64,000 nucleotides of DNA, from positions 3,488,001 to 3,552,000 of the forward strand of contig CBDBGH010000003.1 of assembly GCA_965205265.1 (NCBI GenBank). The letters run 5' to 3'. This document shows, in pieces, positions 1 through 64,000 of this stretch. Position 1 is the stretch's first letter; each line of letters begins with the position of its first letter. This stretch comes from Alphaproteobacteria bacterium (lineage in GTDB: Bacteria; Pseudomonadota; Alphaproteobacteria; Bin95). The position numbers and the translations under genes are program-made. Under the pieces are notes generated by a model. That model was not told the origin of the DNA, did not search any database, and saw only the letters and a list, made by a program, of their open reading frames with translations.

Positions 1-86
1 AAGGGCGGCGCAGGAAACGCGCCACCCTTGTCACGACCGGGAACCGGGCCGGCCTCCCGCATGAACGGGAGCCCGGCCCCGTGCGG

Positions 87-2735
87 CTACTCCGTCGTCG
101 GCGTCTGAAGCTCCGTGCCGAAGGCGCCGACCATCCGGTGGGTGCCGCCGTGTTCGGCCTGGAACTTGCCCATGATCGCGGTCGGATGGTTGCTGCCGTC
201 GCCGCCATTCTCAACCGTGCCGGGCTTGTCGTCATACAGGTTGGCCACCCAGCTCCCGGCCGGCGCCGCCTTGTTGCCGTTGATCGACCACACCGTCTTT
301 TCCGTGTTGACGATGTGGCCCTTCTGGGCATCGGTGGCCAAGCTGGGGTCGGTGGTCCAGGCCGCCTTGTTCAACGTCACGCTCCAGTCGTTCTTCATCC
401 CGTTTTTCAGCCTGAAGTCGTGGATCGTGCCGGTCAGGCCCGTGTCGGCGTTCAGGTTGGCGGTCCCGAACTGGGCCTTCAGCGTGGCCGTCGCCGTGAA
501 CTCGCCACCGCCGCCCTTCTCGTTGAGCGGGTCGTTGATGGCGTACCAGCCGATCGCGGGGCCCTCATAGGTCGCCGCCCTGCCTCGGTTGACGTTCAGG
601 CTCTTGCCGTCCGTGGCGAGATCGACGCCCCCGCCGACGGACTGGTAGAAGGCGCTGACCGCCGCCGGCATGCCGTCGGCGTCGTTCCGCACCCACCAGC
701 CGAAGTACATGTAGCTGAGGTCCCTTTCCAGCACCTTCGCGCCCGCGTCGTGGACGAAGTACCAGTCGGCGGACATGAAGTAGCCGCCGAACCCGCCTCC
801 TCCGACCCCGGTCTCGACCGTGCAGGTGCCGCTTGCGGGGCAGAAGTAGTTGCCCGGCGCGCCGTAGTAGGTGCCGGGGACCTTGATCTCCGCGCCCCCG
901 TCGGCCGGCTTCGGAGCGGTCACGGACCCTATCCCGACGGTCCACTTGTCGAACGTGGCGGATGCGATCGCCCGGTCGACCCCGGTGCCCAGGGTCAGTC
1001 TGCGCGCGTGTTTTGGGCCGCTGTTGCCGGATACGAACGGCTCGTAGGTCCCCTTGTTGATCCAGTCGGTGTCGTCCTTGAAGAACTTCGCGGCATCCAT
1101 CGGGACGACACCCCATCTCTCCAGCGGGCCGCCCTGCCGGTCGTTGTACACCCGGACCTTGTCGGTGACCTTCATGCTGCCGGAGCCGGTGGTCCTTTCG
1201 TAGTGCGTGACGTTCCACCGGCCCACCTTGTCCATGGTCGTGTCGTGCCCGGGGCGCCCCTCCGCGCCGTGCCTGAAGTACACGGCGGTGTGGGTGTTCG
1301 CAGTCGCGATGCTCCCCGCGCCGGCCGCGGGGTCGATGCGGAAGTCCCCCCGCTCGCCCCTCTGACCGGTCGCCTCCGCCGGGGCGTCGTGCTGGCTATC
1401 GGTGATACTGGTGATGTAGTACGGGACGGTCGCGAGGTTGTTCAGCGCGTTCACCGGGGCCGTTGTGTCATCGGACGGACCCATCGCCGCGTACAGCGCC
1501 CGGCCCATCCTGTGCCCGTCCATGCGCGCCGTCTTGGCGTCGCCGAAGGCGTCCTCCTGCAGGGCGAGCCTCGTGCGCAGCAACTCCTTGTTGGCCTCGG
1601 GGATGTTCGCGTCCGCGATCGCCGTCTTGGCCGCCGCGATGGCGGCTTCGACGTCGGTCACGGTGCTTTCCTCGGACAGGGACGTGATCCTGGCGATCGC
1701 GTCCATGACCGCCTTAATCTCGCCGTCCGTGATCGTCGTGACGACGCCGGCGATGCGGGTCTCCTCGGCCTTGGCCGCCATGCGGGAGTCCTTGGCCCGG
1801 TCGAGCGCGCCCTGATGCATGGCAATCTTCGAGCGAAGCTTCGCCTTTTCAGACTCGGGGATGTTTGCGCCCTCGATCTCCGCCTTGGCCGCGTCGATGG
1901 CGGCCTGGGCGTCCGTCACGGTGTCGTCGCCGGACGTGTTCGTGACCATCTTGACCGCCTCCATGGCCGCCGCGACCTGGGTGCCCTCGATGTTCTTGAC
2001 AACATGATCGTGGTAATGGCCCTGCGCCGTCTTGATCTGCCCGTCGTCAGCGTCCGCACGGTCCGCCTGAGCCTGATACCGGTCCTTTTCGTCGTCGGTC
2101 AGATCCTCGGCGCCCGCGATCGCCGCTTTCAGCTCTCTGAGAGCGGCCATGGCGGCGTCGAGCTGCGCCTTCGTGGGCGTCACGCCCGCAAACGCCGCAA
2201 GAGCCATGTCGAGCTTTCCGGAAGCCCCCGAAAGCGCGTTCATCTGCTCTTTCCGGTCCACGGCTGTCTGGGCACTGGCCAGTTGCGTCCGATACGTCGC
2301 CTTGTTGGCATCGCTCACGTCGCCCGCATCGTCCAGCGCCTCCTTGAGAGCCGCGATGGCCGCCTTGGCCGCGGCGAGCTTGTCCGCGTCCGACAGGTCG
2401 GACGTGTCGACCTCGGCGAGCGCGTCCATCAGCGCCTTCTTCTGATCCATCTCGCGAGCCATCGTCGCCAGCACCGTCTTGCGCGCCGCAGCCGCCGCCT
2501 GAAGCTTCGCGAGCTCCTCGCCGGAAACGCCGGCCGTTGCATCGGCAACGGCCTTGTCGACCGCAGCGTCCGTCGTGGCCGCCTTGATGGCCGCGTCCGC
2601 CTTCTGGTAGGGCGTCTGCGTCTGCGCCGGCATCTGCGTCGTCGTCGACGGCGAGCTTCCGCCCCCGCCGCAGCCGGCAAGCCCCAGAGCCGTGGCGGCC
2701 ATGACCGCGATCGCCCAATGCTTCACAATTCTCAT
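87..2735 (-). CDS. Surface lipoprotein with Ala-rich helical stalk and C-terminal TbpB-like beta-barrel (type XI secretion cargo), copy 1
   Basis: Signal peptide ending LAGC (Cys22) then GGGGSS; AAAGGAG RBS; C-terminal ATYEGPAIG...FTATATLKAQF...GTI...GKF...MVGAFG barrel pattern. Confidence 0.85.
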   Translation of the reverse strand: MRIVKHWAIAVMAATALGLAGCGGGGSSPSTTTQMPAQTQTPYQKADAAIKAATTDAAVDKAVADATAGVSGEELAKLQAAAAARKTVLATMAREMDQKKALMDALAEVDTSDLSDADKLAAAKAAIAALKEALDDAGDVSDANKATYRTQLASAQTAVDRKEQMNALSGASGKLDMALAAFAGVTPTKAQLDAAMAALRELKAAIAGAEDLTDDEKDRYQAQADRADADDGQIKTAQGHYHDHVVKNIEGTQVAAAMEAVKMVTNTSGDDTVTDAQAAIDAAKAEIEGANIPESEKAKLRSKIAMHQGALDRAKDSRMAAKAEETRIAGVVTTITDGEIKAVMDAIARITSLSEESTVTDVEAAIAAAKTAIADANIPEANKELLRTRLALQEDAFGDAKTARMDGHRMGRALYAAMGPSDDTTAPVNALNNLATVPYYITSITDSQHDAPAEATGQRGERGDFRIDPAAGAGSIATANTHTAVYFRHGAEGRPGHDTTMDKVGRWNVTHYERTTGSGSMKVTDKVRVYNDRQGGPLERWGVVPMDAAKFFKDDTDWINKGTYEPFVSGNSGPKHARRLTLGTGVDRAIASATFDKWTVGIGSVTAPKPADGGAEIKVPGTYYGAPGNYFCPASGTCTVETGVGGGGFGGYFMSADWYFVHDAGAKVLERDLSYMYFGWWVRNDADGMPAAVSAFYQSVGGGVDLATDGKSLNVNRGRAATYEGPAIGWYAINDPLNEKGGGGEFTATATLKAQFGTANLNADTGLTGTIHDFRLKNGMKNDWSVTLNKAAWTTDPSLATDAQKGHIVNTEKTVWSINGNKAAPAGSWVANLYDDKPGTVENGGDGSNHPTAIMGKFQAEHGGTHRMVGAFGTELQTPTTE

Positions 2736-2899
2736 GAACCCTTCTCCTTTCAGCAGGAACGCCTCGCCGGTCCCCGATGCAAACTCCGGGCAAAGTGTAG
2801 GTGGAACGCAGGGCGTGTCAACAAACTAAAACACTTCATGCGCCGTTCCCTCATGCGAGCCCCAGCGCAGGCGGAGCATAGGCGGACAGGACGGGAGAA

Positions 2900-3286
2900 T
2901 CAACAACTCCGGAGCTTCCGCTCGACCGCCACCGCCACCCGCTCGGCGGCTTGGCCGAGGGTCGCGTCGTCGAGATGGACATAGCGGTTCGTCGTGCTGG
3001 CCCGGCGGTGTCCGAGCAGGCGTCCTGCGACATGCAGGCTTTCGCCATTCATGACGGCGTGCGAGGCATGCGCATGTCGCAGGTCATGAAGCCGCGCATC
3101 CGCCACGATCCCGGCCGCATCGCGCGTCGTGGTCCAGAAATAGTGGAGTTCGTTGCTGCCCAACGGCCCGTCTCCGCTCCTGCCCGGAAACACACATTCC
3201 CCGGACGCCGATTCGGCGAGGCCGGCCAGCAACGCCCGCGCCGCTTCGCCCAGCAGAACGTGCCTCGGGCCCGTCTTGGTGTCGGG
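2900..3286 (-). pseudogene. C-terminal fragment of tyrosine integrase (identical to 3' end of the 24110..25267 gene), 5'-truncated
   Basis: HDLRH...LGH...TNRY motifs; identity with the full copy stops at 3286. Confidence 0.9.
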
Positions 3287-3516
3287 AAGAAGAGTTTATT
3301 CTGTAACCCACTATACTGCAACGATTATTGTTTTCTCTCAACGTCATTCGCGATCAAACCGAAAGCGGTTTCGGTAGCAACGCAGCGTAGAATGGCGCGT
3401 CCGTTTCGAGAAACGTTCCGTCGGGCCGTGGAGGGCCTTCGGGTCTTGGGGGATGAGGAGACGGTTATCCGCCCCTTGTCCTGCGCACAGCCGTCCGACC
3501 GCGCCCGGGTTCGATT

Positions 3517-3750
3517 CTACCGATCGAGGGTGCGCCGCCAATCTTTTCGGAGTGTGCGGAGCCAGATGTCCTTTTTCGGCTGGGCTCGTTTGGTATGCCG
3601 GTCGTAACGCCCGCGCCCCTGGGTGGTCCCGGCGTTGATCCATCCCGAGGCGCGATAGACGGCGCCGGTGTAGCGCGGGGTCTCGACGAAGGTCTTGATG
3701 AGCACGGGGGTGACGTTGTGGCGCTCGGTCCAGTCGACGGGCAGGCGTCC
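3517..3750 (-). pseudogene. DUF4338 (DruA-like) C-terminal fragment
   Basis: LPVDWTERHNVTPVLIKTFVETPRYTGAVYRASGW...TQGRGRYDR; close paralog of 44190..44502. Confidence 0.75.
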
Positions 3751-3919
3751 GCGCTCCGTCCGACGCGTCTCGCCGGCCCACCGTCCTTCTTCCGGTCTCC
3801 CCGCCCGCGCGCTCCTTGCCGGCAGGAGGGGAGGCCTGGCCGTGAGCGGGGCGGCGGTCGGGTGTCCGGGGAGGGCGTCCGGCCGCTGTTTCCCCCCACG
3901 GCATGATGGAGACGGCAGC

Positions 3920-4246
3920 ATGAGCGCAGCGATCGCGATTCCCGGCAACACCGCGGCAACCTTTCTCACCCATTTCTTCGGACCCGGCCTGTCCGACGAC
4001 GACCGCTATGTGGTCGAGCGCTACCGCACGCTCGCGAACGGCGACATTCGGCGTTGCCCGGACCCGGCGCCTGCCAGGGGCCGGCGCAAGGCGGGCCATG
4101 CCACCGCGACCTTGAAGGCGGTGAAGGAGATGCGGCCCGAGCGCAACGAGATCATCATCTGCACCGGCCTCGGCACCCGGGGCGGGGTCCAGTACTGGGG
4201 CGTCTACGCCATGGGGTTCGGTATCGACCGCCGCCAGAAGGGCTGA
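3920..4246 (+). CDS. Hypothetical protein (108 aa)
   Basis: GGAGA upstream of ATG; protein-like composition; collinear with downstream backbone genes. Confidence 0.6.
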   Translation: MSAAIAIPGNTAATFLTHFFGPGLSDDDRYVVERYRTLANGDIRRCPDPAPARGRRKAGHATATLKAVKEMRPERNEIIICTGLGTRGGVQYWGVYAMGFGIDRRQKG

Positions 4247-4379
4247 CCGCCCCCTTCCGGGACATCCTGCCGGCCCGACGCCAGCGGGGCGTCCGCCTTT
4301 CCCCTTGTTCCACGAACCGAGGAGGACGGCATGACCTGTGCCGACCCGGAAATCCGCCGAAATTCCGAGCTCGGAATTT

Positions 4380-4487
4380 CGGCGGTTATCCCGAGTCGCT
4401 TCTAATGCCGAGTCGGGTGCGGAAGTCACCTTGTCCATTGAGTTTCTCCATAGGTTTACTCGGCATTAAATTCGGGTGTCATCGCGC
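4380..4487 (+). repeat. RIT left inverted repeat (108 bp)
   Basis: Exact reverse complement of 8015..8122. Confidence 0.93.
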
Positions 4488-4527
4488 CTATGAGTCGTCC
4501 CCCCTTTCGATGAAATGGAGGACGACA

Positions 4528-6108
4528 ATGGCTTCAAGACGAGATCGCCGGCCCCTGCTGGCGACTACGGCACTGACCAGCATCGACCCGGTCATTCGAG
4601 CGTTTATCGACGATCTCCGTGTCCGTCGGGGGATCGAAGGAAATCGTGTCCGTCGCTACCGGAGCACTGCCCGACACTTCGTGGTCTGGCTTGCGTTGAC
4701 CGGTATTGCGCTGGAAACAGTCGACCGCACAGCGATCGAGCGTTTCCTCCAACACGACTGCGAGTGCAGTGCGGGAATGCCGGCGTCTGCCGGGTTCAGT
4801 CGATGGAGCAAACGCCGCTCCTGGCCTCCCCTCATGGATTTCGTCTATTTCCTCGAGCGGGCGGGCAAGATCGAGACCCCTGGCGAACTGGACGGGAATC
4901 TCCGGCTTCTCGAAGATCATCTCGATCACATGCGCGGCAGCGGCCATGCCGATAGAACCCTCGTGCTGCATCGCAGCGCATGCGCGAATCTCATTGCCTG
5001 GTTCCATTTCTCGCGGATCCCGCTGCGCGATCTAACCCCGGATGCATATGCTCGGTTCCGGTGTCGGCAGTTCATCTGTTCGATCCCCGGAGTGTTCTAC
5101 GGCCAAGGGATAAGTTCCCCCGAAGGTATTCGTTACGACCGAGCGATCCGCAAGTTCCTCGACCACCTTGTCGTGATCGGACGGATTGAACCCTTGGACC
5201 CGGTGCCGGAGGAAGAGCCGCCCGCGGTCATCGAGAGGTTCTCGGCATGGCTTGAGCGCCATCGAGGTCTCCGCCCCAAGACGATACGGCAGCACACCCA
5301 TCTGATCGCTGCCGTCCTGCCCGATCTCGGAGACGATCCCGAGGTCATTGATACGGCACTGATCCGCCGGGTGCTGTTCGAGCAACTTGAGCACCGATCT
5401 GCAAAGTATGCGAAACGGCTGACGACCGCGATGCGCGTGTATTTACGGTTCCTGGCATCGGAACATGGCACCGCGGCTACGCTGGTCGAGGCCGTGCCAA
5501 CGGTGCCCCAGTGGCGCCTGTCGGCGTTGCCGCGATACATCCCGCCCAACGATGTCGAGCGTGCTATCGCGTCGTGCGACGACGACCCGGTGGGCGCGCG
5601 AAACCGTGCCATCCTGCTGCTTCTGGCGCGACTGGCGCTGCGAGCCGGCGATGTGGTTGATCTACGCCTCGGCGATATTGACTGGGACAAGGCCGAGATC
5701 CGTGTTGCAGGCAAATCACGGCGGCAGACGGCACTGCCTCTGCCCCAGGATGTCGGCGATGCGCTCCACGCCTATATCGCGACGGTTCGGCCAAGGGTGG
5801 ACGAAGAGAAAGTCTTCCTCTGCGCCAACGCCCCCTGGCGTCCTTTCCCGGGTTCATACGTTGTCAGTTACGTGGCTCGGAGTGCGCTGGATCGTGCCGG
5901 AGTTTCCACGCTCGCCAACCCCGGTCGCGGTGCGCATGTGTTCCGCCATTCGCAAGCAACCGGGTTGCTCAGATCCGGAGCAACGCTGGACACCATCCAG
6001 TTCCTGCTTCGACACGAGTCCCGAAACAGCACGGAAATCTACGCCAAGACCGATGCGGTCATGTTGCAGGAGGTTGCACAACCCTGGATCGGAGGGATGG
6101 AAGGATGA
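4528..6108 (+). CDS. ritA: RIT tyrosine recombinase A (526 aa, extended N-terminus)
   Basis: GGAGG RBS; LALRAGDV, HVFRHS, LRH..STEIY motifs. Confidence 0.88.
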   Translation: MASRRDRRPLLATTALTSIDPVIRAFIDDLRVRRGIEGNRVRRYRSTARHFVVWLALTGIALETVDRTAIERFLQHDCECSAGMPASAGFSRWSKRRSWPPLMDFVYFLERAGKIETPGELDGNLRLLEDHLDHMRGSGHADRTLVLHRSACANLIAWFHFSRIPLRDLTPDAYARFRCRQFICSIPGVFYGQGISSPEGIRYDRAIRKFLDHLVVIGRIEPLDPVPEEEPPAVIERFSAWLERHRGLRPKTIRQHTHLIAAVLPDLGDDPEVIDTALIRRVLFEQLEHRSAKYAKRLTTAMRVYLRFLASEHGTAATLVEAVPTVPQWRLSALPRYIPPNDVERAIASCDDDPVGARNRAILLLLARLALRAGDVVDLRLGDIDWDKAEIRVAGKSRRQTALPLPQDVGDALHAYIATVRPRVDEEKVFLCANAPWRPFPGSYVVSYVARSALDRAGVSTLANPGRGAHVFRHSQATGLLRSGATLDTIQFLLRHESRNSTEIYAKTDAVMLQEVAQPWIGGMEG

Positions 6109-7034
6109 CGAAAAAAACCACCATCACCGACCATGTCGAGCGCTTTGTCGCGATGAAGCAGAAACTCGGCTACCGCTTCCCGTCGAGTGCCTGGCCACTG
6201 CAAGGCTTCGCGCGGTTCGCCGAGGATCGTAGCGAGACATTCATTCGTTCCGCGACCGCCGTCGAGTGGGCGTCGACGGCGCGATCGCAGTCGCAGCGGG
6301 TCAGGATGCTGCATACGGTTCATGCACTAGCCTGCTGGCTGCACGCCGAGGATGTTCGCCACGAAGTACCGCCTCGTGACGCTCTGGGTTATCGGTCCAG
6401 ACGCAGGCCGAAGCCGCACCTGATATCGACTCCAGACATCCAGAAACTGCTGACGGCGGCGCTTTCCGTGCCGCCCCACGGCACGATCGCCCCCCTGACC
6501 TGGCATTACATGTTCGGCCTCATCGCAGTAGCCGGGCTGCGCATCCGCGAAGCTCTCGCACTGACGCTGAATGACGTCACCCCGGACGGTTTGGTCATCC
6601 GCGACACCAAGTTCGGGAAGTCCCGGATGGTCGCGCTGCACCCGACCACCCGGCATGCGCTGAACCGTTACCTGGCGGTACGGCGCAAGGAGAAAACCCC
6701 GGACAGACATCTGTTCGTTGTCACCACTGGCGGGCCGCCTTGCTACTCCAGGGCGCAGAAAGTCTTCCAGCGGATCGCGGAACAAACGGGAATCCGCGAA
6801 CCCGGTACAGCACGCGGTCCGACACTCCACTCACTGCGCCACAGCTTCGCCGTGCGGTCATTCGAGAACCTGGAACCCGGCGCCGATCCGGACCGTCATA
6901 TGCTGGCGCTCGCCACCTATCTCGGCCACTCCCAAGTCCAGCATACCTACTGGTATCTGGAATCGACGCCTGTCCTTCTGCGCAGCATCGCCGAAGCTGC
7001 CGAGAGGGCTCACGCGCATGGGGGGATCCGATGA
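6105..7034 (+). CDS. ritB: RIT tyrosine recombinase B
   Basis: ATGA overlap; GLRIRE, DTKFGKSR, HSLRHSFA, YLGH..TYWY. Confidence 0.92.
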   Translation: MTKKTTITDHVERFVAMKQKLGYRFPSSAWPLQGFARFAEDRSETFIRSATAVEWASTARSQSQRVRMLHTVHALACWLHAEDVRHEVPPRDALGYRSRRRPKPHLISTPDIQKLLTAALSVPPHGTIAPLTWHYMFGLIAVAGLRIREALALTLNDVTPDGLVIRDTKFGKSRMVALHPTTRHALNRYLAVRRKEKTPDRHLFVVTTGGPPCYSRAQKVFQRIAEQTGIREPGTARGPTLHSLRHSFAVRSFENLEPGADPDRHMLALATYLGHSQVQHTYWYLESTPVLLRSIAEAAERAHAHGGIR

Positions 7035-8023
7035 CCGATCTTGCCCCCCACCTTACCACCTTCCTTCAGGAGCATTTGCCCAAAGAGCGGCGCTTTAGCC
7101 GGCACACCGTGCAAGGCTACACCGATTGCTTCCGGCTGCTGGTCCTCTACGCGGCCGAAAACATCGGAATCCGTCCCTGTGCCTTGAAGATCGAGCACTT
7201 CACGGTGGCGTTTCTGCTGTCCTTCCTCGAGTTCCTGGAGAACGACCGGGAAAACAGCGTCGGCACCCGCAATATCCGCCTCGCCGCCATCAAGTCCTTC
7301 TTCCGGTATGTGGAATACCGTGTCCCGGGCTGTCTTGACCTCGCATTGCAGGTGCGCGCTGTCCCGCACAAGCGTGCCAACAGGCCACTGATCGACTGGC
7401 TCGACCGGGACGAGATGCAAGCGATCCTGGACGCGCCGGACACCGCGACGGTCGCAGGTCTACGTGATCGGGCGATGCTGCACCTGTGTTATGCCGCCGG
7501 GCTCCGGGTGTCGGAGTTGATCGGGCTGACGCTCGATAGACTGTCGGGTCCACAGATGGAAACCATCCGCATCCTGGGCAAGGGGCGGCGTGACCGCGAA
7601 CTGCCGTTGTGGAAGGAAACCAGGAGCGTTCTCAACGAGTGGCTGGACGTCCGGCCGCCGGTCAATAACCGCTACCTGTTCCTCAACGCACGAGGACGGG
7701 CGATGAGCGCGGATGGCTTCGCGTACATCCTCAAGAAGCATGTCGCCACGGCTACACCGAAGGCTCCGTCGCTCCGGAGCAAGCGGGTGACCCCGCATGT
7801 GCTGCGTCATGCCACCGCCATGACGATCCTGCACGCCACCGGAGACGTCCGGAAAGTCTCTCTCTGGCTCGGCCACGCGGACATCAAAACCACCGAAGCG
7901 TATCTCCGTGCAAGCCCAGTGGAGAAACTGGAAATCCTTCAGAACAACCCACCGCCGTCCATCAGACCGGGGACGTTCCGCGGTGTGCAGGACGACCTGA
8001 TGAGTGTTCTCAGCGCGCGATGA
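7031..8023 (+). CDS. ritC: RIT tyrosine recombinase C
   Basis: ATGA overlap; GLRVSEL, GKGRRDR, HVLRHA, WLGH..TTEAY; stop codon lies inside the right IR. Confidence 0.92.
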   Translation: MTDLAPHLTTFLQEHLPKERRFSRHTVQGYTDCFRLLVLYAAENIGIRPCALKIEHFTVAFLLSFLEFLENDRENSVGTRNIRLAAIKSFFRYVEYRVPGCLDLALQVRAVPHKRANRPLIDWLDRDEMQAILDAPDTATVAGLRDRAMLHLCYAAGLRVSELIGLTLDRLSGPQMETIRILGKGRRDRELPLWKETRSVLNEWLDVRPPVNNRYLFLNARGRAMSADGFAYILKKHVATATPKAPSLRSKRVTPHVLRHATAMTILHATGDVRKVSLWLGHADIKTTEAYLRASPVEKLEILQNNPPPSIRPGTFRGVQDDLMSVLSAR

Positions 8024-8122
8024 CACCCGAATTTAATGCCGAGTAAACCTATGGAGAAACTCAATGGACAAGGTGACTTCCGCACCCGACTCGGCATTAG
8101 AAGCGACTCGGGATAACCGCCG
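8015..8122 (-). repeat. RIT right inverted repeat (108 bp)
   Basis: Exact reverse complement of 4380..4487. Confidence 0.93.
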
Positions 8123-9356
8123 GGCGCGCGACCGCGCGCGCATCGCCAGACGCACCGCCGAACGGACCGAGGCCGGCCTGTGCACGAGATGCGGCAGCAC
8201 CGGGCCTGTCCCGGAGCGCCGCCTGTGCGCGCCCTGCAACGAGAAACAGAACCGCGCGAGCCGGGCGCGGGACGCCCGCCTGCGGGCCGGCAGGAAACCC
8301 CGGCGCGACCCCGAACGGGCAAGGCGTCATGGACGTGAGCGCGACCGCAAGCTCTATGCCGAGCGCGCGGCCGCCGGCATCTGCACCAGGTGCGGCCGGG
8401 CCCCGGCGCGCCCGGACCGCACGACCTGCGGGCCTTGCGCGGAGAAGCATCGTGCGCGTGACCGCGAGCGTGACGCCCGGGCCAGGGCCCAGGGCATGCC
8501 GTATGGCGGGCGCGACCCGGAGGCCCGGCGCAAGGCCGGCCGGGAGCGCAGCCGCCGGCGCAGCGAGGCCCGCCAGGCCGCCGGCCTCTGCACCCGCTGC
8601 GGCAACACCCCGCCCGAAGAGGGCCGGACCATGTGCGGGCCGTGCCGCGCGGACAGGCGGCAGGCGAAACGCGCCCGCCATCACGGTCGCCGCGCCGCCG
8701 GATTGTGCGTCCGGTGCGCGGCGCCCGCGCCGGACGGCAGGGCGTATTGCCCGCCTTGCGCCGGGACCCGGAGCCGGCGGCGGGACCGGAAGGCGAAGCG
8801 GGAGGCCGACCGCCGGCGTTATGCCGAACGCAAGGCCCGGGGCGATTGCACCAGTTGCGGCAAGCCGGCCAACGGGGCGGCCGAGTGCCAGGACTGTCGC
8901 GACGCCGCCCGCGACCGCTACGACGCCCGCAGAACCGCCGGGGTCTGCGTCAAGTGTCAGGCACCCACCTTCGATGGCGCCGCTTACTGCGCGCCCTGCG
9001 CCGTCGTCAGGGCCGAGCGCCGCGACCGCGAGGCCGAACACGCCGCCCGCCGCGACCGCTATGCCGGTCGGAGGGCCCGGGGCCGCTGTGTCGCCTGCAA
9101 CGCGCCCTCGCCGGGCGTGGCGCGTTGCGAGCCCTGTTCGCGCAGGCACCGCGAGAGTTCGGGCGCGTTCCGCGGCATCCCGTTCTGGGACCCGCAGTAT
9201 ACGGTGATCGAGATCGCCACCGGGCGCGAGCACGGGCCGTTCGACAGCGAGGCCGATGTCGCGCTCTGCCTCGTCTTCGAGAAGCTCTCGCGCGACGAGG
9301 TCGAGGTGCTGTGCGATGCCAGCCCCATGGCTTTGCTGACGGCGCCACCCTGGTGA
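8064..9356 (+). CDS. Arg-rich protein with seven CxxC...CxxC Zn-finger-like repeats; native start (MTCADPEIRR) stranded at 4331 by the RIT insertion
   Basis: Seven paired CxxC units separated by Arg-rich linkers; GGAGG-ATG at 4321-4333 joins in frame across the duplicated CCGCCG. Confidence 0.8.
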   Translation: MDKVTSAPDSALEATRDNRRARDRARIARRTAERTEAGLCTRCGSTGPVPERRLCAPCNEKQNRASRARDARLRAGRKPRRDPERARRHGRERDRKLYAERAAAGICTRCGRAPARPDRTTCGPCAEKHRARDRERDARARAQGMPYGGRDPEARRKAGRERSRRRSEARQAAGLCTRCGNTPPEEGRTMCGPCRADRRQAKRARHHGRRAAGLCVRCAAPAPDGRAYCPPCAGTRSRRRDRKAKREADRRRYAERKARGDCTSCGKPANGAAECQDCRDAARDRYDARRTAGVCVKCQAPTFDGAAYCAPCAVVRAERRDREAEHAARRDRYAGRRARGRCVACNAPSPGVARCEPCSRRHRESSGAFRGIPFWDPQYTVIEIATGREHGPFDSEADVALCLVFEKLSRDEVEVLCDASPMALLTAPPW

Positions 9357-9515
9357 GCCGGCGCGGCCCCGGATCGGCGTTCGCCTGCCCGTCCTGCTTC
9401 CGCCGGGCTGTCGTCCCGGAGTTGGAGAAGGGCTTTGGCGGGGGCGAGCGCCCGGCGGGGTGGAAGGGAGCGGCCCTTCCGCTGGATGTCCGGGCGCCGT
9501 CCAGGGGAGATGCCC

Positions 9516-9653
9516 ATGTCCGAGTTCTTCCACGACGCCGATGCGGCAACCGGCACCGAACACGACGCGCCGGCCTGCGACGAACTGCTGGCCGAGGCCG
9601 GTCTCGACAGCCGGGCCATCCGCGAGGTCCTCGCCGGCCGCGACGCAGAGTGA
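9516..9653 (+). CDS. Small acidic hypothetical protein (45 aa)
   Basis: GGGGAGA RBS, ATG, GC3-rich codons. Confidence 0.5.
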   Translation: MSEFFHDADAATGTEHDAPACDELLAEAGLDSRAIREVLAGRDAE

Positions 9654-9760
9654 AGGAAAGCGGGAAGAAGGTGAGCGGCAGGGGGCCGGGGAGAGGGATC
9701 GACCCGGCTTCCCCCGTTCGCAACCCATCGTCAGCAACCAGCCATTCAAGGAGATTCTCC

Positions 9761-10210
9761 ATGGCATTCGGTCTCAATCGCGCGGAACTGATCGGCCGCC
9801 TCGGCGCCGACGTCACCGTCAATCACCTCCAGAGCGGCGGCCGCGTCGCCAATCTGAGCATCGCCACCGACGAATCCTACATCGACGCCAAGACCGGCGA
9901 GCGGGTCGACCGCACCGAGTGGCACCGCATCGTCACCTTCCAGGACGGGCTGATCGACATGCTGGTGAAGCACGCCGTGAAGGGCCGCCTGGTCTATGTC
10001 GCGGGCAAGCTCCAGACCCGGCGCTGGAAGAAGGAGGGCGAGGACTCCGACCGCTTCTCGACCGAGATCCTGCTGGTCCCGGGCGGGCGCGTGCAATTCC
10101 TGGACAAGGGCAACGGCGCCCGGAGCCAGCCCGACCCGGACATGGCGGGCGACGCCGGCACGGCTCCCGCCCCGGCGCCTGCCGACATGGACGACCGGAT
10201 TCCGTTCTGA
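9761..10210 (+). CDS. ssb: Single-stranded DNA-binding protein
   Basis: LNRAELIGRLGAD, TEWHRIV, GKLQTRRW, acidic DDRIPF tail; AAGGAG RBS. Confidence 0.95.
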   Translation: MAFGLNRAELIGRLGADVTVNHLQSGGRVANLSIATDESYIDAKTGERVDRTEWHRIVTFQDGLIDMLVKHAVKGRLVYVAGKLQTRRWKKEGEDSDRFSTEILLVPGGRVQFLDKGNGARSQPDPDMAGDAGTAPAPAPADMDDRIPF

Positions 10211-10240
10211 TCGGCATCACGCTTCCTCCCTCCCAACTCG

Positions 10241-10270
10241 GGCCGGCGCTTCGGCGCCGGCCTCTTTTTT
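10241..10270 (+). terminator. Intrinsic terminator after ssb
   Basis: GGCCGGCGC-TTCG-GCGCCGGCC stem-loop followed by TCTTTTTT. Confidence 0.85.
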
Positions 10271-10402
10271 GCTGCCGATCCGGAGGCGTCCCCGGCCCCC
10301 ATGGCGCGTCCGCGTTTCGCGCGGCGCGCGCCTTCTCCGGCGCCAGGCGGGGGCGGAGACCGGCCGGTATCGAGCGTTCCGTCCCGATGGAGGAGTCCCG
10401 CC

Positions 10403-11449
10403 ATGTCCCGCAATCCATTGCCGTCCCGCCTGCCCGGGCGGGGGCCGGCCATGAATGCCGGCGCCCTCGCCGCCGCGCTCGCGGAGCGCGCCGAGGAAGT
10501 CTGCCGCCACTACCTGCCCAACGGACGGCGGCAGGGCCGCTACTGGATCTGCGGCGATATCGACGGCGCCCGCGGCCGCTCCCTCTTCGTCCGCCTCTCC
10601 GGCCCCGGAACGCCCGGCAAGTTCACCGACGCGGCCTCGGGCGAGCATGGCGACCTGCTCGACCTGATCCGCCACCGCTCCCGCGCGCCGACGCTGCGCG
10701 CGGCGCTCGACGAGGCGCGGCGTTTCCTCGCCGTGCCGGCGGACCCCGTCCCTGTATCCAGCGAGCGGTATGACGCCACCGAGGCGGCGCGCCGCCTGTG
10801 GCGCGGCTGCCGCGCCCTCGACGGCAGCCATGCCGAGCGCTATCTCCACGCCCGCGGGCTCGCGCGCTGCCGCTTCGCGGCGCTGCGCTTCCACCCGGCG
10901 CTTCGCTACCGCGAAGGCCCCTCGGTGCGCCGTCTCCCGGCGCTGGTCGCCGCCGTCACCGGCGGCGACTCCGGATCGCAGTCCGGGGCAGGCGGCCGGC
11001 TCTTCGGCGTCCAGCGCACCTGGCTCGATCCCCGCTCGCCCGCCAAGGCGGATGTCGCCCATCCGCGCAAGGCGCTCGGACGCATCCATGGCCTCGCCGT
11101 GCGCTTCGGCCAGCCCGGCGACGGCGCTGCGCTGGTCGTCGGCGAGGGCATCGAGACCGTGCTCTCGCTGGTCGCCGCCCTGCCCGAGATCCGCGCCGCG
11201 GCGGCGCTCTCGGCCGGCAGCCTCGGCGCCTTCTCTCCGCCTGCCGGCGTCGCCCGCCTCGTGATCGCGCGGGACAACGACGAGGACGGCGCACGCGCCG
11301 CCGAACGCCTCGCCCGGCGCTGCGCGCGGGCGGGCGTCGCCGCCACGGCGATCGTGCCCCAGGGCAACGACTTCAACGACGACCTGGTCGCGCTCGGCGC
11401 GGCGGCGCTGCGCGCCCGCCTCGCGCCCCTGTTCCGCCCCGGCGCCTGA
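10403..11449 (+). CDS. Toprim-domain primase-like protein (conjugative-element type)
   Basis: GEHGDLLDLI, YLHARGL, GVQRTWL, VGEGIET, IARDND, DFND motifs. Confidence 0.85.
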   Translation: MSRNPLPSRLPGRGPAMNAGALAAALAERAEEVCRHYLPNGRRQGRYWICGDIDGARGRSLFVRLSGPGTPGKFTDAASGEHGDLLDLIRHRSRAPTLRAALDEARRFLAVPADPVPVSSERYDATEAARRLWRGCRALDGSHAERYLHARGLARCRFAALRFHPALRYREGPSVRRLPALVAAVTGGDSGSQSGAGGRLFGVQRTWLDPRSPAKADVAHPRKALGRIHGLAVRFGQPGDGAALVVGEGIETVLSLVAALPEIRAAAALSAGSLGAFSPPAGVARLVIARDNDEDGARAAERLARRCARAGVAATAIVPQGNDFNDDLVALGAAALRARLAPLFRPGA

Positions 11450-11516
11450 CCCGGCGTGGCAGGAGAAAGAGGAAAGCGAGGGTCGGGCAAGCCGACCCGG
11501 GGAGAGGAGGGAGCCG

Positions 11517-11873
11517 ATGGACGCCGTCATCAATCTGAAGACCGAACCGAGACTGCGGGAAGCGTTCGACCATGCACAGGTAGTCAACAACACCGTGCTG
11601 ATCGACCGCCGCACGAAGTGGGGAAACCCGTTCCGGATCGCACCGGCCTGTTCGAGGGAACAGGCGGTCGCCCGCTACCGCGCCGATCTCTGGCGCCGCA
11701 TCCGCGCGGGCGAGGTGTCACTGCAAGAACTCGCCGCGCTCGACGGCTGCTGGCTTGCATGCTGGTGCGAGCCGGAGCCGTGTCATGGCGACGTGCTGGC
11801 CCGCGCGGCGGCCTGGGCGGCGCAGGTGCTGGCGGAACGCAGCGCCCGCCAGGCGGAGGGGGGCGCGTCATGA
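11517..11873 (+). CDS. DUF4326-family protein
   Basis: IDRRTKWGNPF...LACWCEPEPCHGDVL signature; GGAGG RBS. Confidence 0.88.
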   Translation: MDAVINLKTEPRLREAFDHAQVVNNTVLIDRRTKWGNPFRIAPACSREQAVARYRADLWRRIRAGEVSLQELAALDGCWLACWCEPEPCHGDVLARAAAWAAQVLAERSARQAEGGAS

Positions 11874-12097
11874 GCGCCATCGCCTTCCGCCGCATCGCCC
11901 CGGACCAGTCCCGCATCTACTGCGACGGCGACCATGTCGGCGACGTCTGTGCCCTCGACGATCCGCTGCGCGAGGGTGCGCGGTATTTCGTGGTGCATCT
12001 CCACGAGGATCCGCGCGGTCCCTGCCGCGTCCATGACCGCAACCGCATCCGCGAGGTGGCCAGGCAGCGGATCCTCTCGCATCCGCTGTGGGGGTGA
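11870..12097 (+). CDS. Hypothetical protein (75 aa)
   Basis: ATGA overlap with the DUF4326 gene; GGAGG RBS. Confidence 0.65.
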   Translation: MSAIAFRRIAPDQSRIYCDGDHVGDVCALDDPLREGARYFVVHLHEDPRGPCRVHDRNRIREVARQRILSHPLWG

Positions 12098-12534
12098 CCC
12101 GCCATGACTGTCAAGCTGCGCGCTCCGCTTGCAAGGCTGACCGACAGGTCCGGGGATGCTCCCGAAGGCCGTGCCGGGCGGCAGCGCCCATCGGGTCCGT
12201 GCAAGGGGAAAGAATTTGCCTGCGTGCGTGCTGTCCCATTGTGCCACACGTGCTCACTGCACCAACCCCGCCGGCGGCGGGGTCCTCCACTCCGCTCGCG
12301 CTCCGTTCCGGCCGGGACTCGGAATGAAACGGCGCTGAAGCGCCTAGGCCCGGCGGAATGCGCGACCGTGGCTCCGCACTCGCTCCGCTCGCTTGTGCGC
12401 CCGCACCACTCGCGCATCCCGCCGGGCCATTCATTCCGGACCCGGTGCTTCCGCTGCGCGCGCGTGACCCAACAGGACATCACTTCGGGGCGCAACGCTC
12501 CGATAGCTGCAACCCGATCGTCAAGGAGATCGTC

Positions 12535-13470
12535 ATGAACACCATCATCGAGAACATCGACACCGTCGAGAGCACCGAGCACTCCGTCACCGCAACCGTC
12601 TGCGACAACGCCGCCCTCTTCGGCGCAACACCCGAGCGCGACGAGTTCGATCCCCGCGTCGTCTGGGACAAGGACGATGCGCTGACCGCCGTCGAGGAAG
12701 CCTTCCGCATTCTCAGCGACGGCGTCTGCCCCGACGGCACACAGCTCGCCGACGAGCGCGAACACCTGCTCTGGGGGTTCGTCAACATGCTCCACGCCCA
12801 GACACAGCGCATCGACCGCAGCGTCGACAGGCTCACCCCCGAACTCCGAGACCTCCAGCGCGACCAGGACGGAACCGAGATCAGGTCGTTCGAGCTGGAG
12901 ATGACCACCCACCGCGCGCAGAACCTCGGAGACCGCCGCGACGCCTTCGAGAAAATGCGCGACGCCTGCGCCGATGCCTACCGCGAGGAAACCGGAGAGG
13001 TCTGGCGCCCGCGCCACGGCTCGCACGCATCCCGGACCGGCAAGCTCACCTCCGCCGCCATCGAGGCCCGCGACTTCATCCGCGCACGGAAGGACCGCGA
13101 GACCATGGCCCACCTGCCGCAAGGCACCCTCGTCGCCATCGCAGGCGGCAGGGACATCGCAGACCCCGCCGCCGTCATCGCCCGCCTCGACCAGGCCCGC
13201 ACCAAGTACGCCGACATGGTCCTCGTGCACGGCGGCGGCCCCGGCGTCGAGAAGATCGCCGCACGCTGGGCCGAGCGGAACGGCGTCCACCAGATCGTCT
13301 GCAAGCCCGACTGGGACCGCCACGGACGCGCCGCGCCCTTCCGCCGCAACGACGAACTCCTCAACCTCCTGCCCAGGGGCGTCATCGCCTTCCCCGGCTC
13401 CGGCATCACAGAGAACCTCGTCGACAAGGCGAAGCAGCTCGGCATCCCGGTCATGCGCTGCCCAGCCTGA
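12535..13470 (+). CDS. DUF2493 / SLOG-superfamily protein
   Basis: AAGGAG RBS; AGGRD, LVHGG, PDWDRHGRAAPFRRN, IAFPGSGIT motifs. Confidence 0.88.
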   Translation: MNTIIENIDTVESTEHSVTATVCDNAALFGATPERDEFDPRVVWDKDDALTAVEEAFRILSDGVCPDGTQLADEREHLLWGFVNMLHAQTQRIDRSVDRLTPELRDLQRDQDGTEIRSFELEMTTHRAQNLGDRRDAFEKMRDACADAYREETGEVWRPRHGSHASRTGKLTSAAIEARDFIRARKDRETMAHLPQGTLVAIAGGRDIADPAAVIARLDQARTKYADMVLVHGGGPGVEKIAARWAERNGVHQIVCKPDWDRHGRAAPFRRNDELLNLLPRGVIAFPGSGITENLVDKAKQLGIPVMRCPA

Positions 13471-13894
13471 CCGCAGCACATCGCGGGCCGCGTCGTCATC
13501 CCGGCAGCGGGACGGCGGCGCGGCCCGTTTCCTCTTGCGCACACACTTCGCGCGGCAACGCCATCCTCGCGCGCGCTTCGTCCTGCCCCGGACCACGACC
13601 CGGGGGCTCGCTGCCCTCGCCGATCGCGTCTGCGGTCCGCTGCCGCGTCACGCGCCGCTGCACCATGCCGCCCATAAGTGCACCGGCCACTGCGCCGAAC
13701 CCGGCGCACCGCCGCCTGCGCTTCCGTCGCGCGCCCTCGCATCATGCTGCGCATGAATGCCTCGGACGCCGCGCCCGACGCCGCCGCTCACACACGCCGC
13801 GGCGGCTCCCCTCCGCCGCTCTCGCCGGCGTCGATTCCCCCATCGCTCATGCATCGCAAATCGTGCTCCGACGGGCCGCGCCCGTCTCGGTCCA

Positions 13895-13907
13895 CACACC
13901 CGACGCA
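13895..13907 (+). other. Putative unoccupied attachment core CACACCCGACGCA
   Basis: Same 13-mer as 19664 and 26633; left flank resembles the 19664 left flank, right flank resembles the 26633 right flank. Confidence 0.6.
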
Positions 13908-14221
13908 CCGATGGTGCAGGGAGAACCGTGCCGCCCATGTCCACATATGCCGCCCATGCCACGGTCACTGGAACGGGTGTCCGCCCCTGTCCGCTCCTGT
14001 CATGCCGGAAACAGTTGCCACCGATCGGTGGCGGAATGCACCGCTCGCGATCCGAAAAATAATGCTGTTTATCAACATGTTGTCGATACGCGCACCGATT
14101 GCGACCGCCGCGTGTGACGGCCGTGTTTATGGCATTCCCTGCGCACCACCGATCGGTGGCATGGACGGGCGCGCCACATGATGGCAAACTGCCAACCGGC
14201 AATCGCCTCATTCGCCCCTCG

Positions 14222-15610
14222 GAGATCGTGTTCCGAGCGGTGGTGTAAGAGCCTGGCGGCCGTCGCGGTATCCGGCGGGTAGGGCCGGTAGGCTCAGGCT
14301 GCCACGGCGGGCAGCTTGACGGTTGCATTGTCGCTCACGGGAGCGATCGATTCCAGCGTCATGTATCTGGCCCTCTGGACGGCCCATTCGTCGTTCTGCT
14401 CGAGCAGGATGGCGCCGATCAGCCGTGTTATGGCGTCCTCGTTGGGGAAGATGCCGACGGTGTTGGTACGCCGCTTGATCTCGCCATGGAGTCGTTCGAG
14501 CGGGTTTGTCGAGTGCAGCTTGGGGCGATGCGCGGCCGGGAAGGTCATGTCGGCGAGAACGTCGTGCTCGGCCTCGTCCATGAGAGCGGCGAGCTTCGGC
14601 GCCTTGGCCCTGAGCTGGTCGGCGACCTGGCGCCACTGGGCGGAGGCGCTGTCTGCATCCTCCTGGGCGAAGGCGGTGGTGACGAAGGCGGACACGACGC
14701 GCCGGCCCTGCTTGCCGGCATGGGCGAGCAGGGTGCGCATGAAGTGGACGCGGCAGCGCTGCCATGTGGCGCCGAGGACGCGCGTTGCAGCCGCCTTCAG
14801 GCCCTTGTGGTCATCGGAGACGACCAGCTTGACGCCGCGCAGGCCGCGGCGGGCCAGGGAGCGCAGGAAGGAGGTCCAGAAGGTCTCGGCCTCGGACGCG
14901 CCGATCGCCATGCCGAGCACCTCGCGGCGGCCCTGGTCGTTGACCGCCACCGCGATCGTGACCGCGACCGAGACGACGCGCCCGGCCTCGCGCATCTTCA
15001 CATAGGTCGCGTCCAGCCACAGATACGGCCAGTCGCCCTCCAGCGGGCGGTCGAGGAAGTCGCGGATCTTGCCGTCGATCTCACCGCACAGCCGCGACAC
15101 CTGGCTCTTCGAGATGCCCGACATGCCCATGGCCTGCACCAGGTCGTCCACCGAGCGGGTCGACACGCCCTTGATGTAGGCCTCCTGGATCACCGCCGTC
15201 AGCGCCTTCTCCGCCATGCGACGCGGCTCCAGGAAGCCCGGGAAGCAGCTCCCCTTGCGCAGCTTCGGGATCTTCAGCTCCACCGTGCCCGCGCGCGTCT
15301 CCCGCAAGGCCCTCCACCTCAAGCGCCATCAAACGCTCGGCCGTGAACCCGATCATCTCGCGAAGCAGATCGGCGTCCGAACTCTTCTCCAAAAGCGCCT
15401 GCAGGGTCATCATGTCCTTGGTGGTCATCGTGGTACTCCTCCGGTCGGATGGACTGTAGAAGCCCAACCCTAACCGGCACCGCGATGGCCATCCGCTATG
15501 GATAAGTGGCCCGCCGCCGCCAGACTCCACACGGTCGCGGCGCCGGGCCACTTACCCACAGCTACCGATGCTGGCTCCTGCTCCTACACCACGCCTGGGG
15601 GCACGACCTC
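14222..15610 (-). mobile_element. IS256-family element with disrupted transposase (14294..~15429)
   Basis: Mutator-type DDE motifs ([23 protein letters not shown]); N-terminus is in a different frame; imperfect IRs GAGATCGTG..GGTGTAA / GAGGTCGTG..GGTGTAG. Confidence 0.88.
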
Positions 15611-15677
15611 AGGCCGCGGACGCACCTCTCCCGTGGCGGGCCGAATCCCGCTTTCGGGGGCAGTGACGAAGGGGTGA

Positions 15678-15978
15678 TCAGGCTGCGAGACGTCGTCGTC
15701 GCTCGCGGTTGAGCGCCCGTTTGCGCTTGCGCTCGGCCTGGACTATCTCCTGCTGACGCAAGCGGCCGATGCGGATCAGGTTGCAGGCGACCACCGACAT
15801 GGCGACCATGCGTGCAAACCCGTCAGCACCGTAGGACAGGACGCGGGACATGCCGTGGTGTTCGAGCATGTTGATTGCCGACTCGATGCCGGGATGACGC
15901 TTGCGGGCGGCGACAAACTCCGGCGCCTCCTGGCGCCGGGCCTGTTCGGCCGTCGGCTTGCCCTTTTTCGGCAGCGCC
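15678..15978 (-). pseudogene. C-terminal transposase fragment (ISNCY/IS5-like)
   Basis: RKRHPGIESAINMLEHHG...VACNLIRIG pattern. Confidence 0.6.
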
Positions 15979-16321
15979 GTCAGTTCAAGCTTTGCTGACA
16001 GATCCTCATAGGTTTTTCCACTGACCGATCAGGACATCGAAGCCGGCATTGGCGACGACGACATGCAGGTGGGGATGCCAGTCGAGTCTCTGGTTCCATG
16101 TATGCAGGACGGCGGTGCCACCGATCCTGGCACCGAAACTGCGGCGCGACAATCAGCTTGAGACGCTGGCGACAATCAGGATGAGACGGGGGAAGGCGGC
16201 GGCCCGGAACGGAGGGAGGGCGTAGCCCGACCGGAGTTCCGGGCCGCCGCCTCAAAAAATTTTTCCTGGACCTTCTGGCGGGGTCGGTCGGCTGGGCGAA
16301 CGGTGACGTTTTTCCGAGTAG

Positions 16322-18669
<2,348 letters not shown>

Positions 18670-18930
18670 ACCGCTGCCGCCAGATCGGCCCAGCGGCCAC
18701 AACACTCACGGCCCGCGGGAATCGCCTCCGCGGGCCGTCTCTTCTCCGACCCGACGGCCCCCCCGCGACAATCAAAACGCTCTCCGAAAACCTTGTTTGT
18801 CGCGCCGCGACAATCAAAATCCGAAACCGCTTGCAATCCGCGCCCCGCGCGACAATCATCAACTCGCCGATGCCGCCGGGGAATCTCATCCTGATTGACG
18901 CGCGGCTCTCACCCAGATTGTCGCGCTATA

Positions 18931-19223
18931 TCGCACGCCTCGACCAGGCCCGCGCCAAGTACGCCGACATGGTCCTCGTGCACGGCGGCGGCCCCGGCGT
19001 CGAGAAGATCGCCGCAGGCTGGGCCGAGCGCAACGGCGTCCACCAGGTCGTCTGCAAGCCCGACTGGGACCGCCACGGTCGCGCCGCACCCTTCCGCCGC
19101 AACGACGAGCTGCTCAACCTCCTGCCCAAGGGCGTCATCGCCTTCCCCGGCTCCGGCATCACCGAGAACCTCGTCGACAAGGCGAAGCAGCTCGGCATCC
19201 CGGTCATGCGCTGCGCCGCCTGA
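18931..19223 (+). pseudogene. 3' part of a second, diverged DUF2493 gene truncated by IS21
   Basis: Near-identical to 13178..13470 with scattered substitutions; starts at the IS21 end. Confidence 0.88.
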
Positions 19224-19890
19224 TCCGCAACACCCTCGCGGGCCGCACCGTCGCTCCGGCGGCCGTGCGGCCCGTTCCCGCGTGCGCACACCGGTCACCG
19301 CAACGCCTTCCTCGCGCGCGCTCCGCGCCGCGCTCGGGCTCCGGCTCGCTGCGCTCGCCGACCGCGCCTGCGTTCCGCGTCACCCGCCGCTGCACCATGC
19401 CGCGCATGAGTGCACCGGCCACTGCGCCGAACCCGGCGCACTGCCGCCCGCATCGCGCGCTGCACCCGTGCAGGCGCCGCTGCGCGCGCTGCCGCCCGCG
19501 CGCCCTCGCATCATGCTGCGCATGAATGCCTCGGACGCCGCGCCCGACGCCGCCGCTCACACGCCGCGGCGGCTTCCCTCCGCCGCTCTCGCCGGCGTCG
19601 ATTCCCCCATCGTCAATGCCGCAGACTCAGCCGTCCCGACCGCCCGGGGCGGCCTCGGTTCGTCACACCCGACGCATCTGTGATGCCTTTTCGCCTTCCG
19701 GTTGGCGTTGCGGGAGGTTGCCGGGGAACCCTTGTTTTGCAACGGTTTCCGGTCTTCCCGCCTGCCGCTTCCTTGTCCTCCTGCCCGCGAGCCCGGGGCC
19801 CTGTCCAGGACACGTTGTGGCATGTCCTGCGGGTCGGGTCCACCCGTCCCGGACGCTCGGCCCCTTCCGGCGCGCCGCGGCCGGGTTCGT

Positions 19891-21165
19891 TCAGAACTGG
19901 CGCACGAAGCTGAGTTCGGCGCGGTTGCGCCGGTAGTCGAGGGCCTGGGCGTTGGTCTTGCGCTGCTCGCGGATGAGGGAGAGGCGGGGGCTGAAGCCGA
20001 GCACGGTCACGGCGCGGTTGTGGACCGAGACCGAGAGGGTCCGCGTGTCGTCCCGGCGCGGCTTGCGGTCGATGGTGCGGTGGGCGGCGCCGCCGCCCTC
20101 ATAGTCGGTGCGCTGCAGGGCGGCGCGCAGGCCGAGCGTGAAGCCGGCCGGCAGCGCCAGCGTGGCGCCGAGGCTCGCCCGCGGGCCGCTGTTGCGCCAG
20201 TGTTCGGCCCTGGCGCGGGCCCAGCTCCAGCCGGCATTGCCGCCGAGGCGCAGGATGGTCAGCGCGGCCCAGTTGGCGCCGAGCGAGACGTCGCCCACCG
20301 GGCCGTCGAGCCAGTCGCAGCCGCGGCAGTTGCGCCGGGCGGCGCCGGCGCGGGCGAAGAGCGCGAGGCGCGGCGTCAGCAGATGCTCGCCTTCGAGGCG
20401 CAGGCCGACGCTGTCGGTCTCGGGCCGGCCGGCGGTCCATTGCCGGTCCGCGGTCGCCAGCAGGCTCGCTTCGGTGCGGGCGTCGATCAGCCAGCGCGGG
20501 CCGACATGGGCGGCAAGGAAATGCCGGTCGAACTCCCCGCCCCTGTATTCCCGGACGCTGGCGTCCGCCCCGGCGCGCAGGCGCAGGCGGTCGTTCAGCG
20601 GATGCTGGTATTCGCCGCCGCCCCAGAAGGAGACGCCGAGGCCGGATTCGGGCTTCGCGGGATCGTCCAGGGTGAAAGGCAGCCGGCCGAACGGGGTGTC
20701 GAGGAAGACCGTGCGCTCGCCCGAGGCGGCGTTGAGGTTGCTGTCCGGGACGATGGCCGCCCCGAACCACGCCTCCCAGCGCCGCCGCGCGCGGATGATG
20801 TCGAGGAAGCGCCGGATGTTGGCGGCGACCGCCGGGGGCACGTCGCCCGCCAGCACCTGCTCGAAATGCCGCCGCGCCAGCGTGTCCTCCTCCTTCAGGA
20901 AGAAGGCGCGGGCGAGTTCGAGACGCACCCGCACCAGCTCCGGGCGGTCCACCAGGATGGCCCGGAAGGCGGCGACCGCCTCGTCGAGCCTGCCCTCGCG
21001 GGCTTCCCGGTCCGGTGCGGCATCGGCGGCGGCAAGCGCCTCCATCCCGGCCCGGAAGCGCATGTCGGTCGCATCCTGGCCCAGGGCGGGGCGCGCGACG
21101 GGCGCCGCAACAAGCAGGACCGACAGCCCCGCCAGCACGGGAACAAGGAACCGGAAAGGTCTCAT
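19891..21165 (-). CDS. Slam-type (DUF560) outer-membrane translocon, type XI secretion
   Basis: Signal peptide; TPR-like RVRLELARAFF..ARRHFEQVL; PDSNLN barrel start; terminal ELSFVRQF with final Phe. Confidence 0.9.
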   Translation of the reverse strand: MRPFRFLVPVLAGLSVLLVAAPVARPALGQDATDMRFRAGMEALAAADAAPDREAREGRLDEAVAAFRAILVDRPELVRVRLELARAFFLKEEDTLARRHFEQVLAGDVPPAVAANIRRFLDIIRARRRWEAWFGAAIVPDSNLNAASGERTVFLDTPFGRLPFTLDDPAKPESGLGVSFWGGGEYQHPLNDRLRLRAGADASVREYRGGEFDRHFLAAHVGPRWLIDARTEASLLATADRQWTAGRPETDSVGLRLEGEHLLTPRLALFARAGAARRNCRGCDWLDGPVGDVSLGANWAALTILRLGGNAGWSWARARAEHWRNSGPRASLGATLALPAGFTLGLRAALQRTDYEGGGAAHRTIDRKPRRDDTRTLSVSVHNRAVTVLGFSPRLSLIREQRKTNAQALDYRRNRAELSFVRQF

Positions 21166-21204
21166 CGCGTCTGTCGCATCGCTTGCCGTCCGGGCTCCCG
21201 ATCG

Positions 21205-21239
21205 AAAAAGAAGGGCGGCGCAGGAAACGCGCCACCCTT
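21205..21239 (-). terminator. Intrinsic terminator between the lipoprotein and Slam genes
   Basis: Minus strand AAGGGTGGCGCG-TTTCC-TGCGCCGCCCTT followed by CTTTTT. Confidence 0.65.
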
Positions 21240-21296
21240 GTCACGACCGGGAACCGGGCCGGCCTCCCGCATGAACGGGAGCCCGGCCCCGTGCGG

Positions 21297-23945
21297 CTAC
21301 TCCGTCGTCGGCGTCTGAAGCTCCGTGCCGAAGGCGCCGACCATCCGGTGGGTGCCGCCGTGTTCGGCCTGGAACTTGCCCATGATCGCGGTCGGATGGT
21401 TGCTGCCGTCGCCGCCATTCTCAACCGTGCCGGGCTTGTCGTCATACAGGTTGGCCACCCAGCTCCCGGCCGGCGCCGCCTTGTTGCCGTTGATCGACCA
21501 CACCGTCTTTTCCGTGTTGACGATGTGGCCCTTCTGGGCATCGGTGGCCAAGCTGGGGTCGGTGGTCCAGGCCGCCTTGTTCAACGTCACGCTCCAGTCG
21601 TTCTTCATCCCGTTTTTCAGCCTGAAGTCGTGGATCGTGCCGGTCAGGCCCGTGTCGGCGTTCAGGTTGGCGGTCCCGAACTGGGCCTTCAGCGTGGCCG
21701 TCGCCGTGAACTCGCCACCGCCGCCCTTCTCGTTGAGCGGGTCGTTGATGGCGTACCAGCCGATCGCGGGGCCCTCATAGGTCGCCGCCCTGCCTCGGTT
21801 GACGTTCAGGCTCTTGCCGTCCGTGGCGAGATCGACGCCCCCGCCGACGGACTGGTAGAAGGCGCTGACCGCCGCCGGCATGCCGTCGGCGTCGTTCCGC
21901 ACCCACCAGCCGAAGTACATGTAGCTGAGGTCCCTTTCCAGCACCTTCGCGCCCGCGTCGTGGACGAAGTACCAGTCGGCGGACATGAAGTAGCCGCCGA
22001 ACCCGCCTCCTCCGACCCCGGTCTCGACCGTGCAGGTGCCGCTTGCGGGGCAGAAGTAGTTGCCCGGCGCGCCGTAGTAGGTGCCGGGGACCTTGATCTC
22101 CGCGCCCCCGTCGGCCGGCTTCGGAGCGGTCACGGACCCTATCCCGACGGTCCACTTGTCGAACGTGGCGGATGCGATCGCCCGGTCGACCCCGGTGCCC
22201 AGGGTCAGTCTGCGCGCGTGTTTTGGGCCGCTGTTGCCGGATACGAACGGCTCGTAGGTCCCCTTGTTGATCCAGTCGGTGTCGTCCTTGAAGAACTTCG
22301 CGGCATCCATCGGGACGACACCCCATCTCTCCAGCGGGCCGCCCTGCCGGTCGTTGTACACCCGGACCTTGTCGGTGACCTTCATGCTGCCGGAGCCGGT
22401 GGTCCTTTCGTAGTGCGTGACGTTCCACCGGCCCACCTTGTCCATGGTCGTGTCGTGCCCGGGGCGCCCCTCCGCGCCGTGCCTGAAGTACACGGCGGTG
22501 TGGGTGTTCGCAGTCGCGATGCTCCCCGCGCCGGCCGCGGGGTCGATGCGGAAGTCCCCCCGCTCGCCCCTCTGACCGGTCGCCTCCGCCGGGGCGTCGT
22601 GCTGGCTATCGGTGATACTGGTGATGTAGTACGGGACGGTCGCGAGGTTGTTCAGCGCGTTCACCGGGGCCGTTGTGTCATCGGACGGACCCATCGCCGC
22701 GTACAGCGCCCGGCCCATCCTGTGCCCGTCCATGCGCGCCGTCTTGGCGTCGCCGAAGGCGTCCTCCTGCAGGGCGAGCCTCGTGCGCAGCAACTCCTTG
22801 TTGGCCTCGGGGATGTTCGCGTCCGCGATCGCCGTCTTGGCCGCCGCGATGGCGGCTTCGACGTCGGTCACGGTGCTTTCCTCGGACAGGGACGTGATCC
22901 TGGCGATCGCGTCCATGACCGCCTTAATCTCGCCGTCCGTGATCGTCGTGACGACGCCGGCGATGCGGGTCTCCTCGGCCTTGGCCGCCATGCGGGAGTC
23001 CTTGGCCCGGTCGAGCGCGCCCTGATGCATGGCAATCTTCGAGCGAAGCTTCGCCTTTTCAGACTCGGGGATGTTTGCGCCCTCGATCTCCGCCTTGGCC
23101 GCGTCGATGGCGGCCTGGGCGTCCGTCACGGTGTCGTCGCCGGACGTGTTCGTGACCATCTTGACCGCCTCCATGGCCGCCGCGACCTGGGTGCCCTCGA
23201 TGTTCTTGACAACATGATCGTGGTAATGGCCCTGCGCCGTCTTGATCTGCCCGTCGTCAGCGTCCGCACGGTCCGCCTGAGCCTGATACCGGTCCTTTTC
23301 GTCGTCGGTCAGATCCTCGGCGCCCGCGATCGCCGCTTTCAGCTCTCTGAGAGCGGCCATGGCGGCGTCGAGCTGCGCCTTCGTGGGCGTCACGCCCGCA
23401 AACGCCGCAAGAGCCATGTCGAGCTTTCCGGAAGCCCCCGAAAGCGCGTTCATCTGCTCTTTCCGGTCCACGGCTGTCTGGGCACTGGCCAGTTGCGTCC
23501 GATACGTCGCCTTGTTGGCATCGCTCACGTCGCCCGCATCGTCCAGCGCCTCCTTGAGAGCCGCGATGGCCGCCTTGGCCGCGGCGAGCTTGTCCGCGTC
23601 CGACAGGTCGGACGTGTCGACCTCGGCGAGCGCGTCCATCAGCGCCTTCTTCTGATCCATCTCGCGAGCCATCGTCGCCAGCACCGTCTTGCGCGCCGCA
23701 GCCGCCGCCTGAAGCTTCGCGAGCTCCTCGCCGGAAACGCCGGCCGTTGCATCGGCAACGGCCTTGTCGACCGCAGCGTCCGTCGTGGCCGCCTTGATGG
23801 CCGCGTCCGCCTTCTGGTAGGGCGTCTGCGTCTGCGCCGGCATCTGCGTCGTCGTCGACGGCGAGCTTCCGCCCCCGCCGCAGCCGGCAAGCCCCAGAGC
23901 CGTGGCGGCCATGACCGCGATCGCCCAATGCTTCACAATTCTCAT
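21297..23945 (-). CDS. Surface lipoprotein with TbpB-like barrel (type XI secretion cargo), copy 2
   Basis: Identical translation to 87..2735; directly upstream of Slam. Confidence 0.88.
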   Translation of the reverse strand: MRIVKHWAIAVMAATALGLAGCGGGGSSPSTTTQMPAQTQTPYQKADAAIKAATTDAAVDKAVADATAGVSGEELAKLQAAAAARKTVLATMAREMDQKKALMDALAEVDTSDLSDADKLAAAKAAIAALKEALDDAGDVSDANKATYRTQLASAQTAVDRKEQMNALSGASGKLDMALAAFAGVTPTKAQLDAAMAALRELKAAIAGAEDLTDDEKDRYQAQADRADADDGQIKTAQGHYHDHVVKNIEGTQVAAAMEAVKMVTNTSGDDTVTDAQAAIDAAKAEIEGANIPESEKAKLRSKIAMHQGALDRAKDSRMAAKAEETRIAGVVTTITDGEIKAVMDAIARITSLSEESTVTDVEAAIAAAKTAIADANIPEANKELLRTRLALQEDAFGDAKTARMDGHRMGRALYAAMGPSDDTTAPVNALNNLATVPYYITSITDSQHDAPAEATGQRGERGDFRIDPAAGAGSIATANTHTAVYFRHGAEGRPGHDTTMDKVGRWNVTHYERTTGSGSMKVTDKVRVYNDRQGGPLERWGVVPMDAAKFFKDDTDWINKGTYEPFVSGNSGPKHARRLTLGTGVDRAIASATFDKWTVGIGSVTAPKPADGGAEIKVPGTYYGAPGNYFCPASGTCTVETGVGGGGFGGYFMSADWYFVHDAGAKVLERDLSYMYFGWWVRNDADGMPAAVSAFYQSVGGGVDLATDGKSLNVNRGRAATYEGPAIGWYAINDPLNEKGGGGEFTATATLKAQFGTANLNADTGLTGTIHDFRLKNGMKNDWSVTLNKAAWTTDPSLATDAQKGHIVNTEKTVWSINGNKAAPAGSWVANLYDDKPGTVENGGDGSNHPTAIMGKFQAEHGGTHRMVGAFGTELQTPTTE

Positions 23946-24109
23946 GAACCCTTCTCCTTTCAGCAGGAACGCCTCGCCGGTCCCCGATGCAAACTCCGGG
24001 CAAAGTGTAGGTGGAACGCAGGGCGTGTCAACAAACTAAAACACTTCATGCGCCGTTCCCTCATGCGAGCCCCAGCGCAGGCGGAGCATAGGCGGACAGG
24101 ACGGGAGAA

Positions 24110-25267
24110 TCAACAACTCCGGAGCTTCCGCTCGACCGCCACCGCCACCCGCTCGGCGGCTTGGCCGAGGGTCGCGTCGTCGAGATGGACATAGCGGTTC
24201 GTCGTGCTGGCCCGGCGGTGTCCGAGCAGGCGTCCTGCGACATGCAGGCTTTCGCCATTCATGACGGCGTGCGAGGCATGCGCATGTCGCAGGTCATGAA
24301 GCCGCGCATCCGCCACGATCCCGGCCGCATCGCGCGTCGTGGTCCAGAAATAGTGGAGTTCGTTGCTGCCCAACGGCCCGTCTCCGCTCCTGCCCGGAAA
24401 CACACATTCCCCGGACGCCGATTCGGCGAGGCCGGCCAGCAACGCCCGCGCCGCTTCGCCCAGCAGAACGTGCCTCGGGCCCGTCTTGGTGTCGGGCAGC
24501 GCGAGCCGGTCCGGCTTGACCTCGCACCAGCGCAGGCGGCGAATCTCCCCCGGCCGGCACCCGGTCAGCAGGAGCAGGCGCACCGCCGCGGCGCAGACCG
24601 GGTGTTCGGCCTCGCGCTCGCGCAGCACCGCGCCCAGCTTCGCCAGATCGTCCGCACCCAGCAGCCGCCCGCGCGGCGGACGCCGGTAGCGGACGATGCC
24701 CGTGCACGGGTTCCCGGCGGCCTCGGGCCGATGACCCCACGCGACGGCGCAGTCGAACATGTTGCGAAGGATGTCATGGGCGCGGTTCGCCCCGCCCGGC
24801 CTCCGCCGCCCGTAGTCGTGGAAGAAGCGGGCAATGTCGGCCCGCACGACCGCGCCGACGCGCAGATGGCCGAGCGCGGGCAGGATGGCGCTGTCGAGGT
24901 AGCTCAGGGTCGCCTGCACCGTGGACGGCTTCCAGGACGGGGCGCGCCGCTCGACATATTCCACGGCGAACTTCGCCAGCGTCGGGCCGGAAGCGGGAAG
25001 GGGCAGAGAATCGCCGACGCCCTTCTCGCGGGCGAGGAAGGCGAGCGCCGCAGCGCGCGCCCGGTCGGCCTTTACCGCCTCCGGCCTGCCGAGCGTGACC
25101 CGGCACGGCTTGCCGTCGCGCCGGAAGCGGAACACCCAGGATCGCGCGCCGTTGGGCTGGACGCGCAGCATGAAGCCCTGAAGGGCGGTATCGTGGACGG
25201 CGTATTCGCGTTCGCGCGGACGGGCCGCGAGCGCGAGCGCATCGGTCAGCCGGGCGCGTTCGGTCAT
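24110..25267 (-). CDS. Tyrosine integrase 2 with N-terminal arm-binding domain (385 aa)
   Basis: MTERARLTD start overlaps integrase 1 stop; DTALQGFMLRVQPNGARSW arm domain; TGCRPGE, HDLRH, LGH..TNRY. Confidence 0.92.
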   Translation of the reverse strand: MTERARLTDALALAARPREREYAVHDTALQGFMLRVQPNGARSWVFRFRRDGKPCRVTLGRPEAVKADRARAAALAFLAREKGVGDSLPLPASGPTLAKFAVEYVERRAPSWKPSTVQATLSYLDSAILPALGHLRVGAVVRADIARFFHDYGRRRPGGANRAHDILRNMFDCAVAWGHRPEAAGNPCTGIVRYRRPPRGRLLGADDLAKLGAVLREREAEHPVCAAAVRLLLLTGCRPGEIRRLRWCEVKPDRLALPDTKTGPRHVLLGEAARALLAGLAESASGECVFPGRSGDGPLGSNELHYFWTTTRDAAGIVADARLHDLRHAHASHAVMNGESLHVAGRLLGHRRASTTNRYVHLDDATLGQAAERVAVAVERKLRSC

Positions 25268-26415
25268 CGGTCCGCCTCCCCGCCGTCGAGCATGGCGGCA
25301 AGGCCGCGCGAGACCCGGTTCGCGGCCTCGAACACGGAGCCCTCGGCAAGGTGCGCATAGCCGAAGGTGGTCTGGATGTCGGCATGGCCGAGCAGCCCGG
25401 CGACGATGCGCAGGCCCTCGCCGCCGCCGACCGCGACCGCCGCATAGCTGTGGCGGAGATCGTGAATGCGCAGCGTCGGCAGACCCGCCGCCGCGCGGAC
25501 CGCGTTCCATGCCCTGTCCACCGTCGCAGGGCCGCCGCAGGGAGACGCGAACACCCACGGGCAGTCGTCGCGCCGGGGTTGCGCCGCGAGCACGGCGCGG
25601 GCGGGCGATGCGAGCCGGATCGTGCGCGGACCGGTCTTGCTGTCGGGCAACACAACACGGTCGCCGTGGACATGCTCCCACCTGAGCCGCAGAGCCTCGG
25701 ACTTGCGCGCGCCGGTATGGAGCAGGAAGCGCAGCGCGGCGACGGCGACCGGCCATTCCGCTTCCGCGCCGTCGAGCGCCCGCCCAAGCGCGGCGAACTC
25801 GTCGTCCGTCAGGTAGTGCGCCTCGAAGCCGGTCCTGCGCCGCCGCAGCCCCTTGCACGGGTTGGAGTCCTCGCGCCGCAGGCCGAGCGCCTCCGCGTGC
25901 TTCATCATCGACGACAGCACCGCCAGCGCCCGGTTCGCCGATCCCGCCCGCCTGGCCGACAGATCGTCGAACCAGTTGTGCACATCTTTCGCGCCGATCG
26001 AATCGACGCGCCGACCGCCAAACACGGGCAGGATGAAGCGGTTCATGCCGTCCGCGTGCGCGCGCCGCGTCGCCGGCTTCCAGCGTTCGGCGCAGTCGGC
26101 GAGGAACGCCGGCGCGAACGTCCGCACCGTCGGCACCGTCGCCGGTGCGCCGCCCGTCTCCGCATCGGCGAGCAGCGCTCGCGCCGCGTGCCGCGCATCC
26201 TCGACCGTCAGTTCGTCGAGCGCGCCGAGCGTCCGCCTGACGACGGAGCCGCCCGCGCGCCGGTGCACGATCCATGTCTTGCGCCCTTTCGCCCGCACCC
26301 GCAGGCCGAGGCCCGGCGCGGCGCTGTCCCACAGCACGGCCTCGCGCCCGTCCGCAGCAGCGAAGGCGCGCGCCCGCGCCTCGGTGATCTTCGTCCTCTT
26401 CGTTCCGTTCGGCAT
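25264..26415 (-). CDS. Tyrosine integrase 1 with N-terminal arm-binding domain (383 aa)
   Basis: WDSAAPGLGLRVRAKGRKTW arm domain; TGARKSE, HDLRHSYA, LGH..TTFGY. Confidence 0.92.
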   Translation of the reverse strand: MPNGTKRTKITEARARAFAAADGREAVLWDSAAPGLGLRVRAKGRKTWIVHRRAGGSVVRRTLGALDELTVEDARHAARALLADAETGGAPATVPTVRTFAPAFLADCAERWKPATRRAHADGMNRFILPVFGGRRVDSIGAKDVHNWFDDLSARRAGSANRALAVLSSMMKHAEALGLRREDSNPCKGLRRRRTGFEAHYLTDDEFAALGRALDGAEAEWPVAVAALRFLLHTGARKSEALRLRWEHVHGDRVVLPDSKTGPRTIRLASPARAVLAAQPRRDDCPWVFASPCGGPATVDRAWNAVRAAAGLPTLRIHDLRHSYAAVAVGGGEGLRIVAGLLGHADIQTTFGYAHLAEGSVFEAANRVSRGLAAMLDGGEADR

Positions 26416-27069
26416 CTTCCGACCCCTTCCCTTGTCTGCCGGTCGCAGGAGCCCCCGTTGGGGAACACCCAGGACACGCCGGGGAACGGCGTCGGGTTCG
26501 AAGATCGGAAGGGCCGGAAGTGCCGCACTCAAACGCCGCGCGGGCTGCAAGCCATTGTCAGAACTGGCCTTGCGGCGCTTCGCGGATGCGGGGGCGGAGT
26601 GATGATTTCTACGCCCTTCGGCGCGTGGTTCTCACACCCGACGCACCGCTGGCGCCCTCAGATCCAGGCGCGCGCCTGGCATGTCTTGCCTGCGTTTTCA
26701 GCGCCCTGAAACGACACGGTGTTGATGGGCGGAGTTGCCCCCGATCGGGGGTCCGGCGCAGTCAGACTGACTGCACGGAATCATCCGCCGAATCAAGGTC
26801 TTGCACACCCCGTCCATCGGCCGTGTGACGGCGTGTTGCGCGATCATGCGCATCAGCCCGGGAAATCCCCTATGGAGCAGTCAATCCGACTGCGCGCCCG
26901 GCTGCGCCCACTGTTGACAGCAGTCACTCCGACGGTACGGCCGGAACCGCTGTCGGGCCGGCTCCGCCGCATCAGGGGACGCCCGGCGGTGTTTCGTTGG
27001 CTACCGGTTTCGGTCTGGCCGTCGTACCATGCGGAGATGGAATCCGCACGGGAGGAGGCCCGGAGATCA

Positions 27070-27408
27070 ATGGCCGAGACGTTCACGAGGACCATCCGGG
27101 TCACGCCGGAGCAATGGGAGCGGATCGAAGAGGCCGCCAGGGAACGCGAGGTTTCCGCCAACCGGCTCGTCGTCGACCTCGCCATGGCGGCCCTCGACCG
27201 GCGCCCATGGCCGCGCACCGAACTCGACATCCAGGTCGCCAAGGCCGCCCTGTTCGCCGCCCAGGTCCTGCGGCGCGGTCTCATTGCCGACGGACGCGAG
27301 GCCGAGGTCGAGGACATCATGCGGTTCGTTTCGACATTGACGCCCGAAGGCGCCGCCAGCCCGGTGCCGTTATTCGACCCGCCGCCTCGGCCATCCGACC
27401 TTCGATGA
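27070..27408 (+). CDS. Ribbon-helix-helix-like DNA-binding protein; 3' end replaced by IS256 remnant
   Basis: TRTIRVTPEQWERIEEAAREREVSANRLVVD beta-alpha-alpha pattern; GGAG RBS. Confidence 0.6.
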   Translation: MAETFTRTIRVTPEQWERIEEAAREREVSANRLVVDLAMAALDRRPWPRTELDIQVAKAALFAAQVLRRGLIADGREAEVEDIMRFVSTLTPEGAASPVPLFDPPPRPSDLR

Positions 27409-27602
27409 TCTCGGCCAGCGCCTGGCGCCCGAGCGGGCGATAACCCTCGCCCCACTCCAGTCCGTCTGCCTGCATCTCCTTCACCACCTCAAACGCCTGC
27501 GGTAGGCTCATGATCGTCGCAGCTTGCTGGGACATGCGGGGTGCTCCTGCTTGTGATTGTCATCACCACAGGGAGGCCCCCTTTCTGCCTGACACATAAA
27601 TT
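27382..27602 (-). pseudogene. 5' remnant of an IS256 element (sibling of 54411..57390); its outer IR is displaced to 29609..29619
   Basis: MSQQAATIMSLPQAF... identical to the 56190 transposase N-terminus. Confidence 0.88.
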
Positions 27603-29518
27603 CCTGACTTCGACGGTTGGGCTGACTTCTGACCGATCTCGCGTCTGGAGTTTTCAGTAAAGCCAATGAGTTGGCAGTTGCGGTGCGGTCAAGCTGCGTT
27701 GTAGTGCCTAGTAAATCTTTGAGACTGTCAATGCCTCCGCCACGCGCTACACTCCCCCCATGTTCGTGCGCATCAAGACCTCCCCCAACAGCCCGCGACG
27801 CTCGGTCCAGATCGTCGAGGCCGTGCGCGACGGCGGCAAGGTCCGACAGCGCATCGTCCGCCATGTCGGCGTGGCCATGGACGAGGACGAGCTCGAGCGC
27901 CTGAGGCAGCTCGGCGAGTACGTCAAGGCGAAGCTGGAGGACGAGCGTCAGCCGGCATTGTTTGCGCCCGAGAAGATCGCTGAGCAGGCGATCCGTGTCG
28001 GCCGCCGGGGGGACGGCAAGGAGGAACTCCCGGTCGACCTCAAGCAGCTTGAAGAGGAGCAGCGCCTGATCACAGGCATCCACGAGGTCTATGGCGAGAT
28101 CTACCGGCTGCTGGGCCTCGACGCGCTGCTGCCGCGCTCGCGCTACCGGGCCTCCCATGACGCGCTGTTCCATGTGGTGATGGCGCGGGTAGCCAACCCC
28201 GACAGCAAGCGGGGCAGCGTGCGCCGGCTCGAGGAGGACTTCGGCGTGAGTCTTCCGCTCGAGAAGGTCTACCGGATGATGGATCAGCTCGACGCGACGG
28301 TGATCGAGCGACTGCGCACGCGCGTCGGCGAGGCGAGCCGGTCGCTGCTGCCGGAGCCGGTCGCGATCCTCTTCTTCGATTGCACCACGCTCTACTTCGA
28401 GACGGCCGCCGAGGACGAGCTTCGCCAGCACGGCTTCAGCAAGGACGGCAAACACAAGGACTCGCAGGTTCTGCTGGCGCTGATGGTGACGCGCGAAGGG
28501 CTGCCGATCAGCTACGAGGTCTTCCCCGGCGCCACCTACGAGGGACACAGCATGGTCCCGGTCCTGCAGGACATGCAGCGCCGCCACCAGGTGGAGCGCA
28601 CGGTATGCGTGGCCGACCGGGGCATGCTGAGCGCCGACAACCTCGACGCCATGGACGCCATCGGCGGCGAGTATGTCGTCGGCGCGCGGCTGCGCAAGCT
28701 GCCGCTCGCGCTGCTGGGGCAGGTTCTCGACCCCGGGACCTATGCCCCGCTGGAGGGCTCACAGGACCGCCGGGTCGGCGAGTGGGAGTACAAGGGCCGT
28801 CGCCTGATCGTCGTCTTCTGCCCCCAGCGCGCACGCAAGGACGCGCACGAGCGCCGCCATCAGGTGGAACGCCTGCTCGACAGGCTGGCCCGCAGCGACA
28901 ATCCCAGGGAACTGCTCTCCAATCACGGGGCGAAGCGCTTCATCGCCGTCGAGGGCGACGCACGGCTCACGGTGAACCCGGAGAAGATCGCCGAGGCCGC
29001 ACGATGGGACGGGCTCACCGGCGTCATCACCAATCTGCGCGACGCGCGCGTCACCGAAGTGATGGCTCACTACCAGGGGCTCTGGCAGGTCGAGGAGAGC
29101 TTCCGGATCACCAAACACGACCTGAAGATACGTCCCATCTGGCACTGGAACCCGGACCGGATCCGCGCTCACATCGCCATCGCCTTCCTGGCCTTCGCCT
29201 GCGTTCGACACCTTGCGTACCGCGTCGCCATCCAGAAGCGGCGGATGTCCCCGGAGGTCATCCGCTCCGCCCTCGTCCACCGCCAGTGCTCCCTGCTGCG
29301 CTGTCGGCAATCGGGCAACCGCTACGTCATCCCCTCGAAGCCGACACCGGCGGCGGAGCAGATTTACGCAACCATGGGGCTGCCCCTGACGATCACCCCG
29401 TATCAACTCGCCTGACCGTCGACGAAGCACGGCTCGAAGAAATGCCGGATGTAGTGCCTAGCCGAAATGAGAACCAGGCAATATCAACTACTTATGCGAA
29501 TCAACCGTCGAAGTCAGG
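27603..29518 (+). mobile_element. IS1634-family element with 90-bp target duplication
   Basis: 17-bp perfect IRs CCTGACTTCGACGGTTG; direct repeat 27513..27602 = 29519..29608. Confidence 0.92.
27760..29415 (+). CDS. IS1634-family transposase
   Basis: FFDCTTLYFE, GFSKDGK, VADRGM, YQGLWQVEESFRITKHDL.IRP motifs. Confidence 0.93.
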   Translation: MFVRIKTSPNSPRRSVQIVEAVRDGGKVRQRIVRHVGVAMDEDELERLRQLGEYVKAKLEDERQPALFAPEKIAEQAIRVGRRGDGKEELPVDLKQLEEEQRLITGIHEVYGEIYRLLGLDALLPRSRYRASHDALFHVVMARVANPDSKRGSVRRLEEDFGVSLPLEKVYRMMDQLDATVIERLRTRVGEASRSLLPEPVAILFFDCTTLYFETAAEDELRQHGFSKDGKHKDSQVLLALMVTREGLPISYEVFPGATYEGHSMVPVLQDMQRRHQVERTVCVADRGMLSADNLDAMDAIGGEYVVGARLRKLPLALLGQVLDPGTYAPLEGSQDRRVGEWEYKGRRLIVVFCPQRARKDAHERRHQVERLLDRLARSDNPRELLSNHGAKRFIAVEGDARLTVNPEKIAEAARWDGLTGVITNLRDARVTEVMAHYQGLWQVEESFRITKHDLKIRPIWHWNPDRIRAHIAIAFLAFACVRHLAYRVAIQKRRMSPEVIRSALVHRQCSLLRCRQSGNRYVIPSKPTPAAEQIYATMGLPLTITPYQLA

Positions 29519-30039
29519 ATCGTCGCAGCTTGCTGGGACATGCGGGGTGCTCCTGCTTGTGATTGTCATCACCACAGGGAGGCCCCCTTTCTGCCTGACA
29601 CATAAATTCTTACGTCACCCGTCGTAGGCCGGCATTTGCCTTCGGCCTTCGTGTATTCTATACAGGGAGTCGGCATGGTTTGCTGCCGCCTTGCGACCGC
29701 AATCAGTCCGTTACAGGGGTAAAGTCATGACGAACACTGCAAGCGGTAGGGGTCAGGACATGACCGCCCTCACGTGCGCGCGACCTTCGTGCCCCCCCCC
29801 CGGCAGGTAATCGGGCGGCTTTCGTGCGTCCGCACCTTGGCTCTTGAGCGGCGTTCTGGCGGGGTCCGCCTGACGCAAGCTCTCCCGACGACACCCCGCT
29901 TGTTTGAACATGACATCGGAACTGCTGCGGGTTTCCGGGACGGAACCGGCTTCGAGCCTCGCCCGTGGCGCAATCGAATCCGGCACCGCTTCACAGCGCC
30001 AACGGCGGGGTGGCGGCCTCACCAAACGGAGAATGGATC

Positions 30040-32136
30040 ATGACAGTCGAAGGCATCACGCTACGCGGCGGTGAGGCGGCCGATACCCTGACGGGCGGCG
30101 ACGGCAATGACCAACTCCATGGCGGCGCCGGCGGCGACACCCTCGACGGCTGGTCCGGCAATGACACCGTGCATGGCGATGCGGGCAACGACACCCTCTA
30201 CGGCGGCGACGGCAACGACACGCTTGACGGCGGCGAGGGCGTCGACACGCTGTGGGGCGGACGGGGCAACGATACCCTGAAGGGTGGCAGGGGCGATGAC
30301 TGGATGTCGGGCGGCCTCGGCGCCGACACCTTCGCGTTCGCGGTCGGGGACGGACACGACAAGATCTCCGACTTCGAGGACGGCGACACCATCAGGGTCA
30401 CCGGCGTATCCGGGGGCTTCGAGGCGCTGGTCATCGAGCAGGACGGCGCCGATACCGTCATCCGTTACGGCGACGGCGACAGCATCCGATTGTCGAACGT
30501 GTCGGCGGCGTCGCTGACAAAGGACCGCTTCGAGTTTCCTGCCGCCGAGGGTAACCCGCAGGGCGGTGAAGACGACGACGACACCCCGAACGGCGGCGAG
30601 GGCGACAGCGACGGGGGAGGCGAAGGCCCCGCCCAGGAGCAGGTAACCCGGACGGAAAGCGACGGGGACGGCGTCGCCCCGCAGAAGGCCGCCGGAGTGA
30701 CGCGGAAGGGCGGCAATGGCGCCGATACCCTCGACGGCGGCGACGGCGACGACACCCTGAAGGGCCGCGGGGGCGCCGACACGCTGAACGGCGGCAAGGG
30801 CAACGACCTCCTGAAGGGCGGCAATGGCGCCGACACCCTGAACGGCGGTCTCGGCGACGACACGCTCAGGGGCGGCCGGGGCGACGACACCTTCGTGTTC
30901 AAGGCTGGAGACGGCCACGACACCATTGCCGATTTCGTAGACGGCGACACGATCCGCCTTGATGGCGTGACTGGCGGGTTCGCGGCACTGGTCATTGAGC
31001 AGGACGGGGACGATGCCGTCGTCCGCTACGGCGACAGGGTCGACACCATTCGGCTCAAGGGCGTCTCGGCGGACTCCCTGGATGAAGACGACTTCTCGCT
31101 GCCGGACAGCTCTGGCGGCGGCGACAAGGTCGCATACGGCGCCGGCCAGCGGGACAAGGCTGCGACCGCGTCGACCGGCGAGGAGACACAGAAATCTGGC
31201 ACCGGCGCTACCGGGAACACCGGGAACGTGCCGGAACCCAAAGGCGTCACCGTGACCGGCGGCGACGGCGACGACCATCTCTGCGGCGGTCTGGGCGACG
31301 ACCACATCACCGGTGGCGGCGGAGACGACATCCTGGAAGGCAAAGCAGGCAACGACACTGTTCACGGCAACGATGGCGACGACCGCGTCTACGGCGGCGG
31401 CTGGGCTGGCTTCAACGACGACGGCGACGACACACTCTACGGCGGCGCCGGTGCAGACATCGTCGTCGGCGGCAACTGGGGCATTCACGTCCTTCTCCGC
31501 GACGGCGACGACGGCGACGACACGCTCTACGGCGGCGATGGCGACGACACCCTCGTCGGTGGCCACTGGGGCCATGGCACCACCACCAAGGGCGCCGGCG
31601 ACGACGGCAACGACACCCTCTACGGCGGCACCGGCAACGACTTCCTCATCGGTGGCAACTTCGACAGCAAGAGCAACCGCACCAACGACGGCGAGGACGG
31701 CAACGACACACTCTACGGCGGCGATGGCGACGATACCCTCGTTGGCGGCAACTGGGGCAACGAGGTTCACTGGGAGCTGTCGCGGATGGACGGTGATGAG
31801 AAGGTCGTAGAACAATCCGGAGTTTGGCCATGGAGTGGCGATGTCGGCAACGGCGCTGACACCCTCGTCGGCGGCAAGGGCAATGACGTGCTGTGGGGCG
31901 GTGGCGGCGCCGACAGGTTCGTGTTCGATCGGGAATCCAACACCGACACTATCTGCGACTTCGAAGACGGAGTGGATACCCTCGTCATCCAGGGCGGCAT
32001 GAAGTTCACCGATCTCGACATCAAGCAAATCGGCGATCACGCCGTGATTAACGGCCCTGCCGATGCCTTCTCGATCGTGATCGAGGACTTCGATGCGTCA
32101 CTGCTGACCGCGGCCGATTTCGATTTCGTCGCCTGA
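30040..32136 (+). CDS. RTX / hemolysin-type calcium-binding repeat protein
   Basis: Many GGxGxDxLx nonapeptides; three D.F.F...DTI.DF modules; C-terminal LTAADFDFVA T1SS-like tail. Confidence 0.9.
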   Translation: MTVEGITLRGGEAADTLTGGDGNDQLHGGAGGDTLDGWSGNDTVHGDAGNDTLYGGDGNDTLDGGEGVDTLWGGRGNDTLKGGRGDDWMSGGLGADTFAFAVGDGHDKISDFEDGDTIRVTGVSGGFEALVIEQDGADTVIRYGDGDSIRLSNVSAASLTKDRFEFPAAEGNPQGGEDDDDTPNGGEGDSDGGGEGPAQEQVTRTESDGDGVAPQKAAGVTRKGGNGADTLDGGDGDDTLKGRGGADTLNGGKGNDLLKGGNGADTLNGGLGDDTLRGGRGDDTFVFKAGDGHDTIADFVDGDTIRLDGVTGGFAALVIEQDGDDAVVRYGDRVDTIRLKGVSADSLDEDDFSLPDSSGGGDKVAYGAGQRDKAATASTGEETQKSGTGATGNTGNVPEPKGVTVTGGDGDDHLCGGLGDDHITGGGGDDILEGKAGNDTVHGNDGDDRVYGGGWAGFNDDGDDTLYGGAGADIVVGGNWGIHVLLRDGDDGDDTLYGGDGDDTLVGGHWGHGTTTKGAGDDGNDTLYGGTGNDFLIGGNFDSKSNRTNDGEDGNDTLYGGDGDDTLVGGNWGNEVHWELSRMDGDEKVVEQSGVWPWSGDVGNGADTLVGGKGNDVLWGGGGADRFVFDRESNTDTICDFEDGVDTLVIQGGMKFTDLDIKQIGDHAVINGPADAFSIVIEDFDASLLTAADFDFVA

Positions 32137-32172
32137 CCGGTTTCGCCAACGTTAACCAACGGGGAATGAACG

Positions 32173-32769
32173 ATGACGGCTCATGAAATATGGAAATCTT
32201 ACCAGGAAAAGGCGAAAGCGGCTTTTCTGGATTTGGTCCTGCCGTTCATGCCTGCTGAACCCGGCGGTCCGAGCTACTTCAACAGCGACATCTTGACCGA
32301 CGGCAGGCTGGATGACTCGCTCAAGGGCGGCGACGGCGAAGACACGCTCAGGGGCGGGCGGGGCAATGACACGCTGCACGGCGGCAAGGGCGACGACGAT
32401 CTGTACGGCGGCAAGGGCGACGACACGCTGGACGGCAACTGGGGCGACGATACGCTCACCGGCGGCAAGGGCAACGACACGCTCACCGGCAGCTGGGGCG
32501 CGGACCGCTTCGTGTTTCGCGACGGCGACGGCCATGACACGATAACCGACTTCTGGCCAACGAAGGTCAAGGACCACAGCGGGAAATTCGTCGGGTGGGA
32601 CCACAACAAGATCGTGATCAAGGGCGGCAAGGCGTTCAGCGATCTGACCATCATCGAGAACGCGGACGGCGACGCCGTGATCACGGGTTACGGCACGGAT
32701 TCCAGCATCACGCTTGAGGGCGTTGCCGCGTCGGACGTGACGGAATCGGACTTCGACTTCCTGGGCTGA
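32173..32769 (+). CDS. Small RTX calcium-binding repeat protein
   Basis: About six GGxGxD repeats; C-terminal ITLEGV..SDFDFLG. Confidence 0.85.
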   Translation: MTAHEIWKSYQEKAKAAFLDLVLPFMPAEPGGPSYFNSDILTDGRLDDSLKGGDGEDTLRGGRGNDTLHGGKGDDDLYGGKGDDTLDGNWGDDTLTGGKGNDTLTGSWGADRFVFRDGDGHDTITDFWPTKVKDHSGKFVGWDHNKIVIKGGKAFSDLTIIENADGDAVITGYGTDSSITLEGVAASDVTESDFDFLG

Positions 32770-32787
32770 AACCGGCGGGAGGCGCTG

Positions 32788-34965
32788 ATGAAAACGGCCG
32801 TCAAATTTCGGATCGATCGGGGTGCTGCCCCGGGCATGGCACGAAGCCGCAGGGGAGAATGGGCGGAAGGCCGGGCCGGGATCGTTGCCTGCGTGCCGAC
32901 GTCGCGCTTCCGGGCCGTCATTGCGCTGTCGACGCTGCTGCTCGCTGCCTGCGCGGGAGGAGGATCAAATTCCTATCTGAGCACGCTTGAGAAGGGATCC
33001 GAAATATCGACTTCGCCTGCCCGGAGTATCGAAGACCCCGGAAACAGCAACTTCGTGGACGTTGCAGCCGGAACAGCGTCCGGCAAGCCGGGTCATGCTC
33101 GCCTTCCCGAACGGTCTCCGATACCGGACGCACATGGTCTCGACCGATACGGCATCTGGGGGTCGGCAGGGTGGCGCGAAGGACCCGATCCGGCTGCATC
33201 GTGGCCTGTCGAAGTCGCCCACCCGATCTCTCCTGCATATGGAGCCGGTGAGTCGATCTGGGACACGTCAGGGTTGATCGCGCTACCGGTCGAAGCTGCG
33301 GCCGCGCCGGTTGGCGAGCCGCCCGCAAGGGACGGCGACGCGCCGGGTGTCCATGCAGGCGCGGAGGTTGGCGATGCGGCCGGGTCGGCCTCGGGCGACA
33401 GTCGATACTTGCAGGAGAACAGCCGACGACTGAAGAACATCAGTGCTGCCGACCTGCGCACGAGCTGGAATGATACCGGCCCCGTGACCGCAACGCTTGG
33501 GCTTGCGCCGCCGACGAAGGCCCGGGCCGGGGCGTTGAAGAGCGCACTCGGGAAACTGAAGGCTCCGCATGTCAGTGCCACAGGATCGGCGGCGGCGCTG
33601 CCCAAAGTCCCCGACGGGTCCATCACCGTGCTCGGAGAGCGCGACGGCATCGCATACGGCGCCTGGAAGGGCGGTCCGGCCGGCACGATGCCCGTTACGT
33701 TCTACTTCGGTCCGCACGAGACGCCGTCGGCGACGGGGTTTGTCGACCGGAAGGGGGGCGTGTCCCGGGAGTTCATGGCCGTCCTGCGCCGCTCGACGAG
33801 AATCTGGACCAGGCGGCTGGTCAGCGATGGGAAACGCCGTGACGTCACGATCAAGGTCGTTGAAGGCAACAGGTACAAGGATATCGACACGATCAGGGAT
33901 GTCGAGGGCATTGTCGTTCAGGTTCGGGTCAACAATTTCGGCCGGGTGTCCGCGGGACCGATATCCTACGATTCGGGCACGGACGGAGACAAGTTCATGC
34001 CCTACTACGGCAACATGCGCATCTCCAGTCATGTGCACGACAATCTCCATGACGGCATGGCCCATTCGGTCGCCCACGAATTCGGCCATATTCTGGGGAT
34101 CGCCCCCTACGGCTTCACTCTGTATACGGGCACATACTACGATCCGAAGGCCCACACCTGGTCCGGTCCGAATGCGCTGCGCGCCAACGGCGGCAAGCCG
34201 GTTCCCCTGCAATGGGTCGATGGGAGGAAGTGGTGGGAGGTCGAGGAACCTCACGCCGAGGGTGCGAGGCGCGATACGGGGCATCTCGGCGTCTGCTCGT
34301 CGGTGATGGCCTATTGCGCCGACACCTATGCCGGCGGTGCTCCGTCGGAGCTGGACTTCGCCATCCTGGCCGACCTCGGATTCAATGTCCTCGATGCGAA
34401 GGTCGCAGCCGAGACCGAACGCTACGGCCATGCGGCGTGGGGCGCCTGGGCGGCATGGGGCGTCAGCGTCGAACGCGACCTGCGCGACAATTTTCACGAG
34501 GCGCACAATGACTGGACCCCGACTCCCCACGACTTCCTCCAGGTCCACGCGGACGCCTTCGGCACGGCGCCCACGACGGCCCTTTCCGACAATGCCGCGC
34601 TTCGGGGCAGGGCCGTGTGGAACGGGCGGCTGCTTGGCGTCGATCTCGGCAGCGGGCGTCTTCCCCCGGTGGTCGGCGATGCGAAACTGCGGGTGAATCT
34701 TGACAGGCTCGACGGCGAACTCCGTCTGCGGAACCTCACCGTGCATCTCGGCGGCGGGGATCAACCGGTCCGCACCCGGCCCTTCCGCCAGGCCGCCCTG
34801 CGCTACGATGTCGATATCGCCGGAAACGGCTTCGCCAGCGCCGGGAACAGGGTTCAGGGGAACTTCCACGGACCGGCGCATCAGGAGATGGCGGGCGTGA
34901 TCAAGGATGTCCGGCCCGAGGTCCAGCTGCTCGGCGGTTTCGGAGGCGTCCGGGCTGCCGACTGA
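32788..34965 (+). CDS. Lipoprotein with HExxH zinc-metalloprotease domain and C-terminal TbpB-like barrel (start uncertain)
   Basis: LLAAC lipobox; AHEFGHILG with distal GH...SVMAY; tail WNGRLLG..VVGDAKL..GNFHGPAHQEMAG..GGFGG. Confidence 0.78.
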   Translation: MKTAVKFRIDRGAAPGMARSRRGEWAEGRAGIVACVPTSRFRAVIALSTLLLAACAGGGSNSYLSTLEKGSEISTSPARSIEDPGNSNFVDVAAGTASGKPGHARLPERSPIPDAHGLDRYGIWGSAGWREGPDPAASWPVEVAHPISPAYGAGESIWDTSGLIALPVEAAAAPVGEPPARDGDAPGVHAGAEVGDAAGSASGDSRYLQENSRRLKNISAADLRTSWNDTGPVTATLGLAPPTKARAGALKSALGKLKAPHVSATGSAAALPKVPDGSITVLGERDGIAYGAWKGGPAGTMPVTFYFGPHETPSATGFVDRKGGVSREFMAVLRRSTRIWTRRLVSDGKRRDVTIKVVEGNRYKDIDTIRDVEGIVVQVRVNNFGRVSAGPISYDSGTDGDKFMPYYGNMRISSHVHDNLHDGMAHSVAHEFGHILGIAPYGFTLYTGTYYDPKAHTWSGPNALRANGGKPVPLQWVDGRKWWEVEEPHAEGARRDTGHLGVCSSVMAYCADTYAGGAPSELDFAILADLGFNVLDAKVAAETERYGHAAWGAWAAWGVSVERDLRDNFHEAHNDWTPTPHDFLQVHADAFGTAPTTALSDNAALRGRAVWNGRLLGVDLGSGRLPPVVGDAKLRVNLDRLDGELRLRNLTVHLGGGDQPVRTRPFRQAALRYDVDIAGNGFASAGNRVQGNFHGPAHQEMAGVIKDVRPEVQLLGGFGGVRAAD

Positions 34966-36177
34966 GCCCCGGCGGCCGGTCAGTTTCGCCTGAAGGTCCG
35001 TAAGCGCCGCGCCGTTACCCTTGTTGACGGGTGACGCTCGGGATTGTCGGGGTGAAGTTCCAGAGCATCAGGTCGTCGATGCGTGACATGGGGTGCATGT
35101 CGACGATCCGGTGCAGGGTGTCGGCGAGATACGCCTGCGGATTGACGTCGTTGAGCTTGCAGGTGCCGATGAGGCTGGCGCACCGCGCCCAGGTCCTGGC
35201 GCCGTCGTCGCTGCCGGCGAAGAGCGCGTTTTTCTTTGTGAGTTTCACCGGACGGATGAGGTTCTCGACAGCGTTGGTGTCCATCTCGATCCGCCCGTCA
35301 CGGAGGAACCGGCACAGGCCGTCCCAGCGCTTGAGCGCATATCGGATGTGCTTGGCCAGCTCGGAGGCACTCGACAGGCGCTCGAGCTGGGCCTCGAGCC
35401 AGGGCCGCAGGGCGTCCACGATTGGCGCCGAGAGTTCCTGCCGCACCTTCAGCCGGTGCTCCGGCGGATGGCCGCGCACCGTGGCCTCGATCCGGTACAG
35501 CGCCCCGATCCGTTCGAGGATCTCCTCGCACACGGGCGAGGCCGTGGCGCGCTGGAAGTCGACGAAGCGTCTTCGCCAGTGGGTCCAACAGTAAGCAAGC
35601 ACCCATGGGCTGGCCGTCTGCTTCGGATCGCCGAGCGCGTCGTACACCCTGTAGCCATCGACATGGAGCGGTCCGCCGCCGGTGTAGCCCTGCATCAACT
35701 CCAGAGCGACCTTCGCACTTCGATGGCGCGAGTGGTGGAACACCACGATCGGCGGGTCGGCCCCGCCATAGCCGCGCTGATCGCGGGCGATCGCCCACAG
35801 ATAGTCGAGGCGCGTCTTGCCGGTTCCCGGCGCCATCACCGGCACCGTGGTCTCGTCCATGAACAGACAGTCCGACGCCTTGAGGTGCTCGATCATCCGG
35901 TCGATCACCGGAGCCAGCACCTGCATCCCGCGCCCCGCCCAGTTCCCCAGCATGGTGCGGTCGAGGTCGATTCCCTCGCGCCGATAAGCCTCGGCCTGAC
36001 GGTAGAACGGTTAGCGAGTCGCGCGGGGGAATCTCACCCCCACGCGCTCCCAGAACCGTACGTGAACCTCTCAGTGCGGATTTCAGTGATTCCGGCCGGG
36101 TATTTCACTAAGTCCCGGCCGCGGATTTCATTAAGTCGCGGCCGGCCTTGAGCGTGGCTCCGGGCGCCTGGTTTTGG

Positions 36178-36954
36178 TCAGCCGGGATTGTCTTCCGCGG
36201 CGGCGGCCGGGGTCAAGTCGGGCCTGGCGTTTTTCCTTCGCATGCTTTCGCCTTTCAGGTCGATGCGGTGGGCGTTGTGGACGATCCGGTCGAGGATGGC
36301 GTCAGCGACGGTGGCTTCGCCGATGAGGTCGTGCCATTTGGCGACGGGGAGCTGTGCGGTGATGAGGGTGGACCGCCGACGGTATCGTTCTTCGCAGATT
36401 TCGAGGAGATCGAGCCTCTGGCGGTCGGCGAGGCCGTGTGTACCCCAGTCGTCGAGGATGAGGAGCTGGACCCTTGCGAGCTTGTCGATGAGCCTGGGGA
36501 GCCTTCCGTCGAGGCGGGCCATGGCGAGGTCCTCGAAGAGACGGGGCATGCGGACATAGAGGACAGAGCGGTCGAGCCTTGCGGCCTGATGTCCGAAGGC
36601 GCATGCGAGCCAGGTCTTTCCGGTACCGGTCTGGCCGACCAGGATCAGATTGTCGTGGGTCTTGAGCCATTCGCCCTGGGCGAGGGAGAGGATATTGCGG
36701 CGATCGAGGCCGCGGGCGGGATCGAAGTCGATATCCTCGATGCAGGCCTCGGGGAAGCGCAGCCTGGCCAGCCGGAGGCGGTTGGTGAGCCGCCTGTCGG
36801 CGCGTGTTGCGGCTTCGCGGTCGAGCATGAGGGCGAGCCATTCCTCGCGGTCGAGTTCGGATGCCTGGCCCTTTTCGGCCATGTCGCGCCAGGCTTCGGC
36901 CATACCCTTGAGGCCAAGGGCGTGCATCTGGTCGAGGGTCGGATGTGTCAGCAT
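36178..36954 (-). CDS. istB: IS21 helper ATPase
   Basis: [33 protein letters not shown]. Confidence 0.95.
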
Positions 36955-36968
36955 GGGAAGTCCTTCGT

Positions 36969-38522
36969 TCATCGGTAGTAGGCGGGGCCGCGGATGTTGT
37001 CGTGCGCCGGCAGGGGCAGGAGGGGCTCACGCTCGGGCGCGGCGCGGTCGAGGCCGGACCGGAGGATGGCGGTGAGCGAGGAGTAGCTGAGCGCATTGAT
37101 GGTGAGCGCGCGCTCGCAGGCGGCCTCGACCCTTTCGGCCTCGTATCGCCGGGAGAGCGATATGACGCCCATGGCGCTTCGATAGCCCTGCTCGGGATGC
37201 GGCCTGTCGCGCATCATGCGCTCGACCAGCACGGCCGTGTTGGGGCCGATGCGTCTTGCCCTGCCGATCAGGCTTGCCGGGGTGCGATCGGCATAGCGGC
37301 GATGCGCGCTGGGCATATGAGCGGCAACGGTGACATGCCCGCCATAGGGAGACCGGCGTGCATGGGCGGCGACGCGCCTGTGGCTATGGAAGACCTCGAC
37401 CGTGCGCCGGGTGAGGCGGATCCGAACCGTGCGCCCGATCAGGCTGTGAGGGACCGAGTAGAAGGTGCGCTCGACATCGACATGGTAGTCGGGGTGGACC
37501 TTCGCGGTCTTCCACTCGGCGTATTCGAAGGGGGTCTTCGGCAGCGGCGCCAGCGCGGCGCGCTCGATGGCCTCGAACATCTGGCGCCGGCTCTGGCCGA
37601 GATGGCGCATGGGCCGGTCGTTGAGTTCGTCCAGGAGGACGCGGATCGCCGCGTTGAGCTGCCCGAGGGAGAAGAAGCGCCGGTTCCTGAGGCGGGCCAG
37701 GATCCAGCGCTCGACCACTTGCACGCCAACCTCGACCTTCGCCTTGTCCCGGGGTTTTCGGGGCCGCGTCGGCAGGACGGTGGTGTCGTAGTGCTCCGCC
37801 AGCGCCGCGAAGGTCGCGTTCAGCGTCGGCTCGAACCAGAGCGGCTTCGCCACCCCCGCCTTCAGGTTGTCGCAGACAATGCTTTTCGGCACGCCCCCAA
37901 AGAAGGCCAGCGCTTCGCATTGCCCAGCGATCCAGTCCGGCAGGCGCTGCGTCAGGCTCGCGGTCGCGAAGGTGTAGGACGAGGCGCCGAGCACCGCGAC
38001 GAAGATCTGCGCCTCGTGGATCTCGCCGGTCTCGGGATCGACGATCTCGACCGTCTGGCCGGCATAGTCGGTCTGCATCACCGCGCCGGCCTCGTGCCGG
38101 TTGCGCCAGCTCGCATGCGTGCGGCGCTCGAAGGCCCTGAAGGCGTCGCAGAACCAGGTATAGCCGTAGCCGTCCGGATGCGCGGCCCGGTATTCCTGCC
38201 ACAGCAGGCTCAGCGTCACGCCCTTGCGCTTCAGCTCGGCCGCCACCGTCGGCCAGTGCGGCTGGCGCGTATCCCGCGGCGGGCGGCCCATGCGCCGGAA
38301 CAGCAACTGTTCCAGCACCGCGTCGTCCTCGTAGACCGCCGGCAGCGGCCAGCTCGACAGGCCCGCCTCCCGGGCCCGAAGAAGATAGGTCGACACCGTC
38401 GCCCTGGAGAGCTTCAGCCGCCCCGCGACCTCGCGCTCCGACAGACCCTGCCCATGGCTCAGCCGCAGGATCGCCCTGACGTCCTTCACTGTCGTTCGTC
38501 TCGTCTGCTTCCGTCCCGGCAT
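36969..38522 (-). CDS. istA: IS21 transposase
   Basis: [22 protein letters not shown] motifs. Confidence 0.93.
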
Positions 38523-38705
38523 GCCACCCCCCGGCAAAATGCCAGGGGGTAGACGCCGAGTCGGCGCACCCGAAAGCCGAACTCAAATCGCCCCGGTCAT
38601 GCCGGCCGGGACTTTCCGTAATCACCGGCCGGGACTTACTGAAATCGCCGGCCGGGACTTTCCGTAATCACCGGCCGGGACTTACTGAAACGCGCACCTC
38701 TCAGC

Positions 38706-39965
38706 TCATACGGCTCCCAGCGTCCGGCCCTGCCCGTGCAAAAGGGTCCAATGGGCGAACCGCCACGGCTCCGCTTTCGCGATTCTGGCAAGCCAGAGAC
38801 GAGCCTGACGCGGTCGTTGTCGGAAGCGTTTGAACTTCCGCATTGCCCATCGCTGCAAGTGGGCGTCTATCAGACGAAGGGTCGGATAGAGCGCCGACTT
38901 GTAGAATGCGCCGAAGTAGCCGATCCACCCTGCAATTTCGCGATGAAACATGCGGGCAAGGTCAAGCAGCGCCTTGTCGCTACGCCGTTGCAAACGCCAC
39001 TGTCGCACGCGGCGCCGAAACGCCTTGAGCGCAGTCGGGCTGGCAGCCGGAAGGAACGAGACCCCGAACAACCCGCCGCGCCACGCCGCGAACCTTGGCT
39101 GGAAACGGTAGCCCAGGAAGTCGAACGCGACCGTCGGGTAGTCCGCCTTGCGGTTGGTATCCTTGCAGTAGACCACCTTGGTCTTCTGCGGATGGACCTC
39201 CAGGCCGCACTCGGCCAATCGGTCCGCAACCCGCCGCCAGAGGGTCTTTGCCGCCTCCTCCGTTCGACAATGGCAGATTATATCGTCCGCATACCGTTCG
39301 AACGGAACATGCGGCATCGACCTTTTCATCCATTGATCGAACGCATAGTGCAGGAACAGGTTGGACAATACTGGCGAAATTACCCCGCCCTGTGGCGTGC
39401 CCCTGTCCCGTGCGACAACGGTGCCGTCCTCCTCGATCACGGGAGCCTTCAACCAGCGCTCGACATAGAGCAGCACCCACCGGCAGTCCGTATGGTGACG
39501 AACGGCCTTCAGCAGCAACTCGTGGTCGATGTTGTCGAAGAACCCCTTGATGTCCATGTCCAGCACCCAGTCGTAGCGCCAGCATCGCCGACGCGCTGTC
39601 CGGATGGCGTCAATGGCGGATCGCTTCGGCCGATATCCGTATGAGTCCTCATGGAAAATCGGTTCCAACAAGGGCTCCAGATGTCGGCGAACAACCTCCT
39701 GAGCGATGCGGTCCGTGACCGTCGGTATGCCCAACGGGCGCTTCCCGCCGCCCTCCTTGGGGATGTTCACCCTGCGAACCGGAGGCGGCATATAGCTGCC
39801 TGAGGACATGCGATTCCAGAGCTTGTAGAGTTCCGGACCAAGCCGTTCCTCCAGACTCTCGACCGTCTGCCCATCTACTCCAGCCGCTCCCCGGTTTGCC
39901 TTCACATGCTTGAAGGCTTCCCAGACTTCCCTCTTTGCTATCGGGAACGGCTTTGCCCCTGTCAT
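38706..39965 (-). CDS. ltrA: Group II intron reverse transcriptase/maturase (419 aa, no endonuclease domain)
   Basis: GAAGVDG, RPLGIPT..DR, GTPQGG, RYADD, FDFLGY; domain X GWIGYF. Confidence 0.95.
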   Translation of the reverse strand: MTGAKPFPIAKREVWEAFKHVKANRGAAGVDGQTVESLEERLGPELYKLWNRMSSGSYMPPPVRRVNIPKEGGGKRPLGIPTVTDRIAQEVVRRHLEPLLEPIFHEDSYGYRPKRSAIDAIRTARRRCWRYDWVLDMDIKGFFDNIDHELLLKAVRHHTDCRWVLLYVERWLKAPVIEEDGTVVARDRGTPQGGVISPVLSNLFLHYAFDQWMKRSMPHVPFERYADDIICHCRTEEAAKTLWRRVADRLAECGLEVHPQKTKVVYCKDTNRKADYPTVAFDFLGYRFQPRFAAWRGGLFGVSFLPAASPTALKAFRRRVRQWRLQRRSDKALLDLARMFHREIAGWIGYFGAFYKSALYPTLRLIDAHLQRWAMRKFKRFRQRPRQARLWLARIAKAEPWRFAHWTLLHGQGRTLGAV

Positions 39966-40767
39966 CCGGCTCCTCCTGTCACCAGTTGGCCGACGGCAGC
40001 GGCTGAACACCACAGCCCCTTCGGTCCAGCGCCATTACAGCGCCTTCATCCCTACTACGGGCTGTTCTGCCCCTGTGCCCCGCATCGGTACTCTGAGCCT
40101 TCCGGGGGCTGCCCGGTTGGCCGTCTCCCTTGGCATCGGGACGACAGGTTCTCCTGTTCCGCAAGAAAGCCTGTTCCGGGTTCACGCCGCCTTCGAGCCG
40201 GATGCCGCGTGGGCCGGACTCCAGGACTCCGCCCATGCTTATCCCGGAGTGACCACCACCCCCGGTTCTGACATCGACCATACGCTTTCGGCAGTTCATC
40301 GGCGGTTCGCTTTCGCTCGTCTCCCCGGACCTCACCTGACGAGATCGTCGTCCCGCCGTTTCCACGACGCTCACCACCATCGCTCTTTACGACAGCAGCT
40401 CGTGGTGGTTTGAGACCGACGCCTGATCGTCGACCCCGAGGGGCCTACCCTCATCTCTCTTGCAGTTGCGCACCTCCTTTCATGGCGGTGCTTCAGGACA
40501 CACGGTGATCGGCGAACTTCGCGACCAGCGTGTGCGCCACCAGCGCCTCGCTCGGCAGGCCGCGCGGCACCAGATATTCCGGCGCCGGCGCCTGGGCGCT
40601 CTGCTTACCCTGGCAGGCGCGGCAGATGTACTTCGGCCGAATCGTGACCAGCACCCTCAGCTTGGCCGGCACGACGTCGAGACGCTCGGTGCGATCCTCG
40701 CCGATCTTCGTCATCGCGCCGCAGCCGCAGGGGCACTCCGTGCTCTCCGGCTCGATCACCTTCTCGG

Positions 40768-41105
40768 AGCGCTCGCTTCTCAATCATCGTGAGGGGCTGT
40801 GCGTCTTCGTCGATCACCCGCAAGTGCCTCTCACGAACAATCTTGTCGAGAGAATCCTGCGCGCTCCGGCAATCGGGCGAGGCCTCAGCTTCGGTTCCGA
40901 CAGCGTGAAGGGCGCGGAGTTCACAGCGATCATGTACTCCGTCGTCGGTACACTCTCGATGAACGGCATCGATGTGCTGCGCTGGCTGGAGGCTTGGCTG
41001 ACAGCGTGCGCGGAGAACGGCGCCATCCCGCCGGACGACCTCCCGCCCTGGCTACCGTGGTCGATGAGCGAGGAGCGCAGGCGCAAGTTCACGGCGCCGG
41101 GATGA
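40768..41105 (+). pseudogene. C-terminal fragment of a different IS66 transposase
   Basis: PLTNNLVERILR...FGSDS...MYSVVGT...WL...LPW. Confidence 0.75.
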
Positions 41106-41763
41106 CCGGCGCGATCGAGTGCCGCGACGACGGGCGCGACTTCACCGTTGAAGAGATGGCGCTGCTGCGCGCCCTGATCGCAGCCGATCCGCAGCCCACC
41201 CGCGCCGCCCTGTCGAGGGAGTTCTGCCGGCGCATCGGCTGGCTCAAGCCCGACGGCGGCCTCAAGGACATGATGGCCAAGGTGACCATGCTCGTCATGC
41301 ACCGCGACGGCGTGATCGAACTGCCGCCGCCAAGGGGCAAGCAGGGCCGACCCAGGCCCATCGTCTTCGGACCCGATACCGAGCCGCCGCTGTTCCCTGC
41401 CCCGAAGACCCTCGACGAGGTGCGCCCGCTCGACATGCGCATCGTCGTGCGCAACATCCGCGAAGGAAAACTCTGGAACGAGTTCGTCGCCCGCGACCAC
41501 GATCTCGGCTACAAGCCCCTGGTCGGCGCCCAGATGCGCTACGCCGTCCATGACCGAAACGGCTCGCCGCTCGCCATGCTCGGCTTCTCCACCGCCGCAT
41601 GGAAACTCGCCCCGCGCGACAACTTCATCGGATGGACGCCCGAGACGCGCGAGAAGAACCTGCCGATGGTGGTCGACAGTAAGCGATGCGGCAGGGGCAC
41701 CTTCCGCTCGGTCTCGGGATTTGAGACTCCGCTACGTTCGGGAGGACGTAGAGGAGTTTCTCC

Positions 41764-42153
41764 ATGGAGCGCACTGCGGAGTTTCTCAGCCCGGTCGAGG
41801 TGATCGGTGGAGTGAAGGGTCGCCGTCGCTGGCCGGAAGAGTTGAAGGCGCGGATTGTAGCGGAGACGCTTGAGCCTGGCGCGAGGGTGGCCTCGGTAGC
41901 ACGGCGTTACGATCTTCGCCCAAGCCATCTGTCGGACTGGCGTCGCAAGGCGCGGGAGGGTCGCCTGGTTTTGCCTGCAGCGGACGAGGCAGTGGAGTTT
42001 GCGCCGCTGGTGGTCCGGGCTGAAGGGCACGGCGCCGAGGCGAACGGTGGGTGTCTGGAAGTGGTTCTGGACCGGGTTACGGTCCGTCTGGATGCGGCGG
42101 TGCCGGCGGGCCGGCTGGCGGAGATCGTGTCTGCGCTGAATGCGCTGTCATGA
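41764..42153 (+). CDS. tnpA: IS66 TnpA
   Basis: RRRWPEELKARIVAE...VASVARRY HTH. Confidence 0.9.
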   Translation: MERTAEFLSPVEVIGGVKGRRRWPEELKARIVAETLEPGARVASVARRYDLRPSHLSDWRRKAREGRLVLPAADEAVEFAPLVVRAEGHGAEANGGCLEVVLDRVTVRLDAAVPAGRLAEIVSALNALS

Positions 42154-42503
42154 TCTTCCCGTCGAACCGGGTGCGGATCGTTGTCGCAACGAAGCCCGTC
42201 GACTTCCGCCGCCAGCACGACGGCCTTGTCGCGCATGTGAAGGGCGCGCTGCGGCGGGACCCGTTCACCGGCACGGTATACGTCTTTCGATCGAGGCGAG
42301 CTGACAGGCTGAAGCTGGTCTTCTGGGACGGGACCGGGCTGGTGCTGATCTACAAGCGTCTGGAGGACCAGGGCTTTGTATGGCCGGCGATCCGCGACGG
42401 GGTGATGTCGCTGAGCCATGCGCAGTTCGAGGCCTTGTTCGCGGGCCTGGACTGGCGTCGCGTGCGGGCGCTGTCGGCGCGGCGCCCGGCTGAGGCGGAG
42501 TGA
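42150..42503 (+). CDS. tnpB: IS66 TnpB accessory protein
   Basis: PVDFR..DGL, VFRSRRADRLKLVFWDGTG, KRLE. Confidence 0.93.
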   Translation: MIFPSNRVRIVVATKPVDFRRQHDGLVAHVKGALRRDPFTGTVYVFRSRRADRLKLVFWDGTGLVLIYKRLEDQGFVWPAIRDGVMSLSHAQFEALFAGLDWRRVRALSARRPAEAE

Positions 42504-42558
42504 CTCAGCCGGTGGATCGGGGCGTCCGGCTCCGCGACACTGTGCTACCAAGCGAGCC

Positions 42559-44160
42559 ATGGCTGCGCTTGCGGAGATCGACCTTGAAACGCTGACACCC
42601 GAACAGCGGGAAGCGGCGGTGCAGGCGATCATGGCGCTGGAGACGCTTCGCACCGAGAACGAGGTGTTGACGGACCGCAATGAGGCGCAGTCCGAGCGCA
42701 TCCGCCGTCTCGAACACCTGGTGCGCGAGCTGCAGCGCGTTATCTACGGGAAAAGGTCGGAGAAGCTGACGGCGGACGAGCGCCAGCTGGCGTTCGAGGA
42801 CCTTGTTGCGGCGGCGGAAGAGATCGAGGAAGCGATCACGCCGGCCGATCCGGCGCCGGCCCAATCGCCGAAGCGTCCTCGCCCGGCGCGCAATCTCGGC
42901 CATTTGCCGGACCACCTGGAGCGGATCGAGCAGGTGATCGAGCCGGAGAGCACGCTCTGCCCCTGCGGCTGCGGGGAAATGGCGAAGATCGGCGAGGATC
43001 GCACGGAGCGCCTGGACATCGTGCCGGCGCAGTTGCGGGTGATCGTCACGGTGCGCCCGAAATACGCCTGCCGCCGGTGTGAGGAAGGCGTGACCCAGGC
43101 GCCGGCGCCGGCCCGGCTGATCGAAGGGGCGCTGCCGACCGAAGGCGCTATCGCGCATGTGCTGGTCTCGAAATACGCCGATCATTGTCCGTTGCACCGT
43201 CAGACGCAGATCTATGCCCGCTCAGGCCTCGATCTGGACCGCTCGACGCTGGCCGGCTGGGTCGGCAAGGCCTCGTTCCACCTCAGGCCGGTGGTTGACC
43301 GCCTGGCACGGCACCTGAAACGGTCGTCCAAGCTCTTCATGGATGAGACGCGGGCGCCGGTGCTCGATCCGGGCCGCGGCAGGACGAAGACCGGCTGGTT
43401 ATGGGCGCTGGCCCGCGACGACCGTTCCTGGGGCGGGCCCGATCCACCGGGCGTCGTCTACTTCTACGCCCCCGGGCGCGGCGGCGAACATGCGGAGCGC
43501 TTCCTTGATGGCTTCGACGGCATCCTGCAGGTCGATGGCTATGCCGGCTACAGCCGGCTGGCCGGACCGAGCCGCAAGGGCGGCGCGCCGCTGCGGCTGG
43601 CCTACTGTTGGGCCCATTGTCGGCGCCGGCTTCGCGAAATCCACGACAGCAGCGGCTCGGAAATCGCAGCCGAGGGCTTACGCCGGATCGCCGAACTCTA
43701 CGCCATCGAGGCCGATATACGCGGCAGCCCGCCGGAGCTGCGCCTCGCCGAACGGCAAACGCGCTCCGCGCCCCTGGTCGAGGCCTTCGGCGAATGGCTG
43801 ACGCAGCAGCGCGTCCGCGTCTCGCCCAAGTCCCGGCTCGGCGAAAAGCTCGCCTATATCGCCCGTCATTGGGACGGCCTCCGGATCTTCCTCGACGACG
43901 GCCGCGTCGAAATGGATAGCAATGCCGTCGAAAACAGCCTGCGGCCCGTGGTCCTTACACGGAAAAACGCCTTGTTCGCCGGTCACGACGACGGCGCCGC
44001 CGCCTGGGGACGCATAGCATCCCTCATCCAGACGGCGAAGTTGAACGAGGTCGAGCCACACGCCTGGCTCAAGGCCACACTCGAAGCCATCGCAGCCGGT
44101 CATCCCAATGACCGCCTCGATGAACTGCTTCCCTGGAACTTCAAGCCGTCGTCAAGCTGA
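42559..44160 (+). CDS. tnpC: IS66 transposase TnpC
   Basis: YGKRSEK, CPCGC zinc finger, FMDET, QVDGY, DSNAVEN. Confidence 0.94.
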   Translation: MAALAEIDLETLTPEQREAAVQAIMALETLRTENEVLTDRNEAQSERIRRLEHLVRELQRVIYGKRSEKLTADERQLAFEDLVAAAEEIEEAITPADPAPAQSPKRPRPARNLGHLPDHLERIEQVIEPESTLCPCGCGEMAKIGEDRTERLDIVPAQLRVIVTVRPKYACRRCEEGVTQAPAPARLIEGALPTEGAIAHVLVSKYADHCPLHRQTQIYARSGLDLDRSTLAGWVGKASFHLRPVVDRLARHLKRSSKLFMDETRAPVLDPGRGRTKTGWLWALARDDRSWGGPDPPGVVYFYAPGRGGEHAERFLDGFDGILQVDGYAGYSRLAGPSRKGGAPLRLAYCWAHCRRRLREIHDSSGSEIAAEGLRRIAELYAIEADIRGSPPELRLAERQTRSAPLVEAFGEWLTQQRVRVSPKSRLGEKLAYIARHWDGLRIFLDDGRVEMDSNAVENSLRPVVLTRKNALFAGHDDGAAAWGRIASLIQTAKLNEVEPHAWLKATLEAIAAGHPNDRLDELLPWNFKPSSS

Positions 44161-44836
44161 AAGCCGGCTGCCTCGCCCGCACCGCATACGGTCGACAACC
44201 CGCGCTTCCTGATATTGCCATGGATCGCGGTCCCCAACCTCGGCTCGCACATCCTCGCCATCGTGCGACGACGCCTGCCCATCGACTGGACCGAGCGCTA
44301 CAACATCACCCCCGTGCTCATCGAGACCTTCGTCGAAACCCCGCGCGACACCGGCGCCGTCTACAACGCGTCGGGCTGGACCCGCGTCGGCGCCACACAA
44401 GGAAGAGGACGCTAAGACCGCAACAAGCTCTGCGACAAACCCAGAAAAGACATCTGGCTCCGGCCCCTCCGGCGCAATTGGCAGCGAACCCTCAATCGCT
44501 GATCAGTGTCGCGTTCCACGGCTTGCCCGAAGGCTTACGGATGGCATACGACAGACCTGCGCACGGCTTGGAAACAAAACGGTACCGATACGGTACCTGT
44601 AAAATTCCTTGCGGTTTGCCGGCAAAGAGAAAGCCCTCTATCCTGTTGAAATAGCGGGCTATTTTGGTTGCGGGGGCACGCTACCACCGAGACCGACATT
44701 TGATCGAGGTTCCGGTTTGACCAGCGATAACTCTCTGATTTACTGGAAGATCGTATGCCGTAGCAGCATTCAGCTCAATCAGGCGTTCTGACGCTACGCT
44801 GGCTTGGCCGAGCTCTACTGTCTGTAGGTCAAACGA

Positions 44837-45630
44837 TCAGCCCCCCTTTCTGGCCATTCTTCTTAGCCATTCCGACTCGTCGATCGCCACGCGACTCAGC
44901 GTTGTGGCCAAGGTTTGAGCAATCCGTTGAGCGTACTCGGCCTTGAGTTCACCTCGCCACCTGTACTGCTTGTCACAGATACCCGTGAACTCGAATCCGC
45001 CATCTGGGTCCCGCTTTGTTGCGGTTACGGTACCGCTTCCCACCGATGGCTTGAATTTTCGAAGAACCCATCCGCCTGGGTCACGTTCGATACCCAGTCG
45101 CTCATATGCGTCATCAACGCTTACGACGATTTGTTCCATTCCTGCGGCTGGATCTACCAGAGGCAGGAAAAAGAACACTGTCTCCTCATCCAACCTCACG
45201 CAATCGCATCAAGGCCTCATGCAGATCAGATGCTGTTCACTGTCCGCTTGAAATGCCGTAACAACGGTGCCCAGCCACAACGTCGGCGGCGGCGCGTTGT
45301 ACACCGTCCGAAAGCTCATAGTCCAAGCCAACTGTGCGTCAAGGCCGACGCCATTTTGGCCGGAGAAACCGGCGGAGAGACCTTCGTAGGCGCTATTTCT
45401 CAACACACTCGCTGCCAGACCCTTGTTCGCCAAAGTAATGGTCTGCTCCAGATCGAGGTTTCTGTCGCCGAACGCGAATGTCACGGCTCCATCGCCTTTG
45501 CGTCGTATCCAACTCTCGACTGCTTCAGCGCCTGCAGGAGATGCTTCCGCAACAGAGTTGTACATCAGTCCTCTAAGCTCTTCGGCCACATGGTTTACGA
45601 TCTGCCGTTCCGCATCTTGGGGATCGGATA
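44837..45630 (-). pseudogene. C-terminal remnant of a lower-GC gene resembling the receiver-like proteins of HATPase/methylase defence loci; in-frame TGA at 45209
   Basis: The two ORFs are in one frame (LICMRP*CDCVRL); tail YRWRGELKAEYAQRIA..LSRVAIDESEWLRR; family assignment from memory. Confidence 0.5.
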
Positions 45631-45644
45631 GACATGCTCTGTGG

Positions 45645-47294
45645 GGGAGTGAGTCTCATATGGCGGGACGTTTTGTCGTGCTGAGTTGAGCTTTTTCAGG
45701 CCGCGAGGCCGTTTTGGCAGCCTATGCGGCTGTGGTTGTCATTTGCGGCGGGTGTGCTGTGCGCAGCGGTGAACATGGCCTCCCAGGCGCTTTCGAAGCG
45801 TCCGGACTTTATGAGGGCGCGGAAGGTGAGGACGGCCTGGCCGCCGCGGATGCGCCCTCGCATGCCGGATCGCTTCATGCGCTGTGTGATGAGCATTTTG
45901 TTTGCGGCTTCGACAACGCCGGACCCGATGGCGAGGCGCTTTTCCTTCAGCGCGTGGTAGCGCATGCGTTTTCGGTTTTTGCGGAAGAAGGCGAGTTCGC
46001 GCTGGACCTCGGCCTTGCCCGCTCGGTGGGCGGTGTCGTGCAGGTAGCGCAAGGCGCGGATGACCTTCTCCACCCCGTCGGGATCGTGGCGGAGGATGTC
46101 GCGATATGTCTCGAACCACCGGGGGTTGCGCGCGTGGTCGGACGCGGCTGCGAGATGTTGGCACGGGTGCCAATAGTCGACGGCCTGCTCGGTAGGCGAG
46201 AGGCTTTCTAGGAAGGTCCAGTTGTCGGGGGCGCCGTCGGCAAGCGCGATGATCGCAATGTCGGGACGGGAAGCCTGTATGTGGGCGACCTCGGCCCGGA
46301 GCCGGGCTTTCAAGCCGACCTTTCCGCTTTCCGGCATGCGGCCCAGCCAGGTCGTGCGCAGCCGCTTGCCGTCGCTGTCGTGGAAGGAGACCGTGCCGCA
46401 GGACGCCTCGCGCCAGCAGGCATCGGCGCGTCCGTCCTCGCCGGCCCGCAGCGGCACCATGATGCCGTCGAGCGAGACCGCCGCCGCCGGTATGCCCTCC
46501 GCAACCCGGATCTCCTCAAGCGCCGCTTCGCCGACCGTCTCCCAGCGCTCATGCGCCGCCCCGACCAGACGCTGAAGCGTGCTCGCCGACGGCGTCATGA
46601 TGCCGACCTTGCCGAAGAAGGCTTCCGCTTCCCGGGCCGTACAATGGCCCATCAGCCACACGCCGAGATGCGCCGCCCTCCGGGTCAGGCTGCCGTTCAC
46701 CAGCCCCAAGCTCTCGTCCACCGGCACGATCAAGGCCGACACGCCGTCGCGACGGTAACGCGGGCGCCGATACTCCACCGCGCCCACAGACGTCATCACC
46801 GTCCGGGCGGTCTCCTCCACCCGATACCAGACATGCCCGTCCCGCTCCAGGCGCCGCGCCCCGTCATCCCGGCTCTCGATCACCCCGCGCAGCACAAGGC
46901 AGCAGACATCCTTCATCGCAGCCAGCGCATCACACTCCGCCGCTTCCAGGGCCTCGGGGCCTTCACCGCCGCCGACATGATCCTCGAACAGCCCCAATAC
47001 CCGCTTCACCGCCGCCGCTGCGGCCTCCGGCAGTTCCGAAAGAATGATGGACGAAGACAGGCAAGGCTGGGACACTGGCATGGGGACGCTCCCGATGGGA
47101 CTTTCAGCGGTTGAACATCACTCCGCTTCCGGCGGAGCGGAGCGTTCCCGCCTTACCCCATCATCTCCCCCGCCGCGCAGCAAAATCCCCGCCCTCAGAC
47201 GAAGATTGTCACCAAATCCACAAATCCGCCGCAACCGCAAAGACTAAATCGTTGAAATCACGCACTTCCTATCCGACATCCGAGAACTGCACCC
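45645..47294 (-). mobile_element. ISKra4-like element, transposase 45696..47081
   Basis: SLDG, ADGAPDNW, DYWH, IGSGVVEAANK..RMKRSGMR; imperfect GGG-start IRs; no TSD seen. Confidence 0.8.
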
Positions 47295-47295
47295 A

Positions 47296-47410
47296 AGGTG
47301 GGAGCCTTGGATTGGGGGGTGTTATGGGAGCTGCGCTTCCATTGCGTGAAGATTTCGATGCGGATGATCTGCGTCGTGTTGCGAAGTGGAGCCGGGACGG
47401 GTCGCAGAGC
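47296..47410 (+). pseudogene. IS630 5' fragment
   Basis: MGAALPLREDFDADDLRR..SRD resembles the orfA start of the 52891 element. Confidence 0.6.
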
Positions 47411-47439
47411 CATCATGCCTTCCACGACCCCATCCGATC

Positions 47440-48095
47440 GCGAAAACCTCCATGACCCGTCTCCCCAGCAAACGCCCTGCCTGTCGAACCCCTGCCGCAA
47501 CAAGGCGGCGGTTCACCTCGCGAAGCAGATCGTGGCGCGCGCCGGGCGGCGCGATGAACGCACACCCCTTCTCGCGCCCGGCATCATGCACGCCGACAAC
47601 ATGGAAACGGTCCAGCCAGTCCCGGACCGACCGCGCCGAGGGAAAGCACCGCTCACGTCCGCCTCGGAACCGACGCGCGATCGAACCCCGCGAGACACCG
47701 AACAGACGCGGCTCGAAGCGGCGCACCAGCGCGCAAAGCCCACGGTCCGCCTCCAGACGGTCAATGTCCGACACACGGTCGAACCCGGCCACGTTCAGAA
47801 GCAGAACCGCCAGCATCATCTGACCGTCGCTCCAGCCCTGCGACCGGCCGCCTCCCGCCTCCGGCAGAGCCGCCAGAACCCGCCTCGAAGCCAGCAACTC
47901 CAGAAGCACCACAACACCGCCCAGCGCCGTCGAAGCCGGCCCGGCAACCGCAACTTCAAGCTTGACCGGCGAACGATAACGCGGAACCGTTTTCTTCACC
48001 CGGTTGGTGACGCCCAAAGCGGCGGGTTGTTGGCACAACCCATTGTAAAAAAGGCCCAGCCAGGGCCTCAATCCTTTTCTGTTCGCCGATCTGGG
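47440..48095 (-). pseudogene. IS1380-like transposase N-terminal fragment
   Basis: TALGG...QGWSDGQM..LLLNVAGFDRVSDIDRLEAD...FPSARS pattern. Confidence 0.6.
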
Positions 48096-48169
48096 CAAAC
48101 TGTGCAGGCTTGCCCTCTGACGCAAACAGACAAGCGGACAAGGCCGGACAGACATGATAGGGTCCTTCC

Positions 48170-48532
48170 ATGCTTGAGCAGATCGCCCCCTGGATCACCC
48201 TGGCCATCGTCCTGGTCGTCTTCGCTTGGCTGTTGAAGGACAACCGCGATCTGCGCCGCGACATGGGCGAAGACCAGAGCGGTCTGCGCCGGGGCCTGAC
48301 CGCCCGCTTGGACGGGCTGGATGAGCGGATCCAGGCGGCCGAGACCGGTCTGGCGGAGTTACGGGGGCGCCCAGACGGCATGGACAGCCAGTTCGCATTT
48401 CTTCGCGACACATCACCGGCGAGAACGTCCGCGGGCGCAGGCCTACGGAGGCCGGTGCGGACGAGTGACCTCCTGCCGGTGCCGGGATGCCCGGCTTTCC
48501 TGCCGCGGCCCTGGGGTCGAGTCTTTGCGTGA
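48170..48532 (+). CDS. Small membrane-anchored coiled-coil protein (3' end possibly frameshifted)
   Basis: N-terminal hydrophobic helix WITLAIVLVVFAWLL followed by heptad repeats. Confidence 0.5.
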   Translation: MLEQIAPWITLAIVLVVFAWLLKDNRDLRRDMGEDQSGLRRGLTARLDGLDERIQAAETGLAELRGRPDGMDSQFAFLRDTSPARTSAGAGLRRPVRTSDLLPVPGCPAFLPRPWGRVFA

Positions 48533-48847
48533 GGCGCGGCAGGGCAAAGCTCGCGACAGCTGTCGCTCTAACCGGCCGTCCCGGGGGGCGAACGCGGGCT
48601 CGTCGGCGGGACAGCTTCACGGCAGCATACTGCCGCTTGCAGCGATCACGCCGGGTTCCACCGGCGTCGTGACAACATTGGCCGCTCGCATTCTACAGCG
48701 TGCCGGCGCTCGAATCGCGCCACAGTAGATGACGCGGGCAAACAGGCCGGTCCGCGATCGGAGCGCAGGCGCGCGGGCGGCAGGGATCGAAGGAGACGCT
48801 CGCCTTGACCTCCTGCCGCCCTGTGGAGTTCGGAACCGGCCGCCGCT

Positions 48848-51800
48848 TTGCGTGCGCACCGGGCAGCCGGCAGGCATACGCTACGTCTTGCGGGGCGGCC
48901 GCCATTGTTCGATAGGCAGGACGTCCGCCGCGCCATCGGCGAGCCCGCCTTCTCGCGGGGGCTGGATTATTTCCTGCGCGGCATGGTGCGCTCGCTTGAG
49001 TCCGACGGGCCCACGCGGCTTCGCGGGTGGGTGTCCGGCAGCCGGGCGGCGGACTATTCGGTCTCGGCGATCCTGTCCTTGCGGGACAACGGCCGACCGC
49101 CCCGGGTGGAAGGCTGCTGCTCCTGTCCGGTGGGCCACAACTGCAAGCATGTCGTCGCCCTGCTTCTGGCTGCATGCGAAGGCCGGCAGTCCCGGTCGGG
49201 CGCGCCGGACCGGGCGCCTCCCTTGCCGCAGGACGTCCGGCGCTGGCTCGACCTCTGGCCGGGACGGAGCGGCAAGGCGGCGAAGGTCCGGGCGCCGGGC
49301 CCGCCCTTGCCGGGGCAGGATCATCTGTTCTATGTCATCCGCCGCGACGCGATGCGCGGCATGTGCATCGATCCTTACCGGGCCTATCTGAAGAAGGACG
49401 GCAGGATCGGCAGCAATTTCCGGCCCTTCGACCGGCGCTCGACATGGGCGCGGGAGAACCTGACCGTGCAGGACGCCGGGCTTCTCGGCAAGCTCGCCTT
49501 CTTTTCCGGAGACGGCTACGAGCCCCGCCATGACTGGCCGGAGGGCGATGTGCTGGTGGGTCTGGTGCGCGAGATCGTCGAGACGGGCCGCGCGCGCCTC
49601 GGCGCCATCCACGGCATGGCGCTTCTATGGGGACGGCCGCGGGCGGTGGAGTTCTTCTGGGAGTTGGACGAGGCGGGCGCGCAGCGACTTGAGGCGCGCG
49701 ACGCCGCCGGAGCCGCCGTAACGCTGCTGCCGTTCCCGGCGCCGTTTTTCGTGGATGCCGAAACCGGCGAGACGGGTGCCGCCGAGACAACGCTTCCACC
49801 GGACATGGCCGCCTGGTTCGCGACCGCGCCGCCGGTGCCGCGCGAGGCGGTCGATGCGGTTGACTCGAAGCTGTCGCGGGTGGACCAGCGCGCACCGGTT
49901 CCCCGGCTGCACCGGGTGGAGGAGCGCATCGATGTGGTGCCCGAGCCTGTGCTGGTTCTCTACGCCCGCGAGCGCAATCTCACCCGGTGGGAAGCGGGCG
50001 AATACGGCGCGGAGCCCGGCAGGGACCTATCGGCGGTCTGGCCGTTCGCGCGCCTGGAAATCGCCTATGCGGGTGTTGAACGGCGGATCCGGCCGGGCGA
50101 GAGCGGCGATCTCAGGCTTCCAGGCGAAGGTGCGGCCGTCATCCGGCGCGACCACGCACGAGAAGCTGCATACCAGCAGCGTCTCGGTGAGATTGCCGGC
50201 CGGTTTCGCTACGACATACGTCAATTGCGATATGCGGAGCACGATCCGCCGAGCGAAGTCTATGACGCGGATGTGGTCTTCCCGCCCCTGAGAAAATCGG
50301 ACGGGAATGACGGCTCCACATCGGGTCTTTCCTTCCAGGTGCAGGCAGTGCCCGCGCTGCGCTCCCAAGGCTGGCGCGTCGAGATCGACCGCACATGGCC
50401 GTTTCGCCTGCACGAGGGGCCGGTAGGGTTCTCGACGTCGCTGGAGGACACGGAGAACGACTGGTTCTCGCTTCGCCTTTTCATGGAAGCGAACGGGCAA
50501 AGCTTCGACATTGCGCCGATCGTCCAGCAGATCGTCGCGGAACTCCCCGTCGACGAATGGGGACAGCTGGTGGCGGGTTTCGACACGGACAAGCATCTTT
50601 CGGGTCGTACCTTCCATGCGCGGCTCGAGGACGGAAGCTTTCTTGCGCTCGACGGTTCGCGCTTTGCGCGCTTCGCCGAGGCGTTCCTGGAGGCGCAGGG
50701 ACTGCTCGGCTTCCATCGCGCCGAAGCGGGCCGCCTGTCCGCGCTTGCCGAGGCGCTGGAGGGCTGCGGCGCGCCCTGGACCGGAGGCCGCGCACTGCTC
50801 GAACTCGGTGCCCGCCTCAGATTGCTTGCCAAGGCGCCGGACATGGCGGCGCCCGCGACGCTGCGGGGCGAATTGCGTCCCTACCAGCGCATGGGCTGGG
50901 CCTGGTTGAAGGCGCTTTCGGAAACCGGCTTCGGCGGCGTTCTGGCCGACGACATGGGTCTCGGCAAGACCGTGCAGGCACTGGCGCTGCTGGCCTGGCG
51001 TCATCTGGAGGCGAAGGTCGATCGCCCGAGCCTGCTGGTCGTGCCGACCAGCCTGGTCGGCAACTGGAAGCGGGAGGCTGCCCGTTTCGTTCCCGATCTG
51101 AAACTGCTGGTCCTGCACGGCCCCGACCGGCGGGCGCATTTTGCGGATATCGCCGGCGCGCATCTCGTCGTCACCACCTATCCGCTGCTCAACCGCGATG
51201 GCGCGGCGCTGCTCGGCCATCGCTACGACACTGCCATGCTCGACGAAGCGCACACGGTGAAGAACCCGGCCGCCGGCGTGGCGAAACGCATTCGGGAGAT
51301 CGACGCCCGGCACCGGCTGGCGCTGACCGGCACGCCGCTGGAGAACAATCTCCAGGAACTGTGGGCGCTCTATGACTGGCTGATCCCGGGCCTGCTCGGC
51401 AATCGCAAATCCTTCGCAAGGAGCTACCGCACGCCGATCGAGAAGAAAGGCGACCGCGCGAGGCAGCGCCTGCTGGCCGCCCGCATCGGGCCCTTCCTGA
51501 TGCGGCGCACAAAGGAAGAGGTCGCCCCGGAACTGCCGAAGAAGACGGTGATCGACGAGCTTGTCCCGTTCGAGGGCGCCCAGGCGGCGCTTTACGAGAG
51601 CATCCGCATGGCGATGGACAGGAAGGTCCGCGAGGCGATCGCGGCGCGGGGGCTTTCAGCCTCGCGCATCGCGATCCTCGATGCGCTGCTGAAACTGCGC
51701 CAGGTCTGCTGCGACCCACGCTTGGTCAAGCTCGACGCCGCGCGCAGGGTGACAGAGAGCGCCAAGCGGGTCAGGCTGCTCGCGCTGCTCGAAGAGCTGG

Positions 51801-52267
51801 TTGCGGAAAACCGCAGGGTGCTGGTCTTCTCCCAGTTCGTGGAAATGCTGAAGCTCATTGAGGCCGATGTCGCCGCGCGCGGCTGGGGCTACGCCATGCT
51901 GCATGGCGGCACGAGGGACCGGGACGGGCAGATCGCGGCGTTCCAGTCGGGGACGCTGCCGCTTTTTCTCGTCAGCCTGAAGGCGGGCGGCGCGGGCCTC
52001 AACCTCACCGCCGCCGACACGGTGATTGTCTATGACCCCTGGTGGAACCCGTCGGTGGAGCGCCAGGCGATGGATCGGGCGCACCGCATCGGGCAAGACA
52101 AGCCGGTGTTCGTGCATCGGCTGATCGCGGAGAACACCGTCGAGGCCGCCATCCAGGCAATGCAGGCGCGCAAGCAGGCGCTTGCCGACGCCCTGTTCGA
52201 GGGTGCAGGCGGGGGACCGCTGGCGCTCACCGAACAGGACATGGCGGCGCTGTTCGGGACCGGATGA
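48848..52267 (+). CDS. SWIM zinc finger-SNF2 family helicase (start uncertain)
   Basis: CSCPVGHNCKH; LADDMGLGKT, DEAH, LTGTPLEN, VFSQF, QAMDRAHRIGQ. Confidence 0.93.
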   Translation: MRAHRAAGRHTLRLAGRPPLFDRQDVRRAIGEPAFSRGLDYFLRGMVRSLESDGPTRLRGWVSGSRAADYSVSAILSLRDNGRPPRVEGCCSCPVGHNCKHVVALLLAACEGRQSRSGAPDRAPPLPQDVRRWLDLWPGRSGKAAKVRAPGPPLPGQDHLFYVIRRDAMRGMCIDPYRAYLKKDGRIGSNFRPFDRRSTWARENLTVQDAGLLGKLAFFSGDGYEPRHDWPEGDVLVGLVREIVETGRARLGAIHGMALLWGRPRAVEFFWELDEAGAQRLEARDAAGAAVTLLPFPAPFFVDAETGETGAAETTLPPDMAAWFATAPPVPREAVDAVDSKLSRVDQRAPVPRLHRVEERIDVVPEPVLVLYARERNLTRWEAGEYGAEPGRDLSAVWPFARLEIAYAGVERRIRPGESGDLRLPGEGAAVIRRDHAREAAYQQRLGEIAGRFRYDIRQLRYAEHDPPSEVYDADVVFPPLRKSDGNDGSTSGLSFQVQAVPALRSQGWRVEIDRTWPFRLHEGPVGFSTSLEDTENDWFSLRLFMEANGQSFDIAPIVQQIVAELPVDEWGQLVAGFDTDKHLSGRTFHARLEDGSFLALDGSRFARFAEAFLEAQGLLGFHRAEAGRLSALAEALEGCGAPWTGGRALLELGARLRLLAKAPDMAAPATLRGELRPYQRMGWAWLKALSETGFGGVLADDMGLGKTVQALALLAWRHLEAKVDRPSLLVVPTSLVGNWKREAARFVPDLKLLVLHGPDRRAHFADIAGAHLVVTTYPLLNRDGAALLGHRYDTAMLDEAHTVKNPAAGVAKRIREIDARHRLALTGTPLENNLQELWALYDWLIPGLLGNRKSFARSYRTPIEKKGDRARQRLLAARIGPFLMRRTKEEVAPELPKKTVIDELVPFEGAQAALYESIRMAMDRKVREAIAARGLSASRIAILDALLKLRQVCCDPRLVKLDAARRVTESAKRVRLLALLEELVAENRRVLVFSQFVEMLKLIEADVAARGWGYAMLHGGTRDRDGQIAAFQSGTLPLFLVSLKAGGAGLNLTAADTVIVYDPWWNPSVERQAMDRAHRIGQDKPVFVHRLIAENTVEAAIQAMQARKQALADALFEGAGGGPLALTEQDMAALFGTG

Positions 52268-52371
52268 CCGGGCATGGCGCTCTGAACGCACCCTGAAAGG
52301 GACAGCGGCTGGCGTGCGGATCGTTATTGGCGGTGTTGGTGGGCCTGTAGACGTGCGCTCACCGGATAATG

Positions 52372-52790
52372 TCAATCGGCGTCGGTCATGAAGCGGCGCA
52401 GCAGGCTTCGCCAGTCCAGCGCGGATGCATGGGCGGCGCGCACGGTCTCCTCGACGGCGCCGGGCATCCGGCCTTCGGCCCTGGCGAGGCTGGCGACCTG
52501 GTGCATGGCCTCGTCCCACGCCTGCTCCTCGGCGGCGAGAGCGCTCGGCGACGGGCCGGAGGCGTGGTCGTCCCCGTCGTCTCCGCCCCGGCCGGCAGGG
52601 GCATCCATGACCTCGCCGGTGCCGGCGGGATCGCAACTCGCCGGTGCATCGCCGGCGCCATCCTGTCCGGGTTCGCCCCGGCCGACAGGATCGCCGGCGT
52701 TGCCGCTATCGCCGTTGCCGGGCGGAGTGTCGTCCTCACCGGCGCTGCCGCCATCGCCGGACCCATCCGGTTCGGGTTACCGCGTCCCGT
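52372..52790 (-). pseudogene. Internal fragment of a DUF2201/VWA-associated metallopeptidase-like gene
   Basis: Gly/Asp linker then GEVMDAP...EQAWDEAMHQ...LDWRSLLRRFM. Confidence 0.55.
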
Positions 52791-52800
52791 TCGCTCGGGC

Positions 52801-52890
52801 TCACCCTGCGCCGGATCATCGACATGCACCCCCTGTCACGCATCGACGAACTCATGCCCTGGAACTTCGCCCCGACAATCCCGGGCCTCA
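52801..52890 (+). pseudogene. IS66 tnpC extreme 3' fragment
   Basis: TLRRIIDMHPLSRIDELMPWNFAPTIP matches the end of the 35015 ORF. Confidence 0.7.
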
Positions 52891-54058
52891 TACCAGCGGC
52901 TGAGGTTTGAGACTCATTGGGGGATTCCCAAGGAGAGCGGCTTCTGCCTCAATGCCGATCCTGCGATTGGAGGGTCGGTATAAGGGCGGGGACCCCGTTG
53001 AGGGACGATTTCGATGCGGCGCAGTTGCGCGTCCTGGCTCAGCGGAGCCGGGACAGCGCGCAGACCTGCCGCCTGCTTGCGCTTGCGGTGATTTACGACG
53101 GTGATCGTCGTTCGGACGCGGCGCGCTTTGCGGGCGTGGGCTTGCAGATCATCCGGGACTGGGTTCTTCGCTTCAATGCGGAAGGCCCGAAGGGTTTGAA
53201 GGATCGCAAGGCGTCGGGTCCGCCGCGCAAGCTGAGCGCGGCGCAGCGCGCGGCGCTGGCGGCGATCGTGGAGAGCGGTCCGGATCCGGCGATCCACGGC
53301 GTGGTGCGCTGGCGGCGCTGCGACCTGGCGGCATGGCTCAAGGAGCAGTTCGGCGTCTCCCTGGCGGAGACAACAGTCGGGCGGGAGCTGCGCCGGATGG
53401 GCTACGCGAAGCTCTCCGCGCGCCCGCGCCACTATGCCCAGGACGAAGCCGCTCTGGCGGCGTTCAAAAAAAGTTCCCGGACCGCCTGAGGGAGATACGC
53501 GCCACGCTGGACGACGGCGTCGAGGTCGAGGTCTGGTGGCAGGACGAGGCCCGTGTCGGGCAGAAGAACAAGATCACCCGGCGCTGGGCCAAACGCGGCA
53601 CCAGACCGTCAGCACCCAAGGACCAGAGGACGACCTCCGCCTATATCTTCGGCGCCATCTGTCCGAACAAAGGCAAGGTGGCCGCGCTCGTCATGCCCCA
53701 CGCCAACACGGACGCGCTCAACGCCCATCTCACCGAAATCAGCCTCGCCGTCGAACCCGGCGCCCATGCCGTCGTCATGCTCGATCAGGCCGGATGGCAC
53801 ACCTCCTCGACCCTCAAAGTGCCCGGCAATATCACACTCATGCCGCTCCCACCCCGGTCGCCCGAACTCAATCCCGTCGAGAACGTCTGGCAGTTCATGC
53901 GCGAAAACTGGCTCTCCAACCGCGTCTTCAAAAGCTACGACCATATCCTCGATCACTGCTGCCAAGCCTGGAACAATCTTGTCTCACAACCCGCGCGCAT
54001 CGCCTCCATCGGAACCCGAAAATGGGCCAATGGGTTCTAAACAGTGCCCGATGGTATA
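52891..54058 (+). mobile_element. IS630-family element; split transposase ~52980..53489 / ..54040 with A7G slippage site
   Basis: TACCA / TGGTA termini; HTH orfA; WQDEAR, MLDQAGWH, SPELNPVENVW; AAAAAAAG at ~53466. Confidence 0.9.
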
Positions 54059-54428
54059 CATCCGTGGCCGCGCCAGGATGAAGACCCGCGTCGGGCTCGC
54101 GCTGGCCGTGATGATGGCAATGGCCCTCGCTCAGGCCCGCACCAACCGCCCCGAGCGGATGCGCTCCCTGGTCGGCCCCGTGCCCTGGCGCGACACCGGC
54201 TGACCTCTGCCCCACCTCCCGACAGCCCCGCTCAACCGCGCCGCCCACCGGCCAGGGAAAAACCACGCCCGCAAACCCGATAACCTCCCGGTAATGTGCC
54301 GGTCAGGCCCCGAAAGCCCGCATCCTCACCGATCACGGAGACGGGAAGGACCATATCCGACCCCCAAAATCGACGCCCCCACCGCGAAAAATCACCACAG
54401 CGCACATCCCGGTGACGTAAGAATTTAT

Positions 54429-56123
54429 CCTAAATCCGGCGGTTGGAAGGCGTGATCGCCCTCTCGGCGCGGTTGGAATGGTCGATTTCGGGTTCGATTT
54501 CAGCACGCTGGCGCGGCCCGAGGGGGCGGCAGCCAGGGCTGATGGCCCGGCTCGCGGCCACGGAGGTATTTTTTGAGCGCTTCGGCGAGGATCCGGCGCC
54601 AGCGATCCTCGGCGCTCAACTGCTCCGCACTTTGCATCAGGGTCCGGAAGAAGCCGGCGATCCGCCGTAGAGCCGCGACCACCGTCTGCCTGCGCCCGTG
54701 GTGGGAGGTCACCGTCAGCCGGGTCTGGCCGGCATGACGGGTCTGGCGGGCGATGCCGTGCAACAGCAGCGGCCGGCTGGTGATCGCCTCGCGGTGGCGC
54801 TCGGGATCGGCGAGGCGGACGAACAGGCTCCACCAGTTGTAGATGAGCGCGATCAGCCGGGCCATGTGGCGGCAGCGCGTCAGGTCGCGCGTGGTGAAGC
54901 CGCCCCAGCCCCACTGGTTCTTCAGCTCATCGAAGCCGTTCTCCGCGTCGGCCCGGTCGCGGTAGAGCTGGGCCACAGAACGCACTTCGAGGTCGAGCGA
55001 GGTGGCCAGAACCGCGAACTCCCATACCCCGGTGCCGGGCTGCGCCTCGGTCCAGAACAGCTCGCCCTGGGCGGTGTCGCCGCGCGTCAGCGCCAGTGTC
55101 GCCGGAAGCCGGCGGCGCAGTACCACGACCCGGCGCAACCGGCTCCAGCCCTGCAAGCGCAGATCGGCCCCGATCCCCTGCCAGCCCTGGCCCGCATCCT
55201 CCCAGCCGTCCCGCGCCATCTGCCGCTCGGCAAGCCGGCGCGCGCCCCTGGTCAGGCGCAGCTTGAACAGATAGTCCAGACCCGCCGCCTCGCACGACGC
55301 CATGTTGCCCTTGCTGCCCCAGCCCTTGTCGCCCCGCACCAGGCGCGGCCAGCGATCCCGACCAAGACGGTCGAGCAAGGCCCACAGGGACGGTGCCGCC
55401 CGGTTCGAGCGGTGATGGTTGCCCGGCGCCACCTCGACATCCAGAACCAGCCGCGTGCCCGCCATCAGGAACGCATGGCAGGCGTGCGAGGGACGGCCCG
55501 GCTTCTTCGGGTTGTAGCTCACCACCGCCCCCTCCCGGTGGCCGTAGAGCGGCTTGATCGTCGTGTCGCAGTCCAGAACCCAAGGCTCGCTCAGCAGCGG
55601 GCGGACCGTGTCGTCGAGATGGCCCTGAAGCCGCGTTGTGCCCTCATCCGCCCCGATCCGCTCCAGACCGCGCCGGACCGAATCCTCGCTCGCGACCTTG
55701 CCCATCCCCAACAGCGCCGGGTTCACCCCGTCCCCGCGCAGCGCCGTGATGTGCGCATAGCCAGACTGGCCCGCGAGGATCGACAGCAGCACCGTCCCCA
55801 GAACGTCCCGCTTCAACGGCGCGTTCGGGCTCGTGTAGACGAGCGGGCAGTCCGCCACCAGCGCCTCGAAGCGACCGCTCACCTTCAGATATTCCGCGAA
55901 GAACGCCAGATGACCCAGCGGCGTCACCGCCGCATCCGGATCCCATTCGACATGAACCGTGCCGCCGAAGGTGTCCACCTTCACGGCCTCGCGTGCGAGG
56001 TCCCGCACAACCCCAGAACCCTCACCCGCAGGGTGAACCTCCCGGGGCTCTTCAAATCCGCTCATACCCGCAGTCTACAAGGGCCACGGCGAATCCAGAC
56101 CCCGATCAACTGCCGGATTTAGG
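54429..56123 (-). mobile_element. IS1380-like element, transposase 54500..56065, 5-bp TSD TTTAT
   Basis: IRs CCTAAATCCGGC; LDCDTT, VRGDKG, YRDRADAENGFDELK; TTTAT at 54424 and 56124. Confidence 0.85.
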
Positions 56124-56189
56124 TTTATGTGTCAGGCGGGAAGGGGGTACTCCCTGTGGTGATGACAACCACAAGCAGGAGCACCCCGC

Positions 56190-57383
56190 ATGTCCCAGCA
56201 AGCTGCGACGATCATGAGCCTACCGCAGGCGTTTGAGGTGGTGAAGGAGATGCAGGCAGACGGACTGGAGTGGGGCGAGGGTTATCGCCCGCTCGGGCGC
56301 CAGGCGCTGGCCGAGATCATCGAAGGTCGGATGGCCGAGGCGGTGGATCGCTGGCTCGACAACCTCGACGCCGGCGCGCTGCGCGACCGGCGCAACGGCA
56401 CCTACCGGCGCTGTCTGCTGAGCGAGCTTGGCGACATCGAGCTCAACGTGCCGCGCACCCGGCACTTCTGCCCGACCGGGGTTCTGAAGAGCTATGCAAG
56501 GCGCGCACCGGAGATCGACCGCGCCATCCTGGCCGGCTTCGTACTGGGGCTCTCGACGCGCAAGGTCGGCGAGGTCCTGCTCGCCCTGCTCGGACGCCCG
56601 GTCTCGGCTGCGACGGTGAGCCGGGTCGCCAGGACGCTCGACATGGCGGTCGCGGCCTTCCACCGCAGGCCGCTGAAGAACACCTACAAGGCGCTGATGC
56701 TCGACGGCGTGGTGCTGACCCGCAAGACCGGCGCCGGCGCGCTCAGGAGGCCGGTCCTGGTGGCGCTGGGCATCCGGCACGACGGCAGGAAGGAGATCAT
56801 CGACTTCCAGCTCGCCGGCAGCGAGAGCGCCGCGGAGTGGGAGCGCTTCCTCACCGCGCTGCACCGCCGCGGGCTCACCGGCGAGGGCCTCGAGATGATC
56901 TGCGTCGATGGCGGCAAGGGCCTGCTGGCCGCCTTGCCCTTCGTCTATCACGCCATCCCGGTCCAGAGGTGCTGGGCGCACAAGATGCGCAACATCCTCA
57001 ACAGGGTCCGCAAGGCCGACCAGGAGGCCGTCAAGGCCGATGTCCACGCCGTCATGAATGCCCCTAACCGCCGCAAGGCCCAGAGCGCCGCGCGGCGCTT
57101 CGCCGACCGCTGGCAGGGCACCTACCCCAAGGCCGTCGACTGCCTGCGCAACGATCTCGACGATCTGCTCACATGCTTCCGCTACAACACCCTTGACGAG
57201 CGAAAGCAGGTCAGGACCACCAACGCCATCGAACGAAGGTTCCGGGAGGTCCGCAGAAGAACACGGCCCATGGGAACCTTCCAGGATCGAACCTCAATGG
57301 ACCGCGTCCTCTACGCGGTCTTCATTCACGAAAACAAATCTCAGGGAATCACTACCCCTCTCTCCCTGACACATAACTCTTGA
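56190..57383 (+). CDS. IS256-family transposase
   Basis: RRNG, GLSTRKV, LMLDGV, CVDG, QRCWAH, RTTNAIERRFREVRRR. Confidence 0.93.
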   Translation: MSQQAATIMSLPQAFEVVKEMQADGLEWGEGYRPLGRQALAEIIEGRMAEAVDRWLDNLDAGALRDRRNGTYRRCLLSELGDIELNVPRTRHFCPTGVLKSYARRAPEIDRAILAGFVLGLSTRKVGEVLLALLGRPVSAATVSRVARTLDMAVAAFHRRPLKNTYKALMLDGVVLTRKTGAGALRRPVLVALGIRHDGRKEIIDFQLAGSESAAEWERFLTALHRRGLTGEGLEMICVDGGKGLLAALPFVYHAIPVQRCWAHKMRNILNRVRKADQEAVKADVHAVMNAPNRRKAQSAARRFADRWQGTYPKAVDCLRNDLDDLLTCFRYNTLDERKQVRTTNAIERRFREVRRRTRPMGTFQDRTSMDRVLYAVFIHENKSQGITTPLSLTHNS

Positions 57384-57501
57384 CGTTACCGGACACATCC
57401 CTGCGTGTTGGAGTCCCGATTACAAATGATGTAAAATACGCATAGGTTGGATTGCGATCCTCCTGTATTGGTACTCATTGTGGACAGTCCTGGTGCAAAG
57501 C

Positions 57502-57702
57502 ATGCCACAGAAGGAGCCGCTAATCCGCGTAACGGTCAGCTTGGATTCCAAGGACTATGCGGAACTGGGCACCCTATCCGAGCAGACCGAAATTTCACGA
57601 TCCTGGCTGATCCGGCAAGCGATCAGAGACTTGCTTGAGCGATGCCGGGATCGGGATCAGCCGGAACTTCCGCTGTGGCTGGCTCAACGGAAGAGCAGGT
57701 AG
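57502..57702 (+). CDS. Ribbon-helix-helix (CopG-like) regulator
   Basis: RVTVSLD...LSEQTEISRSWLIRQAIRDLL. Confidence 0.82.
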   Translation: MPQKEPLIRVTVSLDSKDYAELGTLSEQTEISRSWLIRQAIRDLLERCRDRDQPELPLWLAQRKSR

Positions 57703-59910
57703 TTGGCGGCCTTGGGGGAGACGAACGAAATGGGGCCGCCGGAGTCGGCTGCCGTCCCGCCGGACCTGCCGCCGGCTGTAGTCGCACCCTTGGCGCAGCG
57801 CCATCGGTTTGCGGTTCCTGGGCGTGGACACGTCTTGACGACCGTTTCCGAGGAGCACGGACGTCCGGTGCGCGCGGCCGTCGCGGTGCTTGCGGCTGCG
57901 CTTGAGGACGAGGATTGCGCGAGGGTCCATCGATCCATTTTGTCCCGGCGCATTCGTGAGCCTGGGGCATGGGTTGTTCGGTCCCATTCCGAATTGCTGG
58001 CCTGGACCCTTGTCTCGGCGTGGCTCACGGGCTTTGCGACGGGCCGGATCGCACAAGGCGCCGGGATAGAAGAGGGGGTTCTGTGGTTCTTCGACGGGGC
58101 TTCGGATGTCGATCCGGCGGGGTTGGTTCCCATGCGTGCGGCGGCGCGGGTCGATGAGGCGCTTGCTGCATGCGGAGATGCGCTCGCCTATCTTGAGTTG
58201 CTGCCATATGTGCTTGATCCGCATGGCCCGGGCAGCCGTCTGAGTGTCCGACGTGATGCGGGGACCCGAAGCGCTCGCGACCGGAAGCGCGCCGAAGGGG
58301 TCTATTACACGCCTGCCGACGTGGCGGGCTTCATGGTGCGGGGATGCGTGGAAGGGCTCGTCGAGCGAGACTGCCCGCCAGCGTTCCTCGACCCGGCCTG
58401 CGGCACGGCGGTCTTCCTGCGCGCCGCGCTCGCGGCGCTCAAGTCGGGTTGGCCGGATCGTGATGCACGATGGCTTGCCGAGCGATGTCTCTACGGTACG
58501 GACATTGACCCCTGGGCACTCGATGCTGCGGCGTTCGTTATCCTCGCCGATTGCCTGAACGCTGGTGGGAGCGACGATGGTTCGCCGCTGTTGCTGTGGC
58601 ATCGGCTGCGTCTCAATCTTGCCCGTGTCGATGCGTTGCGGCTCGATCCCGCGGATGGGGAAATGCACGCGGCGTCGGACTCCGGGGGCGGGATCGTCGC
58701 TGCGCTGGCGTCGGGGCAGTTGCCTACGGCGGATGAAGGGAGTGTATTCGAGGATCGGGTTCGTCTTTCCCGGCTCTTCTCGAACATGCCGGCCACCGGG
58801 GTCGTCATCGTAGGGAATCCACCCTATTCGAGCGTGGGAGAGCGCGAAGACCTCCATACTCTGAGAAGGACATTCTCCAGCCTTGGGGCGACGGGCAGCG
58901 CGTCGTCGGAGATCTATCCGCTATTCGTGGAGCAAATGGTACGGCTCGCGGAAGGCAAGCAGGCTGCGGGGACGCTGGTACTACCGATGTCGCTGGCCAG
59001 CAATGTAGGTAATCAGTTCGCCAATACCCGGTCCCTGATGGGGAATACTCCCGGAAGGTGGCGATTCGCATTCTTCGACCGGGAGCCGCACGCGCTGTTT
59101 GGCGAAGACGTCAAGACGCGCAACTCCATCATCTTCTGGCATCGAGACGGGAAGGAGTGCGGGACCGAGATCGAATCCGGCCCGCTGCAAAAATGGCGCG
59201 GTGACCGCCGGGCCTCCATGTTCGCCGCGATCCGATTTACCCCGGTGGCCGGAACAATCCGCTCCGGCATCCCAAAGATTGACGGCACATGCCAGGCGCG
59301 TGCCTTCGAGTTGCTCGCCGCACGATGGGAGCGGTTCGATCACGCTTGCGCGGAGATACGTCGCATGCCGCTGGCGTGTGTCCTGAGACGCGACGAAGAA
59401 GCGGTGTTCGTGGGTGCAACGGCCTACAATTTCCTGAACGTCTTCCTGAAACCGCCGCCGGGAGTGCTGGACGGGGCGCCGGCGCTCTCCGAGCACCCTC
59501 TGCATGTGATGCAGTTCTCGAATCGGGAAGACGCTGCTGCCGCATTCGCCGTGCTATCGAGCCATCTCGCCTATTGGTGGTGGCTCAGCACACAGGACGG
59601 CTTTCATGTGACCGGGCGCTTTCTCGCCGGCCTGCCCTTCGGTGCCGATGCCTTGTCCGGTACCGCGCGCTCTGCCTTGGCGGCCTGCGGGGAGAGGCTT
59701 TGGTCGCTCATGCGCGCATATCCGATCATCAGCCTCAACCGGGGCCGGTCATCGCTAGCCTATTCGCCGAACGGCTTCGACGAAGAGCGCAGCCAAATTG
59801 ATCGGATCCTGGCTGGGCTGGCCGGGCTCGAACCGGCCTTCGCCATCGAATTGCAGCACTTTACGGCCTGTGCCGTTCGGGCCGAACCACGTTCGGCTCC
59901 CAACACGTAA
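57703..59910 (+). CDS. N6-adenine DNA methyltransferase (gamma class) with long C-terminal specificity region; start uncertain
   Basis: GVYYTP, DPACGTAVFL, YGTDID, VGNPPY. Confidence 0.85.
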   Translation: MAALGETNEMGPPESAAVPPDLPPAVVAPLAQRHRFAVPGRGHVLTTVSEEHGRPVRAAVAVLAAALEDEDCARVHRSILSRRIREPGAWVVRSHSELLAWTLVSAWLTGFATGRIAQGAGIEEGVLWFFDGASDVDPAGLVPMRAAARVDEALAACGDALAYLELLPYVLDPHGPGSRLSVRRDAGTRSARDRKRAEGVYYTPADVAGFMVRGCVEGLVERDCPPAFLDPACGTAVFLRAALAALKSGWPDRDARWLAERCLYGTDIDPWALDAAAFVILADCLNAGGSDDGSPLLLWHRLRLNLARVDALRLDPADGEMHAASDSGGGIVAALASGQLPTADEGSVFEDRVRLSRLFSNMPATGVVIVGNPPYSSVGEREDLHTLRRTFSSLGATGSASSEIYPLFVEQMVRLAEGKQAAGTLVLPMSLASNVGNQFANTRSLMGNTPGRWRFAFFDREPHALFGEDVKTRNSIIFWHRDGKECGTEIESGPLQKWRGDRRASMFAAIRFTPVAGTIRSGIPKIDGTCQARAFELLAARWERFDHACAEIRRMPLACVLRRDEEAVFVGATAYNFLNVFLKPPPGVLDGAPALSEHPLHVMQFSNREDAAAAFAVLSSHLAYWWWLSTQDGFHVTGRFLAGLPFGADALSGTARSALAACGERLWSLMRAYPIISLNRGRSSLAYSPNGFDEERSQIDRILAGLAGLEPAFAIELQHFTACAVRAEPRSAPNT

Positions 59911-59927
59911 CGTCGCGAGGAAGGCAG

Positions 59928-60848
59928 ATGACCGTTCGTATTGATCCGGCTGTAAAGGAAAGGAGCAGGATCACCAAGGAGGAGTGGCGGGAATACACGA
60001 AGACGGTCTGGACGATCGCGAATACCCGACGCGACGATCATCCCGCGGTGTTCCCCGACGAAATTCCGCACCGCCTGATAAAGCTGTTCAGCTTCTACGG
60101 GGAAACAGTCCTCGACCCCTTCGCAGGGACGGGCACGACTGCTCGCGCCGCTATCCCGTTGGGACGGCGCGCGGCCTGCGTCGACCAGAACGGCGACTAC
60201 ATCCAGACGATCAGGAAGGAATGCCGCAAGCTGCATAACGGCCACGATCCGGACGTAGAACCTCTCCAGGTCGTACACGGCGACAGCCGCAACATGGAGT
60301 TCATGCCGGACGATAGCGTGGGATTGATCGTCACCAGCCCTCCGTACTGGGACAAGGCGAATTACGGCAAGAGCAGGACGAACCTCGGTAACAGAGAAAA
60401 CTACGTCGACTTCCTGACCTCGCTGCGGCCCGTGTTCCAGGAATGCCTCCGAGTGCTCATGCCCGGGCGCAAGATTTGCGTGGTGACGGCCAACGTCAAT
60501 CAGTACACGGAGCATGGACTGCTGACTTTCCCCCTCGCCACGGACTTTGCGCTTCTGCTGCGCGAGCTGGGTTTCGTCATGGTCAACGAGATCATCTGGT
60601 CTAAGGACAGGTCGGGGGGCAAGTGGGGAAGCTACGGCGCTCAGCGCCCCATTTTCGGCAGCTATCCCTATCCTCCGAATTTCCTGTTCAAGAACGTGCA
60701 CGAGTATATCCTGATCTTCTCGAAACCCGGACTGACCAAGAAGAAGGGCGCGAAGGTACGGTGCTACGAGGACCTGATGGCGGGGTATGACTCAATTGGG
60801 AAGGCGCCGCGGCCGGGAGATGGAGGGACGGCCCGGTCTCTCCGATGA
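59928..60848 (+). CDS. Amino (probably N4-cytosine) DNA methyltransferase
   Basis: HPAVFP..VLDPFAGTGTT followed by IVTSPPYW; GAGG RBS. Confidence 0.9.
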   Translation: MTVRIDPAVKERSRITKEEWREYTKTVWTIANTRRDDHPAVFPDEIPHRLIKLFSFYGETVLDPFAGTGTTARAAIPLGRRAACVDQNGDYIQTIRKECRKLHNGHDPDVEPLQVVHGDSRNMEFMPDDSVGLIVTSPPYWDKANYGKSRTNLGNRENYVDFLTSLRPVFQECLRVLMPGRKICVVTANVNQYTEHGLLTFPLATDFALLLRELGFVMVNEIIWSKDRSGGKWGSYGAQRPIFGSYPYPPNFLFKNVHEYILIFSKPGLTKKKGAKVRCYEDLMAGYDSIGKAPRPGDGGTARSLR

Positions 60849-60881
60849 TCGATGGATGAGATGACGGCGAAGGCGTAGACA

Positions 60882-61994
60882 GTGCATCTCAGCGTCTTCA
60901 TTCAGGATCCGACCCATAGCGGGACGACCTATCTGTACGAGGCGATCCTCGCTGCCGCAGCGAGAGCGTCGGACTGGCGAGGACTGTATGCATTTGCGAC
61001 GCGCGACGGGGTCGATCACCTGATCGAGGACCAGGTGGTCCACGATCTCATGGACGGGGGAGGTGAGATCGACCTTGTCGTCGGGGTCGACGCGGTGACG
61101 AACCGGGCGACGCTTGAGCGAATGCAGGAACTCGAACGGCGCCACGCGAACTTTCGACCGAAGGTGTTCTGGAACGAACATCACGGGTTGTTTCATCCCA
61201 AGATTTCGGACTTCGGACTGAAAGACGGCGGAAGAATCCTGATCGTCGGGTCAGGGAACCTGACTCCGGGCGGACTCATGGGGAACTTCGAGGCCTATAC
61301 GGTCATAACTGCTGAGAGTGGGGACGGGATCGATATGGGCGCGATCGAGGAGTTCCTTGATCGCCATGGCGACAGCATCAGAATCATCGACGAGGAAGTG
61401 CTCCAACGGGCGGCCCGTAACCTCGTTCGTCCTATCGGAGGAGGAGGTCGCCGTGGCGTTCGCGTGCGTCGGGCGCGCGCGGCGCCGGGCGCACCCGGGG
61501 TCCGTGCTGCGACAGACTTCGAACGAATACTGCTCGCGCAAGTGCCGCGCGCTGGCGGCAGATGGGCCCAGGTTCACTTCAACGCCCAGGTGATCGGGGA
61601 CTATTTCCGCCTGAGGCGGTTTGAAACTGAGCGAGTTTATCTGACGCGTGTGTCCGCGAACGCCACGCGGAACGAAGTCGAGGTACGCCGCTGCGTCTTC
61701 AGCGCAGGTTCGAACAGGAATCACAAGATCGAAATCGGCGCCGCCAGACACCTTCCCTATCCCCAGGGAGGGCCCCCCTTGCTCGTCTTCCGGGAACGTC
61801 AACTGAGGACCTACGACTACATGCTGCTTATGCCCGGCGAGAATGGTTACGGTCCGGTTCTGGACCTGAGCAATCGCCTGCCGTCGCCAGGACGAGGATT
61901 TCCGCGCCCGGTCACTGACAGGGCTGAGCTGGGCCGCGCGTGGCCCGATTGTCCGCTGCTGCACATGCCTGAAGCTGACGACCAGGATCTGTGA
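60882..61994 (+). CDS. Phospholipase D-family nuclease (BfiI-like putative restriction endonuclease)
   Basis: YAFAT, FHPK, VGSGNLT..GL.GNFE; separate C-terminal domain after a Gly/Arg linker. Confidence 0.78.
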   Translation: MHLSVFIQDPTHSGTTYLYEAILAAAARASDWRGLYAFATRDGVDHLIEDQVVHDLMDGGGEIDLVVGVDAVTNRATLERMQELERRHANFRPKVFWNEHHGLFHPKISDFGLKDGGRILIVGSGNLTPGGLMGNFEAYTVITAESGDGIDMGAIEEFLDRHGDSIRIIDEEVLQRAARNLVRPIGGGGRRGVRVRRARAAPGAPGVRAATDFERILLAQVPRAGGRWAQVHFNAQVIGDYFRLRRFETERVYLTRVSANATRNEVEVRRCVFSAGSNRNHKIEIGAARHLPYPQGGPPLLVFRERQLRTYDYMLLMPGENGYGPVLDLSNRLPSPGRGFPRPVTDRAELGRAWPDCPLLHMPEADDQDL

Positions 61995-62049
61995 GGTCGT
62001 GGCGGGCATTGCGCCGGAACCAGAGGGGTGCACGTCGTATTTGTGAGAT

Positions 62050-63400
62050 TCATGGTATTGCGCCGGCTCGTCGTTCCCAGAAGTCGTCGAAGCGATTGCT
62101 CTCGACGGCGCAGCGCAGGGCGATGATGGCGTTGGCGCCGTTGACGGTCCAGCGCATACCTCCCTGCTTGAGGCGGGCGCCGACGATGTTCTTGCAGCCG
62201 CCCTCGACCACGCCGCTGGCCACGCACAAGCCCATCGCGCGGAACTTCGGGTAGTTCATGCGCTCGCGGTTGTTGGAGAAGTACTCGGCGTTCTTCCGGG
62301 CGTTCTCGCAAGTTTCGGCATGGCCCTTGAGGGCGGCGATCACCTCGTCGACGCGGCCCTCGTCGAGTTCCTCGCGCCGCTTCCCGGCCCATCGCTCACC
62401 GATCTCGCTGCCGATCCCGTAGATCGCCTTGGCTGCGTCGAACAGGTGGCCCTTGGCATGGAAGATGTCGACGATCTGGATGGCGTCGGGGAAGTGCTCA
62501 TCGGCGAAGTTCCAGATCCACGGCGCGCCGTCGCCGAGGATGACCCGGCGCTCGGCCGTGTCGAAGCCGCGGCGTTCGGCCTCGCGGATGACACGCCGGG
62601 CGAAGGGCGCGGGCTCGGGGTCGAACTCGCGGGTGGCGATGGATTCGATGGCGGCGTTGTAGGTGGCGGAGCCGGGATCGCGCACCGGACGCCCCTCCCT
62701 GTCGACGGTCTCCGCCGACCACACGACGGCGAGCTTGGCCTCGCGGGTGCTGGCGGAGCCGTCGGGCTGCTTGCCCGCGCGGCCCTCGACCTCGGTCTTG
62801 CGCGCCGGCACGCCGGTGCCGTCGAGGCCGAGATAGAGGGTGGGGGCGTCGGACGGCTCGGGTTCGATCACGCGGCATTCGTCGCCTGCGATCTCTCGCC
62901 CGAGCGCCTCGGCATGGCGTTCGACCGTCTTCGGCGCGACAGCCAGGCCTGCCAGTTCGCGCAACAGGGCGCTGGAGCCCTCGAAGCTGGTACGGGCAGC
63001 AGCAACGCCGATCATGCGCAGCGCCGCCGGTGAGAGGAAAGTATCTTCCATGCCGAGGGTTCGATCACGCGGGCTGAAGCCGCGGTGGCAACGGTCGCAG
63101 TGATACCAGGCGCGCTCCAGCGTCAGAGGGCCGAGAGCGGTGGTGAAGGTCTTGGGCCGGCGGCCGGCGAAGCGCGCCTCGCCGCCGCACGCACACGACA
63201 GCCACGGTCCCCGGTTGTCGGAACGGTCGGCATTGAGCCTGTGGGCGACGGCCTGCCCCATGATCTGCAACGCAACCCGCCGCGCTTCGATCTCGATCGC
63301 CTGGAAGTCATCGACGACGCCCGCGCCGATCAGCCACTCGACCTCGGCCTCGACCTCCTCCGCGATCGCTGCGTCGAGACCCCCCTTTTTCCCGGCGCGG
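62050..63400 (-). CDS. ISKra4 transposase (probably expressed by frameshift from the upstream ORF)
   Basis: GLDGTG, GDGAPWIW, DIFHA, SGVVEGGCK..RLKQGGMRW; GGGAAAAAGGGGG in the overlap. Confidence 0.88.
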
Positions 63401-63749
63401 CCGGCTTGTCCGCGTCCAGCCTGGCATCGCATATCCGGCCGCTGACCTCGACAAGCGCGCGCACCAGACCGCGAAGCCGCTGGTATTCCGCGATCTGCGC
63501 CCGCGTTCCCTCAATGGCGTCGGCGGGAACGGTGCGGCCGCGGGACTTCCCCGTCTCCCTGTCCGGCCAGGTCAACAACCAGTAGGGGCCATGCCCCTGC
63601 GCCCCCTCGACCGCGCAATGGCAGTTCGGTTTGCCGCACTTGCGGTACTGTGCCCTGAGCGAACCCTGACGGAGGTCGCCGATGCCCGCAATCTCCCGCA
63701 GCAGCTCGCCACGCTGTTCGACGAGGCCGTCGTGATCGGTCCTGGCCAT
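63330..63749 (-). CDS. ISKra4-associated upstream ORF (DUF6788-like)
   Basis: GSL..YRKCGKPNCHC...GHGPYW; GGAGG RBS. Confidence 0.8.
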   Translation of the reverse strand: MARTDHDGLVEQRGELLREIAGIGDLRQGSLRAQYRKCGKPNCHCAVEGAQGHGPYWLLTWPDRETGKSRGRTVPADAIEGTRAQIAEYQRLRGLVRALVEVSGRICDARLDADKPAAPGKRGVSTQRSRRRSRPRSSG

Positions 63750-64000
63750 GTCCGCCTCCATCTGCCCCCCGAATATAAGAAACAGATATCGTGGCGGAAC
63801 CATGGCATTTCTCAACCTCGCAAAATCAGGACGTGCACCCGAACCAGAGCTCGGGCTTGAATCGATATCCCATACGCCGCAACAATGGCCGCCGCGCGAC
63901 TTGTCGATCGACTGGGGTCCGTTTTTTAGCGCCCCCGCCCCGTCGGGATGCCTCTCGGGATTGATCCGCTCCCGCCATCCCGAGGGCGGCCATGCGGGTT

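Follow-up and report, generated by a model that had tools for sequence, protein, structure and literature searches.

What kind of element is a set of four genes bracketed by a short direct repeat, and which enzyme makes its joints? In the window, by which we mean the whole stretch of 64,000 nucleotides analysed, exact copies of a 14-bp repeat (TCACACCCGACGCA) lie at 19663–19676 and 26632–26645 and bound a cassette of 6,969 bp. A further copy with one mismatch is found at 13894–13907. With up to two mismatches allowed, the window holds five matches against 0.92 expected, and one of 100 shuffles got to five. The initial annotation had described exactly four co-oriented genes between the repeats, which our analysis confirms; it had omitted that all four, the integrase genes int1 and int2, a lipoprotein gene and a Slam gene, are encoded on the minus strand.

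Int1 (25264..26415, minus strand) comprises 383 aa when counted from the ATG at 26415 (a TTG at 26550 is a possible start further upstream), and int2 (24110..25267, minus strand) comprises 385 aa. The int1 stop and the int2 start overlap in ATGA (25264–25267). Both proteins contain the Pfam domains Arm-DNA-bind_3, Phage_int_M and Phage_integrase and are 39% identical to each other. The catalytic residues R, K, HxxR and H..Y are intact in both translations as judged by eye, in agreement with the earlier description as coupled arm-type tyrosine integrases.

The remaining two genes form the cargo. Slam, a type XI secretion system (T11SS) outer-membrane protein of 424 aa (19891..21165, minus strand), matches PF04575 SlipAM (E 1.7e-18; 67.6 bits, cut-off 22) and TPR_Slam (E 2.7e-6, which is under the cut-off of that model). 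The neighbouring surface lipoprotein of 882 aa (21297..23945, minus strand) has a lipobox at its N-terminus (...ALGLAGC, by eye), followed by alanine-rich helical repeats with a period of 258 nt (repeat families D5–D8). Its C-terminal 283 aa yield an all-beta model (pLDDT 83.1, pTM 0.72). In a wide VIA-align search, the nearest solved structures are NHBA-C (Z 12.5), fHbp (12.3) and the TbpB C-lobe (10.5 and 10.2), with hemophilins (9.5–9.8) and PmSLP (9.2) as well as HpuA and LbpB among the lower matches. No sequence-level match to the lipoprotein was found in Pfam, NCBIfam or the PDB, and the link to TbpB families by sequence consists of a single FHBP_C match (E 0.046) in one of 50 relatives. 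The C-terminal domain thus models as a TbpB/fHbp/NHBA-type handle plus 8-stranded barrel, in line with the barrel lipoprotein beside Slam that had been proposed, and the protein is probably exported by the neighbouring Slam. The variability that had been anticipated for the cargo is observed: the lipoprotein is the most variable cassette gene (92% amino acid identity compared to 97% for the others).

In known T11SS loci, a DUF560 protein is likewise found next to a lipoprotein, which combines a variable N-terminal part with a handle and an 8-stranded barrel at the C-terminus (Grossman et al., 2025, PMC12282271); in the cassette, the N-terminal part consists of long helical repeats. The main text of that study reports co-occurrence of T11SS with transposases, refers to mobile islands in general terms and does not use the word "integrase"; the neighbourhood tables are placed in the supplements and may include integrases close to T11SS genes. 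Unlike the loci described there, the cassette is a defined unit of 7 kb with Slam and lipoprotein as its entire cargo.

Downstream of DUF2493, the cassette has truly been inserted into a conserved site; elsewhere, DUF2493, site and orfR are uninterrupted. Empty sites with two homologous flanks occur in other species of the genus, and the three are contiguous in four of the six loci fetched (G011: L045, L046 and L047; G013: L050). These empty alleles come from other species only, and their flanks share ~75% nucleotide identity. The DNA 3′ of the right repeat in the window aligns with the DNA 3′ of the core in the empty loci, and the core is spaced ~420 bp from orfR in the window and the empty loci alike. 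The resident right flank (26646..27408, plus strand) consists of an IR2-like repeat and orfR (26719–27408), which follow directly after the site in the other species; orfR has weak ribbon-helix-helix (RHH) or NikA-like matches (E 0.014–0.07). The view of the initial annotation that this is a separate unit of ~7 kb whose gene set is constant and which has a conserved insertion site is well founded in this respect.

The insertion site has a structure of its own. The repeat forms the 3′ terminus of a conserved site of ~135 nt with 19 matches in the genome (nhmmer model), and on the minus strand the site reads as a hairpin followed by a nick motif, as in MOBF transfer origins. Thirteen of 14 positions match the nic region of the F plasmid between the SLT gene and traM, and the position of the F nick (PMC3074121) was used for prediction. 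The IR2 and nic region of R388 also aligns with the site, with TGCGT and GT.T invariant; the invariant part of the core is TCACACC. In the small hairpin, 88 of 90 cells are paired and one pair shows compensatory changes in eight of 18 sites, which none of 500 shuffles matched. In both repeat copies (plus-strand coordinates), the minus-strand reading corresponds to the MOBF nick motif, with the nick predicted at 19664/19665 on the left and at 26633/26634 on the right. The repeat had originally been taken for an integrase core. Judged by these alignments, it is rather the predicted nick-site core of a MOBF-type oriT than an ordinary att core; no dyad symmetry is visible by eye around it, and the cassette has no room for an excisionase gene.

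Each end of the cassette is joined to part of such a predicted origin. The resident half-site A_D (19552..19664, plus strand), located downstream of a DUF2493 fragment and defined by the nhmmer site model, the alignment with 17 other sites and hairpin folds, is composed of a conserved 5′ box and a variable hairpin and ends at the predicted nick; on the transferred (minus) strand it lies 3′ of that nick. Its homologue A_int (26523..26633, plus strand; nhmmer model and site alignment) belongs to the cassette and lies upstream of and divergent from int1. Outside the core, the two site halves are ~60% alike. At the Slam-side cassette end, a small IR2-like inverted repeat with a 5-bp stem (19674..19686, plus strand) would represent the relaxase-binding side of the predicted origin. 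Hence, with origin halves at its two ends, a circular cassette would hold one complete oriT.

A tRNA or tmRNA 3′ end as the target was rejected, as the window is devoid of tRNA genes and, of the 88 tRNA/tmRNA genes called in the genome, not one lies at a core. Rfam returned a chance miRNA match only (E 0.38) for 13500–27500, and a search for att repeats of the element at 2.546–2.58 Mb yielded only chance-like 14–20-mers.

The genomic surroundings are those of conjugative elements in part. SSB, Toprim, DUF4326/NADAR and DUF2493 genes are transcribed towards the site, while relaxase genes are convergent and not downstream. If the site is a MOBF-type oriT, SSB, Toprim and DUF2493 would form the leading region. 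The genome contains nine TrwC-family relaxase genes above the cut-off, five coupling-protein matches and VirB4-like ATPases, and five sites lie within 1–12 kb of a TrwC gene; no TrwC gene was found in the 10-kb flanks of the cassettes of a related MAG. The proposed targeting of conjugative backbones therefore stands for the leading-region module and for those copies that lie in full elements with TrwC relaxase, coupling protein and VirB4-like ATPase, but not for other copies, which lie in short remnants that lack transfer genes in their vicinity. A second backbone in the window carries SSB (9773–10210), Toprim (10301–11449) and DUF2493 (12358–13470) and an unoccupied site (13786..13918, plus strand; nhmmer site model) with the one-mismatch core. 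This locus had been read as an empty-looking site; its left half, DUF2493 and the site, is present, but the right flank is unlike that of the cassette.

This genome and the related MAG hold many copies of the cassette that are 95–100% identical and have at least seven right flanks and at least four left flanks. The exact 14-mer occurs at ten places in this genome, where the integrase-side end forms five junctions to four different outside flanks; the MAG, with a cassette 95–96% identical, adds three further flanks (L031, L033 and L035). The Slam-side end is preceded by at least four site subtypes, and the 7-kb unit occurs in two kinds of resident origin, with orfR next in one and an integrase pair next in the other. 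At several loci, identity between copies stops at the repeat at both ends. It is highly improbable that the repeat stands by chance next to ordinary prophage-type integrases: nothing more than its short length favours this, whereas the end of copy identity at the repeat, the empty alleles and the 19 matches to the conserved 135-nt site speak against it.

Within this genome, the window copy is the only complete and uninterrupted one, the rest being cut by insertion sequences (IS) or chimeric. IS21-family and other IS elements interrupt many copies, and several break at a conserved stretch in int2 (24483–24496), producing chimeras with other integrase alleles. The second copy noted earlier in the window (1..3286, minus strand) is real and 100% identical to 21211–24496, but it is partial: it consists of the lipoprotein gene and the last 129 int2 codons, is broken at the int2 hot spot and continues past the left end of the window. 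In the whole genome it extends over the equivalent of window positions 19484–24496 and thus is without int1 and most of int2. Moreover, the regions 5152745–5166449 and 5345950–5358490 are a single segmental duplication that includes 2,106 bp at 100%.

These breakpoints, IS cuts, the single intact copy and the duplication are what would be expected if the arrangement were a by-product of ICE/IME module accretion and shuffling in an IS-ridden genome, now immobile and no element of its own, with copies arising both from segmental duplication and from recombination among the repeated origins and integrase genes. We consider this improbable. It is hard to see how general recombination between halves that are only ~60% alike would place the joints at the same 14 bp in at least seven contexts and two genomes, and the same 7-kb unit is found in both kinds of resident origin.

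Our best explanation, to which we assign a probability of about one half, is that the cassette is an integrative, mobilisable unit that resides inside a conjugative oriT, docks in the oriT of a helper and has its joints made by its own integrase(s). The resident locus would be a MOBF-type oriT between the leading-region module (SSB, Toprim, DUF2493) and the small RHH-like orfR. The cassette would bring two origin halves, A_int by int1 and the hairpin and nick motif after Slam, so that the integrated cassette would have a hybrid origin at each side, with the 14-bp repeat as the common nick-site core. First, one or both tyrosine recombinases may exchange strands in or beside TCACACC of the core. 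Second, a TrwC-type relaxase and a mating apparatus already resident might transfer either the excised circle or the host element with the cassette in it. Third, Slam and the variable TbpB-fold lipoprotein may alter the surface of the recipient.

An integrase gene next to the joint that is transcribed away from it is the usual layout of att and int. Int1, at a distance of 217 bp from the core, reads away from the joint, and related int1′–int2′ pairs lie ~270 bp from the core in G000, G005 (L019/L020) and G011 (L046). Integrase pairs thus adjoin the joint and point outward in two independent architectures, which we count in favour of an integrase role. Other features expected of integrase sites were not found: dyad symmetry or inverted core-type sites were not visible by eye around the joint, the number of shared 10-mers in two reconstructed arms (two; shuffles mean 0.65, maximum 6) did not exceed that of shuffles in a search for arm-type repeats, and the cassette has no ORF space for an excisionase gene. 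Furthermore, all three int1-bearing copies of the related MAG, where the cassette occupies five loci, share an internal deletion of int1 (residues ~229–337), and deletions of a similar kind occur in three of four sequencing runs (Logan contigs), suggesting that at least int1 is dispensable.

That the joint coincides exactly with a relaxase nick motif is expected of a relaxase and not of an integrase, which argues against our best explanation. A TrwC-type relaxase might thus make and resolve the joints, a possible though doubtful alternative. Nicking at the right-hand origin and termination at 19664/19665 would release a single-stranded circle with one origin, and docking would occur by relaxase-catalysed oriT–oriT recombination or integration into another origin. 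The integrases would then serve another step or be leftovers of a leading end, as in the element on C3 at 4.71–4.74 Mb. The order of genes in that element (4715627–4736768), with VirB4-like ATPase, coupling protein, TrwC, origin, int1 and int2′, indicates that the A_int–int1–int2 block could be an ordinary leading end. The coincidence of joint and predicted nick, a repeat close to the TrwC minimal target (14+3 nt), the nine TrwC genes, the missing excisionase, the lack of visible dyad symmetry and the spread of MAG copies despite the int1 deletion all fit this route, as do the three origin-bounded units in tandem in the window (13894, 19663 and 26632), the first of which is integrase-less.

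TrwC of R388 has been shown to catalyse recombination between two oriT copies as well as integration of incoming DNA at an oriT copy, even a chromosomal one (PMC3264647). As in the cassette, direct-repeat origins flank the insert, the joint is at the nick, the minimal target is ~17 nt long and the nick region has a hairpin-plus-motif layout; this, however, is what a plasmid relaxase does in the laboratory, and the cassette additionally has integrases. F TraI, whose nick motif is closest, is reported in the same source not to perform such recombination.

The relaxase route also leaves the integrase pairs beside the joint in two architectures unexplained. In some joints, the nick-side triplet differs between the partners (CGA and GGAA in MAG locus L035), so a single relaxase would need two specificities. 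We know of no natural gene cassette that moves by TrwC-type oriT recombination, and a literature search found neither such a cassette nor any other natural element using the relaxase route. It is unlikely, in our estimate, that the relaxase is the natural recombinase of a gene-cassette system in which MOBF origins are docking platforms for tandem nick-to-nick units that are swapped among elements; such a platform would resemble an integron but depend on an HUH enzyme, and one of its units would deliver a self-contained module for surface-protein export.

Excision, as proposed for the integrase-driven unit, should leave a circle junction, which had been suggested as a check. The cassette is present in public reads of six runs from three studies as Logan contigs, and four of the six runs were examined. 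The 15 joints listed out of 24 include no circle junction, healed site or ~6.97-kb joint, although contigs of this kind cannot prove absence. Contigs end at 24483–24495 and at 26640/26641, as expected for repeat borders. A megablast search of PLSDB with cassette and backbone gave no match.

The statement that this architecture had not been described was too strong, since IME_oriTs and iOriTs are already in print. IME_oriTs of streptococci and staphylococci are small integrative mobilisable elements with direct repeats at their ends, and the oriT of a host ICE is where they insert (Libante et al., 2020, PMC7563843). Like the cassette, they carry cargo genes, and the host ICE doubles as their helper. 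As described there, they belong to Firmicutes and use MobT (Rep_trans) origins, one integrase plus an excisionase, and their own relaxase, whereas the cassette is from an alphaproteobacterium and has a MOBF-type origin, two coupled integrases and its own origin copy, and neither relaxase nor excisionase. The iOriTs are genomic islands that combine an integrase with an oriT (Ares-Arroyo et al., 2026, preprint, 10.64898/2026.01.13.699239) and are assumed to ride on conjugative elements of the same host. The cassette resembles them in having an integrase and a predicted oriT without relaxase or mating apparatus, and virulence-type or surface cargo. According to the abstract, iOriTs are chromosomal, use ordinary att sites and occur in six nosocomial species, whereas the cassette occupies a nick core inside another element.

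Islands also accrete in tandem at one attachment site, as in tRNA-gene islands and CIME/ICE accretion. The window has a comparable row of units ending in the same short repeat; unlike in tRNA-gene islands, the common site is a predicted transfer origin and not the 3′ end of a tRNA gene.

To our knowledge, an oriT has so far been shown to act as an attachment site for the IME_oriTs of Firmicutes only, and the link of Slam-dependent lipoproteins to mobile DNA has been statistical only. If our best explanation holds, transfer origins of the MOBF type in Gram-negative bacteria would also be attachment sites for small hitch-hiking cassettes. The cassette would offer a natural system for the question of relaxase or integrase at nick-site joints, for which mutant phenotypes are predicted to differ. 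It would likewise represent a concrete vehicle by which Slam-dependent surface lipoproteins could spread horizontally and be swapped.

The 7-kb unit, here called the cassette, is delimited in the window by two perfect copies of the 14-mer TCACACCCGACGCA (19663-19676 and 26632-26645), which bracket four genes on the minus strand. The first two, int1 (26415-25264) and int2 (25267-24110), overlap at an ATGA that holds the stop of int1 and the start of int2. Their products share 39% identity, each has an Arm-DNA-bind_3, a central and a catalytic domain, and the catalytic R, K, HxxR, H and Y are legible in both translations. An ORF of 882 aa with a lipobox at its start (23945-21297) and Slam (21165-19891; PF04575, E 1.7e-18) complete the cassette. 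The initial annotation was therefore accurate in describing an exact repeat around four co-oriented genes that include coupled arm-type integrases with intact catalytic residues.

The 882-aa protein contains alanine-rich repeats with a period of 258 nt and has no sequence match in Pfam, NCBIfam or PDB. Its C-terminal 283 residues define a family to which 1,129 cluster representatives belong (E up to 0.001), and in the best 150 of these, as read from the table, the match sits at the C-terminal end of proteins of 156 to 1,274 aa. A structural model of this region, built on 50 sequences, is all-beta (pLDDT 83.1, pTM 0.72). Among 48,161 solved chains, the model best matches lipoproteins from the surface of Neisseria, Pasteurella and related bacteria, and several of these lipoproteins are known cargo of Slam/T11SS: the NHBA C-domain (Z 12.5, rmsd 3.1, 138 residues aligned), fHbp (Z 12.3), the TbpB C-lobe (Z 10.5 and 10.2), HphA and hemophilins (Z 9.5-9.8), HpuA (Z 9.4), PmSLP (Z 9.2) and LbpB (Z 9.1), with generic 8-stranded membrane barrels interspersed from Z 9.8 down. 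The label of a TbpB-barrel lipoprotein is thus supported by the modeled fold, though not by sequence.

The repeat had been read as the att core of a candidate new mobile element with two integrases. A conserved site, ~135 nt long, has this repeat at its 3' end; a profile from seven copies finds 19 matches in the genome, and 37 matches (32 distinct) are found once loci of five other genomes are added. On the minus strand, a hairpin with a 5-bp stem directly precedes a motif ending in GGGTGT, which is followed by GA. The repeat variant of G011, another genome of the genus, agrees at 13 of 14 positions with the F plasmid (L055, 2156-2169), inside its oriT region, which has the SLT gene on one side and traM on the other; 0.03 matches per 5 kb are expected by chance. 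The F nick is placed inside this motif, before GGT, in PMC3074121. The R388 origin, taken from its record, has an IR2 hairpin and a nick region that line up in register with the sites, and TGCGT and GT.T are invariant in F, R388 and five of the sites. In the 5-bp hairpin, 88 of 90 cells are paired, a result reached by none of 500 shuffles, and one pair shows compensatory change across 18 sites (UA 10, CG 4, GC 4). A larger hairpin of variable sequence lies in the left half of the site. Given the nick-motif match to F and R388 and the covarying hairpin, the best reading of the 14-bp repeat is that it forms the nick core of an oriT of MOBF type instead of an ordinary att core. This is the key correction to the initial annotation, whose observation is confirmed and whose interpretation stands in part.

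One class of the sites follows DUF2493 in SSB-Toprim-DUF2493 modules, and its portion left of the predicted nick is the resident half-site A_D; another class is A_int, the cassette's own half-site (26523-26633), which lies upstream of int1 and is divergent from it. The predicted nicks (19664/19665 and 26633/26634) yield a unit of 6,969 bp. The right flank (26646 onward), with the small resident gene orfR (26719-27408), has relatives in 11 of the 31 genomes searched. DUF2493, site and orfR are unbroken in four of six fetched loci (L045, L046 and L047 in G011; L050 in G013, also of the genus), while L048 has the site but lacks a match to orfR, and in L049 orfR is present without the site. Aligned with these empty sites, the left junction in the window corresponds to the left half and the right junction to the right half. 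Hence, the cassette is an insertion into a locus that other species keep uninterrupted. Empty alleles thus exist in G011 and G013; the empty-looking site reported in the window (13894-13907, one mismatch to the 14-mer) is indeed unoccupied, but its right flank differs from that of the cassette. In the uninterrupted L045, an AbiEi/AbiEii pair, an SNF2-type helicase and an MmeI-like methyltransferase directly follow orfR (11041-17999), placing defence-type cargo beside the origin.

The genome encodes nine TrwC-family relaxases, five coupling-protein matches and VirB4-like AAA_10 ATPases; PF03135 and PF03432 have no match in it. Full elements with transfer genes and site lie at 2.546-2.581 Mb and 4.716-4.737 Mb, and the other SSB-Toprim-DUF2493-site modules are short remnants amid housekeeping genes. 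SSB, Toprim, DUF4326/NADAR and DUF2493 are transcribed towards the origin, an order that we take, after textbook F biology, to be a leading-region layout. If the minus strand were transferred, these genes would reach the recipient first.

Several further features are found in the window and genome. A recombinase-in-trio-like element (4380-8122), bounded by perfect 108-bp inverted repeats (4380-4487 and 8015-8122), has three consecutive tyrosine recombinase genes (4054-6108, 6105-7034 and 6740-8023) and sits in backbone that other copies keep contiguous. An IS21-family element (16140-18930) has ~35 near-identical genome copies, and a DDE_Tnp_1 IS (27602-29519) has ~70; the latter lies between direct repeats of 96 nt (27508-27603 and 29514-29609), with a third, inverted copy at 56124-56217. 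A large RTX-type protein gene (29965-32600) carries dozens of 27-nt nonapeptide-coding repeats, and a similar gene adjoins another backbone copy (C3, the contig of the window, 3206143-3208441). Elsewhere on C3, ~30 tRNA genes are crowded into 7 kb (5094894-5101696) besides the normal scattered set, and two permuted tmRNA genes, whose tags differ, lie at 4192777 and 5292698.

Many cassette pieces, at 99.5-100% identity, are present in the genome (three contigs, 5.70 Mb). On C3, 5152759-5159393 equals window 20013-26647 and 5345950-5351435 equals 21166-26647, the latter with its Slam at 5340244-5341718, separated by an IS21-family insertion. Three copies span window 19484/19657 to 24496/24500, two pieces span 24445/24480 to 26645, and more diverged Slam and lipoprotein paralogues also occur. 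The 14-mer is found at 10 perfect places and at three with one mismatch. Identity among the copies ends at the repeat: five junctions at the integrase-side end show four different outside sequences, two junctions belonging to one segmental duplication, and the Slam-side end is preceded by at least three site subtypes. Mere shuffling debris, in a genome with ~35 copies of one IS and ~70 of another, seems an improbable origin of the cassette.

In a related genome (MAG), Slam is found at five loci with 97% identity, and the nucleotide identity of the cassette is 95-96%. Further right flanks come from three of these loci, and left subtypes are also added, one being identical to that of the unoccupied 13894 site of the window. 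In L035 of the MAG, the flanking cores diverge after TCACACC (CGA versus GGAA), which places the exchange point within or left of this heptamer. Between the two genomes, protein identity is 92% for the lipoprotein, with differences concentrated near the N-terminus, at residues ~541-600 and at the C-terminus, and 97% for Slam and int2. All three int1-bearing MAG copies (L031, L033 and L035) share an internal deletion (residues ~229-337) of the region holding the catalytic R, K and HxxR, and related deletions occur in three of four public runs examined (X2, X4 and X5), where contigs skip from 25405 to 25627.

Rearranged copies are also seen. A 13-kb segmental duplication (C3 5152745-5166449 and 5345950-5358490) contains one cassette head to head with a chimera (int1', hybrid int2, lipoprotein and Slam), so that inverted nick cores lie on either side of the chimera. 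A breakage hot spot in int2 (24483-24496, coding PDTKT; also window 3273-3286 and C3 5323045) was used in at least four distinct joints, two of which resemble the opposite ends of a single insert, with this 14-bp int2 stretch at each end; one side opens with another integrase pair, the other is AT-rich sequence at window 3287, and these ends occur once in the genome.

The genus is characterised by integrase pairs in tandem, with 17 groups of at least two integrases counted in this genome, and no int1 orthologue above 47% identity was found in 40 other genomes. All 16 other genomes of the genus, and one of 24 searched outside it, have a Slam of the cassette type. Among 20 fetched Slam homologue loci, seven have an integrase pair or a fragment no more than 2 kb away from Slam, all in G005, a further genome, and with Slam convergent with the pair. 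The exact co-oriented four-gene unit was thus found only in this genome, the MAG and the public runs. Co-occurrence of T11SS genes with transposases has been described and mobile islands invoked (PMC12282271), where the word 'integrase' is missing from the main text. Literature searches combining the Slam name with 'integrase' returned no paper, and none was found that describes an origin-docked cassette whose cargo is a Slam unit.

Who makes the joints is a matter of two candidates. We favor the cassette's own integrases as recombinases, at a probability of roughly 0.5, because in each of two unrelated layouts a pair of integrase genes adjoins the joint and is oriented away from it: in one, int1 lies 217 bp from the core, and in the other, int1'-int2' pairs follow ~270 bp after the core (this genome, G005 L019 and L020, and G011 L046; int1' versus int1 43% identity, int2' versus int2 41-58%). 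The main rival, a TrwC-type relaxase, is the less probable agent, although the joint coincides with the predicted nick, the cassette has no excisionase gene, no dyad symmetry is seen at the joint, the MAG can dispense with int1, and in the 4.73 Mb element A_int-int1-int2 follows TrwC and origin like a normal leading end. According to PMC3264647, TrwC recombines one origin with another and also inserts DNA into an origin, its minimal target being 14+3 nt.

On circularisation, A_int would be joined to the hairpin-and-motif end after Slam, giving one whole origin, and integration would leave two hybrid origins in direct order. Like the iOriTs (10.64898/2026.01.13.699239), which are described as having an integrase and oriT and no relaxase, and like the Firmicute IME_oriTs, which dock in the helper's origin (PMC7563843), the cassette is most likely a hitcher with integrase and oriT but without relaxase that docks in the origin of its helper.
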